The notes below the pieces were generated by a model, which did not search any database, was not told the DNA's origin, and saw nothing but the letters and a program-made list of their open reading frames with translations. From the NCBI GenBank assembly GCA_000004985.1, contig GG738901.1: a stretch of DNA of 64,000 nt; one strand, given 5' to 3'. How positions within the stretch are numbered: the first letter of the stretch is position 1; each line of letters opens with the position of its first letter. The DNA comes from Naegleria gruberi. Its lineage: Eukaryota. The position numbers and the translations under genes are program-made. This document shows, piece by piece, positions 1 through 64,000 of this stretch.

Positions 1-10920: not shown

Positions 10921-12211
10921 ATGGGTCTTAGACACGCCGTTCCAACCAAGGATACTCACTATGATGAATCCGAAGATATCTACTGTGTTTGTGTAGGTAT
11001 GCAAGGAAGCAGACCAGAAATGGAAGATGCTCACTGCTTGAGACTTGATATTCAAAACGATTTGAAGACACTCAAACAAAAGCCACACCAATACAAATCA
11101 TTGAACTTCTTTGGTGTATTTGACGGTCACGCTGGAGCTGAAGCCTCCAAGTTCTGTGCTGATAATATTCTTAGTGTTGTTGATGAACATTTGGAAAAGT
11201 CATCAAACTTGGAACTCTCAGACGAATTGATTACTGCTGCCTACTTGGCCCTTGATGAAAAGTTAAAAACTTATATGGAAAAGGTTCAAGGAATTAGCCC
11301 ATTCAATGGAAGTGGTTCAACTGGTATAACTTGTTTTGTCAAGGTTGCCGATTGTGATGTTGAAGCAATTTGTGCCAACGTTGGTGACTCTCGTTGTATC
11401 ATGTACCACAATGGAAAGACTATTGAAATGTCTTTCGATCAAAAGCCAATGAACGAAAGTAAGTTTAAAATTCTCACAATAATACTAAATAATAATAGTT
11501 GAAAAGAAGAGAATTGAAGCTGCTGATTGTACTGTCACTATGAATCGTGTTAATGGTAATCTTGCTGTTGCACGTGCTTTTGGTGATTTCCGTTATAAGG
11601 GTAATGAAAAGAAGAAGGCTGAAGATCAAGCTGTTTGTTGTGTTCCAGAAATTATCAGACAAAAGATGGACGGATTCACTAAAGGAAATAAGACTTCTCC
11701 AAGTTTCTTGATCTTGGCTTGTGATGGTTTGTGGGATAAATTCACAAATGAAGAAGCTGCTTTATATGTCAAACAACAATTGGAAAAGTATGATATTTTC
11801 AATGAAACTGAAATTTCTAGTGATTTGATGCAACCAATTAAGATTACCTGGTTGAACAAGAAGGTTGACGAATGGGATGCTGCTGATGTTGAAGGATGGA
11901 TTGAAAGTTTAGGTGTACCATATAACAATTATTTCTTAAGCAAGTTCAGAAATGGTACTGACCTTAAGCAAATCATGTTACAAGAAGATAAGTTCAATCG
12001 TTTGAAGGAAACTTTAAGACATGTTTCAAACTTTGTAGATGAATTCAGAAAGAAGTTCATGGAAAGAAATGAAATACAAGAAAAGCCAAAGACAGTGCCA
12101 AAGACAACTCGTGAAAAGTTGATCCATTTGACTGAACGTATGGTTGACTATGCAGTTTTTGAAAAGAGAAGTGATGACAACGTTTCCGTGGCCATTATTT
12201 TGTTCAAGTAA
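10921..12211 (+). CDS. Protein phosphatase 2C (PPM family) with about 100-aa SAM-like insertion; 2 exons join(10921..11458,11499..12211)
   Basis: Motifs MEDAH, FGVFDGHAG, GSTG, ANVGDSR, then the 40-nt intron GTAAGT...AATAG (11459..11498). Exon 2 restores ..QKPMNEIEKKRIEAA..RVNGNLAVARAFGD, ..ACDGLWD and terminal DNVSVAIILF. Phase 1/2 consistent. Insert WDAADVEGWIESLGVPYNNYFLSKFRNGTDLKQIMLQEDKF fits the SAM consensus. Confidence 0.85.
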
Positions 12212-13148
12212 ATTCCCTCCCTCTATAAATTTATTTAAAATTTCTCCTTACTAGTCCTTTGATTGTTATCTTTGAAATGAACTGTGCATTTCGACGGAAG
12301 GTCCATTACTGTTATTCAATTTATTATTTGATAAATATTTAAAATTGGCAATAGATAGAAAGAAATGGAATTGTGCGTAAGTTAAGATTTTTTGACCTCC
12401 TTCAAGTACAGCTACTACTGTTCGAATAGAACTCGAAGTAATATTGTAAATCATTTAGATGTTGTTTCTAAACAAAGAGTTTTTACAATTTCACGTGACT
12501 TGCGCCCTGCAATCCTTTAATTCATGGATTAAAAATCTCAGAAAACGAATTTGAAAATGCTTCCCAAATACAGAGAAGAAATCTTAAAGATTTGATTCAT
12601 CTCTATTATCATCTCACCAATAATGAAACACATGAATGTTCTGATTGTTCTCTATATATTTGAATGAACACTTTTACAATTCATCTACAGTTTGTTTCAT
12701 TAAGAATCCATTAAACAAATGCATGAAATAACATGTTTGGCAACAAGCTCACCTTTCGATTCAGAACTCAGAAACCTGGTACGAGATATTGCCATATCAA
12801 TACCATCCACATACAATGAACCACGTACATTCGATATTCAAAGCAGTTCACGACTCACACGACAAGTAACCAAACTCTCATGCTTTCATAAAAATTAAAC
12901 ATTGTTACTTATTGCCGAAACAATAAACCTTTCCATTTATTTATCTTACCTTCTAAAAAATGTTTAATATTGACTCTTGGCTAGAAATCTTCCTGGTTAA
13001 ATGGATGAATTTCATCGGGAGCTCTGACGTCTGTCAATCATGTCTTATAATATGGCCAACACCGAGCATTCCACTAAATGTGCGTTAGAAATACAATTTG
13101 AGAAGGAGGTAAACTTCATAGGACCAATTCACAACTAAGAAATAATAC

Positions 13149-13727
13149 ATGCTTTATGATTCAACAGGTTTTTCACATTCAAAACAAATACAACAATTAA
13201 ATTATTCCAAATATCTATTCGAAAGTATGACCTTCACAATTATTACACAATTTGAAAGTGATAGAACATTTGCTACTGTCACAGAAACAGTTGATTCGCA
13301 AGAAGAATCCGTGCAGAGCCAGGATTCTTTTGACCTTTCTAATAACTTTGCCTTGTCATCTAATAATGTTTCCAATAACCACACCTATAGCCAACAAGAA
13401 CAATCTGAAAATGCATCATCGCCTTCGTCTCCAAGAGGTATCACCAAGAAGAAGCGAAAGAATTCAAAGAATTCTGTGGTGGTTGATTTTCCATCAGTAA
13501 TCACAACTGTTTCGAATAACAATAATTCAACCAACACCACTCCAACACAACAAACTTCTTCCTCCTCCTCACAATACCAAGACGATATGTGGATGCAAGG
13601 TGTTTTATTCCAATTCAAAAACTCTTGTCTCTGTTCTTCATATTCGTCCAGTTATTCGATAAAACAAACAAAGAAACCAAGTAGCAATCCAACATCGGTG
13701 CTCGTTTCGAATAGAAGAACAATTTAA
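13149..13727 (+). CDS. Small S/N/T-rich hypothetical protein (192 aa)
   Basis: ATG ORF with low-complexity composition (SNNVSNNHTYSQQEQ, NNNNSTNTTPTQQTSSSSSQ). Coding status uncertain. Confidence 0.3.
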   Translation: MLYDSTGFSHSKQIQQLNYSKYLFESMTFTIITQFESDRTFATVTETVDSQEESVQSQDSFDLSNNFALSSNNVSNNHTYSQQEQSENASSPSSPRGITKKKRKNSKNSVVVDFPSVITTVSNNNNSTNTTPTQQTSSSSSQYQDDMWMQGVLFQFKNSCLCSSYSSSYSIKQTKKPSSNPTSVLVSNRRTI

Positions 13728-14029
13728 TAATAATCGGTTGAAATCCTACTTTAAAATTTAGCAAAATAGAGCTTTACGAGTCAACGAGCTCTAAAATTAT
13801 TCACATTCACACAAACTACTACTACTACTATTAGAAAATAAACATTTCTATTAGAATTCTTCAAAATTGATGTTGTGAGAGTTTTGTAATGGATTGGCGG
13901 TATCTTAATATTCAAAATTGATCATGTAGAAAATCTTCTTTGTTGTGTATTTGTTGTAAGGTAAGGTCTTTAAATATTTAAAGAAAAATAAGAAAAATTC
14001 AAGAAAAAAATTGAAAAATTTAAAAAAAA

Positions 14030-15208
14030 ATGAAAAGAAAAATCGATCAACTTTTAAGCGTATTCTCAAAAAAGAAGAAAAAGGAAGAAAAATCATCGGA
14101 CGAACAAGCAAATTCATCAACAGGAAGCAATGAATTAAGATTTGAAGCCAATAATTACGAGAGTTGTATCGGAACACTTTGCGATACGAAAATTGTTTTG
14201 AATATCATGAAGTTTTTGGAGGTGAATGAAATTTTGTTTAATATTTGTTGTACTTCTCAGAGTAAGGATAATAGTAGAGAGGAATATAATTTGGATATTA
14301 AACCATTATATTTGGTTTGCAAATTTTGGTTCAAAATTATTCAATCGGAGGAATTTTCAAGAAATTACTTGTTAATTTATCATAATTTGGTGAATCATCG
14401 AAGAATTAAATTGTTTAATATGAGTGAGATGGATCTTACATTGGAAAAGATTGAGAATGTTTATAAACAAGCTCGATTGACTCTGATTCAAGACGGAGAC
14501 GAACCAATTTCACAAGATTTCTATCAAAGATTAATGATGCTGAGAGGAAGATTGATTCTTCACAATTCGAATGAATATTTGGAATATTTAACAAGAAAGG
14601 TTGCTGATATTACTAGGAGAAACAAGATTACTGCCAAGAAGAATGTTAAAGATTGGACAGAACCTTTCGATGATTTGAACGAATTTATAGAAATGATTTC
14701 ACAAAATTCACATAATAATCATGCAAGAATGAGTTTTGCAAGTAATCTCTACACTCAATTTCTCAATTTAGGATATGCAGGAGATTGTGAAAATCCAATT
14801 GAAGATCCAGAAGTGCAACAAATATTCAAACATTTAAGAAAGTGGAAACTCTCATGTTTGATAACACAGTCATCAAGGGAAATTTTGGAAATGAGATTTT
14901 CAAATTCCTTGTTTTGTACCTTTGAAAATGATAATTTGAGAGAATATGTTTTATTCAGAGATGATGGAGAGCCTTTAAAGTTGACCTCTAACAATGAAGG
15001 AATTATGATTAATGAAGTTTTCCTATTGAAAGTTGTGGAGGATAGAAAGGAAGGAGAGGACATGTTCTATCTCAACAAGTCATTCCCATACAATGATTTT
15101 CTAGGCTACACTCCAAACCAAGACGAAAAGGAATTCATTTTGAGCTTTTTCACATTCTTTGCCACAAATGGCCTTGTTTCTAATGGTGATGAAGATGAAA
15201 GTGATTAA
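14030..15208 (+). CDS. Hypothetical protein with N-terminal F-box-like motif (392 aa)
   Basis: ATG at 14030. KIVLNIMKFLEVNEILFNICCTSQ...LYLVCKFWFKIIQSEEFSRNY resembles the F-box consensus (..vCK.W..l...). Remainder unrecognised. Confidence 0.5.
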   Translation: MKRKIDQLLSVFSKKKKKEEKSSDEQANSSTGSNELRFEANNYESCIGTLCDTKIVLNIMKFLEVNEILFNICCTSQSKDNSREEYNLDIKPLYLVCKFWFKIIQSEEFSRNYLLIYHNLVNHRRIKLFNMSEMDLTLEKIENVYKQARLTLIQDGDEPISQDFYQRLMMLRGRLILHNSNEYLEYLTRKVADITRRNKITAKKNVKDWTEPFDDLNEFIEMISQNSHNNHARMSFASNLYTQFLNLGYAGDCENPIEDPEVQQIFKHLRKWKLSCLITQSSREILEMRFSNSLFCTFENDNLREYVLFRDDGEPLKLTSNNEGIMINEVFLLKVVEDRKEGEDMFYLNKSFPYNDFLGYTPNQDEKEFILSFFTFFATNGLVSNGDEDESD

Positions 15209-15279
15209 AATCTTGATGTTCTTTCAAAATTCTTTCCAATATTCTTTCAACTGACAAAAAACAAATGAGAAATAATTAT

Positions 15280-16614
15280 TTATTTTAACAAGGAAGAGTC
15301 ATACTGATCTCTAGTTTCTAAAATCTTGTACTTATTTTCTAGAGGACATTCGCCTCCACTTACAGTATCCAAAGAGAATCGATGGATGTAACCATCAAAG
15401 CTTACTACTACAAGTGCATCATTATTTGGAGTAATTCCACAAATATTTCTTGTTTCGTTTTCTGGTAATTTTACAGAAGCATGAGCAAAGTTACGGACAC
15501 TATCCCACATGTTGTGAAGAGTGTCACTAATTGATCCAACATTTTGTGTTCTCTTCTTTCTGAATAATAAATTAAATATTTAAATATATTATCATGCAAA
15601 ACTTACTCGTCCTTTTCTTGATTTTGATTCAATTTAAAAACGTGAACGGTTCCCTTGTCACTTGAAACACAAACCATTGAAGAATCTGAAGAAAATGAAA
15701 TACTATAAATACGAGCTGCTGTTGAACCTCTTCTCAAGGTATGCAATAGTTCACATCCTGGAATTGAGAAAATTCTAATCACAGTACCCTTTCCTGATGC
15801 TGTTGCAAGCATGGTACCATCTTGATTGAATTGTATTATTGATACGTCACTCTTATGGGCTTTGATAAAGTTGACTTGTTTAGGGTTGATGGCATCGTAG
15901 AGAATAACATCTCCGGACTCTGTTGGTGATGGATATGCCATATAACTAACGTCATTCTTTCCTCCACTGACTCCTGTTGGTGTAGATGAAGGTATGCTAG
16001 AAAGTACACACAATCCTAAATTGTTTTTTGTTTCAATTGTCCTGAGAATTTTCATAGATGAAATATCAAAGATATGAATCTTATCTTGAAGTACAACTAC
16101 AAGTCTTCTCTTTGATACTTTAACATTTAAAATTGTACTAGTAAAGTTTAGTTCACAAATTGCCTTGTTCTCACTCGAGTTGAAAAGTTGAAGTCTTCTA
16201 GGACTTAAACTTGCTTGATGTCCGGCACCAACAAGAGCTAATAAACTAGAGCTATATAACATTTGTACAAGACTCATTCCTCCAGCTACATGAATAGTAA
16301 ATTAATAATTAATATATTAGAATATTGGAATGATGATGTGATATATATCATAGTCCATTATTATCATCGTCATCACGATGAGTATGCAAATAATAATAAT
16401 AATACCATCAAATATTAATAATAATAATATGATTAATTAATATCAAAGGAATAATAAAACACGTACGTTGGGAATAGCATTTCTTCAACGGATCCAATGT
16501 AAAGATTTTATATGAACAATCGGTACCAACACTCACACAACTGCAATCTTGATTAAAAGCAGCAAACAAAATCTTCTCCGATCCTCCAGAAATATGATCT
16601 GTTGATGTACTCAT
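15280..16614 (-). CDS. WIPI/Atg18-family WD40 beta-propeller (PROPPIN); 3 exons join(16614..16467,16285..15607,15559..15280)
   Basis: Strong similarity to WIPI1/2 throughout (ILFAAFNQDCSCVSVGTDCSYKIFTL; LATASGKGTVIRIFSIP; L/FRRG motif as HTLRRGSTAARIYSISFS; TVHVFKL; C-terminal VVVSFDGYIHRFSLDTVSGGEC). Introns are GTACGT..TAG (181 nt, AT-rich with AAT runs) and GTAAGT..CAG (47 nt). Phases are consistent. ORF-track start 16626 is TTG; first ATG is 16614. Confidence 0.85.
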
Positions 16615-17290
16615 ATTTTCGATCAAAATTTAAATTATATATATAAATGAATACTTCTATTAATTACTCTATCAAGCTGTACAAATTCTCCAACAAAAAA
16701 GAAGCACCTCTTAGAGTTGTGTTTTTTAAAATTGTTCAAAGATTGGAACGTTCAAAGTAGAAGCGAAAACCAAGCTTGTGCAAGACTTTGAAATTTTTTA
16801 AAGATTTTGTGAGGAAATGTGATGATTTTGGACGACAAGCGAAATAAAAAGAACAAGAGTTAGTGTGTTGACTGGAAACGTGAGGAAGCCGAAATTGTGT
16901 TAAGGTTCATGAGTCTTAATATTGCTCAATAATTGGTCAGCTTGATGATGATTTGAAATAATAATTTTAAAAAATTGAAATATTTATTATAATAATTGTA
17001 AATTGTGTTGATTATTATAAAGCTTATTAACCATTCGGAGATGAGAATGGAGAAATGAAGAAGATTAACACTTTCGGATGAAATAATTGTATCGTGATGG
17101 GTAAGAAAAGATTTTTTGGTAAGGCAAATAATTGTTTCTTTTCAAATATTGATTTTGTCGCATCATTAAAAACAAAAAGCCTTCTCATCATCAACTCATG
17201 ACAGTTGACCTTTTCTAAATCTTTGGATATTCCTCTACCCTAACATTATCTTTTTTGCTTTTATCAATACTACTTCGGAGGAGAGAGAAG

Positions 17291-20200
17291 ATGAATTTTC
17301 ATATCGTTCTCTTACTCTTGTTGGTCATCATTAATTTGATGATATTTTCATCATCGGCTCTTGCAACGCTTTCCCTTGGACCAGAAGAAGCAAATGAAAA
17401 AGCAACAAGAACATCATTCATTCCAAATAATAATAATAATAATAACAACTTTGCTAGAGAACAACAGCTGAAACAACGTAGAAGGTTTCTTATTAACAAT
17501 GATCCAATTTATGGGAAATTAAATTCATATTTCCATGAGGAGGAAACAAGAGCCTTGGCGACTACTAGATATTCAACAACAACAACTTCAGTGAATGGAG
17601 AGTTCTTTTCGAATATTAGAGAAGAGCAAGAACAGTCGTCTGGTGTTCTCTCATCATCAGCAACACGGAATGTTCATAAAGAAAATAATGTAAATAATCA
17701 AACAAGAGGTTATGATAGAAGATTCGCTAGGGAACAATTGATGGTCGAAGAAGTATCTGCTACTGTATCATTATATGATTCGGCTGCTGTGACTGCTAAA
17801 GCAAGCATTCCTACAGTTTATCTATTCGAAAGTTTGGATGAGACAAGTGAAAATAATACATGCACAAGTGTGAATTCTCCTTGTAAGAATTGGACCATGG
17901 CTGTGAATAAGGTATTCTCTTTGTGTGAAGCCTCTGTTAGCAAATTGCCCTCTAAAACTGTTAACAGTTGTGAGGCAAAAATTGAATTATTAAGTGGAGT
18001 GAATAGTTGTGAAGGAGTTATTCCACAACTTTTATTATATCAAATCAAAATTTCAATTTATAGTAGTACAGCTCAATATAAGATGATATGTGGAGGAAAT
18101 ACCTTGTCACTTTTTGGAAATTTATTGACTGGTGTTTCAGATGCCTCAAATGTTTCACTCTCATTCAATAATATTGGCTTGACAAATGTGGTTTTTATAT
18201 TTTCTTCATTTGGAGAAGTTTCTTTCAATGGAACTAAACTAGATGGTGTGTTTTTCAATACCACTATCATTTCGTAAGTTTTCTTTCAGTATATATGAAT
18301 TGCAACTTATTTCTTGATAATTTAAATAACCTTAGAAGGTTCACCCTCAGCAAATCTTACGCTTCAGATTTGTACTTGGCTCAATTTTTTACCAAATTCT
18401 CACCAATTTCAACAGATTTTCTAACACTACAACAATCAATTTTGGAATATTGCTATTTTTCTGTAACATCAAGGGCAATAGATATAAAATCAAATACCAT
18501 GACCAATATTCGGATGACTTTTGATGCTCTTAGTAGAGTAGTAATAAGAGATAGCTCATTTTCTGATAGTACAGTACTCATTTCATCGAGTGATTTGTTG
18601 ATTGGTACAGGTTTTGCAGAATTTTCATTCTATATCGTAAATATTAGCTTTTCGAGATCGAGCTTAATTGTCACCTATTATAGAAATGGAAGAGCTCTTG
18701 TCTCTTCAAAACTTTATGTGATTGGATGCAATTTTTCTGGAAAAGCGCCATATTATCAAGTATCAGTAGTTGACTTTACAACAATAACTATTGATAATTG
18801 TATATTTAATGGACTCAATACCTATTCAGAATATAGTGCCCTCTCAATCAAGTCATACTATTCTAAAACTGAGGCAGAAATAACCAGTACAACTTTTAGC
18901 AATTATTATTCAAAAGCCTCAGGTGCAGCTCTTAATATTTATGGTGTTGAAATTGGATACATAGCCGATTGTATATTCAAGAATAACACAGCCCTCGATA
19001 ATGGTAAGTATGAAATTGTAATTAATAATATTAATTGTGCTTTTAATATAGGCGGAGCACTAACAATTGACAGAGTTGGATTAGCAACTGTTCAATACTG
19101 TAAATTTGTGGAAAACAAGTTTGAGAGTAAGAGAGAAAGTCAATTCTTTTCATATGGTGGAGGTGCATTATATGTTTACAAGTCATTTATTGAATTAACC
19201 AAGAATTTATTCACTAAAAATTCAGCTAATGGACTAGGTGGTGCTATCATTGTAAATACAGCCTGTAGTGTCAAGACATCAAATGATGTGTTTGATGATA
19301 ATTATTCACTCTATGGAGGAGCTATTGCTTACACAGATTATCAATTGAACGATTGTAGTAATGTAGTTTTCTTTACTTATAATTCTACTTTCATTAATAA
19401 TAAGGCAAAGTATTTTGGAGGATTCTTCTTTGGGAGAAAGTTACCAGTCATGTACTTTGATACTTTTACCAGCTTTAGACTCAATTCAGCACAATTGAGC
19501 GGAGGAGGAATTTATTATTTGGAAAAACCTGCTGCTAAGAAGGTTATTAATGGAGATCCTGAAAAGCTTGGTTTTGGTAATACAGGCATGTACACTAGCT
19601 CAAATATTGAATCATTCCCAACTCGAATGGAGGTATACTCCAAGAGTAGCATGGAATCTCAGAGTGGCGTTCTAACTAATATGCACTTGTTGCTATTGGA
19701 TGAAAACAACCAAACAACTCCATACTTCCCTGGAATGATGGACTTGGAGTTACAAGCTGATGGACTATCTTTTATTGTGACAAAGTTTACTTTTTCCAAC
19801 ACTAGTAGAACTCTCAAGTTGGACTATACTTTTTATTCCAAAACCGCTGAATTTCCATTCCAAAGCAATCTACTATTAATTTTGAGATTGAAAGAATTTG
19901 ATATTGCTCAATATTTTGAGTTCACTGCGACAACATGTAATATTGGTTATTATGTCATTAGAGATGAGGACAATGAAACATTGTACAAGTGTAGCCTTAC
20001 TCTTACGATCACCCTGTCAGCAACTATTGCTGGAATCTTATTGTTATTTATTGGATTTTTAGTAGGATTCTTCTTTTTAAGAATGATTAGAAGAATTACT
20101 ACAATAGTAATGGATTACAAGAAGAAGGAGCTAGCTGAAAAGGAGTTGACTGAAAGATTGATGAGCTATCAAGTCTTATTCGAACATGGAGACGTAGAAT

Positions 20201-21346
20201 TGGATGGCTATAAGCAGTGGATGATTCCAGTGAAAGATTTGGAGATTATTTCCAAGATTGGAGAAGGAGCTTACGGAACAGTTTACAAGGCAGTATGTTA
20301 TTTTTTATTCTTTCAATGATTATTTAATATTATTTATAATAGTTGTGGAAGACCAATGTAGAAGTGGCCATAAAATCCATCAAAGTTGATGAAGATTCAA
20401 TCTCTACTTTTGAACATGAAGCATCTTTATTGAGTAGTTGTAGACACTTGAATATTGTTACATTTTATGGATGTACAATAACTGGAGAAACTAATTATCT
20501 GGTTGAGGAATATATGAGTGGAGGTGGATTAGACAAGATGCTATATCGTGTTGGTAAAGGGCTAATTGCAATGAGTCTCAAACAAAAACTAAGAATTTTG
20601 ATTGATGTGTCTTGTGGAATGAGCTATCTCAATGAACTCAAACCTCCAATTATTCACAGGTACGTTCAACATTTCAATATTTTAATTTAACAAATTCTAA
20701 TCAGAGATTTGAAACCTGAGAATATCCTTCTTACAAGGGACATGGTAGCTAAGGTTTCTGATTTTGGCTTATCTACCATTTCAAATCCTCAGAGAACAAT
20801 GACATGCCAAATTGGCAGTTTATTCTATATGGCTCCAGGTAAGTTTATTCTTTGGATTATTCATCATTACTGAACTCAAAACCAGAACTTTTCAACAGCA
20901 ATTATTACAATGAGAAGTGTGATGTCTACTCCTTCTCAATTGTCATGTGGGAATTATTCTTTGGAACTCGTTATTCATCCTTTGGAGGTGATGCCAATGA
21001 TCGATTCAAATTTTTACTCACAAGAGAACAAATTTTGGAACTTTCCACACTCGCAACCAGTTCAATTGCCTTTGTGTTGAAGAAGGTTGCTGAGGGAACA
21101 AGACTTCCACTCCCAAACAGTACATCTAGTCACCTCAAATGGATTAGAGCTTTCATGCCTGAACATTCCAGTAATGATGAACATTGTAAAGTTATTGTAA
21201 AGGTGGTAGAGAAGTATTTTACTCTGATGGTAGAATGTTGGGATAACGATCACAGCAAGCGTCCTGGATTCAGAGATATTATGTATAGATTGAAGGAAAT
21301 GGTGGATTTGCTTTATTTTGATGAGTGTACAGTGAGAACTTTGTAA
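17291..21346 (+). CDS. Receptor-like TKL-type protein kinase with beta-helix-repeat ectodomain; 5 exons join(17291..18273,18336..20292,20343..20659,20705..20838,20886..21346)
   Basis: Signal peptide MNFHIVLLLLLVIINLMIFSSSALA. About 900-aa ectodomain with recurrent GG[AG][LI]/N-x-[FA]-x-N turns (GGALTIDRV, GGGALYVYKS, GLGGAIIVNTA, YGGAIAYTDY, SGGGIYYL). TM ITLSATIAGILLLFIGFLVGFFFL. Kinase motifs GEGAYGTVYKA, VAIK, HRDLKPENILL, DFGLS, MAPE, DVYSFSIVMWE. Introns are GTAAGT..TAG (62 nt), GTATGT..TAG (50), GTACGT..CAG (45), GTAAGT..CAG (47). All phases are consistent with the six-frame ORFs 17255..18277, 18295..20319, 20343..20690, 20852..21346. Confidence 0.8.
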
Positions 21347-21591
21347 ATTTTGATCATCATCATTAGCCATTGTTGTGGATTATTATACACTGTGAAATCC
21401 AGTTTATCGTGTTATCTCTTGGTTGCTGTTTAGTGATTGGGTTGCTTTCTGTACATTATTCGTTTTCCAAATATGGAAATCAGATAACAGTAACATAGAT
21501 TGTGGTCGACTGGACGCTCGCATTCTTTTGCTTCAATACTCCTCAAAACGCACCGATTATCGTTAACATCACCTCAAAAAAAGTTCGAATA

Positions 21592-22749
21592 ATGAGTGCA
21601 CCATCAACTACCAATAATTTCCTTGCAAATGTTTTGCAAACGCTTTCGAATAACTTTTTTGCAGACCTCAATAATACCAGCATCAGCACTCCAACCCTGA
21701 ATATCCTTTCCAATGAAACTGTACCAAATACAAGTCCTCCAACACCAACTCTTCATCCTCTTTCATACCCTTCTCTGGTAGCAAGTTTCAATAATTTTGA
21801 TAATTCTTCCATGTCTATGCGATCAGAGAGAGGAAACATGACTATTCGAAGAATGGTGAGTCCTCCAACTACAGATCCAGCACAAAACAATACCATTACA
21901 CCTCCACCAACAGTTGCCATACCAATTGTTCCTCCAGTGTTGGCTGGAGGTGCTCATCCACCTCCTGCTCACTTGTTGGGTGGAGCAGCTGCTAATGCTC
22001 CATTCACACCAGATAGTTTGCCTTGCATTCAATTTACCACTAATCTTTCGAATAGTTATTCAACCATTGTATCGACTAGACATAGCCGAACAATTGAGAC
22101 TCACTCCTGTGGAGCTTCTACTCAACCAAACACCTCGGTTGAATACATTTTTTATACGAAACACACTCATCCTCAATACACTTATTTTGAGGTAAAGCTG
22201 GCAGATAAACTCTTTTCTAATGCGCAGTCATCTGCTCCTGAAGTAGCTCTTGGTTTTGCACCTTTTGGATACAAGGGAATGGTCGGTTGGATGAAAAACT
22301 CAATTGGTTTCCATGTTGATAATGGACGAGTTTATGACGAGAGAGATGCAACAAACGGTATTGCAGATCGTGTATATTTAGGAAGTGTCAGTAGAGGAGA
22401 TGTCATTGGATGTTTGCTCAATCACAAGAATGGAGAATTTTTGGTTGTAAAGAATGGTCAAGAATTGCACAATCTTTCACATGGAACTGTCTTTAAGCAT
22501 GACCACTTTAAACAATCTCATCAATTTTTGCCAACCATTTCATGTTCAGATATTCACTTGGAAATGGAGGTGAATTTGGGATTGGACATGGTACGAAAAC
22601 CATTCCTCTATCCAAGAGTTGTTCACTTTAGACAATTGGACAGATTATTGGCCATGGTCATTTCAGAAGATCAACAAGTAACTTGTTCGAGTTTTAATTT
22701 CACAGATTTGAAAATCACCACACAAACCAATATTGTGCAATTTGATTAA
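21592..22749 (+). CDS. SPRY (B30.2-like) domain protein with Pro/Ser/Thr-rich N-terminus (about 385 aa)
   Basis: ORF 21502.. starts at GTG; first ATG is 21592. SPRY hallmarks YFEVKL...GFAPFGYKGMVGW..NSIGFHVDNGRVY...GDVIGCLLNHKNGEFLVVKNG. Confidence 0.65.
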   Translation: MSAPSTTNNFLANVLQTLSNNFFADLNNTSISTPTLNILSNETVPNTSPPTPTLHPLSYPSLVASFNNFDNSSMSMRSERGNMTIRRMVSPPTTDPAQNNTITPPPTVAIPIVPPVLAGGAHPPPAHLLGGAAANAPFTPDSLPCIQFTTNLSNSYSTIVSTRHSRTIETHSCGASTQPNTSVEYIFYTKHTHPQYTYFEVKLADKLFSNAQSSAPEVALGFAPFGYKGMVGWMKNSIGFHVDNGRVYDERDATNGIADRVYLGSVSRGDVIGCLLNHKNGEFLVVKNGQELHNLSHGTVFKHDHFKQSHQFLPTISCSDIHLEMEVNLGLDMVRKPFLYPRVVHFRQLDRLLAMVISEDQQVTCSSFNFTDLKITTQTNIVQFD

Positions 22750-22880
22750 TATTTCTCTGTTCAATTGAAATAATAAAAATGTAAATATTTAAAATACTTT
22801 CCTTTTTATTGATGATTTGTTGTATCAAAATTCAAATCTAAGATGACGTTTGTATTACATACAGATACCAAAAAGTCAAC

Positions 22881-22953
22881 CGCCCCACGTGGGGCTCGAA
22901 CCCACGACCGTTGGATTAAAAGTCCAACGCTCTACCGACTGAGCTAGCGGGGC
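22881..22953 (-). tRNA. tRNA-Lys (anticodon UUU)
   Basis: Reverse complement GCCCCGCTAGCTCAGTCGGTAGAGCGTTGGACTTTTAATCCAACGGTCGTGGGTTCGAGCCCCACGTGGGGCG. D arm GCTC/GAGC. Anticodon loop CTTTTAA. T loop TTCGAGC. Acceptor with one G-U pair. TTTTT downstream on the minus strand. Confidence 0.9.
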
Positions 22954-23146
22954 TGCTCATTATCTGTCCTATCAAGTTAAATTTCCGATGGTTGATTTTA
23001 TTTACGTCTTGTTGGTACTATCAATGTAACTGCAGATTGCACTTATTCCTTCATACTTTAATTCCTTCATAATAAGGTTTCAAATTGGGTTCACTGTTGA
23101 TTGAATGCTTCAATGCTTTAATTAATTTAAATATTATTTAAAAAAA

Positions 23147-24157
23147 ATGAAACAACTTGTCTTGGCTATTTTCCTCTTGTTTTTCCTTGCTTTATTAACA
23201 ACAATGGAAGGAAAATCAATGAAAAACAACATGAATAATCGACCAGTGATTGGAATTTTAGCACAACCTACACTTACCGGAAAGATATCAATTTATGGAA
23301 AGTATTATATTGATGCAGCCTATGTAAAGTTTGTAGAGAGTTCGGGTGCTCGAGTTGTTCCTCTGAGGTTTGATTTACCTCGTGATGAGATGAGAAGTTA
23401 TTTTGATCAGTTGAATGGAATTTTGTTTGCTGGAGGTGGAGTTGATTTGGTGGAGAAGAATGGAGATTTGACTCCCTATATGAAATCACAACAAATGTTG
23501 GTAAATTGGGCTATTGAAGCCTATGAGAAGAATGGTGATTATATGCCAATGTGGGGAACTTGTTTGGGATTTCAGGGATTGGCTATTGCTTTGGCTAATG
23601 ATAGCTCTGTAATGCAAAGTGGATTTGATTCAGAGAATATGGCCATTCCATTGGATTTTACAATGCCAGAGTCAAAAATTATAGAATCAACAAGATTATT
23701 CAATCCTAAAGAGGTGGACTCTGTTCAAATGAGGGATATTGTCTATTTGTTAGGAAATAAGAATGTTACTTTCAATGCTCACCATGATGGTATTCCAATA
23801 GATAGATGGATCAGTAATTCAAATTTAAACAAACAAGTAAGACTCATATCAACAAATCTCGATAGAAATGGAAGGAAATATGCTAGTCTTTTGGAACATT
23901 CCAAATACCCAATTTATGGAAGTCAATTCCATCCTGAAAAGAGCATGTTTGAGTGGAATCCAAATGAAGTCATTAATCACTCTTTAGAAAGCGTTAAGGT
24001 CAATTCATATTTTGGAAAATTCTTTATTAATGAATGCAGAAAGAACTCTCACACCTTCAAATCTGAACAATTTTTAGAAAAGTCTCTCATTTACCAATTC
24101 ACCCCAGTTTACACTTATCCACTCGTAAATGATTTTGAGCAATGCTACTTTGTATAA
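23147..24157 (+). CDS. Gamma-glutamyl hydrolase (peptidase C26, class I glutamine amidotransferase-like), secreted (336 aa)
   Basis: Signal peptide MKQLVLAIFLLFFLALLTT. Near-colinear match to GGH (RPVIGILAQP, YIDAAYVKFVESSGARVVPL, NGILFAGGG, catalytic MWGTCLGFQGLAI, YPIYGSQFHPEK, ALIYQFTPVYT). Confidence 0.9.
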   Translation: MKQLVLAIFLLFFLALLTTMEGKSMKNNMNNRPVIGILAQPTLTGKISIYGKYYIDAAYVKFVESSGARVVPLRFDLPRDEMRSYFDQLNGILFAGGGVDLVEKNGDLTPYMKSQQMLVNWAIEAYEKNGDYMPMWGTCLGFQGLAIALANDSSVMQSGFDSENMAIPLDFTMPESKIIESTRLFNPKEVDSVQMRDIVYLLGNKNVTFNAHHDGIPIDRWISNSNLNKQVRLISTNLDRNGRKYASLLEHSKYPIYGSQFHPEKSMFEWNPNEVINHSLESVKVNSYFGKFFINECRKNSHTFKSEQFLEKSLIYQFTPVYTYPLVNDFEQCYFV

Positions 24158-24219
24158 TATTTATTAACAAGTTATTATTTATTTGAAATATGTTAGTGAG
24201 AGTTGTTGTTGGACCTGTT

Positions 24220-25812
24220 TCAAAATTGGTTTAATATCTCAAAATCTATTTGAAGATTTGACGAGTTATTGTTAGTGGAATTCTCCCATTCTTTCATGAC
24301 CTCGTGTGGATTGATAGGCCTTAAAGGCAAAAATTGATCATCGTCGTTTCTTTCATGATCATCATTCCCTGAAAGGAAGAAGTTATCCATGTCTGTAATT
24401 AATGATTGATCTTGTTCTTTATCTTCTTCCTTATAAAAGAATGATAGAGGTGAAGATGGAGCATTGGATTGTGGGGGAGGATTATTATTTACATTATCAA
24501 ATGAAAGATCACCGACGTCTTCATTGAGAAGAGAATCAAGCATGTCATCAAAATCAGATTGGCCATTCATATTATTATTATTGGCAGATTGTTGAGGAGT
24601 ATTGTTAGGATAGGAGGTTGACATTTGTTGAAATACTCCTGGCTCTGAATTCTGGGCAAAGATACTATTAAAGAGAGCTTGTTGATGAAATTCTTGAAGT
24701 TCTGGAGTACTTTGGGCCATAATGCCATTTTGATGGGCTGTTCTATTGTACAATAATTGTTGATTGGCATCAGGGTTCAATACTGTATGTCCACTCGTAT
24801 TCATATTAACAGGTTGATTACTGTACAATGCATTTCCAATACCCATCAAGAATTTCTGATTCTCCACACTCATATCTGTCTCACTATATGAAAGACTGAA
24901 CTTTTTGTTACCGACTTCTTGAAGTTGCTGATTGGGTTGAATATTGATATTATTCTGACTCAAAGCTGCAGCCAATGAATGACGATCCAAATTGAGCATG
25001 GAATTCTTCTTTGAAAAGCTGGGAGATTTTTCAATACCTCTTCTAGGAGACATATTTGGTGGAATTCCATTTGGACCCATTCCATTCATCATTGATTGAG
25101 CATGTAGTGAATTGGAATCACTCAAATCTAAATTATTCTTTGAACAACCAGCTTTTGGTTTCTTCTTCATTTCCAGTTCAAAGTAGTTTGCCTTGAAATT
25201 TCCCAAACCAGAGTGTTTCTTCATTCTCAAACTTGTGGTATTGTGAAGAGTGGAGGCTGAATTGTGCTTTTTCAGAGAGGGTGGACTCTTCAAGTGAGAT
25301 AAAAGAGGAGAATTAAGATTCGAATAATTATTAGGTGGAGTAGAGTAATGACTATTCATCTTGCTATTCCTTGTTGGAGTAGATGGTGCATTTAAATCAA
25401 AAGTTGGAATAGTACCTCTATTGAGAACGTCAGCTGTTGTCTCATTAATGAACATTAATGTGTTTGATGGTGGAGCTTGATTGACTTGTGAATGATGAGA
25501 ACCACTGCCACTGCCACTACTATGACCTACACTACTATGATTACTAGAATGTCCGTTAGAAGATTGAGAAATTGGAGAAACAACCTGTTGCTGCTGTTGT
25601 TGCTGTTGCTGTTGCTGTTGTTGATATAAATTATTAATGTCTTGTTGATTGAGTAAGGAATTATAGAGTTGAGCTTGAGACGAAAGTTGTTGTTGTTGTT
25701 GTTGCATTAGCATATTTTGAAATCCTTGAGGATTAGTTTGAGGAGAAAGTGCTGCACCTCGGCTTGATGCATTTAAAACTTGCAAAATGTTTGTCGAGTT
25801 TGATGCCATCAT
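24220..25812 (-). CDS. Gln/Asn-rich low-complexity protein with poly-Q13 tract (about 530 aa from first ATG)
   Basis: The ORF continues up to 26286 without an ATG; I treat that as 5' UTR read-through. Tandem ATG ATG at 25812..25807 (MMASNSTNILQVLN). Poly-Q, S/N/P-rich. Acidic conserved-looking C-terminus (DMDNFFLSGNDDHERNDDDQFLPLRPINPHEVMKEWEN). Confidence 0.5.
   Translation of the reverse strand: MMASNSTNILQVLNASSRGAALSPQTNPQGFQNMLMQQQQQQLSSQAQLYNSLLNQQDINNLYQQQQQQQQQQQQQVVSPISQSSNGHSSNHSSVGHSSGSGSGSHHSQVNQAPPSNTLMFINETTADVLNRGTIPTFDLNAPSTPTRNSKMNSHYSTPPNNYSNLNSPLLSHLKSPPSLKKHNSASTLHNTTSLRMKKHSGLGNFKANYFELEMKKKPKAGCSKNNLDLSDSNSLHAQSMMNGMGPNGIPPNMSPRRGIEKSPSFSKKNSMLNLDRHSLAAALSQNNINIQPNQQLQEVGNKKFSLSYSETDMSVENQKFLMGIGNALYSNQPVNMNTSGHTVLNPDANQQLLYNRTAHQNGIMAQSTPELQEFHQQALFNSIFAQNSEPGVFQQMSTSYPNNTPQQSANNNNMNGQSDFDDMLDSLLNEDVGDLSFDNVNNNPPPQSNAPSSPLSFFYKEEDKEQDQSLITDMDNFFLSGNDDHERNDDDQFLPLRPINPHEVMKEWENSTNNNSSNLQIDFEILNQF
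25575..25613 (-). repeat. (CAR)13 trinucleotide repeat encoding poly-Gln within the CDS
   Basis: Plus strand ctgttgctgctgttgttgctgttgctgttgctgttgttg = 13 consecutive CAA/CAG codons on the minus strand. Confidence 0.8.
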
Positions 25813-26535
25813 GGATGTTTGGCAGATATTTTTACAGTTAGGAAAATTAATTGTTGCGTGATGGAGGTTCGAATATTTGGAGGACCTCAGTAGGGAAAGT
25901 AAACTAGGAAACCGTAGACTAATTAATCTATTTTTAGAGATTCGAATTGTTGAAAAAGTTCCTATTCGAAAGTGATTGTTTTTCGAGTTCAATATTATGC
26001 TCTCGTAAATAATTGATAAAGAGAAAATTGTTTGCCTTTGTTTTTCAAATAACAGATGTAGAGACCTTTTTTTTAACTCACCAATTCTATCTCTGTTACA
26101 AAATCGTGGTTGGTGAGAGGACAAAACGAGAGGTAAAATTTTGGTGTTGACTGAAGTTGAGATATCAAACATTTTGCCTACCAACAAACAATTCGGAAGA
26201 GGACTCGATATTTGATATTGTGCATAGGTAAAGATTGTTTGAGGTGTTGTGATGGACTGGAAAAAGGCGCCAAAAAAAAACCTCAACTAGAGTCAAGAGT
26301 ATTAGCTGAGAGATGATAATTTAAATTTGGGGGCCTTGTTGAGGGTGAAGAGATTAATATAGGAGAGATTGCATATTTTGAGTAATATAATAATTAAATG
26401 TTAATTATTATGATATTCTTATTTCCAATATGAAAGAAAAGTTCATTAAAGAATTAAATAATCAAATGATATGGAATTCATTGGTTTATTCATTCTCATT
26501 GGAATAAATTCCTTTCTCAGAAGACGAAGAAAAAA

Positions 26536-28623
26536 ATGGCAGATTTCGAACTGGAGATTGGTGAACCTGTCCATGACGTGGCTGAGCTCATTGCATGGAT
26601 AGATGCGTGTGATCTCATCAATGATGATGAAGAGGAATCAACAAATGCTCCGAACGATCATTTACAGCACTCATCAAGTGTTCAAAATTATGATTTTCTC
26701 TTGATTGGCTCGAAAGCATTGAAGAGTCATTGGCAAGAATTAAATAATTCAACAATGATGGTGATGAAGGAATCTTTGGCCAAACATTCTGGATTTGGAA
26801 AGAAAATTATCAAGAATCATGTTGATCACCGTTTTGAGAAGGACTCGGATTGGGATTTAGTTTGTCTGAATAAGAAAGCACTGATGGAATTCTTGAAGAA
26901 TGAAGAGATTGAGGAGATTTGTGTTAATTATATTGTACAATTGGAGGATTTTGAAGTGAGTGAGAATGATTATTGTGAATGGATGAACATTGGTGGTCAA
27001 CCAACGAGATGGAAAGAGTTTTCGCTTCGTTTAGAAATGAAGAATGGATTAATTATTGAGATTGAATACTGCACTCATCAATATCACCTGTTAAAGTATT
27101 TGAATTCAAAGAAGATTAATAATGTGAAAGTTCCATTCATGAATGAGTTCAATTGTGCTCTTGCTCCTCTCGAATTGTTGGAAATTATCAAAAGATCTCA
27201 TTTATTCTTTAATATTCTTAACGATTCCTGGTTGAAGCACTTTCTTGATATAGAAATGATTCATTTGATTCAAAAAGTATCGGAAACTCACGATGTCTTA
27301 TACTTGGGCACAGCTTTTGAAGATAACGAGCTCATTTGGTTAGTTTATTACGACAGGCTTACAAAACGAATTGTAAAAATGGCTCAAGATGAACAGGATT
27401 CGTATGATAATTATATTGACATATACTGTTTCAATATAAGGGAGGAAGAGATCCGTCATGTTGCTCGTGATGGTTATTCAGAAAGTTTATTTTCTGTTTT
27501 TGGAGTGAATGAAATTCAATTAAATCCATCATTTTTGGGAGACAGCTCCCAATCTATTGAGTACATGTCTCAAGCTATAGCTGGAAACATTCTCAAAACA
27601 AGTATATTCCGTGTGGTCAACTCTGAAGAATTGGAAAAGTTGATCCTCAAATCAATGCAAAAAGCACTTGATTATAATTACAAGACCTATCTGTTTATGA
27701 TTATTATTGAAGTGTATTGGAAGATTTCTGAGAGAATATTTGACATGCTCCATCAACCCGAAAGACTTGAAGCATTATTTAACACTAAGACTGAAATGTT
27801 AGAATTTAAATTCAAGAATTATCCAATTGATTTGGAGAAGGATGATGTGAAGGATATTTCACATCTGAATGGTCTCTATATTTGCAGTCATTACTTGCCA
27901 ATTCATTTAATTATGAATATCATATCATATTCCCATTCAGCTAGTGATATTATCCATCTTACTCAATTGGACAAGAGTTGGAATCAAATTTTTGAAATTC
28001 AGGATGTCTGGAAGTATTTGTATTTCAGCAGATATCCTACTCCATCCCAATACTATTCTGTGAAATCTACTTTCCAAGCAAAGAGTTGGAAATTGCAAGT
28101 CCTAGCCAGATCCAAATTGAATAGAATTCCACTACTGTCCAGTCAAGGATGTAAGGGACTTGCCGAAGTATTCAAGAGCAAGTTTATTGGAAAATCAGAA
28201 GCTTTCAAACAATTCATTTCTGATTTTTATGCAAACACTTACATTGTGAGCAAGAAGGAAGTTAATAATTCTTCTGATGAATCCAAAACCTTAAAAGCAA
28301 CTTTAATGATTTTCTGGCCAAGACAAGCTCCACTCCAGGTTGACTTGGAAGTTTATCTTGATTATGCTGAGTACAGATCTGGAGATAGTAAAGGAGGTTT
28401 CGGTAGCAGAGAGAAGGTCACAGTTAGATACTTGGGAGGAAAGAGCTCATATTATTCAAATCAACCTTTAATTCTCAGGTCAATCACCAACCCTGAAGAC
28501 TTTATTGGAAGGTACTATCTTTCAATATTGAGTCAACAACAATATGCTTCTCTATTTTCAACTTTGGCAGTTTTAGGATTTGGAAAGAATTGGACAAGTG
28601 AAGTGTTGGGTTATTCGTGGTAG
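26536..28623 (+). CDS. Hypothetical 695-aa protein with C-terminal F-box-like motif
   Basis: ATG at 26536, acidic N-terminus. LPIHLIMNIISYSHSASDIIHLTQLDKSWNQIFEIQDVWKY fits the F-box pattern (LP..l...I......dl..l..v.k.W..l.....W). Confidence 0.5.
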   Translation: MADFELEIGEPVHDVAELIAWIDACDLINDDEEESTNAPNDHLQHSSSVQNYDFLLIGSKALKSHWQELNNSTMMVMKESLAKHSGFGKKIIKNHVDHRFEKDSDWDLVCLNKKALMEFLKNEEIEEICVNYIVQLEDFEVSENDYCEWMNIGGQPTRWKEFSLRLEMKNGLIIEIEYCTHQYHLLKYLNSKKINNVKVPFMNEFNCALAPLELLEIIKRSHLFFNILNDSWLKHFLDIEMIHLIQKVSETHDVLYLGTAFEDNELIWLVYYDRLTKRIVKMAQDEQDSYDNYIDIYCFNIREEEIRHVARDGYSESLFSVFGVNEIQLNPSFLGDSSQSIEYMSQAIAGNILKTSIFRVVNSEELEKLILKSMQKALDYNYKTYLFMIIIEVYWKISERIFDMLHQPERLEALFNTKTEMLEFKFKNYPIDLEKDDVKDISHLNGLYICSHYLPIHLIMNIISYSHSASDIIHLTQLDKSWNQIFEIQDVWKYLYFSRYPTPSQYYSVKSTFQAKSWKLQVLARSKLNRIPLLSSQGCKGLAEVFKSKFIGKSEAFKQFISDFYANTYIVSKKEVNNSSDESKTLKATLMIFWPRQAPLQVDLEVYLDYAEYRSGDSKGGFGSREKVTVRYLGGKSSYYSNQPLILRSITNPEDFIGRYYLSILSQQQYASLFSTLAVLGFGKNWTSEVLGYSW

Positions 28624-28643
28624 ATTAATTTTCAAAATATTAT

Positions 28644-30346
28644 TTAATTAAATTCATCATTCAATTCGTTATCATCATACCCATCTTCTTCCTTTGGCAA
28701 ATTCAAAGTCTTAAAGTTAATTCCTGACAGATTTTGAGATGCTGATGATACTTGTAATTGTCCTTCCAACCCTATATCTGGGAGAACTGTTTCCAATGCT
28801 TGCTGATTACTAAGGAGGCATGTGTCGAAAGCATCTTGCTTTTCCTTGAAAATGACCTTGTGTTGAGCAAGTGAATCCAAGAATTGAAGTGGAGGAGTCA
28901 TTGTTTGTTGGTATTGAATAAAATTGTTCATCCATTCCATCTCTTCAATTCTTCTTCTCATTTCAGTTTCTCTTGAGAGTAACTCACTCATCTTTAATTG
29001 TGAAATGTCGTGCAAGGACACCAATGCACGCTTGTATTGTTCTTTGAGTTGAGTTTCCATTTCAACAACATTGGAGACAATCATTTGTCTTCTTTCCTCA
29101 ATAGCAGCCAATTCTTGATCTGCTTGCTTGAATTGCTGCATTTGTGTGAACACTTCAGGAAGAAGAATGGTCTCATCGGTGGGAGGATTCATGGTTTGTT
29201 CTACAAAGTTCAAAGCCTTTCTGTAGGCCTTTCCAATAATCTTGTCACTTGTTTTGAAAAAGTCACGATAATGTTGAAGAGTTTGATTTCTCAATCTCTC
29301 ATCGCCCATATTGTCAAACTCAACAATACAAACAAAATCGCAAAAGATGTGAGCTGGATTGAGCATTATAAATTCGTGATGGAATTCTGGATCTTGTTCC
29401 TCTACATTTTGAAAGATTGATATTTAAACATATGATAACCTTACAATAACCTACCAGGTTGATAATAAACACTGTCATAACCTTGTGGAATTGAAACAGG
29501 TCCAGTAGTTTTTTTTTCAATACAGAACGATTTTCCTGGATAGAACAAACAGTGCATGAGACGATAGAATTTTTGACGAGATCCTGAACTTTCTTCGTAA
29601 TTGGCTCTAGAGTGCTCTTGAGGTGGTATAAGAGAGGTGCTGAATTGTTGGGTTTCTGGACTCAAGTTAACTCGTCCAACAGATAGTTTGATACCAGCTT
29701 CTGGAACATTGAAACCGTCACAAACAATATTTTCCAAAGTATTCTGAGATCCAATAGCTTCCAAATCGTTCAGGTTAATCCAAACATCCATCAAACCACC
29801 GTCTCCAATTGTAGATCTAAACTGATGATATTCAGAAGACTCCTTCAAACTGTAAATTCTAAAAGCAGTACTTGAAACAGAACCAACAGCCAATCTCAAT
29901 GAATATTCCAAATAGTTATAGAATGGATCTTGTCTTGGTATTTGCTTTGTTTTCATATTGAGAATTTGAAGCTTTTCATTGTTGTACATTGGTAAATCTT
30001 CAGTATTGTCCTCACTCGAATTCATTCTAGGAGAACCGTAGTGTGCTTGTTGATTCATCATGAGCTGCTGTTGTTGAGGTGGAAACTGTCTGTACATGAG
30101 ATTGTTGTGGTGTGGAAAAACCTGTGGTTGTTGATTCATCATTTGTTGATGTTCATTATACAGATTTCTTCTAAAGCTTGCTGCTGGCTGATAACCTCCA
30201 CTTCCCCCACCTGGATAACCAAGGGAATTAGAACCACCTCCCATACTACTTCCTCCATAGCCATTATTATGATTATTATTATAAGTATTATATTGATGCA
30301 TCATCGATGATGATGAGGGCATGCCCGACGATGAGGTATTGTACAT
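28644..30346 (-). CDS. Hypothetical Q/N/G-rich protein with C-terminal coiled-coil; 2 exons join(30346..29455,29401..28644)
   Basis: ORFs 29441..30412 and 28644..29366 are joined by a 53-nt intron GTAGGT...TGTAG (phase 1, codon G|AG). Giving ..YYQP-E-EQDPEFHHEFIMLNPAHIF.. ORF-track start 30412 is TTG; first ATG is 30346 (MYNTSSSGMPSSSSMMHQYN). No domain recognised. Confidence 0.5.
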
Positions 30347-30761
30347 TTTTTTAATGTAAAAAAACAGCCTTAATTCTTTTTTAACGGTTTTATTTTTTTG
30401 GCGGGCCAACAAGAGCCTCTCTTAAAAGATTCTTCTCATTCCTCCATGAAAACGAAAATCATAATCTGATAATGAAGAAAGTTTGTGAATATATTATTAA
30501 TAAGCTTTTGTTGAAAAATAGTAATTGATAACAAATAATGCGGAACACCAAACCAAGACAATTTTTGAAAATATTTTCCAATTAAAAAAATTTCAATTAC
30601 TGCGCGCTTTTTTTTCTTCTCTTCGTTCAACTAGAAATTTTCCATCTTCAATTACCAGAAGCAGATAACTTGTTAGCAATTCAGATTAAAGTTGCAACAC
30701 AAGAACAAGAACACATTGCGGAAGAATATAGAGAGAGAATTTATTTGCATAAAACTCCAAT

Positions 30762-33320
30762 ATGTATTCACATAGTAGTAGCAATAATAATAACAATGTT
30801 AATGGGGGTGGTAGTTTGTTTTCTCCGAATAGTGTAGCATCATCAACACCTACAACACCATCTTCTCCTTCCATCATGATGAGTCCACCACCATCATCAT
30901 CACATCATCAACAACACCATCAGCATCACCATAATCATCATCATCTTCACCATTCAACTCTTCCACCATTAAATTCATTTCATAATTATACTGCTGGAGT
31001 GATGCAACATTTTGATGGTTTTCATGGAGGTTCTGCAACCTCTCCTTATGGTTCTCCTTCGTTCTCTCTACCTACAACACCTACATCAAACTATGGCCTT
31101 GGAAATGGTCAATCATCGGTAGGCATTGCATCACCTCTTCCAAATGTATTGCATTCGCCTTCTTCAGTGGGGACATCTCCACAACTCAACAATGGATCGA
31201 ATGTCATGGTCAACAAACCATCAACTTCAGCCTTTGGTAAAGTTTCTACAGCTCCAACCCCTAGTGAAATTGTACCAAATTTTGTCATTGACCAAGTGAG
31301 TAAAATTACGAATAGAGATGAATATGAACCAATCAGTCACGAGAATTTAATGTCAATAAGAAAGAGCAAGATTATTTCACCAAATAATGATATTTCTAAA
31401 AGTAAGAATCAATCTACTTCAGAGGATGAGGACTATGATGATGATGGATCAGATTCTGCACAAAAAACAAAATCCGATAAGAAGAAGTACCACCCTATTG
31501 CCTGTGTGCAGTGCAGGTCTTTACACAAAAAGGTTTGTTTAGTTTCGAATAATGCATTCTAACTCGGAAAAGTGTGACAAGAAATTACCTTCATGCTCAA
31601 AATGTATTTCTAGAGGTGTGGAATGTACAGTATGTAGTTATATTGTTTTGGATTTATTGGAATTTCTAATCAATTGATAATAGTATAATACCCCAAGAAA
31701 GAGAGGAAAAGTCTCTAGAAAGGACACTGATAAAACTGATGTAAATAATGTTAATAACAATACTAATAATAACATGAATGGAAACTCATCCATGAACCAA
31801 TCAGGTATTCCACCTTTTGTGAGGACTGAAAAACCAAATAACCATCTTCCTCCACCATCAGTGATTGATTCATACTTTGCAGTTTTATGTGGTGGCCATC
31901 CAGCCATTGAAAAGAAAAAGCTAGAATATACTGTTCAAAATAATTACTCCTATATTAATGCACTCCTAGTGACGAATGACTACAATGTGAGGTTACCAAT
32001 ACCTGAAGGAGAAAATGCAGAGACAACATTTATTCTTGCCTTTTATTTATCCATTCAAGCTCTGTATGTTTTTTGATAATAATTTTAACAATGTTCAAAC
32101 AATTTTAATTCAGATGTGAACAGCGATATGGGTTGTTGGATCTTGCTGAAGAATCCCACAAGCATGCGGAGAAGGAAGTTGCCAGATTGATAGACCACTT
32201 TACAAACTTTTACATGGTTGCTTGTTATATCAATATGGCACTGTATGAATCAGGTGGTGGAAATTACAAAAAGGCAAGATTTTACTTGAACAATGTGAAT
32301 TTTTACTTTGAGGATGAGGAGAATATGAATAAGGATTTCAACTTTTACGAGCAAAATTTGAAAAAGTTTAGAGTATTTGTTGTTGGATCATGCCATTCGG
32401 ATATTGATAATATTGGATCGTTGGGCACGTTTGTGGAAATGATGCCTCGAATGTTTAAACTGGCTTCTGGAGGACAAGATATGCAACTTCCTCCAGAATG
32501 TTGGCAAGTTTTCAATTCTAGGAACGTCACCCCCGATAATTACATGCTTTTCATGCAAATTATGGATATGGTGTCTAAAGCATTCGAAAAATATAGAGCT
32601 ATCCTTTATGGTATGGCAACGGATTGTCACTCTCCAACATTCTTCAGATTCCAAGATTTACAAAGGGCCTTCATTAACAATGGTATTAGATTTTTACTAT
32701 TGGAGAAGGTTGTCAATGTGGCCTCAAACTTTGCTGAAGAAACCGCTCTGAAAATTACACTTCTCACAGAACATGACCTGTTCCCGTAAGTATTTCACTT
32801 TTACAATCTAATAATCCTCCGAAAATGAAGATATTGTGGACTTGGAGTCATTCTAGGAATAATTAATACTTGTAAATTTCATTTAAACATTGTGAAACAA
32901 ATAGAGAGTGGAATGCGACCAACACATTCAACAATCATTTCATCAGCAACTAATAAGGCAATAACAGTTGACTACTTTTCCATTTTACAGAAGGATTTAA
33001 GAGCATTACAAGTACTTGCAAAGAGATATAAGAGACTAACCCTCTACCACTCTCAAATGATGGATGAAATGGAACAAATCATTAGAAGAAAGCACAATGT
33101 CGATCCATTCCACACAGCTCTTCAAATCCAAACACTCTCCAATATGGCACCACCAGTACAGACAGGAACAGGCACTGATAACCCTAATGATGTTCTCCTA
33201 TCAACCATATTGGGCTATTTGAAGAAGGCAATCGAGAGTAATCAAAATCCACCTCCTTTCGCAGCAAACATGAGTCCTGTAAATGAAACACGTGCTGATT
33301 TTGGTTTTCCATGGGAATAA
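30762..33320 (+). CDS. Transcription factor with fungal-type Zn2Cys6 binuclear cluster and fungal_trans-like middle region; 5 exons join(30762..31532,31573..31629,31684..32063,32114..32785,32831..33320)
   Basis: Exon 1 ends ..IACVQCRSLHKK. 40-nt intron GTTTGT..AAAAG. Exon 2 is CDKKLPSCSKCISRGVECT, completing C-x2-C-x6-C-x6-C-x2-C-x6-C. 54-nt intron GTATGT..AATAG. Exon 3 starts YNTPRKRGKVSRK (basic linker). Further introns are GTATGT..TTCAG (50 nt) and GTAAGT..GAAG (45 nt, weak acceptor). All exon phases match ORFs 30762..31562, 31774..32076, 32133..32789, 32892..33320. Poly-H/Q/N N-terminus. Confidence 0.7.
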
Positions 33321-33476
33321 TGACCTCTCACCCTCAATAAATCCGTGATCAACATGGCTATGTTGTAATGACTACAGTATGGAACATCATGTTGAACATG
33401 TGAAACTGTTCCATCTAGTTCCACAACCAGCAAGATTATCTCTACAGCTCACACAACTTTTACCACATCAAAAAAA

Positions 33477-34499
33477 ATGTCATCCTCATCAGCATCTTCC
33501 GAATCAAAGTTTGCAATTCTAGTCATTGACAGTGAACAAAACAATTGGGATTTGCTCTTCTCCGAGAATAATCTTCTCACCAAATATAATTTAGAAATTG
33601 AACAAACCACGTGGGAGAATATTGCCTCTGTCACCTCCTTCAATGATGGAAATAATAAGAAGAGAGCATGTGAAATATCGTTGAGACCTTGGAAAACAAC
33701 TTGTACATTCAATGATCGTAGGAATAGACAACGAATTTTCCATGCTAATTTTGTATTGGTTAGGAAATTAGTTCAGGGATTGAAAATTGATCAACATAAT
33801 TATGTCAATCACTTGTTGGGAATGATGCATTGTAATTTGCCTTCTATCAATTCATTGCATTCAATTTATTTGAATTTACAAAGACCATTCATTCATGGAA
33901 TTTTATCTGGAATTAGAGATGAGAAGGGAGCTGATAAATTCCCTCTCATTGATCAATATTATCATGGTGAACCAAATTCCATTCTTTTCACACCTTCATC
34001 CTCTGATAAGGTTGTCATTAAAGTTGGAAGTGCAGAAGCTGGATTTGGAAAAGTACTCTTGGATAACAATAATGGAACATTACGTGATTTTGGAGGATGC
34101 ATTACGAGATATAATGATTTTTTCACAAGTGAACCTTTTATTGCCAATAGAAAGTGTGATATCAGATTGCAAAAGATTGGAAAGAATATTAGAGTTTATG
34201 AAAGAGTGAGTTCTAATTGGAAAGGCAATGTTGGAAATTCAATTCTTAAAGAAGTGGAAGTGAAAAAGCATTATAAGGAGTGGATTAAATGGGTTGATGA
34301 AGCTGTCAAGTCCAAAATGGGAAGTCCAATGGAAATTTTCACACTCGATGCCATTCAAGTTGAACCAGAACCTGGCAAGTTTGTAGAATATATTTTGGAG
34401 ATCAATGATTGTGCCAGTGGTCTAGCTCCAGATAATTTACAGGAGGATATTAGAAATATTAGAGATTTGGTAATTTCAAAAATTAGTGATCTCGTTTAA
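33477..34499 (+). CDS. Synapsin-domain (ATP-grasp) protein (340 aa)
   Basis: Colinear similarity to the synapsin C domain (FVLVRK..; LPSINSLHSIYLNLQRPFIHG; KFPLIDQYYHGEPNSI; DKVVIKVGSAEAGFGKVLLDNNNGTLRD; SEPFIANRKCDIRLQKIGKNIRVYER; NWKGNVGNSIL; EYILEINDCASGL). Confidence 0.8.
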   Translation: MSSSSASSESKFAILVIDSEQNNWDLLFSENNLLTKYNLEIEQTTWENIASVTSFNDGNNKKRACEISLRPWKTTCTFNDRRNRQRIFHANFVLVRKLVQGLKIDQHNYVNHLLGMMHCNLPSINSLHSIYLNLQRPFIHGILSGIRDEKGADKFPLIDQYYHGEPNSILFTPSSSDKVVIKVGSAEAGFGKVLLDNNNGTLRDFGGCITRYNDFFTSEPFIANRKCDIRLQKIGKNIRVYERVSSNWKGNVGNSILKEVEVKKHYKEWIKWVDEAVKSKMGSPMEIFTLDAIQVEPEPGKFVEYILEINDCASGLAPDNLQEDIRNIRDLVISKISDLV

Positions 34500-34686
34500 C
34501 TTTGATTTAAGCATTGAAATCTATAGATCACAATCTGGATAACAGACAATATCATGATATTGAAATGTAAATAAATTGTTGTTTTGTATTGTTTATAAAT
34601 TGTCAATATTATTCAAAATATTGGCTGCAAAATAATAATAATTGAAAATAATAAAATTGAATCATCAGCTTCAAATATTCCAATTA

Positions 34687-35456
34687 TTATTTAGCAATTC
34701 TAGAAGCAGCAGCTGCGTAAGAAGCAATAATTGCAATGATAATAATGGCTGCAACAACAACTGACAAGATATTAAGTCCTAAAGTAATGAAAAATCCAAT
34801 TTGTCCATATTGTCCATATTGTTTAGCTCTTGGATCTGATGAACGACGGAATTTCATAACTGGAACAAAGAAGAAACAACTGAAACAGAATCCAATTCCA
34901 AGGAACCACATGACAAATGTCACTAACAAGGCAAACATTAAAGCTTCTTCAGCTTGTTTGCCTTCTCCAACTGCAGAAACACCATTCACAACAGTTGTAG
35001 TAGTTGTGGTGGCAACAGTTGGTTGAGCTACGATCACAGGTTGTGGAGTGTAGTATTGTGGTTGTGGTTGACCATAAGCTACAGGTACCTGTTGACTTGG
35101 ATCATAGTATGGTTGTTGTGGATATGGTTGACCATAGGCATTTGGTTGAGTTGGTTGACCATAGTATGCTTGTGGTTGTTGTTGATTTGGATCATATTGA
35201 GGAGGAGGTTGAGCATAGGTAGCTTCTTGCTTTACGTTAGGATCCTATCATTATTAGTAGTATTCGAAACATGTAAAATTTCATCACAACATCACGTTTT
35301 GAACATTAGTTTTTAAATGTTGCATGTGTTGTTATTATCCAAACATTATTATCATTTTTGTATGTCATTTCCAAATAGTTTCGGTTAGATTTTAAAGTTT
35401 AGAATAAACATTGTTCATAACAAAATTGCACTACCTACCACTGGTTGTTGATTCAT
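34687..35456 (-). CDS. Small membrane protein with YGQP/PQ-repeat N-terminus and two TM segments; 2 exons join(35456..35439,35229..34687)
   Basis: Exon 1 ATGAATCAACAACCAGTG (MNQQPV). 209-nt intron GTAGGT...GTAAAG. Exon 2 is QEATYAQPPPQYDPNQQQPQAYYGQPTQPNAYGQPYPQQPYYDPSQQVPVAYGQPQPQYY.., then TM1 ALMFALLVTFVMWFLGIGFCFSCFFFVPV, loop MKFRRSSDPRAKQYGQYGQ, TM2 IGFFITLGLNILSVVVAAIIIIAIIA. The ORF-track ORF starts at GTG inside exon 2. Confidence 0.45.
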
Positions 35457-36351
35457 GATGTTGTTATATTGATTGGTTTCGTCTTGTTTTTTTGTGATAT
35501 GAAGCGAGAATTTGCGTGATGTTGAGTTGAAACTTTTCAGTGAATTTTCGAATAGAAATAGAACGCTCTTTCGAATTAAAAGTCCTTTTGGTTTGCAGGT
35601 TTCTGTTTCCAGGCATTGAGAGAAAATTAACGAGAGTGATTATAATGATATTAGTTGTAAAGTATTGATTGGGTCATTGTTCATGTGCCACAAATTAAAT
35701 CAATTTCGAATAGTAATTATGAAAGTGTATGAAAGATGGATTTCGTAACCTATTAACCAATCGCATTGTTTGTGCGAAAGTTTGATTTGACAAGTTTAAA
35801 ACTTCATACTTGGACTTTGATAACTACAGTTCATTTCTTACTTTGTATTCGAAATAATGTTGTATTCTAACAGATAATGCCACCTATATTTCCATCTTGT
35901 TTCCAAATGACCATGGTCATTATTAATTGATTGTTACATTCTAACATGTTTGATACCTCAAAGAAAATCACAATCTAACAAATTGACGATTCGTTGTTTA
36001 GTAAAAACTAAACACAGATCTTGACAATTTCCATTACACACAAACACTAAAAAAATATGTTCAATAACAGAGATTCATATGGTGCTAGACAAGCCATCTT
36101 TACAGGTGGATTTTGAGAAGTTCCCAAAGCATGACTATAATTATTTCATTAATTCTGGAGGAGTGCATTCCGAAAATTTGTTAATGTTGCCAACTTTGAT
36201 TTTAGATTGAAAACCCATCAGTTGCAAGTGGATGAAATCAGCAGTAAATAAAATCCAACTTAACAAAGTAAATGCCTATATAAACTCTTAAATTATTTGT
36301 TCTCTAATTGTGTAAATGTAAAACAGGTAGTATCATTGACAAGTTCACTAA

Positions 36352-37443
36352 TTATCCAAAATACACAAAGAATCCGATATCCTTCTTTAGATATTCACTA
36401 TTGAAGAGTTGATCCTTTTTCTTTTGAAACAACTCGTAGAGTTTTGTACATGTCATTCCTAATCTTGCTAATGTGAATGGATCTCCAATTATTTCCATAA
36501 TTGAAATCCAATAATCAGTGTGTAGCTCCTCATTCCAAATTCTTTGAATGGGACCTTTATCCATTACTGGTCTATCAATTAAAGAAAATACAAACTTTGG
36601 ATTATTGTAATATTGAAGCATGTCATCAAACGTGTCAATATCCATTTTAGAAGATATAAATTCCTCAATGGTCATCTTTGCTTTTTTCTCTTCTTGTTTG
36701 GACTTTTTCTTTTCAGGAGTATTCAAATATTCATCGTATGCATTCTGATAATTTTTAACCAATATAGACCTTGGAATTTGAGTTGAATGTTGAAAATGTT
36801 CACTCAACTCTCTCAATCGATTCGGATGAATGAAAGTAATACTAACATCGCCATCCATTCTAGAATTATGTTGAGTAGCCACCGACAATAAACTAAAATA
36901 AGGTTCCTCTCTAAATAATTTCTTCATTCTTTCAATTCCCTCACTATTCAAATCTTCGTACTTTCCATTCGAATCCTTCTTCAAATATTTACTATTCAGC
37001 TCCTCTTGCATATCACTCTTAAATATGGTATGACCACAAATCAAACCCTCAAACTCTTCTTCATTCGACCAACACTCATCCAAATCCAACTCATTCGCAA
37101 ATTCAACAAACAAATCAAAAGCATTAAAATTAAGAGTTGCAACATGAAAACAAGGCTTTAAATTATCGAGCAAATGTTTCCAATCCGTAATCTTACCCTC
37201 CTCTATAAAATCCAAAGCCTTGTATTTTCTCTTACTCGCATCATACGGAATGTACTTCTTTTTAATTCTCTTATTGATTTGATCTTGTTCTTCTTCTTGA
37301 TCGGAGAAAATTTGCTCCAAAACTTGCTCTAGTTTTTTATCATTGGTCTGATCTTCTGATTGTGAAGAAGCTTGTTGAATTTTTCTGATCCGATCTGCCA
37401 AATGCTTCAAATTAAAAAGCGTAAATTCTGCATAGAGTCCCAT
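36352..37443 (-). CDS. Hypothetical protein (about 363 aa)
   Basis: ORF 36352..37446 starts at GTG; ATG at 37443 (MGLYAEF..). Charged, K/E-rich. Possible F-box-like stretch near the C-terminus (FTLARLGMTCTKLYELF). No confident domain. Confidence 0.4.
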   Translation of the reverse strand: MGLYAEFTLFNLKHLADRIRKIQQASSQSEDQTNDKKLEQVLEQIFSDQEEEQDQINKRIKKKYIPYDASKRKYKALDFIEEGKITDWKHLLDNLKPCFHVATLNFNAFDLFVEFANELDLDECWSNEEEFEGLICGHTIFKSDMQEELNSKYLKKDSNGKYEDLNSEGIERMKKLFREEPYFSLLSVATQHNSRMDGDVSITFIHPNRLRELSEHFQHSTQIPRSILVKNYQNAYDEYLNTPEKKKSKQEEKKAKMTIEEFISSKMDIDTFDDMLQYYNNPKFVFSLIDRPVMDKGPIQRIWNEELHTDYWISIMEIIGDPFTLARLGMTCTKLYELFQKKKDQLFNSEYLKKDIGFFVYFG

Positions 37444-38406
37444 CACGAATTGTTTTTAATATTTTTTTTCACTAAATTTTTTTTTAAAATTTAATTTTTA
37501 AAATGTAACGGTTTTTTTGGATGTGAACAGAAATGGAATTTGAGGAAGGACCTCAATGTTTGGTGAAAATTCCTTACTTGGTGGTGATAATATTACTGTA
37601 ATGATGAGGAATAGTAAATATTTTTCATTGTAAAGTGATGAACTTGAATATTCAAATGATGAATATGGAAAGAGTGACACGTATTCTATCACATCTACAA
37701 ATATCGAAAGCATTTGCATTTTTCAATCTTGAACGATTGATGTCTTGTTGTACTTGATCACGATACTTGTCATGCTTCTGGAGAAATATATTGACTTTCG
37801 AATAGAATGCATGCTGGTGCGGAATTTAATATTTGAACGAAATTAATTATTTGAAATTCTGTGCTATCAAAATTCATTTGTGAGAGTCCAGTAAGTGTTA
37901 ACTATTTCACCTTGCTCTTACCATTTAATTCTTGAGGTTTCGAATAAGTGAGCCCTTCAAATTATTCGAATTGTCTCTTTTGGCAATCTATTCCCAAACC
38001 ATCACAAACGAATATCGAAATATAAATTTGATGGCACAAGACAAACGGACTGTCAAAGCAAGTGAAAAAAGAAACAAGTTTATTGTTGGTATTGGTATTA
38101 CATCACCTACTTTCGAATAACGTTAAACGAAACAACAACAAGAAATTACTTGAATAACATTGTCTCTCGCTAGTCCTTTAAATATTGTGTTAGAAGACTA
38201 AATGTTTAAACTTTCGTCTAGTTTCCCAAAAGAATCGTTTTGTAGTAACCAAGTTATTAGAAAACAACAACAATAACAAAATTGTGGACGGTGAATTATT
38301 ATTCAAATTAGTTAGATAACGAATACCATCGATATCCAAGAATCAAGTTCTCTTGTTACTCCTAATTTCACCAAAATTAATTATTCGAAACCTTTAATTT
38401 ATCATC

Positions 38407-39660
38407 ATGGTTCACGTGAACGATTTTTTACTAACAAACATCATCCCTTCAGCTCTAACAAACCTATTCGAAACTTCTTCTCTCACACCGAATGTAACTT
38501 TTATGCAAACTTGTGTGAGATTTGATCCAGCAGGTTTCGAATATGTTGGCTGGGTATGGGATATTTTCGGCGAATGTGTCCACGAACCAAGAGAAATAGC
38601 TTCCTTTGCAGTTGGCATGATTTCCATTGGATTTTGGATGTGTGCTCTCCTGCCACAAGTCATTGCGAATTTCAAAAATAGAGATGCCTCCTCCCTGTCA
38701 ACTGGCTACTTGATACAAATCACTTTGGGTGATGCCTGTTCCATGACAGCTGGTATCATGAGTGGTCAATTGATTACTCAAATTTTATTGAGTGCTTACT
38801 TTGTATTAATGGACGTTGTAATGATTGCTCAATATTTTTGTTTTGTGGTCATTCCAAAAATTTATAGAAAAGTCAAATCGAGGAAAATTCAACCTGAAAA
38901 AAATCAAGAAATTGCAAATTCTCAAAGTGAATTGGTGAATAAGGAGAAGGTTGAGGTAAAATGTGAGAATTCAAAGCAGCAGGAAACAATTTTGAAGAGT
39001 TCGATTTGGATTTCAATTTTGGCAATTTTAGTATTGATTACATTCTTTACAACTTCAACAATGCTTTCGAATAATGTTGAGAATGCACAGAAAATGAATC
39101 AAAAAACAATGAGAAAACTATTGCATGCCATTAATGAAGGACAAGAATACTCAACCACTCAACAAGATCACAACAGTTTCACCTTCCCTCCAAACACTCC
39201 AGTTTCCATTGTTGGTTTCTCATTGGGTTGTTTCTGTGCCATTCTCTACATGGGCAGTAGATTACCTCAAATCTTTTTGAATTTCAGAAGAAAAACATGT
39301 GATGGTCTCTCACCTATTTACTTTGGAATTGGTATTTTAGGAAATGTTTGTTATTGTGTTTCGATTTGGTTGTACTCTTCAGATTCGGCTTATTTAATGA
39401 CACGTATTCCTTGGTTAGTGGAATCGACTGTAAATATATTTTTGGATATTTTCATCATGTGGCAATTTGTGTATTACAATTACTTGTATAAGGGAAAGAA
39501 ACCAGAAAGTAAGGAAGTAAAGAATAAGAAAGTGGAAGAATTGAAAGTTGTTTCTGCCATGAGTACAGTTTCAGATACTTCTCCAAAGGTGAATGCTCCA
39601 ACAAATGATGATTGGTCATCGAGTTCAACTTCTGCGAGTCCAAAGGAACAAATTGTGTAA
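38407..39660 (+). CDS. PQ-loop repeat membrane transporter (PQLC2/Ypq-like lysosomal/vacuolar amino-acid transporter family)
   Basis: Two PQ-loop modules (FAVGMISIGFWMCALLPQVIANFKNRDASSLSTGYL and GFSLGCFCAILYMGSRLPQIFLNFRRKTCDGLSPIYF). Seven predicted TM helices. Hydrophilic K/E-rich central loop and S-rich tail. Confidence 0.85.
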   Translation: MVHVNDFLLTNIIPSALTNLFETSSLTPNVTFMQTCVRFDPAGFEYVGWVWDIFGECVHEPREIASFAVGMISIGFWMCALLPQVIANFKNRDASSLSTGYLIQITLGDACSMTAGIMSGQLITQILLSAYFVLMDVVMIAQYFCFVVIPKIYRKVKSRKIQPEKNQEIANSQSELVNKEKVEVKCENSKQQETILKSSIWISILAILVLITFFTTSTMLSNNVENAQKMNQKTMRKLLHAINEGQEYSTTQQDHNSFTFPPNTPVSIVGFSLGCFCAILYMGSRLPQIFLNFRRKTCDGLSPIYFGIGILGNVCYCVSIWLYSSDSAYLMTRIPWLVESTVNIFLDIFIMWQFVYYNYLYKGKKPESKEVKNKKVEELKVVSAMSTVSDTSPKVNAPTNDDWSSSSTSASPKEQIV

Positions 39661-39928
39661 ATATTCAACAAATTATTTCTTTATCGAAATTTTAGTAATT
39701 AATTTTTTTGTAATGTTGATCAACATCTCTTAAACAGTTTACAATAGTTTAAGATAGCCTTTCAAATATTTGGTCCAAGGGGTTTTCTATTGAAAAATAG
39801 GTGGAAGAGTTGTGTTGTGTATTGTTTGATTTACTGTGTGGAAGGTCAAGTTTCGAATAGTTTAACTTGTCAAGGTCATACGTTGGTTGGATGAAAGCAT
39901 TGAGAAATTGAGTGCACCAAAATTGATG

Positions 39929-40708
39929 TTAAACAAATGAAAGAGTTTGTCCACTGCTTACACTAACTGCTGGAACGAAGGGAGCAAATCTCACATCACC
40001 AAATGGATACCAAGGTCTCAATTCTTGATTTGTTTTGTCTCTAATTAGACTAAACCTCACTAATCCCATATATTTAACATCATCCTCTATATCAGAATAT
40101 CTATTTGTAGTATGTTGGAATGGGATAACATTTGGAACATTTGTTAAATCAAATTCTATTTGAATGATATCACCAGTTTCAAAGTTTTGTTCCAACTTGC
40201 AACATGTGTGTTTGTCGCTTAAAACTGCATGGATAATTTCTTTGGTTCCGGTAATTGAAGCAATTCCCTTTGATTCTGATTGCCAGCCAATGACCTCTCC
40301 ACTACGTTGATCATTGAAAGGGAAGAAATTGAGAGATTCAATTCCAATCATTATTTTGATTGAATTTGAAACAATTTCAGGATGATAATTATCCAATTTA
40401 ATCTTCCACTTGTAATACCTGCCAGGTTTCAACAATCTGACCGATTTCACAGTATAAAATTCACCATGTGAAGGTCTTTCGATTGTTTTAAGAGTGTTAG
40501 ATGTCAATTCAAACTTGTTGTAATACTGATATTCAGTATCCCACCTATATCCAAAACAAGAAATCAATTGGCACATGACAGAAAAATATAAATTCTTAAA
40601 TCTTTCCTTTTTTACATTCTCAACAACCTTTCCATACTCACTTTCGGTAAGATCATTTAATTTACAATAAATTTTACATAATTTCATGAAAAAGTATTCA
40701 CTCTCCAT
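39929..40708 (-). CDS. SPRY-domain protein (about 259 aa from first ATG; ORF extends to 40804 from TTG)
   Basis: YYKWKIKLDNYHPEIVSNSIKIMIGIES..., EVIGWQSESKGIASITGTKE, ETGDIIQIEFDLTNVPNVIPF match the SPRY pattern. No in-frame ATG upstream of 40708 before the stop at about 40853. An upstream exon is possible. Confidence 0.5.
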   Translation of the reverse strand: MESEYFFMKLCKIYCKLNDLTESEYGKVVENVKKERFKNLYFSVMCQLISCFGYRWDTEYQYYNKFELTSNTLKTIERPSHGEFYTVKSVRLLKPGRYYKWKIKLDNYHPEIVSNSIKIMIGIESLNFFPFNDQRSGEVIGWQSESKGIASITGTKEIIHAVLSDKHTCCKLEQNFETGDIIQIEFDLTNVPNVIPFQHTTNRYSDIEDDVKYMGLVRFSLIRDKTNQELRPWYPFGDVRFAPFVPAVSVSSGQTLSFV

Positions 40709-41382
40709 CAATAAACAATAAATCTCCCTGTTCAATGAAAAATATTTAGCAATTCTATGAAGGTAAATTGGCAAATATTTCGTAGAGCATCTCTGATGGC
40801 ACAACGTTGTGTAATAGTAGACGATCGAGTGAGTGGGTACAGCCAGGGGATGTCATTTTTTGATCTGTTGTAATATCACACACTGAGAGGTGGTGAATCT
40901 TGCCGAATCAAAACTAAATTTTCCATTACTCTTATTGGATCAAAAGCAAGTCTTTAACTATCACATTTTCACTGGTGGACTGTTTCAATATAATACTTTA
41001 CAAAATTCCCTGAGCCTCTCAATACATTGACCTCATACGAAACACAACGTTGGGATCAAAATCCCCACAACAGAATCTAACCTTCAAACAAATAACTCAA
41101 GCATTGAGAATCAATTATTCCTGTTCCGCAACAATCAGCCTTAAAGATTTGGCGCCAAAATACTCAACAAACTTTCTTGCTGCTGAATTCCCAAACTTTT
41201 GCTTCTTCTTGTTTTAAAAAGTTTTTGATCGCAACACGTTCAAAAAAACAAAACAACTTTGATCAAAGGAACCTATTAAATAACTTCTTTATCAACAACA
41301 AGAAACAAAATCAAATCCCCTTCCGAAATATTTCTAAATTTATTAGAATTTTAAATAGATCATATTGTATTAAAGTATCAAC

Positions 41383-44037
41383 ATGTTAGGTTATACTCCT
41401 CAGTATTTAGCTCCTTCCACTTATGATGGAGGTAATAGTAGTAAAAAACGTAAATATCCCGACAAGCCATGGCATCACAAATTGAAGCCAAATACAAGAG
41501 TTGAATTGGTAAATTATATTGTAGAAGTTACACAGGGAAATGCCCAAGTGATTCGGAAGAAGATTTTCGATTTGATCATTCAATCACAAGCTGTTGATGA
41601 TTTTGCTAGAGATTTGGCTGAATATGCATGCAGTAGCAAAAGTAACCTTTCTATGGATACGATTAGAGACAGAGTGGAGGTCATGTTGGAACGTGATGTT
41701 AATGCACTACCAACTCCAAATCTAGCACACCGCTTGAATCAAACTGTTAGGCCTTTATTCAATGATAGTAATGATATTGGGATGAGTGTGAGAGCTAACC
41801 AATTCAATAATGAATTGTTTGAAAAGTTGGTGGAAAGGAATAAGTTGTTCACTCATTCTTCTGTCAATAATACTGATGTAGATATTCCAGAATTAATGGA
41901 ACAATACAAGTATTGTAACAAGCTGGCCAAGTTGTGGATCATGCAAGATTTGACTCGAAGGAGAGAGGAACTCTCAAAATCTAAACTGAATGCAATGCCT
42001 AATGAACTGCATGATGATCAACTATTGCACAATTTACCATTTGATTTGATGTTTGAAATTGTTTCATACATTCCAGTAGACAACAAGTCAATTTGGTGGG
42101 CTCAATTTCTCAAGTATAGAATTATTTCTAATTCCTTCAAGTTAAGATTGGAACAAGAAATTTTCACAAAATTTAGTAAGGAAGGCATTGACATTTCTCA
42201 CTTTGATGATAGCTTGTTAACATTGGAAGGTCTGACCTGTTTATTAGCAAGCCATTCTCAATATGAAAAACAAGGAAAACAGTTTAATGGTGACTTTATT
42301 CGATTACATATTACTGAAAAACAAACAGAATTACAAAAATTAACTGCCCCAAAATTCAATGGAAACATTATTCCTCCAAATGAAGAAAGTAATTCAAATA
42401 TTGTTGAGACTCAGATATTTGACGAAGAATACGTTGCTGAGGTATATTCTCAATCTGCTAACCAAGAAATTACTCCTCAAAGTCCTTTCCAGAGAAATTT
42501 TATCGCCAACAAAGAATCATTTGACAATACACCATTACCATTTATCAATGAACAATTTAATTCCTTTGAGTGTGAAGAATTTGAAAATCCTTACATTAAG
42601 TCCATCACCATTTCCAGTTCAAGAGATTTTCACTTCATTATTCCTGGACTGGTCAATCTGGAAGAGCTGACCTTAATCGTTTCGACAGAGGATTTTATGT
42701 ATTTGTTCTCCAAGATGTTTCAAACCATTTCACATCTCAAGCTAAAGAAGATTGTACTAGTTTATTATGGAGTTGTTCCAGCATCATTTACAAGACTTAT
42801 TCTGGATAAAGTTGAAATGCTTGATTATGGAGGAAGTTTCTATGTTTATTCAGCCATGGATACAACATTTATTAGCAATTTACGCATATCTTTGCCAAAT
42901 GTAAATATAATTTGTGAAGGTAGAGTGTTAAATAGAAGTAATGATTTTAGAGACTTGAAGGTTATACCTTGTAGAATTCAAAACTTTACTAACACCAAAT
43001 TTATATTGGATAATGGATGGTATAGACCTGTAGTACAACGAACCCGGTCATACGCACAAGGAGATGAAAAGTTTGCAACTATTTTTAATAATGATTGGTT
43101 TACAGTTAAGGAAAAGAAGGAGTTATTGAACTATTTTGTTGATAGATATTCCTTTAACTGGAAAGAAGAGCTCAAAACCAGCATCCATCAATCTCTCTTC
43201 CAATACTATATTTACTTGTTAAATATTAATCAGAAACAATTTGAATACAATTCACCCACAAAATATGTAAATGAACCAAAGAACAAACCAAACCTTTTGG
43301 ATTGTATTGTGTGGGGTCTTGATGTTTCAAATTGCCCAGAACAAATCCTTAGATTATGTACTAACTTTGGTAAAATTGGCTTGAAATTAGTTATTGACAA
43401 GTTAGAAAAAGACCCTGATTATCTCACAATTGAACATATGCGAATTTTTTTTAAACAAGCTGCCCATAACAGTGATTATTTGCACTTGTTAGTTCAACTA
43501 ATTCCCCACATTAACAATAGTGAGCATTTATTTGATGTTTATCAAAAGAATGGAGATAAGGTTAATATTCTGTTATCTGTCATTCCTAACAATCCCATTC
43601 TAGTTGAGCATATTATAGATAATTTTGTTACTAGTGCAAATCTTCAGAGTGAATTGCAACATGAGAAATCTCCCAAATCCCTTCTTCAAACTACAATTCA
43701 ATCTCAACTCCCCAACTCTACAATTCTTAAAATTGCCCAGAAAAACCCTAAATTGCTCTATCAAAAATCAAAAAATGGTCGCATTCCACTCCACTATTGC
43801 TTTACTCCTCACAGATATCAATTAATTAAGCCATTCCTTGAAATGGCTCCTGAAACATTTGAATATGAAGACGAAAATGGTTTCAAACCTTATCATTTCG
43901 TTCAAGAACATGAATTATCCGGTTATGGACGTATTTACGGTACGCCTGGTTTCAACTTTGAAGCATTTATTGATTTAGTCCTCCCAGATTTTGCCAAAGA
44001 GAGATTGAGAGAGTATTTAGCTAATAATCAAGATTAA
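41383..44037 (+). CDS. Hypothetical 884-aa protein with internal F-box-like motif
   Basis: ATG at 41383. Intron-free ORF. HNLPFDLMFEIVSYIPVDNKSIWWAQFLKYRI resembles an F-box. Otherwise unrecognised. Confidence 0.55.
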   Translation: MLGYTPQYLAPSTYDGGNSSKKRKYPDKPWHHKLKPNTRVELVNYIVEVTQGNAQVIRKKIFDLIIQSQAVDDFARDLAEYACSSKSNLSMDTIRDRVEVMLERDVNALPTPNLAHRLNQTVRPLFNDSNDIGMSVRANQFNNELFEKLVERNKLFTHSSVNNTDVDIPELMEQYKYCNKLAKLWIMQDLTRRREELSKSKLNAMPNELHDDQLLHNLPFDLMFEIVSYIPVDNKSIWWAQFLKYRIISNSFKLRLEQEIFTKFSKEGIDISHFDDSLLTLEGLTCLLASHSQYEKQGKQFNGDFIRLHITEKQTELQKLTAPKFNGNIIPPNEESNSNIVETQIFDEEYVAEVYSQSANQEITPQSPFQRNFIANKESFDNTPLPFINEQFNSFECEEFENPYIKSITISSSRDFHFIIPGLVNLEELTLIVSTEDFMYLFSKMFQTISHLKLKKIVLVYYGVVPASFTRLILDKVEMLDYGGSFYVYSAMDTTFISNLRISLPNVNIICEGRVLNRSNDFRDLKVIPCRIQNFTNTKFILDNGWYRPVVQRTRSYAQGDEKFATIFNNDWFTVKEKKELLNYFVDRYSFNWKEELKTSIHQSLFQYYIYLLNINQKQFEYNSPTKYVNEPKNKPNLLDCIVWGLDVSNCPEQILRLCTNFGKIGLKLVIDKLEKDPDYLTIEHMRIFFKQAAHNSDYLHLLVQLIPHINNSEHLFDVYQKNGDKVNILLSVIPNNPILVEHIIDNFVTSANLQSELQHEKSPKSLLQTTIQSQLPNSTILKIAQKNPKLLYQKSKNGRIPLHYCFTPHRYQLIKPFLEMAPETFEYEDENGFKPYHFVQEHELSGYGRIYGTPGFNFEAFIDLVLPDFAKERLREYLANNQD

Positions 44038-44047
44038 TTAATGAATT

Positions 44048-44180
44048 TTTCCAAGATATTAAGGCTTTCGTCACGCTTATTGTGCGCCTTCCTAGCTCAG
44101 TTGGCAGTAGCGCTGTCCTAGTAAGACAGAGGTCTTGGGTTCGATTCCCAAGGGAGGCATTTTGCCTTAATTCTAACACA
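44048..44180 (+). repeat. About 130-bp duplicated segment (copy 1) comprising tRNA-Thr plus about 38 bp 5' flank and about 20 bp 3' flank
   Basis: tttccaagatattaaggctttcGTCACgcttattgtgcgcc[tRNA]ttttgccttaatt recurs at 49775..49905 with only 3 substitutions in the 5' flank. Confidence 0.85.
44086..44159 (+). tRNA. tRNA-Thr (anticodon AGU), copy 1
   Basis: GCCTTCC acceptor pairing with GGGAGGC (one G-U). Anticodon stem CTGTC/GACAG with loop CTAGTAA. T arm TTGGG-TTCGATT-CCCAA. Discriminator A. TTTT downstream. Confidence 0.9.
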
Positions 44181-44444
44181 TTTGCTTTGGATAGATAAGC
44201 ACAATTTTGCAAATACAACAGTGCCTGGTAGAACCAATTTGAGTGGATGTAATTAGCAGGAAGATAGGTAAAATCAAAAAAGTAATGCTTTCCTCAGTAA
44301 TTTCATTTTTTTGCCAAATCTGATTTGGCGAATTGAAATGGACTAAAATCTTGTTGTAACAGTAAACCATGTAGGAAAGCATTGCTTTATTAGATTTTAT
44401 TTATCTTTTTAGAAAATTAAGTGACACTCCAACCAAACAAAAAA

Positions 44445-47400
44445 ATGAGTGCAAACAACACCTCTTATCAAGATTTTAATAATTACATCAAGAGATCGTT
44501 TGACGAACAAGGCAATTTAACAATCTCAAACAAAACTGGTGAATCCAAGTTCAACAAATGGCGATTAGAGACTAAACACATGTCTGTTGAAACACCTGGC
44601 TTTCACTTCTCAGACATTCTTTGGATGGCTTTTAAACCAAGAACAAAGGATAATTGTCCTGTTGAACATTCTTTGGATGTGTTGCATGTTAAACAAGAAG
44701 GTTCCTTGTTAATGGTTTCATACTTTTCTGAAGCCAAACCTCTTGCTGCCGCTATTCTTACCTCTACTTCTTTTGAATCTTATTCTGACCGACATGAATT
44801 CAAATTCAAAGCTGAAGACTGCTGTAATGACCAGATTGGTGGGATGTCCAATCTTCTCGTTCAATTCTGTAAAGAATATCTTCGTAGTTCTTATCAAACA
44901 AACCTAACATTTCAAGAACTGTGCAGAAAATATGTTCATAAAAGGGATGCATTTGGTTTTTCTCTGTTGCACCACTTTATCTTTAATGGATTTACTGCAG
45001 AGATTATCTATTTAGAAAGTATCATGGGATCATCTATTTTTCCGATGTTTTTGGAAATCGAACAAAAGAAACTGGTAAATAGCTCGAAAGAAGTTCTCTA
45101 TTCAACAAGCAAGAACTACTTTTTGAAGGAAAAGTGCAGAGAAATGCTAACAGAGTACTGCCAAGTTTTGAAAGGTAAGGCAGGTTTTGAAGATTTTGTT
45201 GCTCTTGAATTGGAAAGATTATCTGAAATCAGACTGTTGGGGGTTGCTACCGGAAACACAGAGTTCAAAACCAGGTTGTTGTATCTTTATAACTTTTTAA
45301 CCATTTCAGGAAAGCTCATTTCTACAAAGAATCCAACCCTTGGCTTGGCCAGTAATCAAAAGATTAGGGAAAGAATATTCAATGTTGACCAAAACAAGTA
45401 TATTGGAACCAAAAATGTTGAAGAGATCACCAGGTTCGAGATTATCATTGGATGTTTCTTATTATTCAATTATGGTCACTTGGGAGATGAGAGAGTTGTA
45501 GAAAGAAATATTCTTTACAACTTATGGAGGTCTTGCATTGAATTAGATGCAAAAAGAACTCCAAGGGAAGAAATCAAAACCTCAAAAGATGCCACATGTA
45601 ATCCCACGGAAGAACCAAGAACATCAAAACATTCAAAACAACCCTCAGATCAAATGGAATTTAGCCATAGCAAACCACTTGTTGAAACTCCAAAAAAAAA
45701 GCAAAAGAAAACCTCAGAGTCACCCAACACAACCCCAAAACTCACACCTCCTCCCTTGTTAATATCTACTCCAAACATTTCTTCTGTATCAACCAATATA
45801 TTGGAGCCAACAACTCCTACCTTAAAAGACTACATACACTTGAAACAGCAAATGAATCTTTCAGACAAGTGCATTACGTTTTTAAAGCATTTCCCTGAAA
45901 AGTGCAGAGAGAGAGCAGAAGATTACATACGAAGCTCTGATTGGAATCATTTTCACAGAGCTTTAGCAATTTGGAGGCTAGTTAATAAGATGACTGGTGC
46001 ACTTAAATTTGAGTTTGATTTCAAGACAATAGAAGGCACTCTACTTTTTATTGGGGAATATTTCTTTGAGTGTCTTTCAAAATCTACCAATTCATTACTT
46101 AAATCATTTTTCATTGTGAGACAGCTAGCTTATTTACTAAGTGATAATCCAGAAAATAGTTTATTTATTTTGAATGCAGAAAAATTATCAGACATTTTCA
46201 AAGATGAAAATATAATATCAAAACTTTATACAAGATCAGACCTTAGAGGAAGAACTTTACAGTTTGAAAATGAGTATTATCTCAACACTTCCTTAATGAA
46301 CGAAAAATATGCATCCAAAATGCTTTTCCATTTGAAATCTAACAAGAAAGTATGTGAATTGAGTGAAGAATTGTTTAACAAAAAGACATCAGAAACACAT
46401 GAAACTAAAGAGAAGTATTTTGCCACTGTTGTCTATCCTGTGATCAATGGAGGAGATTTTGCTTTATATAGACAATTAAACTATCAATTTAGAGAGGAGT
46501 ATGAATTCTTAGTTCAGAAATGGGTTGGCGGACAATACCCAGATTTTTCATTGGTCTTCTTTTTCTTGAAGAAAAGTTTCTCGTTGCAACACTTGTTCAA
46601 AATTTTAGGGAACTCTTGTGCAATGTGGAAAAACAATCATAGCTCTTGTTTTTCTAAAATTTTAGAGTTGAGTCGTTCTTATAATATTATAACCAATAAT
46701 TTGAAAAACATTGGAAATTTAATTTTGAAGGAATTTTTCGGTGGATCATATGTATTTGAAATAGATTGCAGCAATAACTTGGAAATAATGTGGACCCTTG
46801 CTTATGGTAATGCAGAGTCAGTGGAAAATTTGACTCAATATTCTCAATTGTTTGGACAAAAAGATGAAATATTTGAATCTTTATCTTTGTGTCAGTCATA
46901 TTTCTATGATGTTGTTTCAACAGGTTACTCACCTGAAAATGATGAATCTGTTTTCATGTTTCTGTGGGGGAATTTGCTTGTCAAACAAAAGAAAAGTCAT
47001 GAAGTGCAACAGTTCGATGTTTGCTGGGTGAAAATGGATAAACTGAAAGTCTCTTTGTATTTAGGTGAGGCAAAGAACAATACATCAGAGAATGCTCAAA
47101 ACGTTTTTGATGGGAAGGTGGACGAATTGAGATTGCCATGTCCTAGATATCAAATGCAGGAGAAAAATTTAACAGTAGGTGTATGGGAGAAATCTTACAG
47201 GGACTTGAAAATTTACAAAATCACCAATTTTACGGTGGAAAAAGAAACAGGAGAATCGGTTAACACTCTTTCTGTATTCTTTGTATCTGACAGCAAAAAG
47301 GATACATTAGATTTTGTAACAAACACTTTCAAATTAACATTGGAAGAAAAAGAATTGGATGTCGATTCACCAATTCTTGAAAAGAAAGATCTCTCTTTGT

Positions 47401-47585
47401 GTGACATAAGTACTGTCAACTCTGTCAGATTTAAGAATGGGAATGGAAAGTTTATAATTGCTAGCTCTCTTTTAAAATCACCAAGGACCACCAAAGAAGA
47501 TGGTATTCCAGATAGAGTTGTTGTAAAAGAAGATGGTCGGTTGTTGTTTGTTATGGACCTTAACTACCAAAAAGAAAAAAAATAA
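44445..47585 (+). CDS. Hypothetical large protein (about 1,046 aa), no recognisable domain
   Basis: ORF 44421.. starts at GTG; ATG at 44445 (MSANNTSYQDF). Single long ORF. Central Lys/Pro/Thr-rich linker (KHSKQPSDQ..KKKQKKTSESPNTTPKLTPPPLL). Confidence 0.55.
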   Translation: MSANNTSYQDFNNYIKRSFDEQGNLTISNKTGESKFNKWRLETKHMSVETPGFHFSDILWMAFKPRTKDNCPVEHSLDVLHVKQEGSLLMVSYFSEAKPLAAAILTSTSFESYSDRHEFKFKAEDCCNDQIGGMSNLLVQFCKEYLRSSYQTNLTFQELCRKYVHKRDAFGFSLLHHFIFNGFTAEIIYLESIMGSSIFPMFLEIEQKKLVNSSKEVLYSTSKNYFLKEKCREMLTEYCQVLKGKAGFEDFVALELERLSEIRLLGVATGNTEFKTRLLYLYNFLTISGKLISTKNPTLGLASNQKIRERIFNVDQNKYIGTKNVEEITRFEIIIGCFLLFNYGHLGDERVVERNILYNLWRSCIELDAKRTPREEIKTSKDATCNPTEEPRTSKHSKQPSDQMEFSHSKPLVETPKKKQKKTSESPNTTPKLTPPPLLISTPNISSVSTNILEPTTPTLKDYIHLKQQMNLSDKCITFLKHFPEKCRERAEDYIRSSDWNHFHRALAIWRLVNKMTGALKFEFDFKTIEGTLLFIGEYFFECLSKSTNSLLKSFFIVRQLAYLLSDNPENSLFILNAEKLSDIFKDENIISKLYTRSDLRGRTLQFENEYYLNTSLMNEKYASKMLFHLKSNKKVCELSEELFNKKTSETHETKEKYFATVVYPVINGGDFALYRQLNYQFREEYEFLVQKWVGGQYPDFSLVFFFLKKSFSLQHLFKILGNSCAMWKNNHSSCFSKILELSRSYNIITNNLKNIGNLILKEFFGGSYVFEIDCSNNLEIMWTLAYGNAESVENLTQYSQLFGQKDEIFESLSLCQSYFYDVVSTGYSPENDESVFMFLWGNLLVKQKKSHEVQQFDVCWVKMDKLKVSLYLGEAKNNTSENAQNVFDGKVDELRLPCPRYQMQEKNLTVGVWEKSYRDLKIYKITNFTVEKETGESVNTLSVFFVSDSKKDTLDFVTNTFKLTLEEKELDVDSPILEKKDLSLCDISTVNSVRFKNGNGKFIIASSLLKSPRTTKEDGIPDRVVVKEDGRLLFVMDLNYQKEKK

Positions 47586-47641
47586 CTTAACTTTATTAGT
47601 TGGTAGAAAATTTAAGCAAAGAGAGTATAATTTCCTGACTC

Positions 47642-47725
47642 TTGTATTTATTAAATACAGTATTACCTTGAAGTATTGTTAATACTTTAATACGGAGAAA
47701 ATCTCCTTAAAATGAGATTTTCTCC
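47642..47725. other. Cluster of three inverted repeats/palindromes in the region downstream of the 44445..47585 gene
   Basis: TGTATTTA-T-TAAATACA (47643..47659). AAGTATT-gtt-AATACTT (47671..47687). 12-bp stem GGAGAAAATCTC / GAGATTTTCTCC with 8-nt loop (47694..47725). Confidence 0.5.
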
Positions 47726-48676
47726 TAAGGTCCAAATAAGGGTAGGATTCACACAACCTTAAACGAAAAGACATCATCTACTAAGTTTATTATTTAAACA
47801 ATGAATGGTGGAATATGAGCAATTAATATAGTTTGAAATAAACACACCAAGAATAAAACAAATTGAAAATTTATTGAAATCAAGGTGGAAAATCAACTCG
47901 ATGAATACTAAGTGGAAAAATTCAAACTCTCTTGATGGTGATGTTAGACATTCCCTACTAATGATACTATGTTGTTGAAATAACTCCAAATATCCAAAAA
48001 CTATTGTTCGGAGTGTTGTTGATGATATATTTGAATAGTACTATTCGAAGAAAGTTTGGAAGATGATAAAGTACATGTTGAGTTGTGGCATATGTATAAT
48101 TTCAAATATACACGAAGCAAACTTGATGAAATGAGAAGATGAATTCCTTCTATTGATATTAAATTACTAGTAATATAATAGAGAAGGGCAGAGGATATTT
48201 CATTCCGTGATTGATGGCTTAACATTTTTTCTATTGTAATTTTATCCATTTGGAATTTGTTTAGATCATAATGAGGACATTATCATTTCAGAGCATCATG
48301 CAGGAACGAGAGCCAATATTCACTTGCTTCAAAAGGCAGGTGAGTGTTCGTTACAAAGAAGAGTTTGTATGCTTCCTTCCCAACCTATCTCATGTTCGAG
48401 CGAGTGCAGAGATATATTTTCATTAGTGAGGAAGGAGATTCAATGATTAATATTATTGATTATGAGGGAAATAGTGTGAAACGAGTTAAAACATTTAAGG
48501 ATTGCAATTCCTGATGGAATGTGTATTAATGATAAAACTGGAGAACTTTATCTTGTGAAAATAATCAACTATTGATTTTTAAATAAAAAAATGAGTAAAA
48601 ACCACACAAAAGGTTTGTTGATGATTTTTTTGTGAAATTTCTAATAGGTTGATGATCAGAAATATTCTCGGATGAT

Positions 48677-49681
48677 ATGTGCCAAGAGATCTTGGCATTT
48701 GTTGATGATTGGAAATTTATACTGACAAGTTGTTGTCTAGTTTCTAAACAATGGCTCGAAATTGTAAAAAAATATTCTAATCTACGGATTAGTATTAGAA
48801 AATTGGATGATGAAAGAATTCACACAATGACCAAAAGCTCTTTCATCAAATTATTTCGGGAATTGGAGTTATTTGAAGGAATTGATAATGAAATATCAAG
48901 TGATTTTTTAAAAGAATTCAAGTATTTGCGTGAGCTCACAATTATTCGAAACATGGCAAAGCATGAATCTATTCTTGATGGTGTGGGAAGAGCTAAATCA
49001 ATCAGTGACTTAAAAAACCTGACTACTCTTGATATTGGATATAGTAGAATTGGTAATGAAGGTTTAGAGTCAATTGGTCAACTGGAAAATTTAACACGTC
49101 TTAACATTCGCTCTAATAATATAGGATTAGTCGAGCCAATAATTAATTTGAAAACATTAACAGCCCTCGATATTGGTGAAAATAGTATTGGAAACGAGGG
49201 AGTCAAATCAATAAGCAAATTGACTGAATTGACCAGTCTTTTTATTGATTACGATGATATAAATGAAGAGGGAGCGAAATATCTTTGTGAATTACCAAAT
49301 TTAACTATTTTAGATTTGACAGGAAGTAATATTGGCGATGAAGGTGCCAAGTTTATTGGTCAATCTACAAAATTGAAACATCTCTTCCTATCATTAGCAG
49401 ATATTTCTAATGTAGGAGTAAATTATTTGAGTTCCTTGAATGAATTGGTTGATCTTATTCTTTCCCTTAATGATATTGGTGATGAGGGATTAAAGCACCT
49501 TAGTTCATTGAAGATGCTTAATTATCTCAATGTTTCAGGAAATCAAATCACTGATGAAGGAGTTGTATTTATAAGAGAGATGGAAAATTTGAAAAGAATT
49601 TCAATAACGAATAATTTGTTGACAGCTGTAGGAGAAAATTTAATTCAAGAAATGTCAATTACTACTGATTTAGACTTATGA
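48677..49681 (+). CDS. F-box / RNI-type leucine-rich-repeat protein (334 aa)
   Basis: N-terminal F-box (CQEILAFVDDWKFILTSCCLVSKQWLEIV). Then about 9 LRRs of 24-28 aa (LTTLDIGYSRIGNEGLESIGQLENLTRLNIRSNNIG...; LTILDLTGSNIGDEGAKFIG..). Confidence 0.75.
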   Translation: MCQEILAFVDDWKFILTSCCLVSKQWLEIVKKYSNLRISIRKLDDERIHTMTKSSFIKLFRELELFEGIDNEISSDFLKEFKYLRELTIIRNMAKHESILDGVGRAKSISDLKNLTTLDIGYSRIGNEGLESIGQLENLTRLNIRSNNIGLVEPIINLKTLTALDIGENSIGNEGVKSISKLTELTSLFIDYDDINEEGAKYLCELPNLTILDLTGSNIGDEGAKFIGQSTKLKHLFLSLADISNVGVNYLSSLNELVDLILSLNDIGDEGLKHLSSLKMLNYLNVSGNQITDEGVVFIREMENLKRISITNNLLTAVGENLIQEMSITTDLDL

Positions 49682-49774
49682 TTATCATTTTGTATATAAG
49701 GAATTTAACAGCTGAAGGTTATATATATAGGATTCTATATATTAGATTTTGTTTTTTGCCAGTTTTTATCTGAT

Positions 49775-49905
49775 TTCCAAGATATTAAGGCTTTCTAAAC
49801 GCTTATTGTGCGCCTTCCTAGCTCAGTTGGCAGTAGCGCTGTCCTAGTAAGACAGAGGTCTTGGGTTCGATTCCCAAGGGAGGCATTTTGCCTTAATTTC
49901 TTAAC
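49775..49905 (+). repeat. Duplicated tRNA-Thr segment, copy 2
   Basis: See copy 1. The variant pentamer is TAAAC instead of GTCAC in the 5' flank. Confidence 0.85.
49812..49885 (+). tRNA. tRNA-Thr (anticodon AGU), copy 2 (identical to copy 1)
   Basis: Sequence identical to 44086..44159. Same TTTT terminator. Confidence 0.9.
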
Positions 49906-50051
49906 AATTCCTTAAAAGACATGTAAATGTTGAAGGCTTTTAATGCTCTTTAAAATTGAAAGCCTTGAAGGAAATATTTGAGAGGAACTCCATAAATGGA
50001 AGATCGATTATTTTCGTAATTTTGCAAAAATGGAAATACTTTAAAAATTTA

Positions 50052-51716
50052 ATGTCTAAAAAAATGAAATTATTCAACATCTTTCTAATTATCTGTATCG
50101 CCTGCTATCTGTTCTTACCAGTATTCTGTCTATCCACACAAGTTACTTCCAATGGCGTTACATATTTAGGATTTCAAAATGGAAACGTTTCTTCCTTTAT
50201 TGGAATTCGTTATGGACAAGAAACCTCTGGCAATAATAGATTCAAGATTACTGTACCCTTCCTCTATGATCAATCCTCTGTGGTCAATGCAACTTCATTT
50301 GGCCACGTTTGTCCACAACCAACCACTGCCACAACTTTACTTTCGGCCATGAGTGAAGATTGTCTTAATCTGAATATTTGGACACCAATGTTGAATGAAA
50401 GTGTGCAAGTTATGGTTTGGATTCATGGTGGTTCATTCACAAGTGGTTCAGGTTCTATCTATGATGGTTCGTATTGGTGTTCGAAAGCAGCCGAAATGGG
50501 AATTCCAGTAGTTCTTGTAACTATTAATTATAGATTGGGATCTTTGGGTTTCTTATCTGATAAGACAAGTGGTGTGAATGGAAACTTTGGTTTATACGAT
50601 CAATTAGAAGCTATCAGATGGGTCAAAGTAAATATTCGAAACTTTGGTGGAAACCCTGACAAGATTACCGTAGCAGGAGAATCAGCAGGTGGCATGTCCA
50701 TAGCATGTCTACTCTCCACCTCCATTTTCTCTTCAGAAAACCTCTTCCAACAATCAATCATTCAAAGTGGAATTCTTCCAAGCTCAGTTTTACAAAATAC
50801 TTTGGACGGAGCTCAAGCATTTACAAATATTTTGAAATCAAGAGTTTCCTGTTTCACACTAGCTTGTTTGAGACAATTACCATTTGCAGATTTCATTACA
50901 GCTCAGAGAAATATGACCTTTGTTCCAGTAGTTGATGGTCAACTTTTATCCGAAACTATTTATCAAAATTTAGACAAGGTCAATAATCCAATCTCCAATA
51001 TTTCCATGATGGTTGGAACGACCAGGAATGAAACCACTGCATTCACCTGTGATAGAGGATCTAATCTCAATATCTATCAATTATATGTCCTCTTCAGAAC
51101 TCTCTTCAATATGGAACCTCTCTCATCAATTTTCGAGTTGTTGGCACAAGTGTCCATTCTCTATGGTGGACAGGGGACTTATTCGAGTATTTTGCAATTC
51201 TTTAATGTGTTTATGACGGATGCATTGTTTTATTGTCCAGCTCGATATTATTCATCGGTGGTTTCAGAGATGCAGAAGAATGTTTCGTCTAAAAGTAGAG
51301 TGGAAAGGAATGTTTATCAGTATGTATTTTCGTATGTCCAACCGAAATTGGGTCCTTGTTATGGAGCTCCACATGCTTCTGAATTGCCTTATTTGTTTCC
51401 ATCAATTTTGGACGAAATTAAGAATAATCCAGATTTGAGTGGAATGTTTTCTGATTCTCAAAATTTAGAATTTTCAGATAAGGATCGAAAAATATCTGAT
51501 TCAATGATTTATTATTGGACTAATTTTATCAAATATGGAAAACCAGATGGAGAAAATCCAAAAGAAGAATTCCCAAATTGGATTTCGTTTAATAGATGTG
51601 AAGAGAAGTTATTGTATATTGACATCCCTCTCAAGATGGAACAAGCAATGAAAGAAACAATTTGTAACTTTTGGGACGATCAATTTGGAAGAAAGAAAAT
51701 TGAGAAACATTGTTGA
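50052..51716 (+). CDS. Carboxylesterase type B (cholinesterase-like alpha/beta hydrolase), secreted
   Basis: ORF 49956.. begins at TTG; in-frame ATGs are at 50052 and 50064 before the signal peptide MKLFNIFLIICIACYLFLPVFC. COesterase motifs EDCLNLNIWTP, VWIHGGSF, nucleophile elbow GESAGG, FGGNPDKITVAGESAGGMS. Intron-free. Confidence 0.85.
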   Translation: MSKKMKLFNIFLIICIACYLFLPVFCLSTQVTSNGVTYLGFQNGNVSSFIGIRYGQETSGNNRFKITVPFLYDQSSVVNATSFGHVCPQPTTATTLLSAMSEDCLNLNIWTPMLNESVQVMVWIHGGSFTSGSGSIYDGSYWCSKAAEMGIPVVLVTINYRLGSLGFLSDKTSGVNGNFGLYDQLEAIRWVKVNIRNFGGNPDKITVAGESAGGMSIACLLSTSIFSSENLFQQSIIQSGILPSSVLQNTLDGAQAFTNILKSRVSCFTLACLRQLPFADFITAQRNMTFVPVVDGQLLSETIYQNLDKVNNPISNISMMVGTTRNETTAFTCDRGSNLNIYQLYVLFRTLFNMEPLSSIFELLAQVSILYGGQGTYSSILQFFNVFMTDALFYCPARYYSSVVSEMQKNVSSKSRVERNVYQYVFSYVQPKLGPCYGAPHASELPYLFPSILDEIKNNPDLSGMFSDSQNLEFSDKDRKISDSMIYYWTNFIKYGKPDGENPKEEFPNWISFNRCEEKLLYIDIPLKMEQAMKETICNFWDDQFGRKKIEKHC

Positions 51717-51825
51717 GAATAAATATTCGAAATCATTCGAATCTTGTATTAAATCCCAACAATTCATTTTTTTAAATTATTAGAAACTAAAAGAATCTCA
51801 CAAACAATTTATTATCATTTCCTAA

Positions 51826-54800
51826 TTAAGCATCCACAACGGTTGAAACTTGGTTACAAGATTGATCGACAATTTCATTCATGGTTGATGATAAATCAGT
51901 CCAGGAAACTGTCATGGCTCTCGCTGGATCATAATTCATTCCTCTAATTTGTCTAGCACCCCAAGTGTTGGACATGGCAGAACCAACGGCCATAGCCACA
52001 ATTTTCTATAAAAGGAAAATTAAAAATTTATCAAAATAGGAAATATTCAAAAATTAATGAAAATAAAAAATAAAAACATACCCATTGGACCTTATTATTT
52101 CCATTGTAAGGATTATCCAAATCATATGGAACAACTCCACTAGCATTACGTTTCCAACTATTAATCTTTTGAGCTGCAGGAAGAGCATCAGCACATGGCA
52201 AACAATAAGCAGATTTGGAAGTACTACAATAATCACATTGAGTTCCATTGAGAACTGATGTATCATTATACTTGTAGGCACAAATATCATTCAATTGAGT
52301 GTTCAAAGCAGAACCAGTGTACTTGTTCAAGATATTGGTTTGGATAGAGTTGGAGAAGAGACTTGGTCTTGCTTGGTATTCATTTCTACAATCACCACAT
52401 GAACATGGAACGTTGGCAACACCATCAGTCAAAACTATTGTAAAATAAATTGAAAAATTATTTGTAAGAAATTGTAAGGGTGAAAAAAAACTTACTGAAA
52501 ATAACCTTATCAGCATCATCTCTACCTCCATTGGCAGGTCTCAAAGCATCTACAGCAACTCTCAATCCAGGAATAGTTCCAGTTGAAGAGGCTTCATAAG
52601 CCATATTAGTTAAGGTATTATTAATTGTTGTTCCGTCATTCGAAAGTTTCAAAGCAAGTGTTGCATTCGAGTGGAATCTTACAATGGAAACCAATATGGA
52701 ATCTGATGAGATGGACATTCTTCCTGTAATTTGTTTACACAAAGTTCTCATTGAATTATAATTGGTTGTACCAATTGACCCAGAAGCATCAAGTAAAAAG
52801 ACAAAGTCAATCTTGGCAGTGCAGTAACAATTCTTGAATTCAATGTAGACAGTTGCGTTTCTAGAGACGTTGAATGAAGTGATCATTGTGTATTGGAATT
52901 TATCTGCTTGACAGGTTGTGGTGTCAGAATCAACTTCGATAGCAGCAACTCCATTAACTGTCACTAATCTTGGAGTCTTGTGACAGTAATTGGAATTTGG
53001 ACAAGAAATTGAGGTTAATTTCAAGGTAGTATTTGAACCAAATTCATCAATATCATTTTGGAGAATTTGCCAGACGTAGATTCTAATAGTTTGTCCTTGA
53101 TTAATTTCAAATCTGTCATCATTGGCAGTTGGTGTTGATGGTGACAAGACAAATGTAATGACAGCAGTATCAACTCCATTAGTTGGTAAATTGTTATCCG
53201 AAACCTTAACATTCATTGTACAAGTTCCAGTAATGACAGTTGGCAATCTTGTAAAAGTGACAACTCCAGAAGTAGAAATAGTCAAACTTGACACAATTGA
53301 GCCACAACTATGACCAGTTTGACTGAAAGTCAACACATCAGAACCATCAGCATCTGTGGCCGTATAACCAAAAGTATGGACATTGCTCGTAGCAAGTGGA
53401 ACCACCGTAAAAGTCACATCATTTGCAACCGGAATTTGATTATAAATATTAACAGTCACTGAACAGGCACTGCTACTCGTAGCTTGAGAATCGGTGCTAG
53501 TGTAAGTGACTTGGAAAGTTCCACTGTTAGTGGATGAAGCTTTGAAAACAGTTCCTGTCAAGGTGCCAAATGTTGAAGAGATGGAATTGGTAATGGTGTT
53601 GGTGATTGGATCATTGTTGGAATCGGTGGCGCTGAATAAGGTGGCCAAGTCAATTGAACCTTTCTTTAACAAGTCAATTGAGCTTGAAGAACAGATTGGA
53701 GCAGAATTGAGGAAAGTGACACTGAATGTGAGATTTGATGTACTGTAATGAAGACCATCGAATAATCTGAATTGAATTGTCTTGAGACCAAGGATGAGTT
53801 TGTTACTGGTGGTCAATCTGATACCAGTTCCAATATTAGAAACTGTAATACTTGAATCAGAAGAAACGAAATTGGTATAAGAAATGGAATCTCCATCAGC
53901 ATCTGAAACTGTGGCAATTTGAGCCCAAGTGAAATCATAAGTAGAGGTTGTGTAATCTCTGTCAATTGATGTGGATTTTCCAGTACCTGTTGGAGCATTG
54001 TTAGTGACAGTTACAGTGACAGTTCCTGGATTATTGGCAGTTAACATACCATCAGTACATTGGAATTTGAAAGAACCTGTAGCAGAGTAAGCACCATTAG
54101 AACCAGTAAAGGTTAAAGAAGTTGCAGAAGGAGTATAACTAACAATCTTATTCGAAACTGAAACACTTCCACCAACAACACTTGAAGTAGCTCCATTGAA
54201 GTAGGCAGTATCCAATGAATCAGAATCAGTACAAGCACCTGATGATAAATCCACAGAAACAGATGATTTCCATTTGGTAGTTGCTGTCTTGTCAACACAT
54301 TGTGGAGCATTGTCATAAACATTGACATTTACAACAGTGTTGCTATTTTCAAGGGATTGAGCACCATCTGTGAATTTATAGGTGACAACATCAGTTCCAA
54401 TGTAGGTTCCCGGAGCATTGTAAGTAATGGTTGAAGTTCCAACTGAAACTGAACCCTTTTGAGCTGATGCACTAACAAGTGACAAGTTGTCATTATCTGG
54501 ATCTTTCAAAGAAGGTGCAAATGTTGCGAATGGACTCAAGGTAACACCAGTTTCCTTCCAGTGAACATTCTTTGAGCTTGCAACTGGAACTGACATGTTA
54601 TTATAAACAGTGACATAAACTGTACCTGGAGTTGACACAATTGAATCACTAGCTCCATAAGTGAATGAGAAAGTTCCCAAATAAACAGATGAACCAGCAG
54701 TAGCAACAGCATTTGGTGAAGTTGGCATAGCAATAGATCCAGCCCCGGATGGAGAAACACTAGATACTTGAACTGAATAAGTTAATGCATTTCCTTCAAC

Positions 54801-57800
54801 ATCTGTTACTCCAGTACTCATGTCCATTTGATAACCCGTCTTGTGAGTAGCCCAGTGGACATTGAAATATTTGGTGTTGGTTACTGGAGCAGTATTAGTC
54901 ATGGTGAATGTGACTGAGAAAGTAACTGTGGCCAAACCATCAGTTGCAGTTACCTTAAAAGAGTCTGGACCGACATATTTGGTAGGAGCAGTGTAAGTGA
55001 TTGAACTGCCAGTTACTGCAGAGACAGACCCCAAAGTTGATGAGCTATCAACGCTCTTGACTGTTCCCTTTGTTTCTCTACCAGCAGAATAATCATCATC
55101 AACATAATTAGTTAACAAGTCAACTGTCTTTGAGCCTCCCCAATTAATAAATTGAGTAGCAAGACTGGCAGTTGGCACATTATTGTAAGTAGTAATAGTA
55201 ACAGAAACAGTACTATCAAGACCAGTATCAGTAACAGTTACAGTGAACGTATCAATGTACAATTTTCTCAAAGGAGTAAAGTAAATCTTTCCACCTGACA
55301 AGGTGACAGTTGGATTAGAAGTGGAACCAATTGCCTTAATAGTTGAAGTTGGCAAGTTAGTCAAGATTGGAACTTCATAATTGTTGGCATTCCAGTGGAC
55401 ATCATAACTTTGATCATAATTTGAAGAGCTCAATGAACTGACAACAATGTTAATGTAACAAATTGATGAAGCTGTCAAACCATCAGTGACTGTGTAAGCA
55501 TAGGTACGAGCACCAATGTTTGCGTTTGGTTTAAAGTTCAAATATGCACCAACTACAGTGAAAGAATCACCAGGATAGGAATTTCCAATAATTTGAGCAG
55601 TTCCAGGAACTAAATATGGAATATCATTGGAATCTGGATCAGTAACTGATGATGAAATTGAATAGTTTTGACCACTTGTAACATAGATTGGTTTGAATGA
55701 AACGGTCATGTTTGAACATGTTGGTGCACTGTTTGTAATGGTCAATTGAGCAGTTTTACTTCCAGATGAAGCCAAACCATCAGAAACTGAGAATGAGCAT
55801 GAGGCTGTACCAAGAGTATTAGGTGGAGCTGTAACTCTAACCTTTGGAACAGTGTCACTAGTCTTTGAACAAGAAGCTCCAGATAATCCTGAAGCAGTTG
55901 GATTGACAGTCAAAGTAAGAGAATCACCATCATTGTCAGTTGTCTTTGCCATGACAGTGAAATCTTGATTAAGAGATTGAGACAACAAAGTTCTCCAATG
56001 AACAGAAGTAGCAACATTTGAAGCACTTGGTACATCATTATTAGTAAAACCAACGTTAACAGTAATTGTATCAGATTGTGAAACAGTGTCAGTAATAACA
56101 TATTGGAAAGTATCAGCCAATCCATTCTTCTTGGCAGTATATTTAACAGAAGATCCACTAACAGAAGCAGCAGTACTTCCACTAACAGAGTAGAGTGAGA
56201 TTGGATCTCCATTTGGATCCATGTCATTGTCCAAAACTGAGAACAAGGTTGCAGGAGCAGCCCAATGGAGAGTGTATGATTCACCTGTACCAACTGGTTT
56301 AGTATTGGTCACTTGAACGTTGACAGTTCCTTGAGTTTTCTTATTGTAATCATAAGCATAGTAAGTGAATGACTTTGAACCAACAGTGGCAGAGACAGTG
56401 TTTGGAATAAATTTGATAGTCTTGGAATCTGACAAGGTGACAGTTCCAACAGAGGAGTCAGCTGTAGTAGATTCTAAGACAAGAGCATCACCATCTGGAT
56501 CACTATCATTGGACAATGGATTAACCAAGACACCACTAGGATTTCTCCAGTGAGTTGTGATGGAATCATCAACAGTGACAGGAGCGTTATTGTTGACAGT
56601 AATAGTGACAGTAGCAGAGTTGGAATCAGCATTAGCAGAACTTCCATCATTTAACTTGTAAGTGAAAGAATCAGTTCCAACAAAACCATCAGTTGGTGTG
56701 TATCTGACAACACTTCCCAATACAACAACAGAACCATGAGTTGGATTTGTGGTAATGTGAACAGTGGATGTGGTCAAATCACCATTCTTATCAGAATCGT
56801 TATCCTTTACAGAGCAATCAACTGATCTATTCCACAATGTGGAGTAGGAATCATCAACAGCAACAGGAGCATCGTTAACAACTTGTAAAGTAACTGTAGC
56901 TCTATAAGTTGAAGTCAAACCATCTTGATGGGTGACATCATAGGTCAAATAATCAGTATATTCAGCATTAGAAGCAGCATATGACAAAGTATTCTTAGTG
57001 CCAGGTACAATAGTAGCTTGAATATTCTTAATTGTAGAAGCAGAAACAAAGTTTACAATAAATACTGAACCAAGACCATCGTTTGGATCAGAATCATTAT
57101 CCAAAACATTCAAAATGGAAGTAACACCCTTTGAAATCTCGAATGTATCATCGGCAGGAGTTGGTGGATTATTGATAACAGTAACAGTGAGCTTTCCCTT
57201 TGAGAAACTTGTTGGATCAGCATTACCATTAGCATCAAGACTTTGATCAGAAATTACATATTGAGCAACGTCAGTTCCCAAGAAACCATTTGGAGCTGAG
57301 TAGAGAGCATGTGTTTCATTGAAGAGGGTCAAACTTCCTCCATTCAATGTTGTGGAATTCCAACCAACACTTGACAAGACGATCTTTGCAGTGTCACCAC
57401 TGTTGATATCATAATCATTGGCAACGAGATTGACATAAACTTGAAGATTCTTATTACATTCGGCAAGGTCATCAACTGCAACAGGTGGAGTATTGACAAC
57501 GTTGATGGTGATTATACCACTTCCTGTACCTTCACCATCTGACATGACAACAGTGAAAGTTTGAGTGTAAACTTGATTGGAAACTGGTGTGAAAAGGATA
57601 GTGTAATTGTTTGTTTCAACACTAAGCCAATCACAACAATCAAAGAAAATATTGACATAATTAGTAGTCTTTTGTAAAGAAGAAGAAACAGATGCAAGAG
57701 AAGGAGTGATTGTACTTGGAACGATCAAATCCTTTCCATCTGCATCATAATAATCAATAGTAATTGAATTATTAGTGGATGACTTGGCAACAGTGACAGT

Positions 57801-58881
57801 TTTAGAATAGACAACTGGATTTTGATTGTAAACTGAGATTACAACAATACCAGATGAAGTAGCAACACCATCTGAAATGGTATATTCAAACGAATCAGAA
57901 TATTTGGTATTGACACTACCACTTGTAATGTAAGTAATCTTCTTTTCACCAACATTGATAGCACCATAACCAGTACCCAAAGCACTTGTAATATTGAAAT
58001 CATCACCATTGATATCATAGTCATTAGCCAAAACATCCAAAACCAATGAACGGAATTTAGGAATTCTGTAAGTATCATCAACAGCAATTGGAGGATCGTT
58101 GGAGACAGTGACAGTAATTATAGAGCTCGAAGTGTCATAGCCATCAGAAATGGAATAGGCAAATTGTTCAACACCATTGAAACCATATGCAGGAGTATAA
58201 TAGAAACCATTAGCTGGATCAACAGAAATTGAACCAGTTTCAGCACTATTTCCACTAACAATAGTTTGATTAGTGAAAGAAACTGCTTGAATTAAATCAC
58301 CATTATCTGGATCATTAATCTTCTCATCATTATCACCAACATAATCAAAAATGTTGATTACTGAATTCTTGGCATTCTTACTGACAGTTACACGAATAGG
58401 AACGGCTTCTGGTGGACGATTCAAAACTTGAATAGTAACAGATGCATTTGCTGTCTTGTAACCATTAGTAATTTGATAACTGAAAGTGTCATTTCCAGCA
58501 AAAGTACCATTTGACTTGTAGAGAACTTGACTATTGGACTGAATTGAGGCTGAACCATGATTTGGATAGACAACAAATTGAACCAATGAAATGTTTGCTC
58601 CTTTAGGATCATAATCATTGGAAAGAACATTGATGGTCAATGGAATATTCTTGTAGGTGGAAGCTAAATCATTGACAGCAACTGGTCTTTGATAGGAAAT
58701 CAAGGACACCATCAAGATGGTGGCTACTGTGGAAGCAATAACCAAACCAGAGATGATAGCACCAATCTATTTGGTTTTTTAGAATATGCGAAAGATTATT
58801 CGAAACTTACGATTGTTTGACTAATAGTACCTCCTTTCTATTAAATAGGTTAGAGCGCAAGTGGAGTTTGAAATATTTCAT
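51826..58881 (-). CDS. Giant secreted adhesin-like protein (about 2,284 aa): signal peptide, about 20 tandem cadherin-like/VCBS-type repeats, C-terminal VWA domain with Cys-rich insert; 4 exons join(58881..58831,58766..52496,52434..52082,52005..51826)
   Basis: Exon 1 MKYFKLHLRSNLFNRKE. GTACTA..AATAG intron (64 nt). Exon 2 opens with the hydrophobic IGAIISGLVIASTVATILMVSLISYQ, then about 95-100-aa repeats with recurring P[PV]xAVDD ... (V/L)xxNDxDx[ND]GD motifs, then VWA start DFVFLLDASGSIG ... RDDADKVIF. GTAAGT..AATAG intron (61 nt, phase 1, codon A|TT giving ..VIFILTDG). Exon 3 is the Cys-rich insert (CSCGDCRNEY..CDYCSTSKSAYCLPCADA..). GTATGT..TATAG intron (76 nt). Exon 4 is KIVAMAVGSAMSNTWGARQIRGMNYDPARA..stop. 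All phases are consistent with ORFs 52458..58745 and 52031..52531. Confidence 0.75.
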
Positions 58882-60084
58882 TGTTATTTTTCGACATTAT
58901 TCACATATTATCCACATGGATTGTCAACTGACACTTACTAATAACGAAACGTTGAAACCAAGAGATTGCTTGGACGCAGTTGAAGATCCAATAATTTCTG
59001 GCATGGCTAATTTTTTTAAAGATGTGTAACAAAGCTGTCAATGGTTTGTTGGTTTTTATAACTAACTCATTCCAAATAATTAATGATTTCTGACATACCC
59101 TTAGAAGTGACATGACATTTTGACCCTTAAACTGGAATTTTAGAACTGAAAAATTGAACTGAAAATAAGAAATTGAATTTTCATTTTCAGACAATTACTT
59201 GCCTTGGAATTTTTCTAGTTTAAATAGAGTGCAAACAGTTAATATTAGATGTTCATTTCCCAAAGTATCAACATTAAAAGTAACTTGTAAAGCACTCACT
59301 GTATCGATGTGTATACAATGAAAGTACGAAACAACAACAATTAAGAACAATTTCTTGCAAACTATTCTACATAGCAAATGGTGTTAACAAACCGCCAAAA
59401 ACCGTTTTGCTGTAAATTTCAAAAGAAAAAATGGCTTAAAAGCTTGTGCTGGAAAAATATTGTTTGCTTTGGAAAGAACCTTAGTAAATATTGCTTTGGC
59501 AGTAGTGCTCACCATTTGGAGAAAGAACCTTAGAAAAAATTGTTTAAAGGGTTGCGAGGATGGCTGCTTTTTGATTGAACCAACAATAAGGATGAACAGA
59601 AGAGAGTATCCGAGTAATTTCGTCATACAAGTTTTTCATCATCCAATCAACCTTTTATAACAAACGGATAACTTCAACATCTTCATCACTGAATTATCCA
59701 AATTATCTTACTTCTTCTTTTCTTCACAAGAAGGCAATCATCACGATATTTACACTTCACCAACAACAATAATATTTTAGAAATTTTGTTTACATGTTTC
59801 CTTTATTATGATGATAGCAATCAACATCTTATGAAGATTAAATTTGAGTATTGGAGAACTTTTTGATACAAAACTCGTCAAAGTGACATCAACTATCCAC
59901 TTTCCTGATGAACGTGCTTGTGTGATCTTTCCTTGTTGCGAGCATGATGATAGACGACTCTTCAGCATCTACACTTCACTGCTGTCATCAATATGATTGA
60001 CAGGCGATGTAAAATCATTTGAAGGATGATGGGTTAGATTGATAAATTTTCACACATTAAAAAAACAAATCAACAAAACCACTA

Positions 60085-63000
60085 ATGTCTCAAGAAAACG
60101 ATAATATCGAAGTTGGTGACGAAAGCCAACGTCGTCGTAGAACAGCTCGTGGTGGCGCTGGTGCTGGAACCAAATCAGCAGCTTCAGCAACTCTCTTTAC
60201 AAAACTTGTTGATGCTCAATCAGATGAAAGTAACTGGAAAGTTTCAGGTGCCAACTTTATGTGGGTACCATGTAATGGTGAAGCACTTAATGCTTTCGAA
60301 GTTGGTGAAATTAAAGAACGTAAAGGAAAGGAAGTTGTTGTTGAAACAGAATCAGGTGATAAGAAGACACTCCCAATTGAAGAAGTTTTCCCAATGAATC
60401 CTCCAAAATTGACAGGTATTGAAGATATGGCTAGATTATCCCATCTGAATGAACCTTCTGTGCTTTTCAACTTGAAGAAGCGTTATGAAAGTGATAAAAT
60501 CTACACATACTCTGGTCTCTTTTTAGTTGCCGTCAATCCATACAAGAATTTACCAATCTATACTGATGAAATCATCAAGAAGCATAATGGTAAGAGACGT
60601 GAAGATGCTGAACCACACGTTTTCACAGTTGCAGATGTTGCTTATAGACAAATGTTACAAAATCAATTGAATCAATCCATGTTGGTTACAGGTGAATCAG
60701 GTGCTGGTAAAACTGAAAATACCAAGAAGATTATCCAATATTTGACTGCTACAGCTGGTGCTTCACATGGTGCTGGTAAATTAGAAAACCAATTGTTGCA
60801 AACCAATCCATTGTTGGAAGCTTTTGGTAACGCAAAGACACTTCGTAATAATAACTCATCTCGTTTTGGTAAATTCATTGAAGTTGACTTCAATGTAAGT
60901 GGTTATATTGCTGGTTGTAAGATTCAACACTACTTATTAGAAACAACAAGAGTTACTGCTCAAGCTGGTGATGAAAGAAATTTCCACTTCTTCTATCAAA
61001 TCCTTTCTGATGCTCAAGCTAGAAACAAGTATCACTTGACTAATGTTAACAGTTATGCCTATGTCTCTCAATCTGGTTGTACTTCTGTTCCAGGTATTAA
61101 TGATGCTATGGAATTCCAAGAAACATTGAAGGCCATGCGTATTATTGGTATCAGTGAAGATGAAATTGATGCTACTTGTAGAATTGTTGCTTCAATTCTC
61201 CATTTGGGTAATTGTAAATTTGTAAAGGATGATGAAGATTTATCCATGTTACCAGAACGTTCACCACTCAATACTGCTTCTGAATTATTGTGTGTTGATC
61301 CAGAAGGTTTGGCAAAGGGTTTCATGAAGCCAAACATTATTACTCCAACTGATATCATTGAAACTCACGTCAATGTTGCTCAAGCTGGTTTCAATAGATC
61401 TGCTTTAGTCAAGTCAATGTATAATCGTTTGTTCGACTGGTTAGTTCGTTCCATTAATCAATCTTTGACATCAAAGGAAAAGATTAAGAACTTTATTGGT
61501 GTCTTGGATATTGCTGGTTTCGAAATCTTTGAATTGAACAGTTTTGAACAATTGTGTATCAATTATACTAACGAAAAGTTGCAACAATTCTTCAATCACC
61601 ATATGTTCAAGAAGGAACAAGAAGAATACTTGAAGGAAAAGATTGAATGGAAGTTCATTGATTTTGGTTTGGACTTGCAACCAACTATTGACTTGATTGA
61701 AAAGCCATTGGGTATCTTGGCTATTTTGGACCAACAAACTTTCATGGCTCAACAATCTGAAGAAGGTTTGGTTCGTGAAATTAACAAGAATCATGGTACT
61801 AAGAAACAATTCAAGACTTCTCGTTTCAATGAAAAGGAATTCATCCTTTCTCACTATGCTGGTGATGTTCCATACAATGTTGTTCAATGGTTCACTAAGA
61901 ACGTTGATCCACTCAATGAAGATTGTAAATCAACTATGATTGCTTCTGGTAATACTTTGATTAAATCACTCTTTGATGTTCCAGGAGAAAGAACCAAGGC
62001 TAATGAAAAGAGATCTGTTGGTAGTGCTCGTTTCAAGACTGTTGCTACAAACTATAAGAATCAATTGAAGGATCTTATGGGATTGTTAGAATCAACTGAA
62101 CCTCACTTTATCCGTTGTATCAAACCAAACAATTTGCAAAAGCCAGCTATCATTGATGATCGTCTTGTTTTGCATCAATTGAAATGTAACGGTGTCTTGG
62201 AAGGTATTCGTATTGCTCGTAAGGGTTATCCAGGTCGTATTCCATATGCTGAATTCGTCAAACGTTATGATTTGTTGGTTGAAGATAAACGTTCTTTGGA
62301 ACAACAACCAAATCTCCGTGGTAAGGCTCAAGTCATTCTTGATTCTATCAAGTTTGAAGAAACCACTCAATATAAATTGGGTGCCACAAAGGTCTTCTTG
62401 AAGGCCTCACAAGAAGCTCTCATTGAAGAATATCGTGAAGCTCAAATTTCAAAGATTATTGGTGTTGCTCAAGCTGCTGCTTTAGCCGCTTATGAAAGAG
62501 TTGCTTATAAGAAGTTGCAAGGACGTTTGGTTTCTATCAAGTTGATCCAAAGAAACTTCCGTGCCTACTTGAAGCTCAAGAATTGGGGTTGGTGGCAATT
62601 AATTAACTTGACTCGTCCATATCTTAAGGAATTCTCAAGTGAACAAGTCACTAAGAAGTTGAAGGAAGATTTCGAACAACTCAAGAAGGATCTCGAAGGT
62701 GAAAAGGATTCTAAGAAGAAGCTTGAAACTGAAAAGAATGCTCTCGAACAATCTCGTAAGAAGCTCATTGATGACTTGGAAGAACAACGTAATCGTTTGG
62801 ATACCATGAATAATCACATGAACCAACTCGAAAAGGAGTTGAATGATAGAAAGAGAGAATTGGAACGTTCTCAAAAGGATAACGATGACAAGGACTCTGA
62901 AATCACTCGTAACACTCAAGCTATTGCTGCTCTTAACCAAGCTCAAAAGAAGCTCGAAGAAGCCATTCGTGATATGAAGAATGAAATTGAACAACGTGAA

Positions 63001-64000
63001 AAGATTATCAAATCTAAGGGTGGTGACTTGCAAAACAAGGATTTAGAAATTGAAACCTTGAACAAGAAGGCCAAGGATTTGGATAAGAGAATTGCTGATT
63101 TGGAAAATAATCTTGCTGATTCTCGTAATGAAATCAATAACAAGTCCAATGAAATTTCTAGACTCCAAATGGAGCTTTCTGACCAAGGTATTCAATTGGA
63201 AAATGAATCCAATAACCGTAAGGCTCGTGAAGAAGATTTGAAGAAGCGTGATAAGGACATCAAGGACTTGAAGAAGGAATTGACCGACTCTCAATTGGCT
63301 GGTGATCAATTGGATTCTGAATTGAAGAAGACCAAGAAGGAAAAGCAAGGTTTGGAAGAAGATTTGGACAAGCAAAAGAAGTCTGCTGATAACTTGCAAA
63401 GAAAGTTAACTGCTACTGAACAAAGTGCTCAAAACTTGTCCAACCAATTGGATGAAGAAACTCGTAAGAGACAAGGTGCTGAAAATAAGAATCGTTCACT
63501 CCAATCTGACTTGGATAATGCCAACTCCAAGGTTAATGATTTGGAAAACGCTGTTCATGACAGAGATGATTTGATTGCTCAACTTCAAGCTGAAATCAAC
63601 AAGCTCAAGCAAAGAATTGCTGATCTTGAATCTGAAAACCAAAAGCTTTTGGAACGTAACAAGGATCTCGAAAGAGAACTCTCTGATACCAAGTTCAGAA
63701 TGGATGAAGAGTTGAAGAACAAGAATAACGAAATTGATCGTTTGAAGAAGCTCTCTGAATCATCAAAGGATGAATTAACTCTCCAATTGAACAGAACCAA
63801 TGATGAAAAGAATGATCTCCTCAACAAGTTGAAGAAGGCTGATAAGGACTTGAAGAACTTGAAGAAGAACAAGGATGATCTTCAACAAGAAAAGGATGAT
63901 GCTGATAACCGTATCAGAAAGCTTGAATCTGACCTCAAGGAAAAGGAACAACAAGCTGATGCTCTTCAAAAGAAGATTGCTGACTTGGAAAATGAAGGTC
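60085..64000 (+). CDS. Myosin II heavy chain (conventional non-muscle myosin), 5' complete, truncated by the window end after about 1,305 codons; intron-free
   Basis: ATG at 60085 (MSQENDNIEVGD..). Motor motifs GESGAGKTENTKK (P-loop), NSSRFGKF (switch I), LDIAGFE (switch II). IQ region LIQRNFRAYLKLKNWGWWQL. Then a heptad coiled-coil tail to the window end. High similarity to Dictyostelium MhcA but not identical. Strong T/C-ending and GGT/GCT/CGT/AAG codon bias. Confidence 0.9.
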   Translation, partial: MSQENDNIEVGDESQRRRRTARGGAGAGTKSAASATLFTKLVDAQSDESNWKVSGANFMWVPCNGEALNAFEVGEIKERKGKEVVVETESGDKKTLPIEEVFPMNPPKLTGIEDMARLSHLNEPSVLFNLKKRYESDKIYTYSGLFLVAVNPYKNLPIYTDEIIKKHNGKRREDAEPHVFTVADVAYRQMLQNQLNQSMLVTGESGAGKTENTKKIIQYLTATAGASHGAGKLENQLLQTNPLLEAFGNAKTLRNNNSSRFGKFIEVDFNVSGYIAGCKIQHYLLETTRVTAQAGDERNFHFFYQILSDAQARNKYHLTNVNSYAYVSQSGCTSVPGINDAMEFQETLKAMRIIGISEDEIDATCRIVASILHLGNCKFVKDDEDLSMLPERSPLNTASELLCVDPEGLAKGFMKPNIITPTDIIETHVNVAQAGFNRSALVKSMYNRLFDWLVRSINQSLTSKEKIKNFIGVLDIAGFEIFELNSFEQLCINYTNEKLQQFFNHHMFKKEQEEYLKEKIEWKFIDFGLDLQPTIDLIEKPLGILAILDQQTFMAQQSEEGLVREINKNHGTKKQFKTSRFNEKEFILSHYAGDVPYNVVQWFTKNVDPLNEDCKSTMIASGNTLIKSLFDVPGERTKANEKRSVGSARFKTVATNYKNQLKDLMGLLESTEPHFIRCIKPNNLQKPAIIDDRLVLHQLKCNGVLEGIRIARKGYPGRIPYAEFVKRYDLLVEDKRSLEQQPNLRGKAQVILDSIKFEETTQYKLGATKVFLKASQEALIEEYREAQISKIIGVAQAAALAAYERVAYKKLQGRLVSIKLIQRNFRAYLKLKNWGWWQLINLTRPYLKEFSSEQVTKKLKEDFEQLKKDLEGEKDSKKKLETEKNALEQSRKKLIDDLEEQRNRLDTMNNHMNQLEKELNDRKRELERSQKDNDDKDSEITRNTQAIAALNQAQKKLEEAIRDMKNEIEQREKIIKSKGGDLQNKDLEIETLNKKAKDLDKRIADLENNLADSRNEINNKSNEISRLQMELSDQGIQLENESNNRKAREEDLKKRDKDIKDLKKELTDSQLAGDQLDSELKKTKKEKQGLEEDLDKQKKSADNLQRKLTATEQSAQNLSNQLDEETRKRQGAENKNRSLQSDLDNANSKVNDLENAVHDRDDLIAQLQAEINKLKQRIADLESENQKLLERNKDLERELSDTKFRMDEELKNKNNEIDRLKKLSESSKDELTLQLNRTNDEKNDLLNKLKKADKDLKNLKKNKDDLQQEKDDADNRIRKLESDLKEKEQQADALQKKIADLENEG

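Follow-up and report, generated by a model that had tools for sequence, protein, structure and literature searches.

The stretch of Naegleria gruberi DNA analysed here (64,000 nucleotides; hereafter, the window) encodes a PP2C-type protein phosphatase on its forward strand. The gene occupies positions 10921-12211, where the preliminary description of this DNA had placed it. It is read from two ORFs, 10921-11502 and 11540-12211, which join in one frame after removal of a 40-nt intron. The spliced coding sequence comprises 1251 nt and specifies a protein of 416 residues, identical over its full length (100%) to an annotated N. gruberi protein (XP_002671969.1; EFC39225.1; UniProt D2VVF2; NAEGRDRAFT_59327). 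The gene model given here is thus the public one, for which the only public names are "predicted protein" and "protein-serine/threonine phosphatase". The gene and the segments of its product are laid out as follows:

10921-11458, forward strand: exon 1, encoding residues 1-179 plus base 1 of codon 180
11459-11498, forward strand: 40-nt intron (GTAAGT...TACTAAA...TAG); the frame is restored only by removing these 40 nt
11499-12211, forward strand: exon 2, encoding residues 180-416, with the stop codon at 12209-12211
11717-11737, forward strand: ACDGLWD motif (residues 253-259), whose D255 serves as a metal ligand in the PPM fold
11747-11791, forward strand: PP2C helix alpha5, residues 263-277 (AF2 secondary structure); the final core element before the insert
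11792-11866, forward strand: amino-terminal linker (residues 278-302) that opens the insert; P292, W297, and V302 are invariant in it (alignments A1 and A2)
11867-12079, forward strand: predicted SAM-fold five-helix core, residues 303-373 (helices 307-316, 321-325, 332-340, 342-351, and 353-373)
12080-12106, forward strand: carboxyl-terminal linker (residues 374-382; QEKPKTVPK), which closes the insert
12107-12163, forward strand: PP2C helix alpha6, residues 383-401 (AF2 secondary structure); the core, and the alignment with other PP2Cs, resume here
12176-12190, forward strand: DNVSV motif (residues 406-410), which starts the last beta-strand and contributes the metal ligand D406

Exon 1 carries the motifs EMEDAH, FGVFDGHAG, GST, NVGDSR, and DQKP, and the TACTAAA of the intron is a branch-like site. 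The DNA of the window is AT-rich (GC about 0.34). A T/G-rich low-complexity tract at 10420-10560 (ttgttgttattgttg...), about 400 nt upstream of the PP2C start codon, probably is promoter or intergenic sequence.

The window holds further ORFs on both strands. A 490-aa ORF (2908-4380, reverse strand) contains a MAC/perforin (MACPF) domain that scores 28 bits (cut-off 21.5); judging from this match, its product may be pore-forming. An EF-hand protein is encoded at 5085-6017 (forward strand), and a PROPPIN/WD40 protein (WIPI/Atg18-like; 140 bits) at 15603-16277 (reverse strand). The latter ORF probably represents a single exon of a larger gene, because the PROPPIN match begins at profile position 47. 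Finally, a 674-aa ORF (18295-20319, forward strand) weakly matches the Chlamydia polymorphic-membrane-protein repeat, at 23.8 bits against 20.6. Such a family is unexpected in a eukaryote, and the ORF could encode a repeat-type surface protein or simply reflect a chance match.

The phosphatase core

The 416-residue product matches the Pfam PP2C family (PF00481) at E 3.5e-52, with 178.1 bits against a gathering cut-off of 20.3, over profile positions 7-244 of 255. It has the PPM beta-sandwich fold, and the proteins of known structure nearest to it in sequence are human PPM1B and PPM1A (E 1e-33 to 1e-35); the phosphatase is of the PPM1A/PPM1B/Ptc2-3 type. The metal- and phosphate-binding positions R31, D36, D68-G69-H70, D255, and D406 are present. 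We take these to be the equivalents of PPM1A R33, D38, D60, G61, H62, D239, and D282, on a numbering map drawn from the PPM1B/PPM1A alignment.

These positions are also well conserved across the family. In an alignment of 78 PP2C sequences, D255 and G256 are invariant, and R31, D36, D68, G69, H70, and D406 are nearly so (90% or more); N407, adjacent to the last of these, is nearly invariant as well. D406 is invariant in a smaller alignment of 14 sequences. Together with the Pfam score of 178 bits, the retained metal- and phosphate-binding residues uphold the preliminary reading of the protein as a PP2C. Its catalytic motifs are intact, and the enzyme is very probably active as a PP2C.

Two features of the core are recorded in passing. 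First, the protein begins MGL (residues 1-3; 10921-10929), and a Met-Gly start is shared by all of the full-length SAM-bearing PP2Cs described below and by most other aligned PP2Cs. Since Gly2 is N-myristoylated in PPM1A and PPM1B, the Naegleria enzyme, by analogy, may likewise be lipid-anchored through this residue. Second, DQKP replaces the usual DHKP at residues 173-176 (11437-11448) in Naegleria, in Willaertia, and in four of the six distant SAM-bearing homologues. The His of DHKP is kept in the insert-free PP2Cs of the 14-sequence alignment (P0011, P0012, P0013, and P0021).

An inserted segment between helices alpha5 and alpha6

In the Naegleria protein, 151 residues separate the Asp of ACDG from the Asp of DNVSV. 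Among 65 other PP2Cs this distance has a median of 49 and ranges from 43 to 90 (alignment A3), and about 107 residues of the query stand opposite gaps in more than 80% of them. Alignment with PPM1B stops at helix alpha5. The extra segment comprises about 105 residues (278-382; window 11792-12106), lies between alpha5 and alpha6, and has no counterpart in these other PP2Cs.

The preliminary description had called attention to the unusually long spacing between ACDGLWD and DNxSV, and in this it was correct. Its figure of about 150 residues holds for the total spacing, but not for the extra material, which amounts to about 105. It had also proposed that a SAM-like (sterile alpha motif) region lies within the catalytic domain and is not an appendage of it. 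Such a region is present, and helices alpha5 and alpha6 flank the five-helix insert; but its core lies at residues 303-373, approximately (window 11867-12079), and not at 250-330. The peptide singled out at that time, WLNKKVDEW...KFNRL, corresponds to residues 297-348 (window 11849-12004).

Is this segment present in the mature protein? Comparison with orthologues, as the preliminary description proposed, shows that ten homologues keep an insert of recognisable sequence at this very site. These include PP2Cs from N. fowleri (85% identity overall) and Willaertia magna (75%), and six proteins of about 40% identity from metagenome and SRA assemblies; an exhaustive profile search yielded two more insert-bearing PP2Cs (P0121 and P0122). 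The architecture is rare: 5.8 billion proteins contain about ten clusters (at 90% identity) that have it, and 1.84 billion representatives contain five PP2C clusters. We suppose that the insert would have been acquired once, in an ancestor common to Naegleria, Willaertia, and several other eukaryotes. A search of the six-frame translation of the 64-kb window with the insert profile found no second copy of the insert.

(One of the homologues, P0008, encoded at L003 425-1921, contains a 17-residue stretch, HAGMYKFFTLTNILTHHTTGW, that is not in any other homologue. This probably is a short intron that a prokaryotic gene caller, applied to a metagenome contig of eukaryotic origin, has translated as coding sequence.)

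One might nevertheless suspect that an intron has gone unrecognised here, or that the extra segment is a product of faulty annotation, and that the real enzyme is an ordinary PP2C. Short introns do occur in Naegleria genes, and one lies 300 nt upstream within the PP2C gene itself. Against this stand the 105 open codons and their pattern of substitution. A contig from a related Naegleria (L002, 1275 nt) encodes an orthologue (P0001) that is 88% identical to the window protein. Between the two genes, dN/dS is 0.064 for the insert and 0.124 for the N-terminal core, with dS about 0.6. By these ratios, the insert is under strong purifying selection.

The related contig is, moreover, collinear with the window gene, carrying an uninterrupted ORF that is without exactly the 40 intron nt. 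The insert is present in this intron-less contig, and in many full-ORF contigs of about 1.4 kb. Its position and sequence are conserved from Naegleria to the homologues of about 40% identity; it folds confidently in a full-length model; and its excision would delete nothing that restores the canonical alpha5-alpha6 turn. Same-site conservation, dN/dS, and the absence of only the 40-nt intron from the related contig therefore lead us to reject a hidden intron that removes the insert, an outcome that the preliminary description had contemplated. We regard the intron or artefact explanation as exceedingly improbable.

Relationship of the insert to SAM domains

Scans of single sequences give a faint signal. 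Three Pfam families were compared: SAM_1 (PF00536), SAM_2 (PF07647), and SAM_PNT (PF02198). The window insert matches SAM_1 at 13-14 bits (E 0.07-0.13), where the cut-off is 23, and the match covers only profile positions 1-38 of 64. When the ten homologous inserts were scanned alone, SAM_1 was touched by four (best E 0.0014), SAM_2 by one, and SAM_PNT by one; none of the ten has a match to these three families that reaches the gathering score. A full-length scan of one homologue (P0005) gave 16.6 bits for SAM_1, with E 0.011. Because all scores fall below the curated thresholds, we term the insert SAM-fold, or SAM-like, rather than a member of Pfam SAM_1. The HMMER comparison proposed in the preliminary description thus has a divided outcome: a weak match to SAM_1 is present, but neither SAM_1 nor SAM_2 reaches its curated threshold.

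Profiles built from several inserts are more telling. An HMM of the ten inserts was compared with all PDB sequences, and SAM domains account for 18 of the 20 matches listed, including the entire top. Best among these are the SAM domains of SARM1 (E 0.0047), BAR (bifunctional apoptosis regulator; 0.045), and Shank (Shank2; 0.4). The register of the match is that of a classical SAM domain: W..DV..WL..lg..Y...F....G.dL.

Among 1.84 billion representative proteins, the insert profile finds only six matches: five insert-bearing PP2Cs, and a single non-PP2C protein, P0123 (E 3e-4). The matched region of P0123 is itself a Pfam SAM_PNT domain above threshold (30.4 bits against 24). In hhalign, the insert profile aligns to this region with 96.9% probability, and to SARM1 SAM1 with 35.6%. 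Support from the SAM family, whose absence would have told against the preliminary assignment, therefore comes from both SARM1 and P0123. By these sequence comparisons, the resemblance to SAM domains is beyond chance, though weak for single sequences; the profile comparisons point consistently towards SAM, with borderline statistics.

The protein P0123 (656 aa) has two SAM-like domains, a C-terminal ubiquitin-like domain, and Asn/Asp-rich low-complexity sequence. It could be a relative of the insert's donor, or it could exemplify a candidate type of partner.

Structure prediction addresses the fold. The full-length AF2 model is of the 88%-identical orthologue P0001, not of the window protein; it has a mean pLDDT of 95.9 and a pTM of 0.92. 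Five helices occupy residues 307-373 in this model, forming a five-helix bundle of about 70 residues such as defines the SAM fold, and the N-terminal linker (278-302) has a pLDDT of about 96. The window's own insert, modelled in isolation, reaches a pLDDT of 62.6, which is moderate confidence. A Foldseek search of the PDB returned no match at E <= 0.001; the best value is 0.26, and the top matches are all SAM domains.

Conceivably, the insert shares no ancestry with SAM domains and is a helical bundle of a generic kind, whose SAM likeness is convergent or an artefact of prediction. Counting against a SAM fold are the Foldseek values, the Pfam scores, and the moderate confidence of the isolated-insert model; counting for it are the full-length model and the SARM1 and P0123 matches. 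We judge it quite improbable: the insert is probably a divergent SAM-fold domain, homologous to SAM domains.

Some SAM domains, those of the Smaug/Vts1 type, bind RNA, and an insert of that kind might target the phosphatase to RNA or to RNPs. The insert resembles protein-binding SAM domains, and the RNA-binding alternative, which we consider very improbable, was rejected as a leading model.

Proposed role and comparison with known systems

These observations suggest a general model, to which we assign a probability of roughly 0.6. An apparently competent PPM phosphatase would carry, in place of its alpha5-alpha6 turn, a SAM-fold insert of single origin whose role is in interaction rather than in catalysis. 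In this model, about 105 residues replace the short turn: two linkers, and between them the divergent SAM-fold five-helix bundle.

The geometry of the core bears upon what the insert might do. Helices alpha5 (15 residues) and alpha6 (19 residues) have their active-site ends within 4-5 residues of metal ligands, D259/D255 and D406, respectively. Since helices of 15-19 residues start from the metal ligands in this way, the insertion point should be over 20 A away from the metal centre. It would be at the opposite pole of the beta-sandwich, to judge from the secondary structure of the model and from the topology of PPM1A. Such a position makes it unlikely that the insert gates the active site. 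The pTM of 0.92 for the full-length protein, set against the poor model of the isolated insert, suggests that the SAM bundle and its conserved linker (P292, W297, and V302) are packed rigidly against the core, and do not dangle from it.

Dependence on core packing, which the same difference (pTM 0.92 for the full-length protein, pLDDT 62.6 for the isolated insert) suggests, also favours the main rival explanation: that the SAM fold acts purely within the molecule, stabilising the core or tuning it allosterically, with no external partner and no oligomer. In PPM1A, a similar part may be played by the flap or by the C-terminal helical domain. Most of the positions that are conserved in the insert hold hydrophobic residues of its core, so that one cannot point to a conserved surface for interactions; its surface positions are not the same in the Naegleria group as in the distant one. 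However, an autonomously folding module of 105 residues, maintained at a dN/dS of 0.06 at the pole remote from the active site, would be a costly device where 65 other PP2Cs make do with a turn of about five residues. Moreover, SAM domains are overwhelmingly interaction modules. We view the purely intramolecular explanation as rather unlikely.

In the favoured model, the insert would serve as a protein-protein interaction module that leaves catalysis untouched. It would localise the phosphatase either by binding a partner, whether SAM-containing or other, or by self-association. By analogy with other SAM domains, docking or self-association that positions the phosphatase is most likely, and tethering to SAM-containing kinases or scaffolds is plausible.

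A stronger proposal is that the nested SAM domain makes a self-assembling or scaffold-anchored phosphatase, either through a head-to-tail SAM-SAM polymer or through assembly with a kinase or scaffold. This we advance tentatively, as a doubtful extension. If true, phosphatase activity would be delivered within a higher-order signalling complex, a mode of PPM regulation undescribed for any PP2C; and such an assembly would have arisen once, in Heterolobosea and related protists.

Full-text literature searches found no paper on a PP2C-SAM combination, on insertion of a SAM domain into a PPM phosphatase, or on the D2VVF2 protein, and the pre-computed annotations of all homologues list PP2C domains only. 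The nested arrangement is apparently rare and undescribed. The sequence is already public and uncharacterised. The gain is one of annotation and hypothesis, not of a new family. The pathogen N. fowleri has the protein too, at 85% identity, whereas none of the animal PP2Cs in the comparison shows this architecture. It therefore offers a possible lineage-specific handle on Naegleria signalling.

How does this arrangement compare with known phosphatases? Human PPM1A and PPM1B, and yeast Ptc2 and Ptc3, are the natural reference. PPM1A has a short alpha5-alpha6 turn, whereas the Naegleria PP2C has a nested SAM-fold module of about 105 residues. PPM1A (1A6Q) has an additional domain of three helices that follows its last strand; the Naegleria enzyme, in contrast, has no appended domain. 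The idea that the insert is equivalent to the PPM1A C-terminal helical domain was rejected, because the two lie at different positions in the chain.

Canonical SAM domains provide the second comparison. Those of SARM1 (SAM1), BAR/BFAR, CNK/Hyphen, polyhomeotic/Sfmbt, Shank, and ETV6/TEL (PNT) are 12-19% identical to the insert. The SAM domains known elsewhere are terminal, or stand between independent domains, whereas both ends of the insert are tied to the enzyme core. Its closest relative outside the PP2Cs, P0123, is in turn a free-standing multi-domain protein with no phosphatase. The Naegleria protein would show, in nature, that a SAM domain can tolerate insertion into another domain.

PPM/PP2C phosphatases are not known to have separate regulatory subunits, so their specificity comes from built-in additions. 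Accessory modules of this sort include the FHA domain of KAPP, the PH and LRR domains of PHLPP, the acidic insert of PPM1G, the B-loop of PPM1D, the flap extensions of PPM1H, and TAB1. These additions are either domains at a terminus or loops, short or disordered, close to the flap or the active site; none is known to be an autonomous SAM domain, and none is known in the alpha5-alpha6 turn. The Naegleria PP2C follows the same principle as these enzymes, in which added segments supply specificity and localisation. To nest an autonomous interaction domain in the catalytic fold, at a distance from the active site, would be a new way of solving the problem of PPM specificity.

Follow-up and report, generated by a model that had tools for sequence, protein, structure and literature searches.

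We analysed a 64,000-nucleotide stretch of Naegleria gruberi contig GG738901.1 (hereafter, the window) and found a gene whose product is probably a type I receptor Ser/Thr kinase, TKL-group-like and restricted to its lineage, in which a Pmp-type beta-helix within the ectodomain would act as a surface binding module. Much is known about the single-pass receptor kinases of animals and plants, but those of free-living excavate protists have hardly been characterised. In amoebae like Naegleria, the recognition of prey, of substrates and of other amoebae is likewise largely uncharacterised. An initial annotation of the window had described a receptor-like TKL kinase with a beta-helix ectodomain and interpreted it as a glycan- or cell-wall-sensing receptor. 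Our analysis confirms the observation as a whole and partly supports the interpretation. The amoebozoan and fungal framing of that annotation does not hold, since the host, the free-living amoeboflagellate N. gruberi, belongs to the Heterolobosea.

A predicted Pmp-type beta-helix in the ectodomain

The predicted ectodomain is long, as first described, but measures ~843 aa rather than ~900 aa. It contains five strict FxxN-x3-7-GG[AGF][ILVFY] pairs, compared with at most one in any of 20,000 shuffles. Allowing a longer spacer yields six FxxN...GG[AGF]x pairs, 27-35 aa apart across aa 542-705, and canonical FxxN/GGA pairs are confined to the corresponding interval, 18976-19515. Profile searches identified these repeats as Pfam Chlam_PMP (PF02415; 30.4 bits, curated cut-off 20.6) and TIGR01376 (24.7 bits, curated cut-off 15). 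Searching without the poly-N/T stretches recovered 40 beta-helix homologues (best 8.7e-14) that map to aa 420-715, nearly all of which carry PF02415, many of them together with PF13229. AlphaFold2 (AF2) modelled the repeats as parallel beta-helix coils, and the modelled three-stranded right-handed coils superpose on solved members of the pectin-lyase-fold superfamily. AlphaFold2 reportedly over-predicts beta-solenoids on repeat sequences (bioRxiv 10.1101/2024.10.30.621056); despite this known tendency, independent sequence homology agrees with the modelled helix. On homology and model together, we assign a predicted Pmp-type right-handed parallel beta-helix of ~11-12 coils to the ectodomain's middle third (aa ~420-715).

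The ectodomain had been described as populated by such repeats. A Pmp-type helix is borne out by Chlam_PMP and TIGR01376, but not over the whole region, because canonical motifs are found only at aa 542-705 and detectable similarity only at aa ~420-715. Recognisable beta-helix makes up about one-third of the ectodomain; its first ~390 aa and the membrane-proximal ~150 aa are without detectable relatives. An exhaustive HMMER search of exon 1 (aa 1-327) among 1.84e9 representatives retrieved only the query, leaving the N-terminal third an orphan at the sequence level, and a single-sequence AF2 model of aa 159-327 reached a pLDDT of 42. The membrane-proximal region matched neither a Pfam family nor a homologue in a word-indexed search. 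When the whole ectodomain was used as a word-indexed query, poly-N/T stretches included, only the protein itself was returned, probably because the search was swamped by low complexity, and phmmer against PDB sequences found nothing significant. Among the families initially put forward for the helix, Chlam_PMP matched, but Beta_helix (PF13229), Pectate_lyase_3 and NosD had no match to the protein at E<=1. At the same threshold, Pfam gave no match to the Pmp middle domain or the autotransporter beta-barrel.

We considered two carbohydrate-directed roles for the helix. It could sense glycans or cell walls, binding bacterial capsule, exopolysaccharide or the Naegleria cyst wall much as plant wall-sensing RLKs do. 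This reading is possible but doubtful, and it forms a subset of our main explanation rather than contradicting it. The matches that support it share only 8-14% identity and mirror what has been crystallised, carbohydrate-enzyme HMMs match nowhere in the protein, and Naegleria trophozoites have no cell wall. The family signal is instead Chlam_PMP, and the proteins of this family characterised so far are adhesins that bind proteins or cells (PMC10715098, PMC6701047). Far less probable is a membrane-tethered carbohydrate-active enzyme (a lyase, hydrolase or epimerase) with a kinase that signals or controls its activity: CAZyme-type models of Pfam and NCBIfam gave no match at E<=1, the sequence relatives are repeat-only surface proteins, and catalytic residues are not mappable at ~10% identity. 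We favour a binding module acting as a contact or prey-surface receptor, because Pmp helices are usually adhesins.

Predicted topology and kinase domain

Hydropathy and the AxA rule, which are heuristic, were used to call a signal peptide and a transmembrane (TM) helix. The N-terminus is signal-peptide-like (MNFHIVLLLLLVIINLMIFSSSALA followed by T; Kyte-Doolittle peak 2.62) and contains an ALA/T cleavage-type site. The protein has only two hydrophobic segments, this one and a second at aa ~868-892, and the latter is directly followed by a basic stretch (RMIRR...KKK). N-glycosylation sequons number 14 in the ectodomain versus 1 in the tail. These features point to the type I receptor kinase topology that had been proposed, with a signal peptide, one TM helix and the kinase on the basic cytoplasmic side.

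All of the catalytic motifs first reported as intact were recovered: GEGAYG at aa 954, VAIK at 972, HRDLKPEN at 1069, DFG at 1089 and APE at 1113. The full set of competence residues is present (glycine loop, VAIK Lys, alphaC Glu, HRD, catalytic Asn, DFG, APE and subdomain XI Arg), and by these residues the kinase is predicted to be catalytically competent. Pfam assigned the domain to PK_Tyr_Ser-Thr (7.6e-53) and Pkinase (2.9e-47), with profile positions 2-258 of 263 covered. Its best matches in the PDB were CTR1 (5.6e-38), relative to which it has a ~50-aa C-lobe insert, then TAK1, ZAK/MLT, TNNI3K and BRAF, with EGFR and a Src/Abl ancestor interleaved. Named kinases matched in sequence databases, at 29-36% identity, were TKL (Salpingoeca), TKL-DRK (Plasmopara) and plant RLKs; identity to the plant RLKs is just ~30-36%, so orthology is not implied. 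We do not claim RLK/Pelle membership. The TKL affinity suggested by the initial annotation is thus supported, and we regard the kinase as TKL-like on its best matches rather than on phylogeny. The HRDLKPEN catalytic loop and GSLFYMAPE are of the Ser/Thr type. We rejected TK-group membership, as the kinase has neither an HRDLAARN/HRDLRAAN loop nor P(I/V)(K/R)W(T/M)APE.

Gene model and constraint

The coding sequence occupies exactly the bounds first given, 17291-21346, and splicing at canonical GT-AG sites produces one open frame, with a predicted product of 1267 aa from six exons (Table 1).

Table 1. Features of the receptor kinase gene; coordinates are positions in the window.
Feature	Coordinates	Strand	Details
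Exon 1	17291..18273	+	aa 1-328, phase 2 end; start by ATG and hydropathy (ATG 17291)
Signal peptide	17291-17362	+	aa 1-24, within exon 1
Intron 1	18274..18335	+	62 nt, GTAAGT...CTTAG
Exon 2	18336..19003	+	aa 328-550, N-terminal portion of beta-helix
Pmp-type right-handed parallel beta-helix core	18604..19545	+	aa ~418-715 (predicted); intron 2 falls inside
Intron 2	19004..19051	+	48 nt, in frame, GTAAGT...TATAG; GC 0.167
Exon 3	19052..20292	+	aa 551-964; remaining Pmp repeats, membrane-proximal region, TM helix, juxtamembrane, kinase glycine loop
Membrane-proximal ectodomain region	19546..20001	+	aa ~716-867; AF2 pLDDT 28-41
Transmembrane helix	20002..20076	+	aa ~868-892 (predicted); hydropathy peak 2.66; AF2 helix, model residues 562-582
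Protein kinase domain	20242..21283	+	aa 948-1247, split by introns 3-5
Intron 3	20293..20342	+	50 nt, GTATGT...AATAG, GC 0.12; joins YKA/LWK upstream of VAIK
Exon 4	20343..20659	+	VAIK to IIHR
Intron 4	20660..20704	+	45 nt, GTACGT...ATCAG; removal rebuilds HRDLKPEN
Exon 5	20705..20838	+	DLKPEN, DFG, activation loop
Intron 5	20839..20885	+	47 nt, GTAAGT...ACCAG; removal rebuilds MAPE
Exon 6	20886..21346	+	kinase C-lobe; stop TAA 21344-21346

Six exons are most likely, rather than the five originally counted, which missed the in-frame intron 2. Removing this intron creates FKNNTALDNGGAL, the top-scoring Chlam_PMP repeat, and lifts the Chlam_PMP score from 26.1 bits to the 30.4 of the whole spliced protein, or to 41.8 for a 347-aa spliced fragment. 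The AF2 query was unspliced at intron 2 and so included its 16-aa translation, which serves as an internal control; this translation forms the sole gap of pLDDT<50 within the confident helix (model residues 226-235).

Exon 1 encodes the signal peptide, a low-complexity N/T-rich stretch, a six-Cys segment (aa 191-267) and, near its end, beta-strand-rich repeats (aa ~270-327). Its stretch from 17882 to 18273 is free of in-frame stops; a stop was present in 20,000 of 20,000 shuffles. It is very improbable that exon 1 belongs to a gene of its own, with the 17255-18277 open reading frame (ORF) encoding a small secreted protein and the receptor beginning at ATG 18295. Such a split would accommodate the missing exon 1 homologues and the fact that AF2 gave no sign of the helix extending into this exon, but the stop lies only 17 nt from ATG 18295 and neighbouring genes are 245-665 nt apart. 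A consensus GTAAGT donor overlaps the stop codon, and the acceptor of AT-rich intron 1 (GC 0.226 versus 0.33 in the exons either side) puts the next ORF back in frame. A start at 18295 (MNCNLFLDNL...) would also leave a ~570-aa N-glycosylation-rich domain without a signal peptide. Finally, an independent public model likewise begins at 17291 and runs on into the second ORF, and nothing we found marks 17255..18277 and 18295..20319 as separate transcripts. A single receptor gene remains our preferred reading.

The public N. gruberi NEG-M model (XP_002671972.1 / D2VVF6) is labelled "SPRY domain-containing protein". It misses intron 2 and is a chimera, fused with the adjoining SPRY gene and leaving out most of the kinase. 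The gene would thus escape any census of kinases or receptors that relies on this annotation.

A second haplotype, 99.35% identical, keeps the spliced ORF open. Each of the three indels in its exon 1 measures 3 nt, whereas the two that lie upstream measure 4 and 1 nt. The substitutions comprise 9 synonymous versus 7 nonsynonymous changes, an excess of synonymous changes per site. The open frame, the in-frame indels and the substitution pattern indicate that the gene is real and constrained. Word-indexed searches, which may miss relatives below ~35% identity, detected no Naegleria paralogue, no orthologue and no second PMP+kinase protein. Under the same limit, a search with aa 330-1267 for the same architecture gave kinase-only matches (29-36% identity). 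An exon 3 scan of JGI metagenomes found no relative. The lack of an orthologue or paralogue and the orphan, low-complexity N-terminal third would suit a functionless lineage-specific fusion, juxtaposed by chance and either decaying or unexpressed, but with six of six exons open, every kinase motif intact and the second haplotype conserved as described, this is very improbable.

Discussion

We infer that the beta-helix would be exposed at the cell surface and serve there for binding. Chlamydial and trichomonad Pmps suggest, by analogy, that its partner is likelier to be surface-borne, whether on bacterial prey, a substrate or another cell, than small and soluble. Clustering or dimerisation driven by the ligand would juxtapose the RD-type kinase domains, and trans-phosphorylation of their activation loops could then launch a cytoplasmic phosphorylation cascade acting on, for example, adhesion, phagocytosis or motility. 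If true, the gene would be a concrete candidate for contact sensing in Naegleria, by way of an adhesin repeat used by Chlamydia and Trichomonas, and it would extend the modular set of receptor kinases by a new class of ectodomain. In the literature, we came across neither a Pmp or beta-helix receptor kinase nor a receptor kinase of Naegleria.

A more ambitious proposal, which we judge unlikely, is that a Naegleria TKL kinase gene captured a prokaryote-derived Pmp adhesin helix, founding a class of contact or pattern-recognition receptors in protists that has so far escaped notice. Such receptors would convert binding to the surface of bacterial prey, or to another cell or a substrate, directly into phosphorylation signals for adhesion or phagocytosis. 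Such a class may have been overlooked as models like XP_002671972.1 break the architecture. We make no claim that the ectodomain was horizontally transferred: prokaryotic sequences dominate the database by far, and the nearest relatives, themselves prokaryotic, are less than 35% identical.

Comparison with known systems

Plant RLK/Pelle and Entamoeba transmembrane kinases combine a signal peptide, a variable ectodomain, one TM helix and an RD-type TKL-like kinase, and the predicted Naegleria protein has the same layout. The ectodomains known from receptor Ser/Thr kinases are LRR, LysM, malectin, lectin, WAK/EGF and CXXC-rich; we found no Pmp or beta-helix type described for plant RLKs or Entamoeba, in contrast to the Naegleria ectodomain. 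The best solved relatives of the kinase are the cytoplasmic TKL MAP3Ks (CTR1/Raf, TAK1 and ZAK/MLT; 5.6e-38 to 1e-30), which share its HRDLKxxN and G(T/S)xx(W/Y)MAPE-type motifs. However, MAP3Ks are soluble, with neither ectodomain nor TM helix, and the C-lobe insert further distinguishes the Naegleria kinase.

Closest in sequence to aa 420-715 are 'adhesin-like' PMP/Beta_helix surface proteins of archaea and bacteria, among them Methanobrevibacter right-handed parallel beta-helix repeat proteins, at 25-35% identity. One prokaryotic homologue sits in a prokaryotic gene neighbourhood, adjoining two more PMP genes. None of these relatives carries a kinase domain, and their anchoring and context differ from those of the Naegleria protein.

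Chlamydial Pmp autotransporters share the PF02415 / TIGR01376 repeats, in which FxxN and GGA alternate in right-handed beta-helix coils (PMC10715098, PMC11166332). Proteins with such helices are typically adhesins, while FxxN and GGA as such have a structural role and point into the helix (PMC11166332). Judged by its sequence, the Naegleria protein shares the chlamydial repeat without the family architecture: it lacks the Pmp middle domain and beta-barrel, has a predicted alpha-helical anchor and only ~6 canonical repeats, and is encoded in a eukaryotic host by a gene with spliceosomal introns.

Trichomonad Pmp-like proteins (T. vaginalis TvPmp) resemble the Naegleria protein in being eukaryotic and type I, with an FxxN/GGA(I,L,V) ectodomain and one C-terminal TM helix. 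They combine FxxN/GGA repeats with that helix and are implicated in adherence (PMC6701047; bioRxiv 10.1101/454884). Signal peptides were reported as undetectable in the trichomonad proteins (PMC6701047, bioRxiv 10.1101/454884), whereas one is predicted here. The trichomonad tail is short, with NPx[YWF] motifs for endocytosis and an ATPITK motif that is conserved; the Naegleria protein has neither, its tail being instead a ~375-aa kinase module.

Gene structure and public annotation

The receptor-kinase gene lies in AT-rich sequence (~34% GC) in which genes are dense and introns short. Between the ATG at 17291 and the TAA at 21344-21346 (+ strand), long ORFs follow one another in changing frame, each with a GT(A/T)(A/C)GT donor at or beside its end, and canonical GT-AG splicing yields one unbroken CDS. 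Introns 1-5 measure 62, 48, 50, 45 and 47 nt and have a GC content of 0.12-0.30 versus 0.33-0.38 in the exons; comparable short GTAAGT/GTATGT introns occur in other genes of the window, for example at 11459 and 32064.

The five-exon model of the initial annotation reads through an in-frame segment, 19004-19051, that we predict to be an additional intron. Its GTAAGT donor, TATAG acceptor and length of 48 nt (inside the local range), its GC of 0.167, the restored repeat register and a gain in Chlam_PMP score together indicate this. Removing it converts FKNNTALDNGKYEIVINNINCAFNIGGAL to FKNNTALDNGGAL, whose FxxN-x5-GGA register is identical to that of the repeats downstream, and no other stretch then scores as high against Chlam_PMP as the repeat across the exon 2/3 junction. 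Unspliced, the exon 2-3 region reaches 26.1 bits against this family, whereas spliced sequence reaches 41.8 bits as a 347-aa fragment and 30.4 bits as the whole protein. An AlphaFold model whose sequence included the 16 residues translated from this segment contains a single gap with pLDDT<50 within the confident helix, at model residues 226-235, which are translated from it.

A separate first gene, followed by a second protein starting at 18295, would be the alternative to one spliced gene. Single-sequence AF2 modelling of the exon 1 fragment (pLDDT 42) gives low confidence for tracing the helix into exon 1. Against two genes, however, the GTAAGT donor contains the stop codon that closes the first ORF (18275-18277), the next ATG follows this stop after only 17 nt whereas neighbouring intergenic gaps span 245-665 nt, and the second protein would lack a signal peptide although it has a ~570-aa domain rich in sequons. 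The two ORFs are also joined in an independent public model, XP_002671972.1.

This 1136-aa model (EFC39228.1, D2VVF6) belongs to the 90% cluster of a 674-aa ORF at 18295-20319 that is present in the protein collection, and places the source in N. gruberi (Heterolobosea), which replaces an earlier amoebozoan and fungal framing. It has the same start ATG as the six-exon model but treats the stretch for aa 198-355 of the latter as a ~535-nt "intron", retains the 48-nt in-frame intron, lacks kinase exons 4 and 6 and the last part of the TM helix, and retains exon 5 before continuing into the neighbouring SPRY gene (21502-22749; SPRY domain, 1.2e-09). On our exon coordinates, it is a chimera of two genes that lacks most of the kinase and hides the receptor-kinase architecture. 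By reading frame, the part of exon 1 that it drops (17882-18273) is coding, because it contains no in-frame stop, unlike all 20,000 composition-matched shuffles.

Coordinates of gene-model exons and other features in the window
Feature	Coordinates	Strand	Remarks
Exon 1	17291-18273	+	GT-AG splice model
Exon 2	18336-19003	+	GT-AG splice model
Exon 3	19052-20292	+	GT-AG splice model
Exon 4	20343-20659	+	GT-AG splice model
Exon 5	20705-20838	+	GT-AG splice model
Exon 6	20886-21346	+	GT-AG splice model
XP_002671972.1 / D2VVF6, 'SPRY domain-containing protein', 1136 aa	17291-22749		receptor-kinase aa 1-197, 356-881, exon 5 + SPRY gene
PP2C phosphatase	10921-12211	+	split by short GTAAGT intron at 11459
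PROPPIN/WIPI	15603-16626	-	
Peptidase_C26/GATase protein	23147-24157	+	
PQ-loop protein	38407-39660	+	
Carboxylesterase	49956-51716	+	
ORF without Pfam family	9-2204		
ORF without Pfam family	7017-8921	-	
ORF without Pfam family	14030-15208		
ORF without Pfam family	24220-26286	-	
ORF without Pfam family	26536-28623		
ORF without Pfam family	36352-37446	-	
ORF without Pfam family	41383-44037		
ORF without Pfam family	44421-47585		

Coding constraint

A 5517-nt ENA "metagenome" contig (ERZ929261; run ERR1078381, project PRJEB11402) is 99.35% identical to window 17030-22560 over positions 1-5517. This second Naegleria strain or haplotype inside a metagenome assembly served as a polymorphism check. 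Under the six-exon coordinates its CDS of 3795 nt is open, with the stop unchanged. Exon 1 carries three in-frame indels of 3 nt each, all within aa 31-64, and two further indels (4 nt and 1 nt) lie upstream of the ATG. Exon substitutions comprise 9 synonymous and 7 nonsynonymous changes, with one more substitution in intron 2; we estimate a dN/dS of roughly 0.25, from few substitutions and assuming ~3 nonsynonymous sites per synonymous site. The open spliced CDS, 3-nt exon indels and substitution pattern, though small in number, indicate that this is a genuine coding gene under constraint, exon 1 included.

Ectodomain

Both Chlam_PMP (PF02415) and TIGR01376 exceed their curated thresholds in the spliced protein, while Beta_helix, Pectate_lyase_3 and NosD give no Pfam match at E<=1. 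Searching 5.8e9 sequences with the ectodomain minus its low-complexity N-terminus returned 40 relatives (best E-value 8.7e-14), nearly all with PF02415, with or without PF13229. The few relatives with names are a Methanobrevibacter "right-handed parallel beta-helix repeat-containing protein", a "predicted outer membrane repeat protein", a "choice-of-anchor Q" protein and a Physarum transcript (EGF_CA + PMP); the best match lies in a prokaryotic neighbourhood adjoining two further PMP genes. BLASTP similarity is confined to aa ~420-715 and occurs in multiple registers, as repeats would give. Over the same residues, AlphaFold2 with homologues predicts ~11-12 coils with three short strands per coil (pLDDT 75-98), and Foldseek agrees on fold class with weak statistics. 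AlphaFold2 reportedly predicts beta-solenoids too often for repeat sequences (bioRxiv 10.1101/2024.10.30.621056), but the predicted fold agrees with independent sequence homology to the Pmp family, itself previously modelled as beta-helical (PMC10715098, PMC11166332).

The proposed beta-helix is thus retained for aa ~420-715, and the remainder of the ectodomain is unassigned. A search of 1.84e9 representative proteins returned no relative of exon 1 (aa 1-327), and aa ~716-865 have no homologue matches and low AF2 confidence. The N-terminal third (17291-18273, aa 25-327) is marked by runs of N and of T residues and, at aa 191-267, by a segment with six Cys.

Membrane topology and kinase domain

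A hydropathy scan (Kyte-Doolittle mean >1.6 over 19 residues) identified only two segments, aa 1-30 and aa 864-899. The first, a predicted signal peptide, reads MNFHIVLLLLLVIINLMIFSSSALA up to an AxA-type site followed by T. The second is followed by RMIRRITT...DYKKKE, which predicts a cytoplasmic C-terminus. N-x-S/T sequons number 14 before the TM helix and 1 after, and residues 562-582 of the AF2-modelled fragment, in the TM region, form a helix.

Two Pfam families match the kinase, PK_Tyr_Ser-Thr at 7.6e-53 and Pkinase at 2.9e-47, over profile positions 2-258 of 263. GEGAYG, VAIK, HRDLKPEN, DFG and APE are all present, bearing out the intact catalytic motifs described initially, and both the catalytic loop and GSLFYMAPE have the Ser/Thr rather than the tyrosine-kinase form. 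The closest solved structures are CTR1 (5.6e-38), TAK1, ZAK/MLT, TNNI3K and BRAF; some tyrosine kinases rank among them. Top database relatives, at only 29-36% identity, are named TKL (Salpingoeca), TKL-DRK (Plasmopara) or plant RLKs. Best hits therefore support the original TKL assignment, at that level of identity. Relative to CTR1, the C-lobe (20886-21283, aa ~1141-1225) has an insert of ~50 aa between subdomains IX/X and XI.

Genomic neighbourhood

No second kinase or PMP gene was found within the 64-kb window. A single unbroken 2095-aa ORF at 52458-58745 (-) encodes eight Big_9 stretches (3.5e-122), six Cadherin_4 (2e-87), two Cadherin_5 and a VWA domain. This bacterial-type giant adhesin architecture on a eukaryotic scaffold is a possible candidate for lateral transfer. 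A 490-aa ORF at 2908-4380 (-) has a MACPF (perforin-like) domain (3e-06; 28 bits versus a cut-off of 21.5). At the thresholds applied, eight long ORFs (364-1054 aa) have no Pfam match, and GC skew is unusually high (0.45) in the 8001-9000 block.

Discussion

By analogy with other single-pass receptor kinases, the protein would sit at the cell surface, where a ligand would cluster it and cause trans-phosphorylation by the RD-type kinase. The FxxN/GGA motifs are uninformative about the ligand because they are structural and point into the helix interior (PMC11166332). We favour a contact or prey-surface receptor, since the characterised Pmp-type proteins, those of Chlamydia, are adhesins (PMC10715098) and trichomonad Pmps (PMC6701047, bioRxiv 10.1101/454884) have a similar repeat-plus-TM layout. 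The glycan or cell-wall sensor proposed initially is a possible special case of such a receptor. An ectodomain acting as a carbohydrate enzyme is unlikely, because Pfam and NCBIfam searches of the protein matched no carbohydrate-enzyme family.

We detected no orthologue, paralogue or second PMP+kinase protein, but the word-indexed search misses relatives below ~35% identity, so the case for a unique architecture is weak. The literature searched contained no description of a Pmp/beta-helix receptor kinase or of Naegleria receptor kinases. The gene itself was already in public databases, mis-modelled; we regard it as a variant, by its ectodomain, of the well-known modular receptor-kinase theme. 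A motif scan found neither the ATPITK nor the NPx[YWF] motif of trichomonad Pmps. Those proteins end in a short endocytic tail (PMC6701047, bioRxiv 10.1101/454884), whereas in the same place the N. gruberi protein carries a kinase.

What the first reader, a model, noticed from the sequence alone, without database searches (positions are those of the whole stretch)
30762..33320. Fungal-type Zn2Cys6 zinc-cluster transcription factor whose Cys6 motif is split by an intron
The six cysteines with exact C-x2-C-x6-C-x6-C-x2-C-x6-C spacing only appear after removing a 40-nt GTTTGT...AG intron between the second and third Cys (..CVQCRSLHKK | CDKKLPSCSKCISRGVEC). A second intron follows immediately, before the basic linker (YNTPRKRGK). 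The downstream exons encode a region resembling the fungal_trans middle-homology domain. Zn2Cys6 regulators are regarded as essentially fungal, with sporadic amoebozoan members. So the gene is informative for the organism's affinity. The unspliced reading (CLVSNNAF-stop) would be mis-annotated as a truncated protein.
Basis: partly seen in the sequence, partly recalled or inferred. Interest (0 to 1): 0.5.

Follow-up and report, generated by a model that had tools for sequence, protein, structure and literature searches.

The report
Unannotated Naegleria zinc-cluster transcription factor gene
A five-exon gene of the amoeboflagellate Naegleria gruberi encodes a Gal4-type zinc-cluster DNA-binding protein whose zinc-binding motif appears only after a 40-base intron is removed; it is one more member of Naegleria's largest transcription-factor family, not a sign of fungal or amoebozoan ancestry.

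Summary
Exons 30762-31532, 31573-31629, 31684-32063, 32114-32785 and 32831-33320 are joined across four GT..AG introns of 40, 54, 50 and 45 nt. They give a 789-aa protein with CVQCRSLHKKCDKKLPSCSKCISRGVEC, which matches Pfam Zn_clus at 41.5 bits (cut-off 21).

The window is Naegleria gruberi NEG-M (Heterolobosea), so the taxonomic inference fails. Zn_clus is already the largest transcription-factor family reported in Naegleria, with 78 genes in N. gruberi.

Homologues align without gaps across all four junctions. The N. lovaniensis homologue has its only intron at the same HKK|CDK site. A second strain shows 9 synonymous and 4 non-synonymous changes.

I could retrieve no reference protein model for the gene, only two ORF fragments from a metagenome.

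Verdict: an ordinary new member of a known kind. [quoted passage not shown]

The parts
30762..31532 (+). Exon 1 (aa 1-257). It holds a Ser/Pro/His/Asn-rich low-complexity N-terminal region, an acidic patch EDEDYDDDGSD (aa 221-231, nt 31422-31454), and then HPIAC-VQ-C-RSLHKK with Cys1 and Cys2 of the zinc cluster.
   Evidence: An acidic patch upstream of the DBD is also present in P0001-P0003. Against a second strain, exon 1 shows 5 synonymous and 2 non-synonymous differences plus a 24-nt in-frame deletion.
31533..31572 (+). Intron 1: 40 nt, GTTTGT...TTCTAAC...AAAAG, phase 0, between Cys2 and Cys3 of the Cys6 motif. If retained, the reading frame stops after 9 codons.
   Evidence: The same site and the same flanking bases (aaaaag|GTTTGT ... 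AG|tgtgac) occur in the N. lovaniensis homologue, L002 11306-11368.
31573..31629 (+). Exon 2: 57 nt, aa 258-276, CDKKLPSCSKCISRGVECT, carrying Cys3 to Cys6.
   Evidence: All six Cys are invariant in 30 aligned family members.
31630..31683 (+). Intron 2: 54 nt, GTATGT...TTCTAAT...ATAG, phase 0. Its length is a multiple of 3, but it contains in-frame stops.
   Evidence: There is no gap at this junction in alignment A1.
31684..32063 (+). Exon 3 (aa 277 to part of codon 403). It holds the basic stretch YNTPRKRGK, an Asn-rich linker predicted to be disordered, and the start of the helical C-terminal domain at about aa 330 (nt 31843).
   Evidence: Linker pLDDT is below 50.
32064..32113 (+). Intron 3: 50 nt, GTATGT...CAG, phase 2, in codon L403.
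   Evidence: The junction SIQAL|CEQRYG aligns without a gap to IRALVEQRCG and similar sequences.
32114..32785 (+). Exon 4 (aa 403-627), the core of the C-terminal helical domain.
   Evidence: Against the second strain: 2 synonymous and 1 non-synonymous difference.
32786..32830 (+). Intron 4: 45 nt, GTAAGT...ATCTAAT...GAAG, phase 2, in codon P627. Its length is a multiple of 3, but an in-frame TAA lies at its start.
   Evidence: The junction HDLFP|YCGLG aligns without a gap to TDLYPFCSID.
32831..33320 (+). Exon 5 (aa 627-789 plus the TAA stop). It holds the end of the helical domain (to about aa 735, nt 33155) and a less conserved tail.
   Evidence: P0066, a 142-aa ORF fragment from a metagenome, is 98.6% identical to aa 648-789.
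31843..33155 (+). Coding span (with introns 3 and 4 inside) of the C-terminal all-alpha domain, aa 330-735. It is Cep3/MHD-like by fold. By sequence, every named member I sampled is heterolobosean.

Best explanation
This is a real, intact, five-exon protein-coding gene of Naegleria gruberi NEG-M. It encodes a 789-aa Zn(II)2Cys6 (Gal4-type) zinc-cluster protein.

Shown:
- The gene structure.
- The DBD family membership.
- The heterolobosean family context.
- Purifying selection on the reading frame.
- The Cep3-like fold of the C-terminal domain.

Inferred mechanism:
- After four short introns are removed, the protein enters the nucleus. The basic stretch next to the DBD could serve as an NLS, as in Gal4-type proteins.
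- It binds DNA sequence-specifically through the two-zinc, six-cysteine cluster. In fungi this type of domain reads CGG-type half-sites.
- The C-terminal 400-aa helical domain acts as the regulatory and/or dimerising module, as the middle-homology domain does in fungal Zn2C6-MHD ('CeGAL') factors and in Cep3. There is no coiled coil after the DBD, so any dimerisation would have to come from this domain.
- The acidic patch and the low-complexity N-terminus are candidate activation regions.

The intron between Cys2 and Cys3 is an old feature of this gene lineage. Its practical effect is that gene finders miss or truncate such genes. I could retrieve no model of this one from the reference proteome.
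For: Gene model and motif.

DBD:
- PF00172 at 41.5 bits against a cut-off of 21.
- PUT3, GAL4 and LAC9 DBDs are the best matches among solved structures by sequence.
- The DBD is predicted with pLDDT 86-96 and has two short helices.

Organism: four ORFs of the window are exact matches to N. gruberi EFC39224, EFC39227, EFC39230 and EFC39232, and a fifth to EFC39303.

Homologues:
- N. gruberi P0001 at 34% identity over 90% of the query, E 5e-77. N. lovaniensis, N. fowleri and a metagenome protein at 30%.
- The alignment has no gap at any junction.
- The intron site is shared with N. lovaniensis.

Selection: two contigs of a strain that is about 98% identical show 9 synonymous and 4 non-synonymous substitutions in the exons, plus one 24-nt in-frame deletion. 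P = 2.8e-4 for at least 9 of 13 being synonymous, given a synonymous fraction of 0.213.

Family context:
- The C-terminal profile finds 200 cluster representatives. All eight named ones among the ten sampled are Naegleria or Willaertia.
- 58 of the 152 family proteins scanned (148 of those representatives plus P0001-P0004) carry an intact Cys6 motif.
- Zn_clus numbers 78 genes in N. gruberi (Herman et al. 2021, PMC8296547, Additional file 5).

Fold:
- AF2 pLDDT 90.5.
- Cep3 is described as the only solved MHD (PMC10141177).
Against: - No transcript evidence was available, so splicing of all four introns is inferred from homology, frame and splice signals only.
- The 40-nt intron is at the short end for Naegleria. 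The annotated mean is 203 nt, although a 30-nt minimum was used for N. fowleri RNA-seq mapping.
- No Fungal_trans HMM match exists at any threshold tried. A profile search against PDB sequences finds only the DBD and a TPR-like stretch. Homology of the C-terminal domain to the fungal MHD therefore rests on a predicted structure and one solved family.
- Foldseek gave no hit at E<=1e-3. Cep3 had only the best TM-score, 0.48.
- DNA binding, target sites, dimerisation and activation are untested.
- One + strand GenBank model, EFC39231.1, lies somewhere between 28.6 and 38.4 kb and could not be retrieved. It is probably the synapsin-like gene, but I cannot exclude an N-terminal-only model of this gene.
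- The word-index search is not exhaustive. It missed P0066 and found nothing with the DBD alone.
Confidence: 0.82

Rival explanations
1. Regulated intron retention. The 40-nt intron inside the zinc cluster would be retained in some conditions, giving a 266-aa DBD-less protein or an NMD target. The split motif would then act as a post-transcriptional switch rather than a neutral gene-structure feature.
For: Retention gives an immediate stop after Cys2. An intron between Cys2 and Cys3 recurs across the family, at the same site or nearby, so it has been kept for a long time.
Against: There are no transcript data at all. The site is not strictly conserved: it lies 16 nt away in N. fowleri, one codon away in P0018, and is absent in P0004/L003. 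That pattern fits neutral intron turnover. Introns 2-4 would equally truncate the protein.
Confidence: 0.1
2. Decaying or unexpressed paralogue (pseudogene) in a large, fast-evolving family. This would explain why no reference protein model was found.
For: No reference model could be retrieved. The gene belongs to a family of about 80 paralogues.
Against: The 789-codon frame is intact once the canonical introns are removed. All six Cys and the family-invariant residues are kept. There is an excess of synonymous change and an in-frame indel between strains.
Confidence: 0.05
3. Recent horizontal acquisition from a fungus. This is the sense in which the gene would be 'informative for affinity'.
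For: The DBD type is overwhelmingly fungal. The best structural match of the second domain is a yeast protein.
Against: GC content is like the rest of the window: 0.355-0.359 against 0.31-0.39. The introns are Naegleria-type. The nearest relatives are all heterolobosean, at 30-37% identity, with about 200 diverged cluster representatives. There is no fungal hit by sequence for the C-terminal domain.
Confidence: 0.02
4. A Cep3-like centromere or kinetochore DNA-binding protein rather than a transcription factor.
For: Cep3 is the top structural match, and Cep3 also has an N-terminal Zn2Cys6 domain.
Against: Cep3 tops the list because it is the only solved MHD, and identity is only 10%. The gene is one of about 80 paralogues per genome, which fits a transcription-factor family and not a single-copy kinetochore subunit.
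Confidence: 0.02

Closest known systems
Naegleria/Willaertia Zn_clus proteins. Examples: N. gruberi P0001 (576 aa, 'predicted protein'); N. gruberi EFC37483.1/D2W0I2 (P0013); N. lovaniensis C9374_013766 (P0002); N. fowleri FDP41_008351 (P0003). UniProt names most of these 'Zn(2)-C6 fungal-type domain-containing protein'.
   Same: - Same architecture: low-complexity N-terminus, acidic patch, HPIAC-type Zn2Cys6 DBD, disordered linker, then a helical domain of about 380 aa.
- 30-37% identity over the whole DBD plus C-terminal region.
- The DBD core is 25 of 28 identical to P0013 (read from the sequences).
- The intron lies at the same HKK|CDK site as in P0002.
   Different: - This paralogue has four introns, whereas P0002 and P0003 have one each.
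- It has a different genomic neighbourhood, with no synteny to the P0002/P0003 locus (against 11).
- I could retrieve no protein model for it.
Fungal Zn2C6-MHD ('CeGAL') proteins: Gal4, Put3, Ppr1, Cep3 (Pfam PF00172 + PF04082).
   Same: - The DBD passes the Pfam threshold and has canonical Cys spacing, with basic residues before Cys3 and a Pro between Cys3 and Cys4.
- The domain order is the same: DBD first, then a large all-alpha domain.
- That second domain's best structural match is the Cep3 MHD.
   Different: - There is no PF04082 or PF11951 sequence match.
- The DBD sits 247 aa from the N-terminus rather than at it.
- No coiled-coil dimerisation element follows the DBD.
- The organism is a heterolobosean.
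Amoebozoan zinc-cluster factors: 22 in Acanthamoeba castellanii and 3 in Dictyostelium discoideum (Clarke et al. 2013, PMC4053784).
   Same: They are non-fungal Zn2Cys6 proteins, showing that the DBD is not strictly fungal.
   Different: No amoebozoan protein appeared among the sequence relatives of this gene. They are not the nearest homologues.

Membership tests
[quoted passage not shown] | Six cysteines spaced C-x2-C-x6-C-x5-12-C-x2-C-x6-8-C | tested here: met
   CVQCRSLHKKCDKKLPSCSKCISRGVEC at aa 248-275 after splicing. All six Cys are invariant in 30 relatives.
[quoted passage not shown] | Profile HMM score above the curated gathering threshold | tested here: met
   41.5 bits against a cut-off of 21, E 1.4e-10, covering profile positions 2-38 of 39.
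[quoted passage not shown] | Basic residues between Cys2 and Cys3, and a proline between Cys3 and Cys4 (the two-lobed helix-turn fold) | tested here: met
   R252, K256, K257 and P263 are read directly from the sequence. AF2 predicts two short helices, each starting just after a Cys-x2-Cys pair, at pLDDT 86-96.
[quoted passage not shown] | Binds two Zn(II) ions and sequence-specific DNA | not testable with these tools
   Needs purified protein (metal analysis, EMSA, PBM or DAP-seq).
Fungal Zn2C6-MHD ('CeGAL') transcription factors | Sequence match to Fungal_trans (PF04082) or Fungal_trans_2 (PF11951) | tested here: not met
   No hit at E<=1 for this protein. 0 of 45 relatives hit at E<=0.01 and 0 of 53 at E<=10.
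Fungal Zn2C6-MHD ('CeGAL') transcription factors | All-alpha middle-homology domain fold, as in Cep3, placed C-terminal to the DBD | tested here: met
   - AF2 model pLDDT 90.5.
- Foldseek's best TM-score is also the CBF3 chain 6gys_C, which I take to be Cep3, but at E 0.06.
- This rests on a predicted model and a single solved family.
Fungal Zn2C6-MHD ('CeGAL') transcription factors | Linker plus coiled-coil dimerisation element directly after the DBD (Gal4, Ppr1, Put3 subgroup) | tested here: not met
   The residues after the DBD are an Asn-rich stretch with pLDDT below 50 and no helix.
Fungal Zn2C6-MHD ('CeGAL') transcription factors | Fungal taxonomic origin (the family is defined as fungal-specific) | tested here: not met
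   The window is N. gruberi NEG-M. Relatives are from Naegleria and Willaertia.
Heterolobosean Zn_clus + C-terminal helical domain family (unnamed) | Full-length similarity (DBD plus the ~380-aa domain) to Naegleria and Willaertia proteins | tested here: met
   E 5e-77 to 8.5e-47 over 89-91% of the query. The profile search finds 200 representatives, 68 of them at E<=1e-30. Named members are all heterolobosean.
Heterolobosean Zn_clus + C-terminal helical domain family (unnamed) | Intron inside the Cys6 motif between Cys2 and Cys3 | tested here: met
   - Identical site in N. lovaniensis L002.
- 16 nt upstream in N. fowleri L001.
- One codon upstream, followed by a 12-nt micro-exon, in N. fowleri L007.
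- Broken models at this spot in P0045, P0057, P0069 and P0081.
- Absent in metagenome L003, so the feature is frequent but not universal.

The most novel reading that the evidence does not exclude
The 400-aa domain that follows the zinc cluster in this gene, and in about 200 heterolobosean relatives, is a true but highly diverged homologue of the fungal middle-homology domain. If so, the Zn2C6-MHD 'CeGAL' supra-domain, described as fungal-specific, is not fungal-specific. It either dates back to an early eukaryotic ancestor or moved between fungi and Heterolobosea long ago, and it then expanded independently into the largest transcription-factor family in both lineages.
Probability: 0.55. Interest if true: 0.5.

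Novelty: new member of a known kind. Interest (0 to 1): 0.3.

Why it matters
For genome annotation, this is a concrete case in which a very short intron placed inside a diagnostic motif hides a transcription factor. Related Naegleria models show the same failure: a skipped 12-nt micro-exon carrying Cys3, probable retained introns, and models that start after the intron. The published count of 78 Zn_clus genes in N. gruberi is therefore probably a lower bound.

For evolution, the gene shows that a 'fungal-type' zinc cluster is a poor taxonomic marker.

The Cep3-like fold of the partner domain also gives a testable lead: the whole Zn2C6-MHD architecture may predate, or have crossed, the fungus/heterolobosean divide.

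Tried and rejected
- The look-up of encoding contigs for the N. gruberi proteins P0001 and P0007 returned nothing on record. I therefore could not read the reference gene calls at this locus or the intron structure of the paralogue P0001.
- Exact look-ups of the 789-aa protein, the 266-aa unspliced ORF and three neighbouring ORFs found only EFC39303.
- A DBD-only homologue search returned nothing because of the sparse word index. The same index missed P0066. Absence claims therefore rest mainly on the exhaustive HMMER search together with local BLAST.
- The afdb50 fold library was unavailable. The comparison with predicted fungal MHD structures could not be done.
- A profile of the family against PDB sequences found only Gal4-type DBDs and a TPR-like match to IFIT1, with no MHD by sequence.
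- Literature searches for Naegleria with Zn_clus, Zn2Cys6, binuclear or zinc cluster, and for Acrasis or Heterolobosea, gave nothing on point except the supplement of Herman et al. 2021. Accession searches for EFC39231 and D2VVG0-D2VVG2 gave nothing.
- The metagenome contigs L006 and L008 are genomic, with introns present, so they give no splicing evidence.
- Rejected: a fungal or amoebozoan origin of the window, and a recent HGT.
Full report
**1. What is in the sequence**

I read 30400-33700 and translated it in three frames. I then joined the exons 30762-31532, 31573-31629, 31684-32063, 32114-32785 and 32831-33320.
- The result is a 2370-nt open frame of 789 codons.
- The four removed segments are 40, 54, 50 and 45 nt long.
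- All four begin GTTTGT, GTATGT or GTAAGT and end AG. Each has a CTAAC/CTAAT/TTAAC-type branch-site candidate upstream of the acceptor: 9 nt upstream in intron 1, 13 in intron 2, 18 in intron 4 and 24 in intron 3.
- Each segment either shifts the frame or contains in-frame stops.
- Intron 1 (31533-31572) lies in phase 0 between K257 and C258, so between the second and third cysteine.
- The unspliced reading ends VCLVSNNAF-stop.

**2. Is it a zinc cluster?**

Yes.
- Pfam PF00172 matches aa 247-283 at 41.5 bits (gathering cut-off 21, E 1.4e-10). It is the only significant family.
- The best matches among solved structures, by sequence, are the DBDs of PUT3, GAL4 and LAC9.
- An AlphaFold model of aa 236-735 predicts the DBD at pLDDT 86-96, with two short helices each starting just after a Cys-x2-Cys pair. 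About 40 disordered Asn-rich residues follow, and there is no coiled coil.

**3. Whose genome is it?**

It is Naegleria gruberi strain NEG-M, a heterolobosean. It is neither a fungus nor an amoebozoan.
- Exact-sequence look-ups of single-exon ORFs from the window returned N. gruberi EFC39224.1, EFC39227.1, EFC39230.1 and EFC39232.1, all on a 309,005-bp scaffold.
- A further look-up returned EFC39303.1.

**4. Relatives**

A search with aa 236-789 found four proteins:
- N. gruberi P0001: 34% identity over 90% of the query, E 5e-77.
- N. lovaniensis P0002 and N. fowleri P0003: 30%.
- A metagenome protein, P0004.

The five sequences align from the DBD to near the C-terminus. There is no gap at any of the four exon junctions, which is comparative evidence for each splice.

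An exhaustive HMMER profile search with the C-terminal domain alone (aa 330-735) gave these results:
- It found only 200 cluster representatives at E<=1e-3 among 1.84 billion.
- Of ten hits sampled across the ranking, eight carry names. All eight are N. gruberi, N. fowleri, N. lovaniensis or Willaertia magna.
- 58 of the 152 family proteins scanned (148 of these representatives plus P0001-P0004) carry an intact Cys6 motif.

Herman et al. 2021 (PMC8296547, Additional file 5) already tabulate Zn_clus as the largest transcription-factor family of Naegleria. They count 78 genes (plus one Zn_clus,AT_hook) in N. gruberi and 56-58 in N. fowleri. The kind of gene is therefore known in this organism, and its presence says nothing about fungal or amoebozoan affinity.

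**5. The intron in the motif is a family trait**

- The N. lovaniensis homologue has a single intron of 63 nt. It sits at exactly the same place and in the same sequence context (aaaaag|GTTTGT...AG|tgtgac) as intron 1 here.
- Its syntenic N. fowleri orthologue also has one intron inside the motif, but 16 nt upstream, in phase 2 after CVQCR.
- In another N. fowleri paralogue (P0018, locus L007), the annotated model skips a 12-nt micro-exon CAATGCGATAAG (QCDK) that carries Cys3. Restoring it gives a perfect CINCRKMHKQCDKKLPSCNRCESKGIVC.
- Four further family models are broken at the same spot.
- The metagenome homologue L003 has no intron there.

**6. Is the gene alive?**

Two genomic contigs from an ENA metagenome come from a strain 97.6-98.4% identical to the window. 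They cover 26572-31749 and 32369-35577.
- Within the proposed exons they differ by 9 synonymous and 4 non-synonymous substitutions, plus one 24-nt in-frame deletion in the His-rich tract.
- With 21.3% of random changes being synonymous, at least 9 of 13 has P = 2.8e-4.
- This supports the reading frame in exons 1, 4 and 5 and argues against a pseudogene.

No transcript evidence was available. The contigs are genomic and still contain the introns.

**7. Annotation status**

No N. gruberi protein model of this gene came back from any of these searches:
- The word-index searches.
- Exact look-ups of the 789-aa and 266-aa versions.
- The exhaustive representative search.

The two fragments are prokaryote-style calls on the metagenome contigs. 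P0066 (142 aa) lies within exon 5.

One caveat remains. One + strand GenBank model, EFC39231.1, lies between 28.6 and 38.4 kb and I could not retrieve it. It is most likely the synapsin-like gene at 33477-34499, but an N-terminal-only model of this gene is not excluded. The word index is also sparse.

**8. The C-terminal domain**

By sequence it is not Fungal_trans.
- There is no PF04082 or PF11951 hit for this protein.
- There is none for its relatives: 0 of 45 at E<=0.01 and 0 of 53 at E<=10.
- A family profile against PDB sequences finds only Gal4-type DBDs and a TPR-like stretch.

By structure the picture is different.
- The AlphaFold model, built from 53 sequences without templates and without the DBD, has pLDDT 90.5 and pTM 0.88. 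It is all-alpha with one hairpin.
- Foldseek gives no hit at E<=1e-3. Its highest TM-score, 0.48, is again the CBF3 chain 6gys_C, which I take to be Cep3.

Mayer et al. 2023 (PMC10141177) describe Cep3 as the only solved middle-homology domain. They define the Zn2C6-MHD pair ('CeGAL') as fungal-specific, and they report that the DBD is often lost from fungal models through annotation errors and unprocessed introns.

So a domain that follows a zinc cluster in Naegleria most resembles the domain that follows the zinc cluster in Cep3. I read this as probable remote homology, with a probability of about 0.55-0.6. It rests on a predicted structure and one solved family.

**9. Likely mechanism**

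The shown steps are the gene structure, the DBD membership, the family context, the selection signal and the fold.

The inferred steps are these:
- The spliced mRNA gives a nuclear protein that binds DNA through the two-zinc cluster.
- The MHD-like domain provides regulation and probably dimerisation, since no coiled coil follows the DBD.
- The conserved acidic patch upstream of the DBD (EDEDYDDDGSD, with counterparts in P0001-P0003) and the low-complexity N-terminus act in activation.

**10. Verdict**

This is a correct observation of an ordinary kind of gene in its real host: a new and apparently unmodelled member of Naegleria's largest transcription-factor family. I score interest at 0.3. 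The side lead, a Zn2C6-MHD architecture outside fungi, is the most novel reading that the evidence leaves open.

Noticed in passing
L001 11272-11325 and L002 11306-11368: The syntenic orthologues in N. fowleri and N. lovaniensis each have a single intron inside the Cys6 motif, but the two introns lie 16 nt apart. One is in phase 2 after CVQCR, the other in phase 0 after HKK. This could be intron sliding, or loss followed by regain.
   Followed up: partly
L007 1706-1972 (micro-exon 1774-1785): The N. fowleri model KAF0982742.1 (P0018) reads MHKKLPSC and lacks Cys3. A 12-nt micro-exon CAATGCGATAAG sits between a 68-nt and a 187-nt intron. Restoring it gives a perfect Cys6 motif, so the deposited model is probably mis-spliced.
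   Followed up: yes
Family representatives P0045, P0057, P0069, P0081: These models are broken exactly between Cys2 and Cys3. One has a 15-aa insert that looks like a retained in-frame intron, and the others start just before KCD. Published Zn_clus counts for Naegleria are therefore probably underestimates.
   Followed up: partly
window 30938-30961: A 24-nt (8-codon) in-frame deletion in the His-rich tract of exon 1 distinguishes a metagenome-derived strain (L006, ENA ERZ929261 / PRJEB11402) from NEG-M. That sample evidently contains a Naegleria about 98% identical to N. gruberi.
   Followed up: partly
window 33477-34499 (+): A synapsin-like ATP-grasp ORF (Pfam Synapsin_C E 1.5e-33, Synapsin E 2.8e-13) starts only 157 nt after the stop of the zinc-cluster gene. 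The plain 340-aa ORF is not in the protein collection, so the reference model there must differ.
   Followed up: no
window 52458-58745 (-): A 2095-aa uninterrupted ORF carries eight bacterial Ig-like (Big_9) domains, bacterial cadherin-like domains and a VWA domain. This is a bacterial-looking adhesin architecture in a eukaryotic scaffold.
   Followed up: no
window 2908-4380 (-) and 49956-51716 (+): A MACPF/perforin-domain ORF (E 3e-6) and a full-length carboxylesterase ORF (COesterase, E 1.5e-100).
   Followed up: no
window about 32060-32320 (aa ~400-470; profile positions 136-207 of A6): A stretch of the C-terminal domain (ALCEQRxG..AE....A...L...FD...NF.VA..Y..L..YE.G.G....A.FYL) gives a TPR-like sequence match to IFIT1 (E 3e-4). 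This suggests that this part of the domain is built from TPR-like helical hairpins.
   Followed up: no
window 28644-29366 (-) and 29441-30412 (-): Two minus-strand ORFs lie upstream of the gene, diverging from it across about 350 nt. Neither plain ORF is in the protein collection, and they may be exons of one or two annotated genes (UniProt D2VVG0-D2VVG2).
   Followed up: no

What the first reader, a model, noticed from the sequence alone, without database searches (positions are those of the whole stretch)
33477..34499. Synapsin-domain ATP-grasp protein in a non-metazoan genome
The 340-aa protein aligns colinearly with the conserved C domain of animal synapsins. This includes the ATP-grasp core (VVIKVGSAEAGFGKV, EPFIANRKCDIRLQKIGKNIRVYER, NWKGNVGNS, EYILEINDCASGL). 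It lacks the A/B and proline-rich D/E regions that mediate vesicle and SH3 interactions. Synapsins are usually discussed as metazoan synaptic-vesicle proteins. A stand-alone C-domain homologue in an amoeboid or fungal-type genome points to the ancestral enzymatic ATP-grasp function.
Basis: partly seen in the sequence, partly recalled or inferred. Interest (0 to 1): 0.55.

Follow-up and report, generated by a model that had tools for sequence, protein, structure and literature searches.

The report
Second synapsin-like ATP-grasp gene in Naegleria
This is a real, intact gene of the amoeboflagellate Naegleria gruberi encoding a stand-alone relative of the core domain of animal synapsins; such protist relatives have been known since 2010, but this copy is a second, unreported paralogue that keeps every residue an active ATP-grasp enzyme needs.

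Summary
ORF 33477-34499(+) encodes a 340-aa protein that matches both Pfam halves of synapsin domain C (116.5 and 50.4 bits) and no other ATP-grasp family. It aligns end to end with the rat synapsin II C-domain crystal sequence (E=1e-41). Its predicted fold matches synapsin structures (TM 0.88-0.90) far better than RimK, GshB or Ddl. The window is Naegleria gruberi (Heterolobosea), not an amoebozoan or fungus.

The idea is not new. Candiani et al. 2010 reported single-C-domain synapsin-like proteins in N. gruberi and Entamoeba, and Entamoeba, Pelomyxa, Thecamonas and Acrasis proteins are annotated as synapsin. However, the published Naegleria sequence is a different gene, 34% identical. This one is buried in a 797-aa NCBI "predicted protein" that I show to be a chimeric model.

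In a rough tree, animal synapsins form one clade and this protein sits in a separate heterolobosean clade. It keeps the complete ATP/metal set (K182, R230, D291, E308-x-N310), as do 112 of 115 stand-alone relatives, against 4 of 39 animal-type synapsins. That favours, but does not prove, an active ligase ancestry. Verdict: new member of a known kind, modest interest.

The parts
33477..34499 (+). Complete single-exon CDS (340 aa plus stop) of the Naegleria gruberi synapsin-like ATP-grasp protein, paralogue A (C-terminal part of NAEGRDRAFT_52582)
   Evidence: ORF listing. It is 340/340 identical to the C-terminus of XP_002671975.1. The nearest in-frame upstream stop lies 27 codons before the ATG, and 33477 is the first ATG after it.
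33504..33845 (+). Pre-ATP-grasp N-terminal subdomain of synapsin domain C (aa 10-123; Pfam PF02078)
   Evidence: Pfam hit, 50.4 bits against a cut-off of 23, profile 4-103 of 103.
33849..34487 (+). ATP-grasp ATP-binding part of synapsin domain C (aa 125-337; Pfam PF02750)
   Evidence: Pfam hit, 116.5 bits against a cut-off of 22.5, profile 1-202 of 203. The AF2 model has pLDDT 84 and pTM 0.83. Foldseek gives TMt 0.88-0.90 to 1i7l, 1pk8, 2p0a and 1auv.
34011..34055 (+). Phosphate-binding strand and Gly-rich loop VVIKVGSAEAGFGKV (aa 179-193), with K182 and K192
   Evidence: K182 is found in 164 of 164 aligned relatives and K192 in 162 of 163. K182 aligns with the VVK lysine of RimK. By my own counting on synapsin I sequences it corresponds to K269 of rat synapsin I.
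34131..34241 (+). Hinge Glu (E219), C-D228-I-R230-L-Q232 motif and the W248-K249-x-N251 loop (equivalent to the synapsin 'multifunctional loop')
   Evidence: These residues are invariant or nearly invariant across relatives. CDIR aligns with CDIR of RimK, and WKGN with FRSN. The loop aligns with GNWKTNTGSA of rat synapsin II.
34347..34349 (+). D291, first acidic metal ligand (equivalent to Glu373 of synapsin I and Lys374 of synapsin II)
   Evidence: The alignment places TLDAI opposite AVKAV. Glu373 is a Ca2+ ligand in synapsin I (PMC9678998). D291 aligns with the GVD Asp of RimK. It is D in 114 of 115 stand-alone relatives but E or K in most animal-type synapsins.
34398..34406 (+). E308-I-N310, the canonical ATP-grasp E-x-N metal-binding motif (E308 is equivalent to Glu386 of synapsin I)
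   Evidence: It aligns with MEVN of RimK. N310 is retained in 113 of 115 stand-alone relatives but in only 15 of 39 animal-type synapsins, where it is M, V, I, E or S.
32786..32830 (+). NOT part of the gene. A 45-nt GTAAGT..AG intron of the upstream gene, which fixes the boundary between the two genes
   Evidence: Splicing 32785|32831 gives a gapless colinear junction with the N. gruberi paralogue P0190: 172 bits with 22 gaps, against 145 bits with 50 gaps for a 123-nt alternative.
32831..33320 (+). NOT part of the gene. The true last exon and stop of the upstream gene. The NCBI model splices this exon out with a 633-nt intron to fuse the two genes
   Evidence: DYFSILQKDLRALQVLAKRYKRLT aligns with DYFSILEKDLRALNLLAARYRRIT of P0190, a 426-aa protein without a synapsin domain. 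In-frame stops follow at 33318-33323.

Best explanation
ORF 33477-34499 is an intact, stand-alone, intron-less gene of Naegleria gruberi. It encodes a member of the synapsin domain-C family of ATP-grasp proteins: a pre-ATP-grasp subdomain plus an ATP-binding subdomain, with none of the animal-specific A, B, D or E regions. It belongs to a heterolobosean lineage of the family, with Willaertia and Acrasis, that is separate both from the animal synapsin clade and from the other N. gruberi paralogue published in 2010. Shown: the family membership, the fold, the gene boundaries, and the conservation of every residue that ATP-grasp enzymes use to hold ATP and two divalent cations (K182, K192, E219, D228/R230, K249/N251, D291, E308, N310). 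Inferred: the protein binds Mg-ATP in the cleft between its subdomains. Because it keeps the full catalytic metal triad that animal synapsins have degraded, it most likely still works as an ATP-dependent carboxylate-amine (peptide- or protein-modifying) ligase of unknown substrate, forming an acyl-phosphate intermediate as RimK, GshB and Ddl do. On this reading animal synapsins are a non-catalytic derivative that gained phosphorylation and disordered regions.
For: Family membership and fold. Organism and identity. Stand-alone gene: the Willaertia orthologue is a 365-aa eukaryote-style model whose upstream neighbour is on the opposite strand; the Acrasis 'Syn2' protein is 362 aa; the upstream gene's true last exon is identified through its paralogue. 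Active-site set: a profile-profile alignment with E. coli RimK (sequence verified 100% against PDB 5zct) pairs VVK, CDIR, FRSN, GVD and MEVN with K182, CDIR228-230, WKGN, D291 and E308-x-N310 (probability 81%). In 36 diverse stand-alone relatives K182, K192, E219, R230, W248, K249, D291, E308 and N310 are invariant. The complete set is kept in 112 of 115 stand-alone or protist-type sequences, against 4 of 39 animal-type synapsins, in which N310 becomes M/V, D291 becomes E/K or R230 becomes H. The closest non-synapsin structures are all active peptide or protein ligases: MdnB/C, PsnB, PruB, RimK, Ddl, GshB. Tree: the animal clade has 100% bootstrap support and the heterolobosean clade 100%.
Against: No enzymatic activity has been shown for any member of the synapsin family. 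Synapsin is cited as an ATP-grasp protein 'without an apparent enzymatic activity' (PMC3249071). Retention of the metal triad is also what tight Mg-ATP binding alone would need, so it does not prove catalysis, and no substrate-binding residues can be named. The 112/115 versus 4/39 contrast rests on an ad hoc class boundary (at least 45% identity to five named animal sequences). It includes several near-identical mammalian synapsin-2 entries, and most sequences are unnamed metagenome proteins. No expression data for this gene were found. The RimK alignment covers only the C-terminal ~150 columns, at 81% probability.
Confidence: 0.5

Rival explanations
1. Non-catalytic, ATP-regulated oligomeric scaffold. 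Like domain C of animal synapsins, the protein binds ATP plus a divalent cation to switch between dimer and tetramer, and it tethers vesicles or cytoskeleton in the amoeba. No ligation chemistry is involved. On this reading the ancestral function of the family was already structural or regulatory.
For: The only experimentally characterised members, animal synapsins, bind ATP without known catalysis, and ATP/Ca2+ control their oligomerisation (PMC9678998; PMC3249071). The whole C-domain fold, including the multifunctional loop, is conserved. The Entamoeba homologue is linked by co-expression and text mining to Rab and Sec1 trafficking proteins in STRING-based tables (weak evidence).
Against: Vertebrate synapsins still bind ATP after losing the E-x-N Asn and changing the first acidic ligand. 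The near-absolute retention of these residues in stand-alone forms (112 of 115) therefore suggests a stricter requirement than ATP binding. The regions that mediate vesicle, SH3 and condensate interactions in animals (A, B, D, E) are absent.
Confidence: 0.38
2. The synapsin-like domain is the C-terminal part of a 797-aa multidomain protein, as in the public model XP_002671975.1, and is not a stand-alone protein.
For: NCBI/JGI model NAEGRDRAFT_52582 joins 32785 to 33419 through a GT..AG intron of 633 nt, in frame.
Against: That intron removes a 142-aa open frame that is clearly homologous to the C-terminal part of the upstream gene's paralogue P0190, which has no synapsin domain. A 45-nt intron restores perfect colinearity. 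The upstream protein then ends at stops at 33318-33323, and further in-frame stops precede the ATG. The Willaertia and Acrasis orthologues are 362-365 aa, and the upstream neighbour of the Willaertia gene is on the opposite strand.
Confidence: 0.04
3. The gene is animal contamination or a recent horizontal transfer of an animal synapsin fragment into the assembly.
For: The distribution among eukaryotes is patchy. None was found in the choanoflagellates, filastereans or fungi sampled by others (PMC7934909; PMC2825198).
Against: The protein is only 28-33% identical to animal synapsins. It sits in a 100%-supported clade with Willaertia, Acrasis and environmental sequences, outside the 100%-supported animal clade. 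Local GC content (0.33-0.36) is the same as the rest of the window. The flanking genes are Naegleria genes.
Confidence: 0.01
4. It is a member of another ATP-grasp family (RimK, glutathione synthetase or D-Ala-D-Ala ligase type) that merely resembles synapsin. IMG labels some relatives 'glutathione synthase/RimK-type ligase-like ATP-grasp enzyme'.
For: IMG automatic names for P0015, P0016 and P0043. There is remote profile similarity to RimK.
Against: No Pfam or NCBIfam family other than the synapsin families hits at E<1. Foldseek E-values for RimK, GshB and Ddl are about 17 orders of magnitude weaker than for synapsin structures. The IMG-labelled proteins lie on eukaryotic contigs and carry the synapsin Pfam domains.
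Confidence: 0.01

Closest known systems
Animal synapsins I/II/III, domain C (PDB 1i7l, 1pk8, 1auv, 2p0a)
   Same: The match is full-length and colinear over both subdomains of domain C (E=1e-41; about 31% identity). The predicted fold is the same (TMt 0.88-0.90). The shared elements are the ATP-binding Lys, the Gly-rich loop, the hinge Glu, the DxR motif, the WKxN 'multifunctional loop', and the Glu equivalent to Ca2+ ligand Glu386.
   Different: There is no domain A (PF10581, the PKA/CaMK site), no B linker and no proline-rich D/E regions. The protein keeps Asp and Asn at the metal-ligand positions where vertebrate synapsins have Glu/Lys and Val/Met. It lies outside the animal clade in the tree. 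The organism has no neurons or synaptic vesicles.
Naegleria gruberi 'NaegleriaSyn' of Candiani et al. 2010 (JGI scaffold_19:385514-386710, 320 aa) and Entamoeba histolytica EHI_127220 / XP_652171 'Synapsin, putative'
   Same: They share the stand-alone single-C-domain architecture in a protist, the same Pfam families and the same intact E-x-N motif.
   Different: The window protein is a different gene, only 34% identical to the published Naegleria sequence. The two fall in different well-supported clades. This paralogue is labelled only 'predicted protein' and is hidden in a chimeric 797-aa model.
Heterolobosean orthologues: Willaertia magna ABK040_005737 (365 aa, 58% identity) and Acrasis kona 'Syn2' (362 aa, 46% identity)
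   Same: They are direct orthologues (100% bootstrap clade) with the same length class and the same complete active-site signature.
   Different: Their N-terminal tails are slightly longer (25-40 aa before the first strand, against 12 aa here). The Willaertia gene model spans more DNA than its CDS needs (1205 nt for 365 aa plus stop), implying about 107 nt of intron; the Naegleria gene has none.
RimK / glutathione synthetase / D-Ala-D-Ala ligase / RiPP macrocyclases (MdnC, PsnB): catalytically active ATP-grasp ligases
   Same: The overall three-subdomain ATP-grasp fold is shared (Foldseek E 1e-11 to 1e-9). All canonical ATP- and Mg-binding residues align in register with RimK.
   Different: Sequence identity is only 9-14% and there is no Pfam or NCBIfam membership. 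The substrate is unknown and no activity has been demonstrated for any protein of the synapsin family.

Membership tests
Synapsin domain-C family (Pfam PF02078 + PF02750) | Score above the curated gathering threshold for Synapsin_C (ATP-binding part) | tested here: met
   116.5 bits against a cut-off of 22.5, E=1.5e-33, profile 1-202 of 203.
Synapsin domain-C family (Pfam PF02078 + PF02750) | Score above the gathering threshold for Synapsin (N-terminal pre-ATP-grasp part of domain C), in the correct order | tested here: met
   50.4 bits against a cut-off of 23; aa 10-123 come immediately before aa 125-337.
Synapsin domain-C family (Pfam PF02078 + PF02750) | Fold closer to solved synapsin C domains than to any other ATP-grasp protein | tested here: met
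   The top 15 Foldseek PDB hits are all synapsin chains (E 4.7e-28 to 6.3e-22, TMt 0.88-0.90). The best non-synapsin hit has E=6.5e-12 and TMt 0.64.
Synapsin domain-C family (Pfam PF02078 + PF02750) | Conserved ATP-site residues of synapsin (Lys of VVVK, Gly-rich loop, hinge Glu, WKxN loop, Glu386 equivalent) | tested here: met
   K182, G189/G191/K192, E219, W248/K249/N251 and E308 are all present and nearly invariant family-wide.
Animal synapsins proper (synaptic-vesicle phosphoproteins) | N-terminal domain A with the PKA/CaMKI phosphorylation site (Pfam PF10581) | tested here: not met
   No PF10581 hit, whereas vertebrate synapsins carry it. Only 12 Ser-rich residues precede domain C.
Animal synapsins proper (synaptic-vesicle phosphoproteins) | Proline-rich or disordered C-terminal regions (D and related) and conserved domain E | tested here: not met
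   The protein ends at residue 340, three residues after the end of the Synapsin_C match. Animal-type relatives have a median length of 539 aa.
Animal synapsins proper (synaptic-vesicle phosphoproteins) | Phylogenetic placement inside the metazoan synapsin clade | tested here: not met
   NJ tree with 300 bootstraps: the metazoan clade has 100% support and excludes it. The protein lies in a heterolobosean clade with 100% support. The method is simple and the deep nodes are unresolved.
Animal synapsins proper (synaptic-vesicle phosphoproteins) | Association with synaptic vesicles and neuronal expression | not testable with these tools
   Naegleria is unicellular, and no localisation or expression data were found.
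Catalytically active ATP-grasp carboxylate-amine ligases (RimK/GshB/Ddl type) | Two-metal-binding triad: acidic residue ... E-x-N | tested here: met
   D291, E308 and N310 align with the GVD and MEVN motifs of RimK. They are invariant in 36 diverse stand-alone relatives.
Catalytically active ATP-grasp carboxylate-amine ligases (RimK/GshB/Ddl type) | Phosphate-binding Lys and the Arg of the D-x-R motif | tested here: met
   K182 pairs with the VVK lysine of RimK, and C-D-I-R230 with C-D-I-R of RimK.
Catalytically active ATP-grasp carboxylate-amine ligases (RimK/GshB/Ddl type) | Sequence-profile membership in a named ligase family (RimK, GSH-S_ATP, Dala_Dala_lig_C and similar) | tested here: not met
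   No such Pfam or NCBIfam hit at E<1.
Catalytically active ATP-grasp carboxylate-amine ligases (RimK/GshB/Ddl type) | Demonstrated ATP-dependent ligation of a defined substrate | not testable with these tools
   This needs biochemistry. No activity is reported for any synapsin-family protein (PMC3249071).

The most novel reading that the evidence does not exclude
Stand-alone synapsin-like proteins form an ancient eukaryotic family of still-active ATP-grasp ligases. At least two paralogous lineages are shared between Discoba and Amorphea, which would date the family to near the last eukaryotic common ancestor. Their substrate, perhaps a protein or peptide carboxylate, is unknown. Animal synapsins would then be a pseudo-enzyme offshoot that lost the catalytic metal ligands while gaining phospho-regulated and disordered regions. 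The Naegleria paralogue in this window would be a tractable entry point for finding the original reaction.
Probability: 0.4. Interest if true: 0.6.

Novelty: new member of a known kind. Interest (0 to 1): 0.3.

Why it matters
Synapsin is still listed in synapse-evolution surveys as animal-only within opisthokonts (PMC7934909), and its ATP-grasp fold has never been tied to a reaction. Protist homologues are known, so their mere presence is not news. Two points from this analysis are useful. First, Naegleria gruberi carries two deeply divergent synapsin-like paralogues, and the one here has been masked by a chimeric public gene model that should be corrected. Second, stand-alone homologues keep the full catalytic metal-binding set almost without exception, while animal synapsins have almost always lost at least one element. 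This turns the old question of whether the synapsin ancestor was an enzyme into a direct experiment on a small, soluble, intron-less protist protein.

Tried and rejected
1. NCBIfam scan gave no hits. This is expected, because the library targets prokaryotes.
2. A regex-based motif census was too crude. I replaced it with hmmalign-based column counts.
3. I suspected bacterial or viral members, because IMG names P0015, P0016 and P0043 'glutathione synthase/RimK-type ligase-like' and P0008 comes from a MAG-style assembly. All three long contigs carry eukaryotic gene content. The BFVD viral fold library holds only generic ATP-grasp folds. This lead is rejected.
4. The profile search in the word-indexed database was capped at 8000 candidates and returned mostly mammalian synapsins. 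It was useful only for reference sequences.
5. Cluster look-ups named only about a third of the clade representatives, so many tree tips remain anonymous.
7. Literature searches for the locus tag and accessions found nothing. A loose multi-term search was uninformative.
8. My first splice model for the upstream gene, a 123-nt intron, was superseded by a 45-nt intron after comparison with the paralogue.
9. Pfam scans of neighbouring ORFs gave no functional link. This is a eukaryotic genome, so none was expected.
10. I initially filed the finding as 'already published' on the basis of Candiani 2010. Reading the supplement showed that their sequence is a different paralogue.
Full report
**1. The observation**

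All four quoted motifs are present, at aa 179-193, 219-243, 247-255 and 304-316.

The similarity to synapsin is not a chance resemblance:
- Pfam gives Synapsin_C at 116.5 bits (cut-off 22.5, E=1.5e-33, profile positions 1-202 of 203).
- Pfam gives Synapsin, which is the N-terminal half of domain C, at 50.4 bits (cut-off 23).
- No other family scores at E<1, and NCBIfam gives nothing.
- phmmer against all PDB chains returns only synapsins. Rat synapsin II C domain (1i7l) scores E=9.6e-42 with query 13-339 aligned to chain 4-306 of 309. Synapsin III and synapsin I follow at about 1e-35.

**2. The organism**

The ORF is 340/340 identical to the C-terminal part of Naegleria gruberi XP_002671975.1 / EFC39231.1 / D2VVG1 (NAEGRDRAFT_52582). 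The window is therefore N. gruberi, a heterolobosean amoeboflagellate (Discoba), not an amoebozoan or a fungus. GC content is even across the window at 0.31-0.39. The closest named orthologues are Willaertia magna (58% identity, 365 aa) and Acrasis kona 'Syn2' (46% identity, 362 aa).

**3. Whether the protein is really stand-alone**

The public model says no: it is a 797-aa 'predicted protein' whose last 340 residues are this ORF. That model joins 32785 to 33419 through a 633-nt GT..AG intron. In doing so it removes a 142-aa open frame at 32892-33320.

I searched with the upstream protein including that frame. The only hit was an N. gruberi paralogue, P0190 (426 aa, no synapsin domain). Its alignment runs straight across the junction and into the frame: DYFSILQKDLRALQVLAKRYKRLT pairs with DYFSILEKDLRALNLLAARYRRIT.

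A 45-nt GTAAGT..AG intron (32786-32830) gives a gapless colinear junction. It scores 172 bits with 22 gaps, against 145 bits with 50 gaps for a 123-nt alternative. The upstream gene therefore ends at the stop at 33318-33320. Several in-frame stops follow it, and the first ATG after the last of them is 33477.

The Willaertia orthologue is a eukaryote-style model of 365 aa whose upstream neighbour lies on the opposite strand. The separate ORF calls on metagenome contig L001 are not independent evidence, because such gene callers do not splice.

Conclusion: the NCBI model is chimeric, the synapsin-like gene stands alone, and 156 nt of intergenic DNA separate it from the upstream gene.

**4. Structure**

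An AlphaFold2 model built on a 13-sequence alignment is confident, with mean pLDDT 84.2 and pTM 0.83. In a Foldseek search of the PDB, the first 15 hits are all synapsin C-domain chains (E 4.7e-28 to 6.3e-22, TMt 0.88-0.90). After that come AMdnB, PruB, PsnB, RimK, Ddl, MdnC and GshB, at E 6.5e-12 and weaker with TMt at or below 0.66. That test fails clearly.

**5. What is absent**

Domain A (PF10581) is precomputed for vertebrate synapsins and does not hit this protein. Only 12 Ser-rich residues precede the first strand, and the protein ends three residues after the Synapsin_C match. It has no B, D or E regions.

**6. How widespread the family is and what is already known**

An exhaustive phmmer search of 1.84 billion representatives found 647 relatives at E<=1e-3 and 90 at E<=1e-30. 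Most are 330-450 aa. Named non-animal members are:
- Planoprotostelium fungivorum.
- Pelomyxa schiedti 'synapsin II', Physarum polycephalum, and Thecamonas trahens 'synapsin-3' plus a 1774-aa 'synapsin short isoform'.
- Arcella intermedia.
- Entamoeba histolytica EHI_127220 'Synapsin, putative'.

Three long metagenome contigs that carry members all have eukaryotic gene content. The viral structure library contains only generic ATP-grasp folds. I therefore saw no prokaryotic or viral members.

In the literature, Candiani et al. 2010 (PMC2825198) explicitly reported single-C-domain synapsin-related proteins in N. gruberi and E. histolytica. Göhde et al. 2021 found synapsin only in animals among 13 opisthokont species. 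Galperin and Koonin 2012 list synapsin as an ATP-grasp protein without apparent enzymatic activity. The kind of protein is therefore known.

**7. This is not the published Naegleria gene**

The sequence in Candiani's supplement is from JGI scaffold_19:385514-386710, 320 aa, beginning MSSIIDYNQSDQSNWYKLF. It is only 34% identical to the window protein. Within the window it matches nothing except this ORF, as a cross-hit. Its closest relative among the fetched proteins is P0043, at 60% identity.

I built an NJ tree of 39 sequences over 301 columns with 300 bootstraps:

| Grouping | Bootstrap support |
|---|---|
| All animal synapsins (single clade) | 100% |
| Window protein + Willaertia | 100% |
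| The above + Acrasis + three environmental sequences | 100% |
| The above + Planoprotostelium and two further environmental sequences | 83% |
| Published Naegleria paralogue + P0043, elsewhere in the tree near a Thecamonas-3/Arcella clade | 100% |
| Entamoeba + env9, env11 and env51, in a third place | 95% |

N. gruberi therefore has at least two deeply divergent paralogues. No paper naming this one was found. The tree uses simple distances and midpoint rooting, and the deep nodes are unresolved. It rules out animal contamination or recent transfer from animals, but it does not settle ancient paralogy against lateral transfer.

**8. Active-site anatomy**

By the alignment, D291 and E308 correspond to the residues that in rat synapsin I are Glu373 and Glu386. 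These are the Ca2+ ligands next to ATP (PMC9678998). My counting on synapsin I sequences reproduces the 13-residue spacing AVE...IIE.

To relate these residues to active enzymes, I aligned the family profile to E. coli RimK. I had recalled the RimK sequence from memory, and it proved 100% identical to PDB 5zct_A. hhalign (probability 81%, E=1.3e-5) gives these pairings:

| RimK element | Naegleria counterpart |
|---|---|
| VVK | VVIK182 |
| CDIRC | CD228-I-R230-L |
| FRSN | W248-K249-G-N251 |
| GVDIL | TLD291AI |
| MEVNASPGL | LE308-I-N310-DCASGL |

From established knowledge of ATP-grasp enzymes, the acidic residue plus E-x-N bind the two Mg2+ ions, and the Lys and Arg hold the phosphates. 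The Naegleria protein has the whole set.

Across 36 diverse stand-alone relatives, K182, K192, E219, R230, W248, K249, D291, E308 and N310 are invariant.

I ran a census on all fetched sequences that are aligned at every signature position:

| Class | Median length | Complete K182/R230/[D/E]291/E308/N310 set |
|---|---|---|
| Stand-alone / protist-type | 363 aa | 112 of 115 |
| Animal-type | 539 aa | 4 of 39 |

Three of the four complete animal-type sequences are short forms sitting on my class boundary. Vertebrate-type sequences show N310 replaced by M, V, L, S or E, and D291 replaced by E or K. Another long group, which includes the tardigrade, shows R230 replaced by H.

Caveats: the class boundary (at least 45% identity to five named animal sequences) is ad hoc. 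Several mammalian synapsin-2 entries are near-duplicates. Most sequences are anonymous.

**9. Mechanism**

Shown: the family, the fold, the gene boundaries, and an intact ATP/metal site.

Inferred: the protein binds Mg-ATP. Vertebrate synapsins still bind ATP without the Asn, so the near-absolute retention of the triad in stand-alone forms suggests a need beyond nucleotide binding. I therefore rate 'still an active carboxylate-amine ligase of unknown substrate' as the most likely mechanism (about 0.5). The main rival is 'non-catalytic ATP-switched oligomeric scaffold, as in animals' (about 0.38). The structurally nearest non-synapsin proteins are peptide- and protein-modifying ligases, which hints at the substrate class but is not evidence. 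Nothing in the neighbouring genes helps, as expected for a eukaryote.

**10. Verdict**

The organism needs correcting, and the claim is not novel as a category. What is new is modest: an unreported second Naegleria paralogue, a chimeric public gene model, and a quantified contrast in active-site retention that makes the 'ancestral enzyme' idea testable. Novelty: new member of a known kind. Interest: 0.3.

Noticed in passing
window 32133-34499 (+): The public model XP_002671975.1 / NAEGRDRAFT_52582 (797 aa) appears to be a chimera of two genes. It splices out the true last exon of the upstream gene (32831-33320) with a 633-nt intron. A 45-nt GTAAGT..AG intron (32786-32830) restores colinearity with the paralogue P0190.
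   Followed up: yes
not in window; JGI N. gruberi scaffold_19:385514-386710 (Candiani 2010 supplement): N. gruberi has a second synapsin-like paralogue (320 aa), 34% identical to the window protein and in a different clade. It is 60% identical to environmental protein P0043 on the eukaryotic contig L004.
   Followed up: partly
window ~31000-33320 (+) and protein P0190: The upstream gene belongs to a Naegleria family with no significant Pfam match (only a sub-threshold Eapp_C hit, E=0.017). It has a His/Gln-rich N-terminus and at least one N. gruberi paralogue (P0190, 426 aa, 31-34% identity). Function unknown.
   Followed up: partly
L001 1114-2142 versus window 33477-33520: An ENA metagenome contig (ERZ929261) carries a 99%-identical gene with two extra Ser residues in the N-terminal Ser run (SSSSASSSSESKF against SSSSASSESKF). 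This looks like a length polymorphism in a very close Naegleria strain found in an environmental sample.
   Followed up: no
L003 7235-8448: A 17-kb contig of assembly GCA_016850925.1 carries clearly eukaryotic genes (F-box, UCH, eRF1, zf-MYND, rhomboid). Its synapsin-like gene is split into two ORFs by prokaryote-style gene calling, and IMG names it 'glutathione synthase/RimK-type ligase-like'. It is probably a heterolobosean-like contig mis-binned into a prokaryotic MAG.
   Followed up: partly
protein P0144 (Thecamonas trahens XP_013755335.1, 1774 aa), residues ~1404-1628: The apusomonad Thecamonas has, besides a 388-aa stand-alone 'synapsin-3', a 1774-aa protein with the synapsin ATP-grasp domain near its C-terminus and an intact active-site signature. 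This may be a multidomain architecture or another fused gene model.
   Followed up: no
proteins P0066, P0069, P0070, P0084, P0098, P0134, P0139, P0179: A group of long animal-type synapsins, including the tardigrade Ramazzottius, replaces the Arg of the D-x-R motif with His but keeps the E-x-N Asn. Vertebrate synapsins do the opposite. The two branches of animals seem to have degraded the site in different ways.
   Followed up: partly
window 2384-2464, 22881-22953, 44086-44159, 49812-49885: Four tRNA genes lie in the window (Ser-AGA, Lys-TTT, and two Thr-AGT copies about 5.7 kb apart on the same strand).
   Followed up: no
window 34687-35037 (-): Immediately downstream on the opposite strand is a 116-aa ORF with a Thr run and hydrophobic stretches, suggesting a small membrane protein. 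The only Pfam hit is sub-threshold (KCH, E=0.036). It overlaps repetitive ORFs on the + strand, so its coding status is uncertain.
   Followed up: no
window 38407-39660 (+): A 417-aa ORF carrying PQ-loop repeats (PF04193, E=1.1e-23). It is an ordinary lysosomal/vacuolar transporter-type protein, unrelated to the finding.
   Followed up: no

Follow-up and report, generated by a model that had tools for sequence, protein, structure and literature searches.

The minus strand of the analysed stretch of Naegleria gruberi DNA (64,000 nucleotides of contig GG738901.1, hereafter the window) carries, from position 59004 to position 51826, a gene whose corrected product comprises 2,298 residues encoded by five exons. 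All features given below lie on this strand. The four introns are of the GT-AG type throughout, and the reading frame of 2,298 codons is intact, resulting in a coding sequence of about 6.9 kb without interruption; at the local base composition, the chance of an ORF of 2,090 codons is about 1e-70. A reading of the locus made from the letters alone (the sequence-only reading) had proposed four exons beginning at an ATG at position 58881, whereas the real start is located at 59004, in an exon outside the interval considered at that time. This exon 1 (58939..59004) was found by six-frame reading; it supplies the ATG and 22 codons (MPEIIGSSTASKQSLGFNVSLL), forming the first part of a predicted cytosolic tail, is directly followed by a GTAAGT donor, and agrees with the N-termini of N. 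fowleri P0122, N. lovaniensis P0002, and the N. gruberi paralog P0282. The ATG at 58881 falls within intron 1 (58838..58938; 101 nt, GTAAGT...AATAG). A start at this position (MKYFKLHLRSNLFNRKE...) was rejected, as its frame is incompatible with the GTAAGT donor at 58810 and it would require a weak GTACTA donor. Exon 2 (58811..58837) is a microexon of 27 nt encoding KGGTISQTI, the juxtamembrane piece of the tail, which aligns with KGGTITQTI in N. fowleri and N. lovaniensis and with KGGTISQTV in P0282. A frameshift of one nucleotide in the A-run around position 58835 was also considered, as a way of bringing the frames together, and dropped, given that the upstream exon (59004..58939) together with the microexon reproduces the N-terminus of four homologs.

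Intron 2 (58767..58810; 44 nt, GTAAGT...AATAG) is followed by the large exon 3 (52496..58766; 6,271 nt), which corresponds to the ORF 52458..58745, has an in-frame stop immediately upstream of 58766, and encodes the transmembrane (TM) helix, 20 repeats, and the first half of a von Willebrand A (VWA) domain; the single large exon with about twenty tandem modules anticipated by the sequence-only reading is thus present. Intron 3 (52435..52495; 61 nt) interrupts the Ile codon of ILTDG, so that this motif is formed by splicing, as had been inferred, and the splice is confirmed by an N. lovaniensis ORF running uninterrupted across ILTDG. Exon 4 (52082..52434) provides LTDG with the Asp of the MIDAS motif and a cysteine-rich insert with eight cysteines (PCSCGDC ... 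CLPCAD ... INSWKRN). Intron 4 (52006..52081; 76 nt, GTATGT...TATAG) harbors the sole DNA tandem repeat of the locus, the coding sequence containing none. Exon 5 (51826..52005) encodes the strands and helices with which the VWA fold ends (WKIVAMAVG ... MNYD ... IVDQSCN) and ends with the TAA stop codon at 51826-51828, the position also assigned to it previously. The exact 2,298-residue model was not found in the public protein sets searched, and no synteny with the N. lovaniensis locus was detected within about 10 kb.

The repeat array (52824..58685; residues 59-2012) was tiled using a profile trained on the repeats themselves, yielding exactly 20 head-to-tail modules of 84-109 residues with a unit of about 95 residues; three rows in which this profile matched inside the VWA domain were discarded as over-fitting. 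In the profile comparison, the repeat array matched several families far beyond chance, namely Pfam Big_9 (PF17963; E 3.5e-122, 400 bits versus a cut-off of 23.6, 15 stretches), Cadherin_4 (PF17803; E 2e-87, 288 bits) and Cadherin_5 (PF17892; E 3.6e-41, 139 bits), both above their cut-offs, and the NCBIfam tandem-95 model (NF012211, tand_rpt_95; 266 bits versus a cut-off of 90, 11 stretches). The last was the only model recovered in the NCBIfam scan at E <= 0.01, leaving VCBS (TIGR01965), the other repeat type that had been proposed, unmatched. Within Pfam, classical Cadherin (PF00028) gave no match at E <= 0.1, and HemolysinCabind (PF00353) and RTX nonapeptide repeats were likewise without a match. 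Contrary to the homopolymeric architecture suggested earlier, identity between repeats averages 22% and does not exceed 36%, indicating that the repeats are ancient. The start and loop motifs that had been ascribed to every module are confined to a part of them: a PxAxDD-type start occurs in 7 of the 20 repeats, the strict NDxDx(N/D)GD loop in five, and a relaxed acidic loop in eight, with R1-R9 being mostly canonical and R10-R19 degenerate. Because a recognisable Ca2+ loop is kept in five to eight of 20 repeats, much of the stalk beyond these may lack calcium binding.

The most canonical pair, R7-R8 (56298..56867; PVAVDD...NDSDKNGD and PVTVDD...NDSDPDGD), was modelled with AF2 at a pLDDT of 94.2 as an all-beta structure of two beta-sandwich domains. 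Foldseek matched this model to the ectodomains of cadherins and protocadherins as well as to the cadherin-like modules of SraP, with TM-scores of 0.54-0.60 for the bacterial SraP modules versus 0.3-0.4 for metazoan cadherins; in sequence, R7-R8 is 35-45% identical to bacterial two-repeat units. The best bacterial matches share approximately 30% identity over more than 90% of an 839-residue query, and 117 of the best 120 database matches to the repeats are prokaryotic or metagenomic. The repeats share common ancestry with the cadherin-like tandem-95/Big_9 repeats of bacterial adhesins, and an ancient origin from bacteria is plausible. The sequence-only reading had allowed for either horizontal acquisition or convergent expansion; the former is plausible in this sense. 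The array is old and fixed at 20 units, its expansion being neither recent nor convergent; in N. fowleri, all 20 units recur in unchanged order.

The C-terminal VWA domain with an intact MIDAS motif, as originally proposed, was recovered by Pfam (PF00092; E 3.6e-12, 47.3 bits versus a cut-off of 23.8). Its N-terminal half (52497..52832) runs from NCYC and strand beta1 over DASGS and SSTGT through to KVIF. The MIDAS is complete, comprising DASGS (52776-52790; residues 2024-2028), the Thr within SSTGT (52575-52589), and the Asp in ILTDG; positions D15, S17, S19, and T84 show at least 90% conservation across the aligned VWA rows, this alignment consisting of 12 rows, i.e., 10 family members and two fragments of the window's own protein. 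The domain holds a conserved cysteine-rich insert of about 115 residues, which has no match in Pfam and whose cysteine pattern is kept in 10 family members. An AF2 model of the VWA domain was obtained from the N. fowleri ortholog rather than from the window's sequence (pTM 0.82; insert of low confidence), and this ortholog model resembles ANTXR2, Toxoplasma MIC2, Plasmodium TRAP, and mussel PTMP1, as well as the A1 and A3 domains of vWF and integrin alpha-I, with target-normalised TM-scores of up to 0.79. In sequence, the VWA domain of the protein resembles eukaryotic matrix-type VWA domains. A word-indexed search with the C-terminal 390 residues came back empty, which was judged a false negative, and an exhaustive profile search was used instead. 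Its top scorers, metazoan collagen-VI-like proteins, were rejected as relatives of the whole module; they match profile positions 1-125 only, and their scores are high because of the many VWA copies per protein.

At the N-terminus, a hydrophobic segment (58692..58766; residues 31/32-56, IIGAIISGLVIASTVATILMVSLISY) constitutes the predicted signal-anchor TM helix. The Kyte-Doolittle maximum of 2.35 is reached at residue 31, and no other segment exceeds 1.6; across the whole protein, hydropathy shows no hydrophobic segment at the C-terminus. This lone segment of about 26 residues follows a conserved 30-residue tail. The tail motif GF(N/T)xSL(L/I)KGGTI(S/T)QT and the helix motif VIASTVATI(L/I)(M/L)V are common to paralogs and genera, the helix being near-invariant even between paralogs that share 32-35% identity overall. 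As ordinary signal peptides are not conserved to such a degree, we infer that the N-terminus serves as a type II membrane anchor, rather than as the cleaved eukaryotic signal peptide assumed in the sequence-only reading. The absence of a C-terminal TM or GPI signal noted there holds, but the conclusion that the protein is freely secreted probably does not, given the conserved N-terminal helix. Charge on both sides of the helix is weak (+1 each). No NPxY motif is present anywhere in the protein, and the tail contains no other recognised cytoskeletal linker motif. The 30 cysteines with their conserved pattern and the 28 N-glycosylation sequons would agree with an extracellular character of the remainder of the molecule.

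The host is a member of the Heterolobosea, not of the Amoebozoa as had been supposed, and relatives of the protein occur in this group. N. fowleri FDP41_006209 (XP_044559448.1; 2,312 residues, annotated as 'VWFA domain-containing protein') is an end-to-end colinear ortholog with 50.5% identity and has the same tail, TM helix, 20 repeats, and VWA domain with the cysteine-rich insert; it appears to have been studied by no one so far. Each repeat is 33-66% identical to its positional N. fowleri partner, in comparison with 22% between repeats, and a distant homolog of 2,336 residues displays the same layout; together with the colinearity, this argues that length and repeat order are under constraint. 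NAEGRDRAFT_46423 is a 75%-identical N. gruberi in-paralog on another scaffold. This 75%-identical N. gruberi protein (P0001) had been considered as the ortholog, with the window then belonging to a different Naegleria species, and was reassigned as a paralog on account of the different scaffold and of the window's neighbouring gene, which is 100% identical to its N. gruberi NEG-M counterpart. Further paralogs or homologs are present in N. gruberi, N. lovaniensis, and Acrasis kona. The Naegleria relatives are automatic predictions and uncharacterised.

We define the family by an N-terminal MP...GF(N/T)xSL(L/I)KGGTIxQT tail with a VIASxVAT TM helix, a tandem-95 array, and a C-terminal VWA domain having xCxC before beta1, TDGxxNxPCxC with the cysteine-rich insert, C(L/M)PC(A/S)D, and an (I/V)DQxCN end. 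All three features are found in the window's protein and recur in N. fowleri P0122, in the N. lovaniensis pair P0002 plus P0123, in P0007, and in P0245. N. gruberi P0282 exhibits the N-terminal feature, and its cluster representative P0258 the array and the VWA features; in Acrasis kona P0254, the VWA feature is present. No published description of this protein family was found. Besides the 27-nt microexon of the window's gene, the comparison corrects the gene models of the N. gruberi paralog, which skips many repeats, and of the N. lovaniensis ortholog, which is split into C9374_005925 and an adjacent gene.

Taken together, the protein is probably a single-pass, N-terminally anchored (type II, N-in/C-out) cell-surface adhesin of N. 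gruberi; with repeats of the bacterial adhesin type and a MIDAS-bearing VWA domain, the adhesion role already suggested from sequence is still the most reasonable reading. The 30-residue cytosolic tail and the near-invariant TM helix would keep the protein in the plasma membrane, and the 20 cadherin-like beta-sandwich domains would form a stalk spanning approximately 80-90 nm if fully extended. Calcium probably stiffens the membrane-proximal part of this stalk, R1-R9, in which the majority of the acidic Ca2+-loop motifs are retained. The membrane-distal VWA domain would employ its MIDAS and a divalent cation to bind an acidic group of a ligand, for which the substrate, the surface of a prey cell, or another cell are candidates, and the disulfide-rich insert beside the MIDAS face probably sets specificity. 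It is unlikely, in our estimation, that the N-terminal segment is instead a cleaved signal peptide and the product a secreted matrix, coat, or cyst-wall protein. Such a product would be in keeping with the lack of a C-terminal TM or GPI-like tail and with closest VWA matches that include the matrix components collagen VI and mussel PTMP1; however, the hydrophobic stretch has a length of about 26 residues and begins after residue 30, and both the tail motif and the helix sequence are conserved across paralogs and genera, which a cleaved signal peptide would not usually show.

Rhizobium RapA2 is a cadherin-like lectin, and by analogy the repeats themselves might be the main binders, acting as Ca2+-dependent lectin modules for bacterial exopolysaccharides in a prey-capture or phagocytic receptor. 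The N. lovaniensis homolog bears the UniRef name 'RapA2 cadherin-like domain-containing protein', the array matches Cadherin_4 and Cadherin_5, the canonical R7-R8 pair resembles bacterial two-repeat units at the identity given above, and Naegleria eats bacteria. We nevertheless consider this even less probable than secretion, since the acidic loops are gone from most repeats, conservation is highest in the anchor, R7, R20, and the VWA domain, and a MIDAS kept by at least 90% of the aligned family members suggests that the head is a functional site. Binding by lectin repeats and by the VWA head may also both hold. The preponderance of prokaryotic or metagenomic sequences among the best matches to the repeats could in principle mean that the sequence is a bacterial contaminant, was inserted horizontally in recent times, or is a non-functional relic in decay, but hardly any weight is left to these options: the gene contains four GT-AG introns, its GC content (37.7%) is to be compared with 34.6% for the window, the flanking genes are eukaryotic, one of them encoding a protein 100% identical to that of N. 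gruberi NEG-M, and an intact frame is accompanied by orthologs and paralogs in Acrasis kona as well as in N. fowleri and N. lovaniensis. These findings refute contamination, a transfer in recent times, and the status of a pseudogene.

The anchored adhesin that we favour can be set beside several known systems. The sequence-only reading had regarded the combination as suggesting an adhesion molecule of a type not classically described for amoebozoa, yet the Sib proteins of Dictyostelium have been described in exactly these terms (PMC9453864), and SibA-E are demonstrated adhesion receptors (PMC9197732; PMC9453864). Both are single-pass surface proteins of amoeboid protists, the anchor being predicted for N. 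gruberi, and combine bacterial-type repeats with a membrane-distal VWA domain. Sib proteins are of type I, with a signal peptide, an N-terminal VWA domain, four repeats, a cysteine-rich region, and a C-terminal glycine-rich TM segment with a talin-binding NPxY tail (PMC9197732; PMC9453864), whereas the N. gruberi protein has the reversed polarity, with an N-terminal anchor, 20 repeats, a C-terminal VWA domain, and no NPxY; this distinction is drawn from the published Sib descriptions. Outside Dictyostelia, no Sib proteins were detected (bioRxiv 10.1101/2020.04.29.069435), and a review repeats the claim that no other eukaryotic proteins have that bacterial feature (PMC9453864).

Bacterial tandem-95/Big_9 repeat proteins and giant RTX-type adhesins, exemplified by the LapA, MpIBP, and SiiE class, belong to the same repeat family, and the giant adhesins follow the same N-to-C logic of an anchor, a long Ca2+-binding extender, and a ligand-binding head. 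Unlike these, the N. gruberi protein is devoid of RTX nonapeptides and of a type I secretion signal, ends in a VWA domain, and begins with a predicted eukaryotic tail and TM helix instead of a periplasmic retention module; among the bacterial matches listed, none combines tandem-95 repeats with a VWA domain. Apicomplexan TRAP and MIC2, which are among the best VWA fold matches, are likewise protist surface adhesins presenting a MIDAS VWA domain on a stalk, but they are of type I and much shorter, their thrombospondin-repeat stalks are unrelated, and their C-terminal tail is coupled to the gliding motor. Metazoan cadherins share tandem beta sandwiches and acidic inter-domain loops at the level of the fold only, as there is no match to PF00028, and topology and cytoplasmic partners differ.

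The window thus contains a real gene, most likely for an adhesive protein, belonging to a protein family of Naegleria and its relatives that is uncharacterised. The molecular basis of Naegleria attachment to surfaces and prey is poorly understood, and attachment to the host matrix is regarded as part of N. fowleri pathogenesis (PMC9928731). The family offers a candidate receptor set that is conserved, multi-copy, and apparently surface-anchored, with a predicted metal-dependent binding head, and it would add, from outside Amoebozoa, another eukaryotic surface protein in which adhesin repeats of bacterial type are joined to a VWA domain, the second such case. More tentatively, the family might correspond in Heterolobosea to integrins and Sib proteins, being the principal substrate or prey adhesion receptor of Naegleria, including the pathogenic N. 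fowleri, and having been assembled independently from a stalk of bacterial repeats acquired by ancient horizontal transfer, a eukaryote-type VWA head, and a type II anchor. If true, the Sib design would have been invented twice, the second time with inverted topology and in another eukaryotic supergroup.

The interval 52458..58745 on the minus strand is occupied by a single long open reading frame (ORF) of 2,095 codons, for which the chance probability at the local base composition is about 1e-70. Since six-frame reading located both an upstream exon (59004..58939, MPEIIGSSTASKQSLGFNVSLL, directly followed by GTAAGT) and a 27-nt microexon (58837..58811, KGGTISQTI, flanked by AATAG on its 5′ side and by GTAAGT on its 3′ side), the giant gene comprises five exons spanning 59004..51826 on the minus strand and encodes a product of 2,298 residues; the N-termini of the homologs follow the pattern MPE.I..GS.T......GFNLSLLKGGTITQTI. 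All four introns are of the GT-AG type and have lengths of 44 to 101 nt. Exon 3 ends at 52496 within the Ile codon of ILTDG, exon 4 covers 52434..52082, and exon 5 extends over 52005..51826, with the TAA stop codon at 51828-51826. The sequence-only reading had inferred the same structure for this 3′ part, and both 3′ junctions (KVIF/ILTDG and VQW/KIVAM) were confirmed by the Naegleria lovaniensis ortholog, whose uninterrupted ORF aligns across them. In contrast, its four-exon model starting with ATG 58881 had to be replaced, as this codon lies inside intron 1 and cannot be read in frame with the strong GTAAGT donor that follows 58811, and the first exon is positioned 58 nt upstream of the interval originally assigned. 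The two introns in the von Willebrand A (VWA) region (52006-52081 and 52435-52495) are missing from the N. lovaniensis ortholog (PYSW02000025.1, 13708-17403) and from a distant homolog on a contig of Logan data set SRR28027657, implying that they were either gained by the gruberi lineage or lost outside it. The first N-terminal intron follows codon 22 in N. gruberi and codon 11 in N. lovaniensis, and the second is shifted in phase by one base between the two species. The sole DNA tandem repeat of the locus (27-nt unit, 2.3 copies) resides in intron 4 at 52013-52072.

Pfam analysis of the long ORF revealed matches to Big_9 (E 3.5e-122, in 15 stretches), Cadherin_4 (E 2e-87), and Cadherin_5 (E 3.6e-41), and the only NCBIfam match was the "tandem-95 repeat" model with 266 bits at a cut-off of 90; the VCBS model, which the initial domain proposal had included alongside these families and VWA, was not matched in the NCBIfam scan. 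A self-trained profile tiles exactly 20 contiguous modules of 84 to 109 residues each (R1 to R20 from the N-terminal side, residues 59 to 2012). The core observation of about 20 tandem cadherin-like modules of bacterial type is therefore correct. The modules are diverged, with a mean pairwise identity of 22% and a maximum of 36%, and repeats at the DNA level were not found within the coding sequence. The two motifs ascribed to each module are less widespread than claimed: the PxAxDD-type start is present in 7 of the 20 repeats and the strict NDxDx(N/D)GD loop in five (R3, R5, and R7 to R9), while R10 to R19 are degenerate in the motif census. The AlphaFold2 model of R7-R8 displays two β-sandwiches (pLDDT 94.2), and its nearest solved structures are fucoidanase Ig-like modules, cadherin and protocadherin ectodomains, and the cadherin-like modules of staphylococcal SraP, the latter giving the best TM-scores (0.54 to 0.60).

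The predicted C-terminal VWA domain with a metal site (MIDAS) was likewise recovered (Pfam E 3.6e-12). Specifically, the module spans residues 2010 to 2298 and contains, in order, NCYC, strand β1, the MIDAS residues DASGS, T (in SSTGT), and D (in ILTDG), an insert of approximately 115 residues with eight cysteines following ILTDG, and the last strands and helices, terminating in IVDQSCN. Ten family members retain this signature. An AlphaFold2 model computed from the sequence of the N. fowleri ortholog, not from that of the window protein itself, reached a pTM of 0.82, with the insert poorly defined; its fold matches are VWA domains of adhesins and receptors, namely ANTXR2, MIC2, TRAP, PTMP1, the A1 and A3 domains of vWF, and integrin α-I domains. 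At the sequence level, the only PDB relatives are the VWA domains of collagen VI and vWF.

At the opposite end, a conserved tail (residues 1 to 30) precedes the sole hydrophobic segment of the whole protein (residues 31 to 56, IIGAIISGLVIASTVATILMVSLISY). Tail motif and helix are nearly invariant among paralogs with only 32 to 35% overall identity and still recognizable in a very distant homolog. Because of this conservation pattern, and of the length and position of the segment, we infer that it is not the cleaved eukaryotic signal peptide assumed previously but a signal anchor (type II, N-in). An NPxY motif was not found in the tail, so that any link to the cytoskeleton would need a different partner.

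When the VWA module served as the profile in an exhaustive search, full-length matches were confined to a small set: N. fowleri FDP41_006209 (2,312 aa), the N. lovaniensis ortholog (two halves annotated as two genes), N. lovaniensis paralogs of 1,174 and 3,429 aa, a cluster including N. gruberi NAEGRDRAFT_79080 (2,704 aa) and matched via its 753-aa representative P0258, Acrasis kona AKO1_005751, several metagenomic proteins, and a 2,336-aa homolog from the very AT-rich source SRR28027657. FDP41_006209 aligns end to end with the window protein at 50.5% identity, the anchor (67%), R7, R20, and VWA (61 to 69%) being conserved best. Because the arrays are colinear and each repeat aligns with its positional partner (33 to 66% identity), the 20-unit array is older than the split of the gruberi and fowleri lineages, with number and order retained since. 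NAEGRDRAFT_46423, encoded on a different N. gruberi scaffold, is an in-paralog with 75% identity; the public model of 1,343 aa omits most of its middle repeats and the start of the ILTDG/Cys-insert region and is almost certainly incorrect, with the real length probably also being about 2,300 aa. The annotation divides the N. lovaniensis ortholog (PYSW02000025.1, 10001-17403) into two neighboring genes (1,070 and 1,184 aa), and the apparent frameshifts near 13,700 and near 11,430-11,600 may reflect either faulty assembly or genuine disruption. The SRR28027657 contig (7,359 nt) carries a continuous, intronless, extremely AT-rich (N/I/K-rich) ORF with the same layout of tail, transmembrane segment, roughly 20 repeats, and Cys-insert VWA; the contig begins with Nextera adapter sequence. 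NAEGRDRAFT_79080 shares the N-terminal anchor. In P0258, the Cys-insert VWA runs on into a further C-terminal region, the far end of which looks C-type-lectin-like by eye; the family thus includes members that do not end with the VWA domain. A protein model of the window gene itself was not recovered from a collection of 5.8 billion proteins, by an indexed search with one clear false negative, nor does this collection contain an exact copy of the 2,298-aa sequence; the word-indexed search with the C-terminal 390 aa gave zero matches despite the presence of the clear homologs NAEGRDRAFT_46423, FDP41_006209, and P0007 in the collection. Tentatively, the public N. gruberi annotation may lack the gene or contain a different model of it.

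The top matches of the giant protein are Naegleria proteins, and the host is N. gruberi, since a neighboring PQ-loop transporter gene (38407..39660, plus strand) is 100% identical to NEG-M XP_002671976.1; the supposed amoebozoan context thus becomes a heterolobosean one. The product of the adjacent convergent gene (49956-51716, plus strand) belongs to the carboxylesterase family (PF00135, E 1.5e-100); its N-terminus is hydrophobic, and it is probably secreted. The stop codon of this gene lies about 110 nt from that of the giant gene. A leucine-rich-repeat protein is encoded at 48677-49681 (plus strand), and five long ORFs (674 to 1,054 aa; 41383-47585, 26536-28623, 18295-20319, and 9-2204, plus strand) had no Pfam match at E ≤ 1e-5.

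Horizontal acquisition and convergent expansion of the repeats had both been considered plausible. Judged by the profile scores, a convergent origin is excluded. The bacterial nature of the repeat families, the predominance of prokaryotic or metagenomic proteins among the best database matches (117 of 120), and the identity of R7-R8 to bacterial two-repeat units (35 to 45%, above that to sister repeats) argue in favor of a bacterial source of the repeat type. Several findings argue against a recent or en-bloc transfer: the spliceosomal introns, the host-like composition (GC 37.7% for the gene vs 34.6% for the window), the spread of the family across Naegleria and Acrasis, the eukaryotic N-terminal anchor, the resemblance of the head to eukaryotic matrix-type VWAs, and the lack of any protein with both repeats and VWA among the bacterial matches listed. 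The alternatives of contamination, a recent insertion, or a pseudogene are refuted. Most likely, the repeat module was acquired in the distant past, and its fusion and then its diversification took place within the Heterolobosea. In a Vermamoeba genome paper, an expressed tandem-95 homolog is reported as a candidate bacterial acquisition.

Overall, the feature is real and was largely described accurately, with corrections to organism, anchoring, gene start, and repeat age. We consider it reasonably probable that the giant protein is a membrane-anchored adhesin, in which a stalk of perhaps 80 to 90 nm (assuming 4 to 4.5 nm per domain, as for cadherin-like domains), with calcium providing partial stiffening close to the membrane, would expose the MIDAS-containing VWA head for contact with a substrate, prey, or other cells. 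The alternative of a secreted protein of the matrix or cyst wall, as would follow from a cleaved signal peptide, appears unlikely, and binding by lectin-like repeats quite improbable. The adhesin reading has counterparts in bacterial giant adhesins, with the same design of anchor, extender, and head, in apicomplexan TRAP/MIC2, and in the Dictyostelium Sib adhesion proteins, whose design matches but whose polarity is opposite (PMC9197732, PMC9453864). No paper was found on the window protein or its N. fowleri ortholog; the Naegleria pangenome paper counts VWA genes and gives nothing further on them. While giant repeat adhesins as such are already known, the present proteins constitute an undescribed heterolobosean family, the main relevance of which lies in a candidate adhesion receptor with an ortholog in N. 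fowleri.

What the first reader, a model, noticed from the sequence alone, without database searches (positions are those of the whole stretch)
51826..52760. VWA domain interrupted by an about 110-aa cysteine-rich insert and split over three exons
The VWA fold begins normally (DFVFLLDASGSIG .. ILVSIVRFHSN .. RDDADKVIF|ILTDG). Immediately after the ILTDG strand a module with 12 Cys is inserted: PCSCGDCRNEYQ...CAYKYNDTSVLNGTQCDYCSTSKSAYCLPCADALPAAQ. The canonical final strands (KIVAMAVGSAMSNTWGARQI..) are encoded by a separate 180-bp terminal exon. The two small introns precisely bracket the insert. This suggests the Cys-rich module was acquired by exon insertion into the VWA loop. That loop is spatially near the MIDAS face in integrin I-like domains, so the insert could modulate ligand binding.
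Basis: partly seen in the sequence, partly recalled or inferred. Interest (0 to 1): 0.6.

Follow-up and report, generated by a model that had tools for sequence, protein, structure and literature searches.

The report
Cysteine-rich cap on amoeba adhesin head
The last three exons of a giant Naegleria gruberi surface-protein gene encode a metal-binding VWA "head" domain. One loop at its metal-binding site has grown into a small eight-cysteine helical module that is shared by a whole family of amoeba proteins, resembles no known fold, and was not acquired by exon insertion.

Summary
On the minus strand, canonical GT-AG introns of 61 and 76 nt split the C-terminal VWA domain of a 2,298-aa, five-exon gene, and a Cys-rich stretch follows ILTDG.

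Corrections:
- The insert has 8 Cys, not 12.
- The true insertion is about 72-78 aa.
- The stated end, 52760, cuts off beta1 and the DxSxS motif (52776-52814).

The window is Naegleria gruberi. The protein has an N-terminal membrane anchor, about 17 bacterial-type Ig/cadherin-like repeats and a C-terminal VWA head with an intact MIDAS motif.

Exon insertion is not supported:
- The exon is 353 nt with phases 1/0.
- Intron 2 is absent from every divergent homologue locus I could read.
- Intron positions vary between homologues.
- The module was not found outside VWA domains.

Most likely it is a disulfide-stapled cap on the MIDAS face that shapes ligand specificity. I file it as a new variant of a known kind, of moderate interest.

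The parts
58939..59004 (-). Exon 1 (66 nt). Start codon and the first part of the short N-terminal tail, MPEIIGSSTASKQSLGFNVSLL.
   Evidence: Sequence read and splice model. The N-terminus matches N. fowleri XP_044559448.1 (P0046) and the Willaertia and N. gruberi paralogues.
58811..58837 (-). Exon 2, a 27-nt micro-exon encoding KGGTISQTI. It is flanked by GT-AG introns of 101 and 44 nt.
   Evidence: The motif is conserved in paralogues.
52496..58766 (-). Exon 3 (6,271 nt). It encodes the membrane anchor (residues 31-54), about 17 Big_9 / Cadherin_4 / Cadherin_5 repeats, and the N-terminal half of the VWA domain up to beta4 (…DKVIF).
   Evidence: ORF. Pfam: Big_9 E=2.9e-122 in 17 stretches, Cadherin_4 E=1.8e-87, VWA E=3.8e-12. 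Coordinates.
52776..52790 (-). MIDAS motif DxSxS (D2024-A-S-G-S2028).
   Evidence: The column is conserved across the family alignment A3.
52581..52583 (-). MIDAS threonine candidate (T2093 in SSTGTIPGL).
   Evidence: The T column is conserved in A3. Equivalence to integrin alphaM T209 is inferred from the spacing to the following Gly, not tested.
52435..52495 (-). Intron 3 (61 nt, GTAAGT…AATAG, phase 1). It lies inside beta4 at VIF|ILTDG.
   Evidence: The same position is used in L001 and L003 but not in L004-L008.
52082..52434 (-). Exon 4 (353 nt, phases 1/0). It encodes the end of beta4, the MIDAS Asp (TDG), the Cys-rich module, the alpha4 helix and the pre-beta5 loop.
   Evidence: AF2 model of this exon product: pLDDT 77, helices at residues 12-19, 30-37, 40-50 and 83-91.
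52424..52426 (-). MIDAS aspartate (D2125 of ILTDG).
   Evidence: TDG is nearly invariant in alignments A3 and A4.
52193..52408 (-). The true insertion: an eight-Cys module (residues 2131-2202, PCSCGDC…C…C..C…CLPC). It is predicted to be helical and carries two N-glycosylation sequons (NDT, NGT).
52148..52192 (-). Canonical alpha4 helix of the VWA domain (ADALPAAQKINSWKR). It is not part of the insertion.
   Evidence: It is present in the insert-less members (…PVPIAQKINSW). It is a helix in both models.
52006..52081 (-). Intron 4 (76 nt, GTATGT…TATAG, phase 0), at VQW|KIVAMAVG.
   Evidence: It is present in the near-identical contig L010. It is absent from L001, L003, L004/5 and L006/7.
51826..52005 (-). 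Exon 5 (180 nt including the stop codon). It encodes beta5 (KIVAMAVG) through to the C-terminus of the VWA domain (…IVDQSCNQVSTVVDA*).
   Evidence: The homologue model has beta5 at 221-227 and helices at 235-244 and 259-271.

Best explanation
The region is the 3' end of a five-exon Naegleria gruberi gene for a 2,298-aa cell-surface protein. The protein has a short N-terminal tail, one membrane-anchor helix, a stalk of about 17 bacterial-type Ig/cadherin-like repeats, and a membrane-distal C-terminal VWA (integrin-A-like) head with a complete MIDAS motif.

In this protein, and in a wide heterolobosean family, the beta4-alpha4 MIDAS loop directly after the metal-binding Asp carries a roughly 72-aa module with eight conserved cysteines. 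The module is predicted to fold as a small helical subdomain.

Shown:
- the gene model;
- the VWA fold;
- the position and boundaries of the insert;
- conservation of the insert;
- a confident helical prediction;
- no match to any Pfam family or solved fold.

Inferred:
- The protein sits N-in, C-out, so the Cys form four disulfides.
- The module sits on the MIDAS face and acts as a rigid cap that extends and diversifies the ligand-binding surface. Its Cys frame is invariant while its middle is hypervariable.
- It would thus work like the specificity loop of integrin beta I-domains or the 'arms' of bacterial pilus-tip VWA adhesins.

The module is an old in-place elaboration of a loop, not a shuffled exon.
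For: Gene model and organism:
- Splice model.
- The neighbouring carboxylesterase is identical to N. gruberi XP_002671979.1.
- The protein is 50.5% identical over its full length to N. fowleri XP_044559448.1, which has the same architecture.

Transcript support:
- The poly-A cDNA contig L002 reads through both junctions.

VWA fold:
- Pfam VWA plus Big_9/Cadherin repeats.
- AF2 model of the 46%-identical cDNA homologue: pLDDT 92.6, pTM 0.90.

Insert:
- Eight Cys in the window protein and in most homologues with a complete insert, and 0-1 in three insert-less members.
- C77, P79 and C80 are invariant, and C51 and C69 are at least 90% conserved.
- N. gruberi P0059 has lost Cys2 and Cys5 together, which hints at a disulfide pair.
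- Length between TDG and CxPC varies from roughly 35 to 90 aa between subfamilies.
- PDB sequence matches and Pfam matches all stop at TDG.

Distribution:
- Naegleria fowleri, N. lovaniensis and N. gruberi, Willaertia magna and Acrasis kona.

Origin:
- The insert-less VWAs form one clade (98% bootstrap) nested among insert-bearing clades.
Against: - I could not read model coordinates. Disulfide geometry and the distance from the module to the MIDAS rest on fold topology, not on measurement.
- The full-domain model is of a 46%-identical homologue. The window's exon-4 product modelled alone reaches only pLDDT 77.
- There is no N. gruberi transcript evidence for this exact locus.
- Membrane topology is inferred.
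- Nothing here tests ligand binding, metal binding or function.
- Deep nodes of the NJ tree are weak (39%), so 'lost once' versus 'gained early' is a parsimony argument.
Confidence: 0.6

Rival explanations
1. First reader's model. The Cys-rich module is a mobile domain that entered the VWA loop by exon insertion (exon shuffling), and the two small introns are the scars of that event.
For: In the window the Cys-rich stretch lies on its own small exon between two short introns. In L006/L007/L008 an intron lies right at the N-terminal edge of the module, at TDGLAN|(V/I)xCxC.
Against: - The exon is 353 nt with phases 1 and 0. It is not a symmetric cassette, and skipping it frameshifts.
- It carries core VWA elements: the MIDAS Asp and the alpha4 helix.
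- Intron 2 is missing in L001 (76-78% identical), L003, L004/5 and L006/7.
- L004/5 have an intron inside the module instead.
- A profile search of 1.84 billion representatives found the module only inside VWA domains. The two non-VWA hits, P0053 and P0066, are Cys-free repeat proteins.
- No Pfam family or fold match.
- The insert predates the Naegleria-Acrasis split.
Confidence: 0.04
2. The module is mainly a regulatory lid or redox/force-sensitive switch. It covers or feeds a side chain (for example the conserved acidic residue in CxPC-A-D/E) to the MIDAS, and opens on disulfide reduction or tension, gating adhesion rather than defining specificity.
For: The module is attached directly to the MIDAS Asp loop. 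A near-invariant acidic residue follows CxPC. Cys-rich VWA adhesins whose disulfides staple loops are known in bacteria, for example CglB (PMC9946355). The protein is a long tether and so could plausibly be under load.
Against: No data here place any insert residue at the metal. In insert-less members the equivalent position is N or D just before the alpha4 helix, which is consistent with a simple helix cap. The hypervariable middle of the module fits diversification better than a conserved gate.
Confidence: 0.15
3. The eight Cys bind metal (Zn or Fe clusters) rather than forming disulfides, for instance if the VWA end is cytosolic, so the module would be a zinc-ribbon-like element.
For: CxC-x2-C and CxxC spacings resemble zinc knuckles. 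Single members give weak Pfam hits to zinc-finger families, at E values between 0.058 and 0.82.
Against: Those hits are single sequences and non-significant, with no family shared by more than 2 of 38 members. The model is helical and has no zinc-ribbon fold match. N-glycosylation sequons inside the module, Ig-like repeats, and an N-terminal anchor with no other membrane segment all fit an extracellular location.
Confidence: 0.06
4. The module is a structurally tolerated, functionally neutral loop expansion, or serves only folding and stability, with no role in ligand recognition.
For: One clade has apparently dispensed with it, and its length varies widely.
Against: The Cys frame and flanks (N.PC.C, C.PC[AS][DE]) are held nearly invariant across genera and dozens of paralogues. 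That argues for selection.
Confidence: 0.12

Closest known systems
Integrin alpha I-domains and CMG2/TEM8 (ANTXR) VWA domains, the MIDAS-type ligand-binding VWA domains
   Different: In those proteins the beta4-alpha loop after the MIDAS Asp is short; in integrin alphaM I-domain, about 26 aa separate TDG from beta5 (from memory). Here 113 aa separate them, including a 72-aa eight-Cys helical module. Sequence profiles break at TDG.
Integrin beta-subunit I-like domain with its specificity-determining loop (SDL)
   Same: A disulfide-bonded insertion on the MIDAS face of a VWA fold that tunes ligand specificity (established knowledge). This is the functional analogy I favour.
Bacterial pilus-tip VWA adhesins (RrgA 2WW8, GBS104 3TXA/3TW0, SpaC 6M48, PitA 7W6B) and Porphyromonas Mfa5 (6TO1/6TNJ)
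   Different: Those arms are, from memory, mostly beta-hairpin or loop extensions without a Cys framework. They are prokaryotic and sortase- or type-V-pilus-linked. I could not test whether the insertion points coincide.
Dictyostelium Sib proteins (SibA-E), 'similar to integrin beta'
   Same: An amoeba surface protein that combines a VWA head with bacterial-type repeats and one membrane span (from memory; cited in PMC9928731 and PMC8296547).
   Different: Sib proteins are type I, with an N-terminal VWA domain and a C-terminal cytosolic tail carrying NPxY talin-binding motifs. Here the anchor is N-terminal, the VWA domain is C-terminal, and no NPxY is present in the tail. Herman et al. found no Sib orthologues in Naegleria (PMC8296547).
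Myxococcus CglB, a Cys-rich VWA gliding adhesin
   Same: A VWA adhesin with many Cys predicted to staple loops by disulfides, with the MIDAS needed for function (PMC9946355).
   Different: CglB is a bacterial lipoprotein whose Cys are scattered at loop necks rather than forming one compact module after TDG. There is no sequence relationship.

Membership tests
VWA / integrin-A domain (Pfam PF00092) | Sequence match above the curated threshold | tested here: met
   PF00092 E=1.5e-17, 64.8 bits against a cut-off of 23.8. The match covers only profile positions 1-117 of 174 because of the insert.
VWA / integrin-A domain (Pfam PF00092) | Rossmann-like alpha/beta fold, including the strands after the insert | tested here: met
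MIDAS-bearing (metal-dependent adhesion) VWA subclass | DxSxS, plus Thr, plus the Asp of the beta4 loop | tested here: met
   D2024-A-S-G-S2028, T2093 and D2125 in ILTDG. These columns are conserved in the family alignment. Assignment of the Thr rests on spacing only.
MIDAS-bearing (metal-dependent adhesion) VWA subclass | Actual Mg2+/Mn2+ binding and cation-dependent ligand binding | not testable with these tools
   Needs biochemistry or a metal-aware structure prediction.
Integrin beta I-like domain | Insertion in a hybrid domain, ADMIDAS/SyMBS sites and pairing with an alpha-subunit propeller | tested here: not met
Exon-shuffled mobile module | Symmetric intron phases, with exon length a multiple of 3 | tested here: not met
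   The exon is 353 nt with phases 1 and 0, and skipping it frameshifts.
Exon-shuffled mobile module | Flanking introns conserved in homologues | tested here: not met
   Intron 2 is absent from L001, L003, L004/5 and L006/7. Other intron positions vary.
Exon-shuffled mobile module | The module occurs in other protein contexts | tested here: not met
   A profile search of 1.84 billion representatives gave 44 hits. The Cys-bearing ones sit inside a VWA domain or are short fragments of this same region. P0053 and P0066 are Cys-free and spurious.
Dictyostelium Sib-type adhesion receptors | Type I topology with an N-terminal VWA domain and a C-terminal cytosolic NPxY tail | tested here: not met
   The anchor is at residues 31-54, the VWA domain is at the C-terminus, and there is no NPxY in the first 60 residues.
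Heterolobosean 'Tandem-95 repeat / VWFA' giant surface proteins (unnamed family; N. fowleri XP_044559448.1, N. gruberi XP_002679343.1 and others) | The MPE…FNxSLLKGGTIxQTI N-terminus plus membrane span, Big_9 repeats, and a C-terminal VWA domain with N.PC.C…C.PC[AS][DE]…INSW | tested here: met
   Full-length alignment to P0046 is 50.5% identical over residues 1-2290. The Pfam architecture is shared. The signature is shared in alignments A3 and A4.

The most novel reading that the evidence does not exclude
These giant VWA-tipped proteins, including the N. fowleri orthologue XP_044559448.1, are the so far unidentified cation-dependent ('integrin-like') substrate or prey adhesion receptors of Naegleria. 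The eight-Cys cap would then be an orphan fold that sets ligand specificity, which would make it a lineage-specific handle on adhesion in the brain-eating amoeba.
Probability: 0.15. Interest if true: 0.65.

Novelty: new variant of a known kind. Interest (0 to 1): 0.4.

Why it matters
VWA/integrin-A domains are the classic metal-dependent adhesion modules. Their ligand specificity is usually set by decorations around the MIDAS.

This is an undescribed decoration. It is a conserved eight-Cys helical subdomain that grows out of the loop carrying the MIDAS Asp. It has no Pfam family and no structural neighbour in the PDB. It is present throughout a large family of heterolobosean surface proteins that databases label only 'hypothetical', 'VWFA domain-containing' or 'Tandem-95 repeat'.

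The N. fowleri genomics literature states that adhesion factors beyond Nfa1 'remain mysterious' and that no integrin-like or Sib-like gene could be found (PMC8296547). This family is a concrete candidate set.

The finding also shows that a small exon coinciding with a module is not evidence of exon shuffling when phases and homologue introns disagree.

Tried and rejected
I used the cDNA homologue P0003 for the whole domain and the window's exon 4 alone instead.
- The third word-indexed protein search, with a 500-aa piece of the repeat stalk and meant to find the N. gruberi annotation of this gene, returned nothing. This index never returned the long family members either, so its silence is uninformative.
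- Exact look-ups of my 2,298-aa model and of the unspliced read-through product found nothing. The carboxylesterase gave no genomic locus either. I therefore could not see how the public N. gruberi annotation treats exons 4 and 5.
- The afdb50 fold library was not available, so the structural search for the module outside the PDB was not done.
- P0053 and P0066, with 15 and 8 'stretches' matching the module profile, looked at first like tandem free-standing copies. They are Cys-free bacterial Ig-repeat proteins matched through composition, so I rejected them.
- By eye, the C-terminal extension of some paralogues (P0086 and others) looked like a C-type lectin. Pfam gave no such hit at E<=1e-3, so I dropped the idea.
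- Literature searches for the accessions, the metagenome project and 'Tandem-95' plus Naegleria found no description of the family or the insert.
- L001 and L003 cannot be called orthologues. The same metagenome holds a contig ~99% identical to the window (L010), so they may be paralogues of an N. gruberi-like strain.
Full report
**1. What is in the sequence**

The finding lies on the minus strand. A 2,095-codon open frame (52458-58745) ends in …GRDDADKVIF and then runs into GTAAGT. Two canonical introns follow.

| Intron | Coordinates | Length | Splice sites | Phase | Junction |
|---|---|---|---|---|---|
| 3 | 52435-52495 | 61 nt | GTAAGT…AATAG | 1 | VIF\|ILTDG |
| 4 | 52006-52081 | 76 nt | GTATGT…TATAG | 0 | VQW\|KIVAMAVG |

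Both introns contain in-frame stops if read through. Upstream there are two micro-exons (58939-59004 and 58811-58837) bounded by GT-AG introns of 101 and 44 nt. The complete five-exon CDS encodes 2,298 aa.

Pfam finds 17 Big_9 stretches, with overlapping Cadherin_4 and Cadherin_5 matches. It also finds a VWA domain whose match stops at profile position 117 of 174, exactly at ILTDG. The 113 aa between TDG and beta5 have no Pfam match even at E<=1.

**2.

- The insert contains 8 cysteines, not 12.
- The quoted DFVFLLDASGSIG lies at about 52770-52808. The VWA domain starts at about 52814, beyond the stated end of 52760.
- The 180-bp terminal exon is correct (51826-52005, including the stop).

**3. 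Organism**

The adjacent single-exon carboxylesterase (50052-51716, + strand) is identical to Naegleria gruberi XP_002671979.1 / NAEGRDRAFT_73015. The window is therefore N. gruberi, which fits its 32-38% G+C and short introns.

My spliced model is not in the protein collection as an exact sequence. I could not see how the public annotation treats this gene.

**4. Evidence that the splice model is right**

There is no N. gruberi transcript for the locus. Support comes from homologues:

- P0003 (46% identical) lies on a 1,011-bp JGI contig that ends in a poly-A tail, so it is a cDNA. It reads without interruption through …ADKVIFILTDGFANVPCGC… and …SQWRVVAQAVG….
- The annotated N. fowleri protein XP_044559448.1 (P0046, 2,312 aa) aligns with the window protein over residues 1-2290 at 50.5% identity. 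The alignment includes the N-terminal micro-exon products and the whole C-terminus.
- Several 2,100-2,440-aa family members sit on JGI or Logan contigs barely longer than their CDS, which suggests they are transcripts.

**5. What the insert is**

A profile of the insert plus the C-terminal VWA part, searched against 1.84 billion representative proteins, gave 44 hits. Named members come from N. fowleri, N. lovaniensis, N. gruberi, Willaertia magna and Acrasis kona.

All long members share one architecture:
- an N-terminus of the form MPE…FNxSLLKGGTIxQTI followed by a hydrophobic span;
- many Big_9/cadherin-like repeats;
- a VWA domain near or at the C-terminus.

After TDGxxN almost all carry the signature PCxC(xx)C … C … CxxC … CxPC[AS][DE], followed by the helix …INSW…, a loop, and beta5 W[KR]xxAxGxG.

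- Eight Cys is the most common count. A few members have 9, 10 or 14.
- The distance between TDG and CxPC varies from roughly 35 to 90 aa between subfamilies.
- C77, P79 and C80 are invariant, and C51 and C69 are at least 90% conserved.
- One N. gruberi paralogue (P0059) has lost the second and fifth Cys together. This is what one expects of a disulfide pair.

Three members lack the module altogether (P0009, P0072, P0085). P0009, for example, reads LFTDGISNCGPNPVPIAQKINSW. They keep the INSW helix and the rest of the family signature. This fixes the true insertion at about 72-78 aa (window residues 2131-2202, nucleotides 52193-52408).

**6. Structure**

I modelled the cDNA homologue P0003 with a 49-sequence family alignment. 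The result was mean pLDDT 92.6 and pTM 0.90, with the insert region at block pLDDT 84-97.

The elements of the P0003 model run as follows:

| Element | Residues | Note |
|---|---|---|
| beta4 | 96-102 | KVIFILT |
| insert helix | 112-120 | |
| insert helix | 127-135 | |
| insert helix | 142-152 | |
| insert helix | 164-167 | short |
| alpha4 | 189-196 | VPVANKVN |
| loop | 197-220 | |
| beta5 | 221-227 | |
| helix | 235-244 | |
| helix | 259-271 | |

None of the 38 insert sequences shares any Pfam family with more than one other. The suggested EGF, PSI or TNFR relationship is therefore not supported. The module is, on present evidence, an orphan helical Cys-rich subdomain.

**7. Was it acquired by exon insertion?**

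The evidence is against this.

1. Exon 4 is 353 nt with phases 1 and 0, so it is not a symmetric cassette. Joining exon 3 to exon 5 frameshifts into a stop after 17 codons.
2. The exon also encodes the end of beta4, the MIDAS Asp, the alpha4 helix and the following loop. The introns lie 9 residues before the first Cys and 37 residues after the last.
3. Intron positions are not conserved:

| Locus | Intron at VIF\|ILTDG | Window's intron 4 | Other introns |
|---|---|---|---|
| L001 (76-78% identical) | yes | no | one extra, in the N-terminal VWA half |
| L003 (62-64% identical) | yes | no | |
| L004 / L005 | no | no | one of about 213 nt inside the module, after PCTCSQCQ |
| L006 / L007 | no | no | one right after TDGLAN |
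| L008 | no | not mapped | one right after TDGLAN, plus others further downstream |
| L010 (~99% identical) | not covered by the contig | yes | |

   The only other sequence with intron 4 is L010, a near-identical N. gruberi-like contig from the same metagenome as L001 and L003.
4. The module is old. It is present in Naegleria, Willaertia and Acrasis. In an outgroup-rooted NJ tree of the VWA core, the three insert-less proteins form one clade (98% bootstrap) nested among insert-bearing clades. The deep nodes are weak (39%). Parsimony favours one early gain and one later loss.
5. No copy of the module was found outside a VWA domain. The only apparent exceptions, P0053 and P0066, are Cys-free bacterial repeat proteins matched through composition.

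**8. How it most likely works**

Shown: a MIDAS-type VWA fold with D2024-x-S-x-S2028, T2093 and D2125 present, and a conserved, confidently modelled eight-Cys module attached three residues after D2125.

Established knowledge: the MIDAS of integrin alpha-I, CMG2 and TRAP-type domains is built by the beta1-alpha1 loop (DxSxS), the alpha3-alpha4 loop (Thr) and the beta4-alpha5 loop (Asp). Ligands complete the metal coordination with an acidic side chain.

Inference:
- Because the module grows out of the third MIDAS loop, it must lie on the ligand-binding face.
- The protein has no N-terminal signal peptide. It has a single hydrophobic span at residues 31-54, followed by about 2,240 aa of Ig-like repeats and the VWA domain, with N-glycosylation sequons (28 in the whole protein; three in exon 4). 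This points to a type II surface protein with an extracellular, membrane-distal VWA head.
- In that location eight conserved Cys are expected to form four disulfides.
- An invariant Cys frame around a hypervariable middle, in a family with many paralogues per genome, is the pattern expected of a rigid scaffold that diversifies a binding surface.

I therefore favour a specificity cap beside the MIDAS. It would be functionally analogous to the specificity-determining loop of integrin beta I-domains and to the inserted arms of pilus-tip VWA adhesins.

Less likely alternatives are a regulatory lid or redox switch, a metal-binding cluster, or a neutral loop expansion. None could be excluded directly, because I could not read model coordinates and nothing here tests function.

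**9. Comparison with what is known**

The domain is a member of the VWA/integrin-A superfamily, with sequence, fold and MIDAS motif all met. It is not an integrin beta I-like domain, not a Sib-type receptor (opposite topology, no NPxY), and not an EGF/PSI/TNFR module.

It belongs to an unnamed heterolobosean family that databases label 'hypothetical protein', 'VWFA domain-containing protein' or 'Tandem-95 repeat protein'.

The literature I could search gives these proteins only bulk mention. The pangenome paper counts '15 genes coding for von Willebrand factor type A' in the Naegleria pangenome (PMC9928731). The N. fowleri genomics paper states that adhesion factors beyond Nfa1 'remain mysterious', and that no integrin-like or Sib orthologue was found (PMC8296547). 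I found no description of the Cys-rich insert.

**10. Verdict**

The feature is real and conserved. The description needs correcting: 8 Cys, an insertion of about 75 aa, shifted coordinates, and introns that do not bracket the module.

The evolutionary interpretation (exon insertion) is not supported. The functional hint (a MIDAS-proximal modulator) is reasonable but untested.

It is a new variant of a known kind: a VWA domain with an undescribed orphan-fold decoration. Interest is moderate, mainly as a candidate adhesion-receptor family in Naegleria and as a small fold with no PDB neighbour.

Noticed in passing
window 58811-59004 (minus strand): Two micro-exons (66 and 27 nt) encode a strongly conserved N-terminal tail, MPE…GFN(L/V)SLLKGGTI(S/T)QTI, just before the membrane span. 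The motif is kept in N. fowleri, N. lovaniensis, Willaertia and distant paralogues. It might be a cytosolic docking or sorting signal.
   Followed up: partly
window 50052-51716 (+): This single-exon type-B carboxylesterase is identical to N. gruberi XP_002671979.1 (NAEGRDRAFT_73015), which identifies the window as N. gruberi. My 2,298-aa model of the neighbouring VWA gene is not in the protein collection as an exact sequence, so the public gene model may differ.
   Followed up: partly
L010 1-3264; L001; L003 (ENA ERZ929261, PRJEB11402): One metagenome assembly holds a contig ~99% identical to window 51700-52400, including intron 4. It also holds two divergent homologues of the VWA end, about 76-78% and 62-64% identical. 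The sample therefore contains an N. gruberi-like amoeba, and the two homologues may be paralogues rather than orthologues.
   Followed up: partly
window 60085-64000 (+): A long intron-free ORF runs off the window end and encodes a myosin heavy chain. Pfam gives Myosin_head E=1.2e-262, followed by a weak match below threshold (ATG16, 26.5 bits vs cut-off 33.7) that may reflect coiled coil.
   Followed up: yes
window 2384-2464, 22881-22953, 44086-44159, 49812-49885: Four tRNA genes sit among the protein genes: Ser-AGA, Lys-TTT and two copies of Thr-AGT about 5.7 kb apart.
   Followed up: no
proteins P0086, P0059, P0062 (N. gruberi), P0058 (Willaertia), P0064 (N. lovaniensis): One subfamily continues for about 250-450 aa after the VWA domain. 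The extension has no Pfam match at E<=1e-3. By eye its end resembles a C-type lectin, but that was not confirmed.
   Followed up: partly
protein P0059 (N. gruberi XP_002672240.1), insert region: This paralogue has lost the second and fifth Cys of the eight-Cys frame together (PCGMGAC … DATIC). This suggests that these two form a disulfide.
   Followed up: no
proteins P0053, P0066: These Cys-free bacterial Ig-repeat proteins scored E about 1e-15 and 2e-07 against the insert profile through 15 and 8 weak repeated matches. It is a reminder that summed repeat scores can mimic homology.
   Followed up: yes
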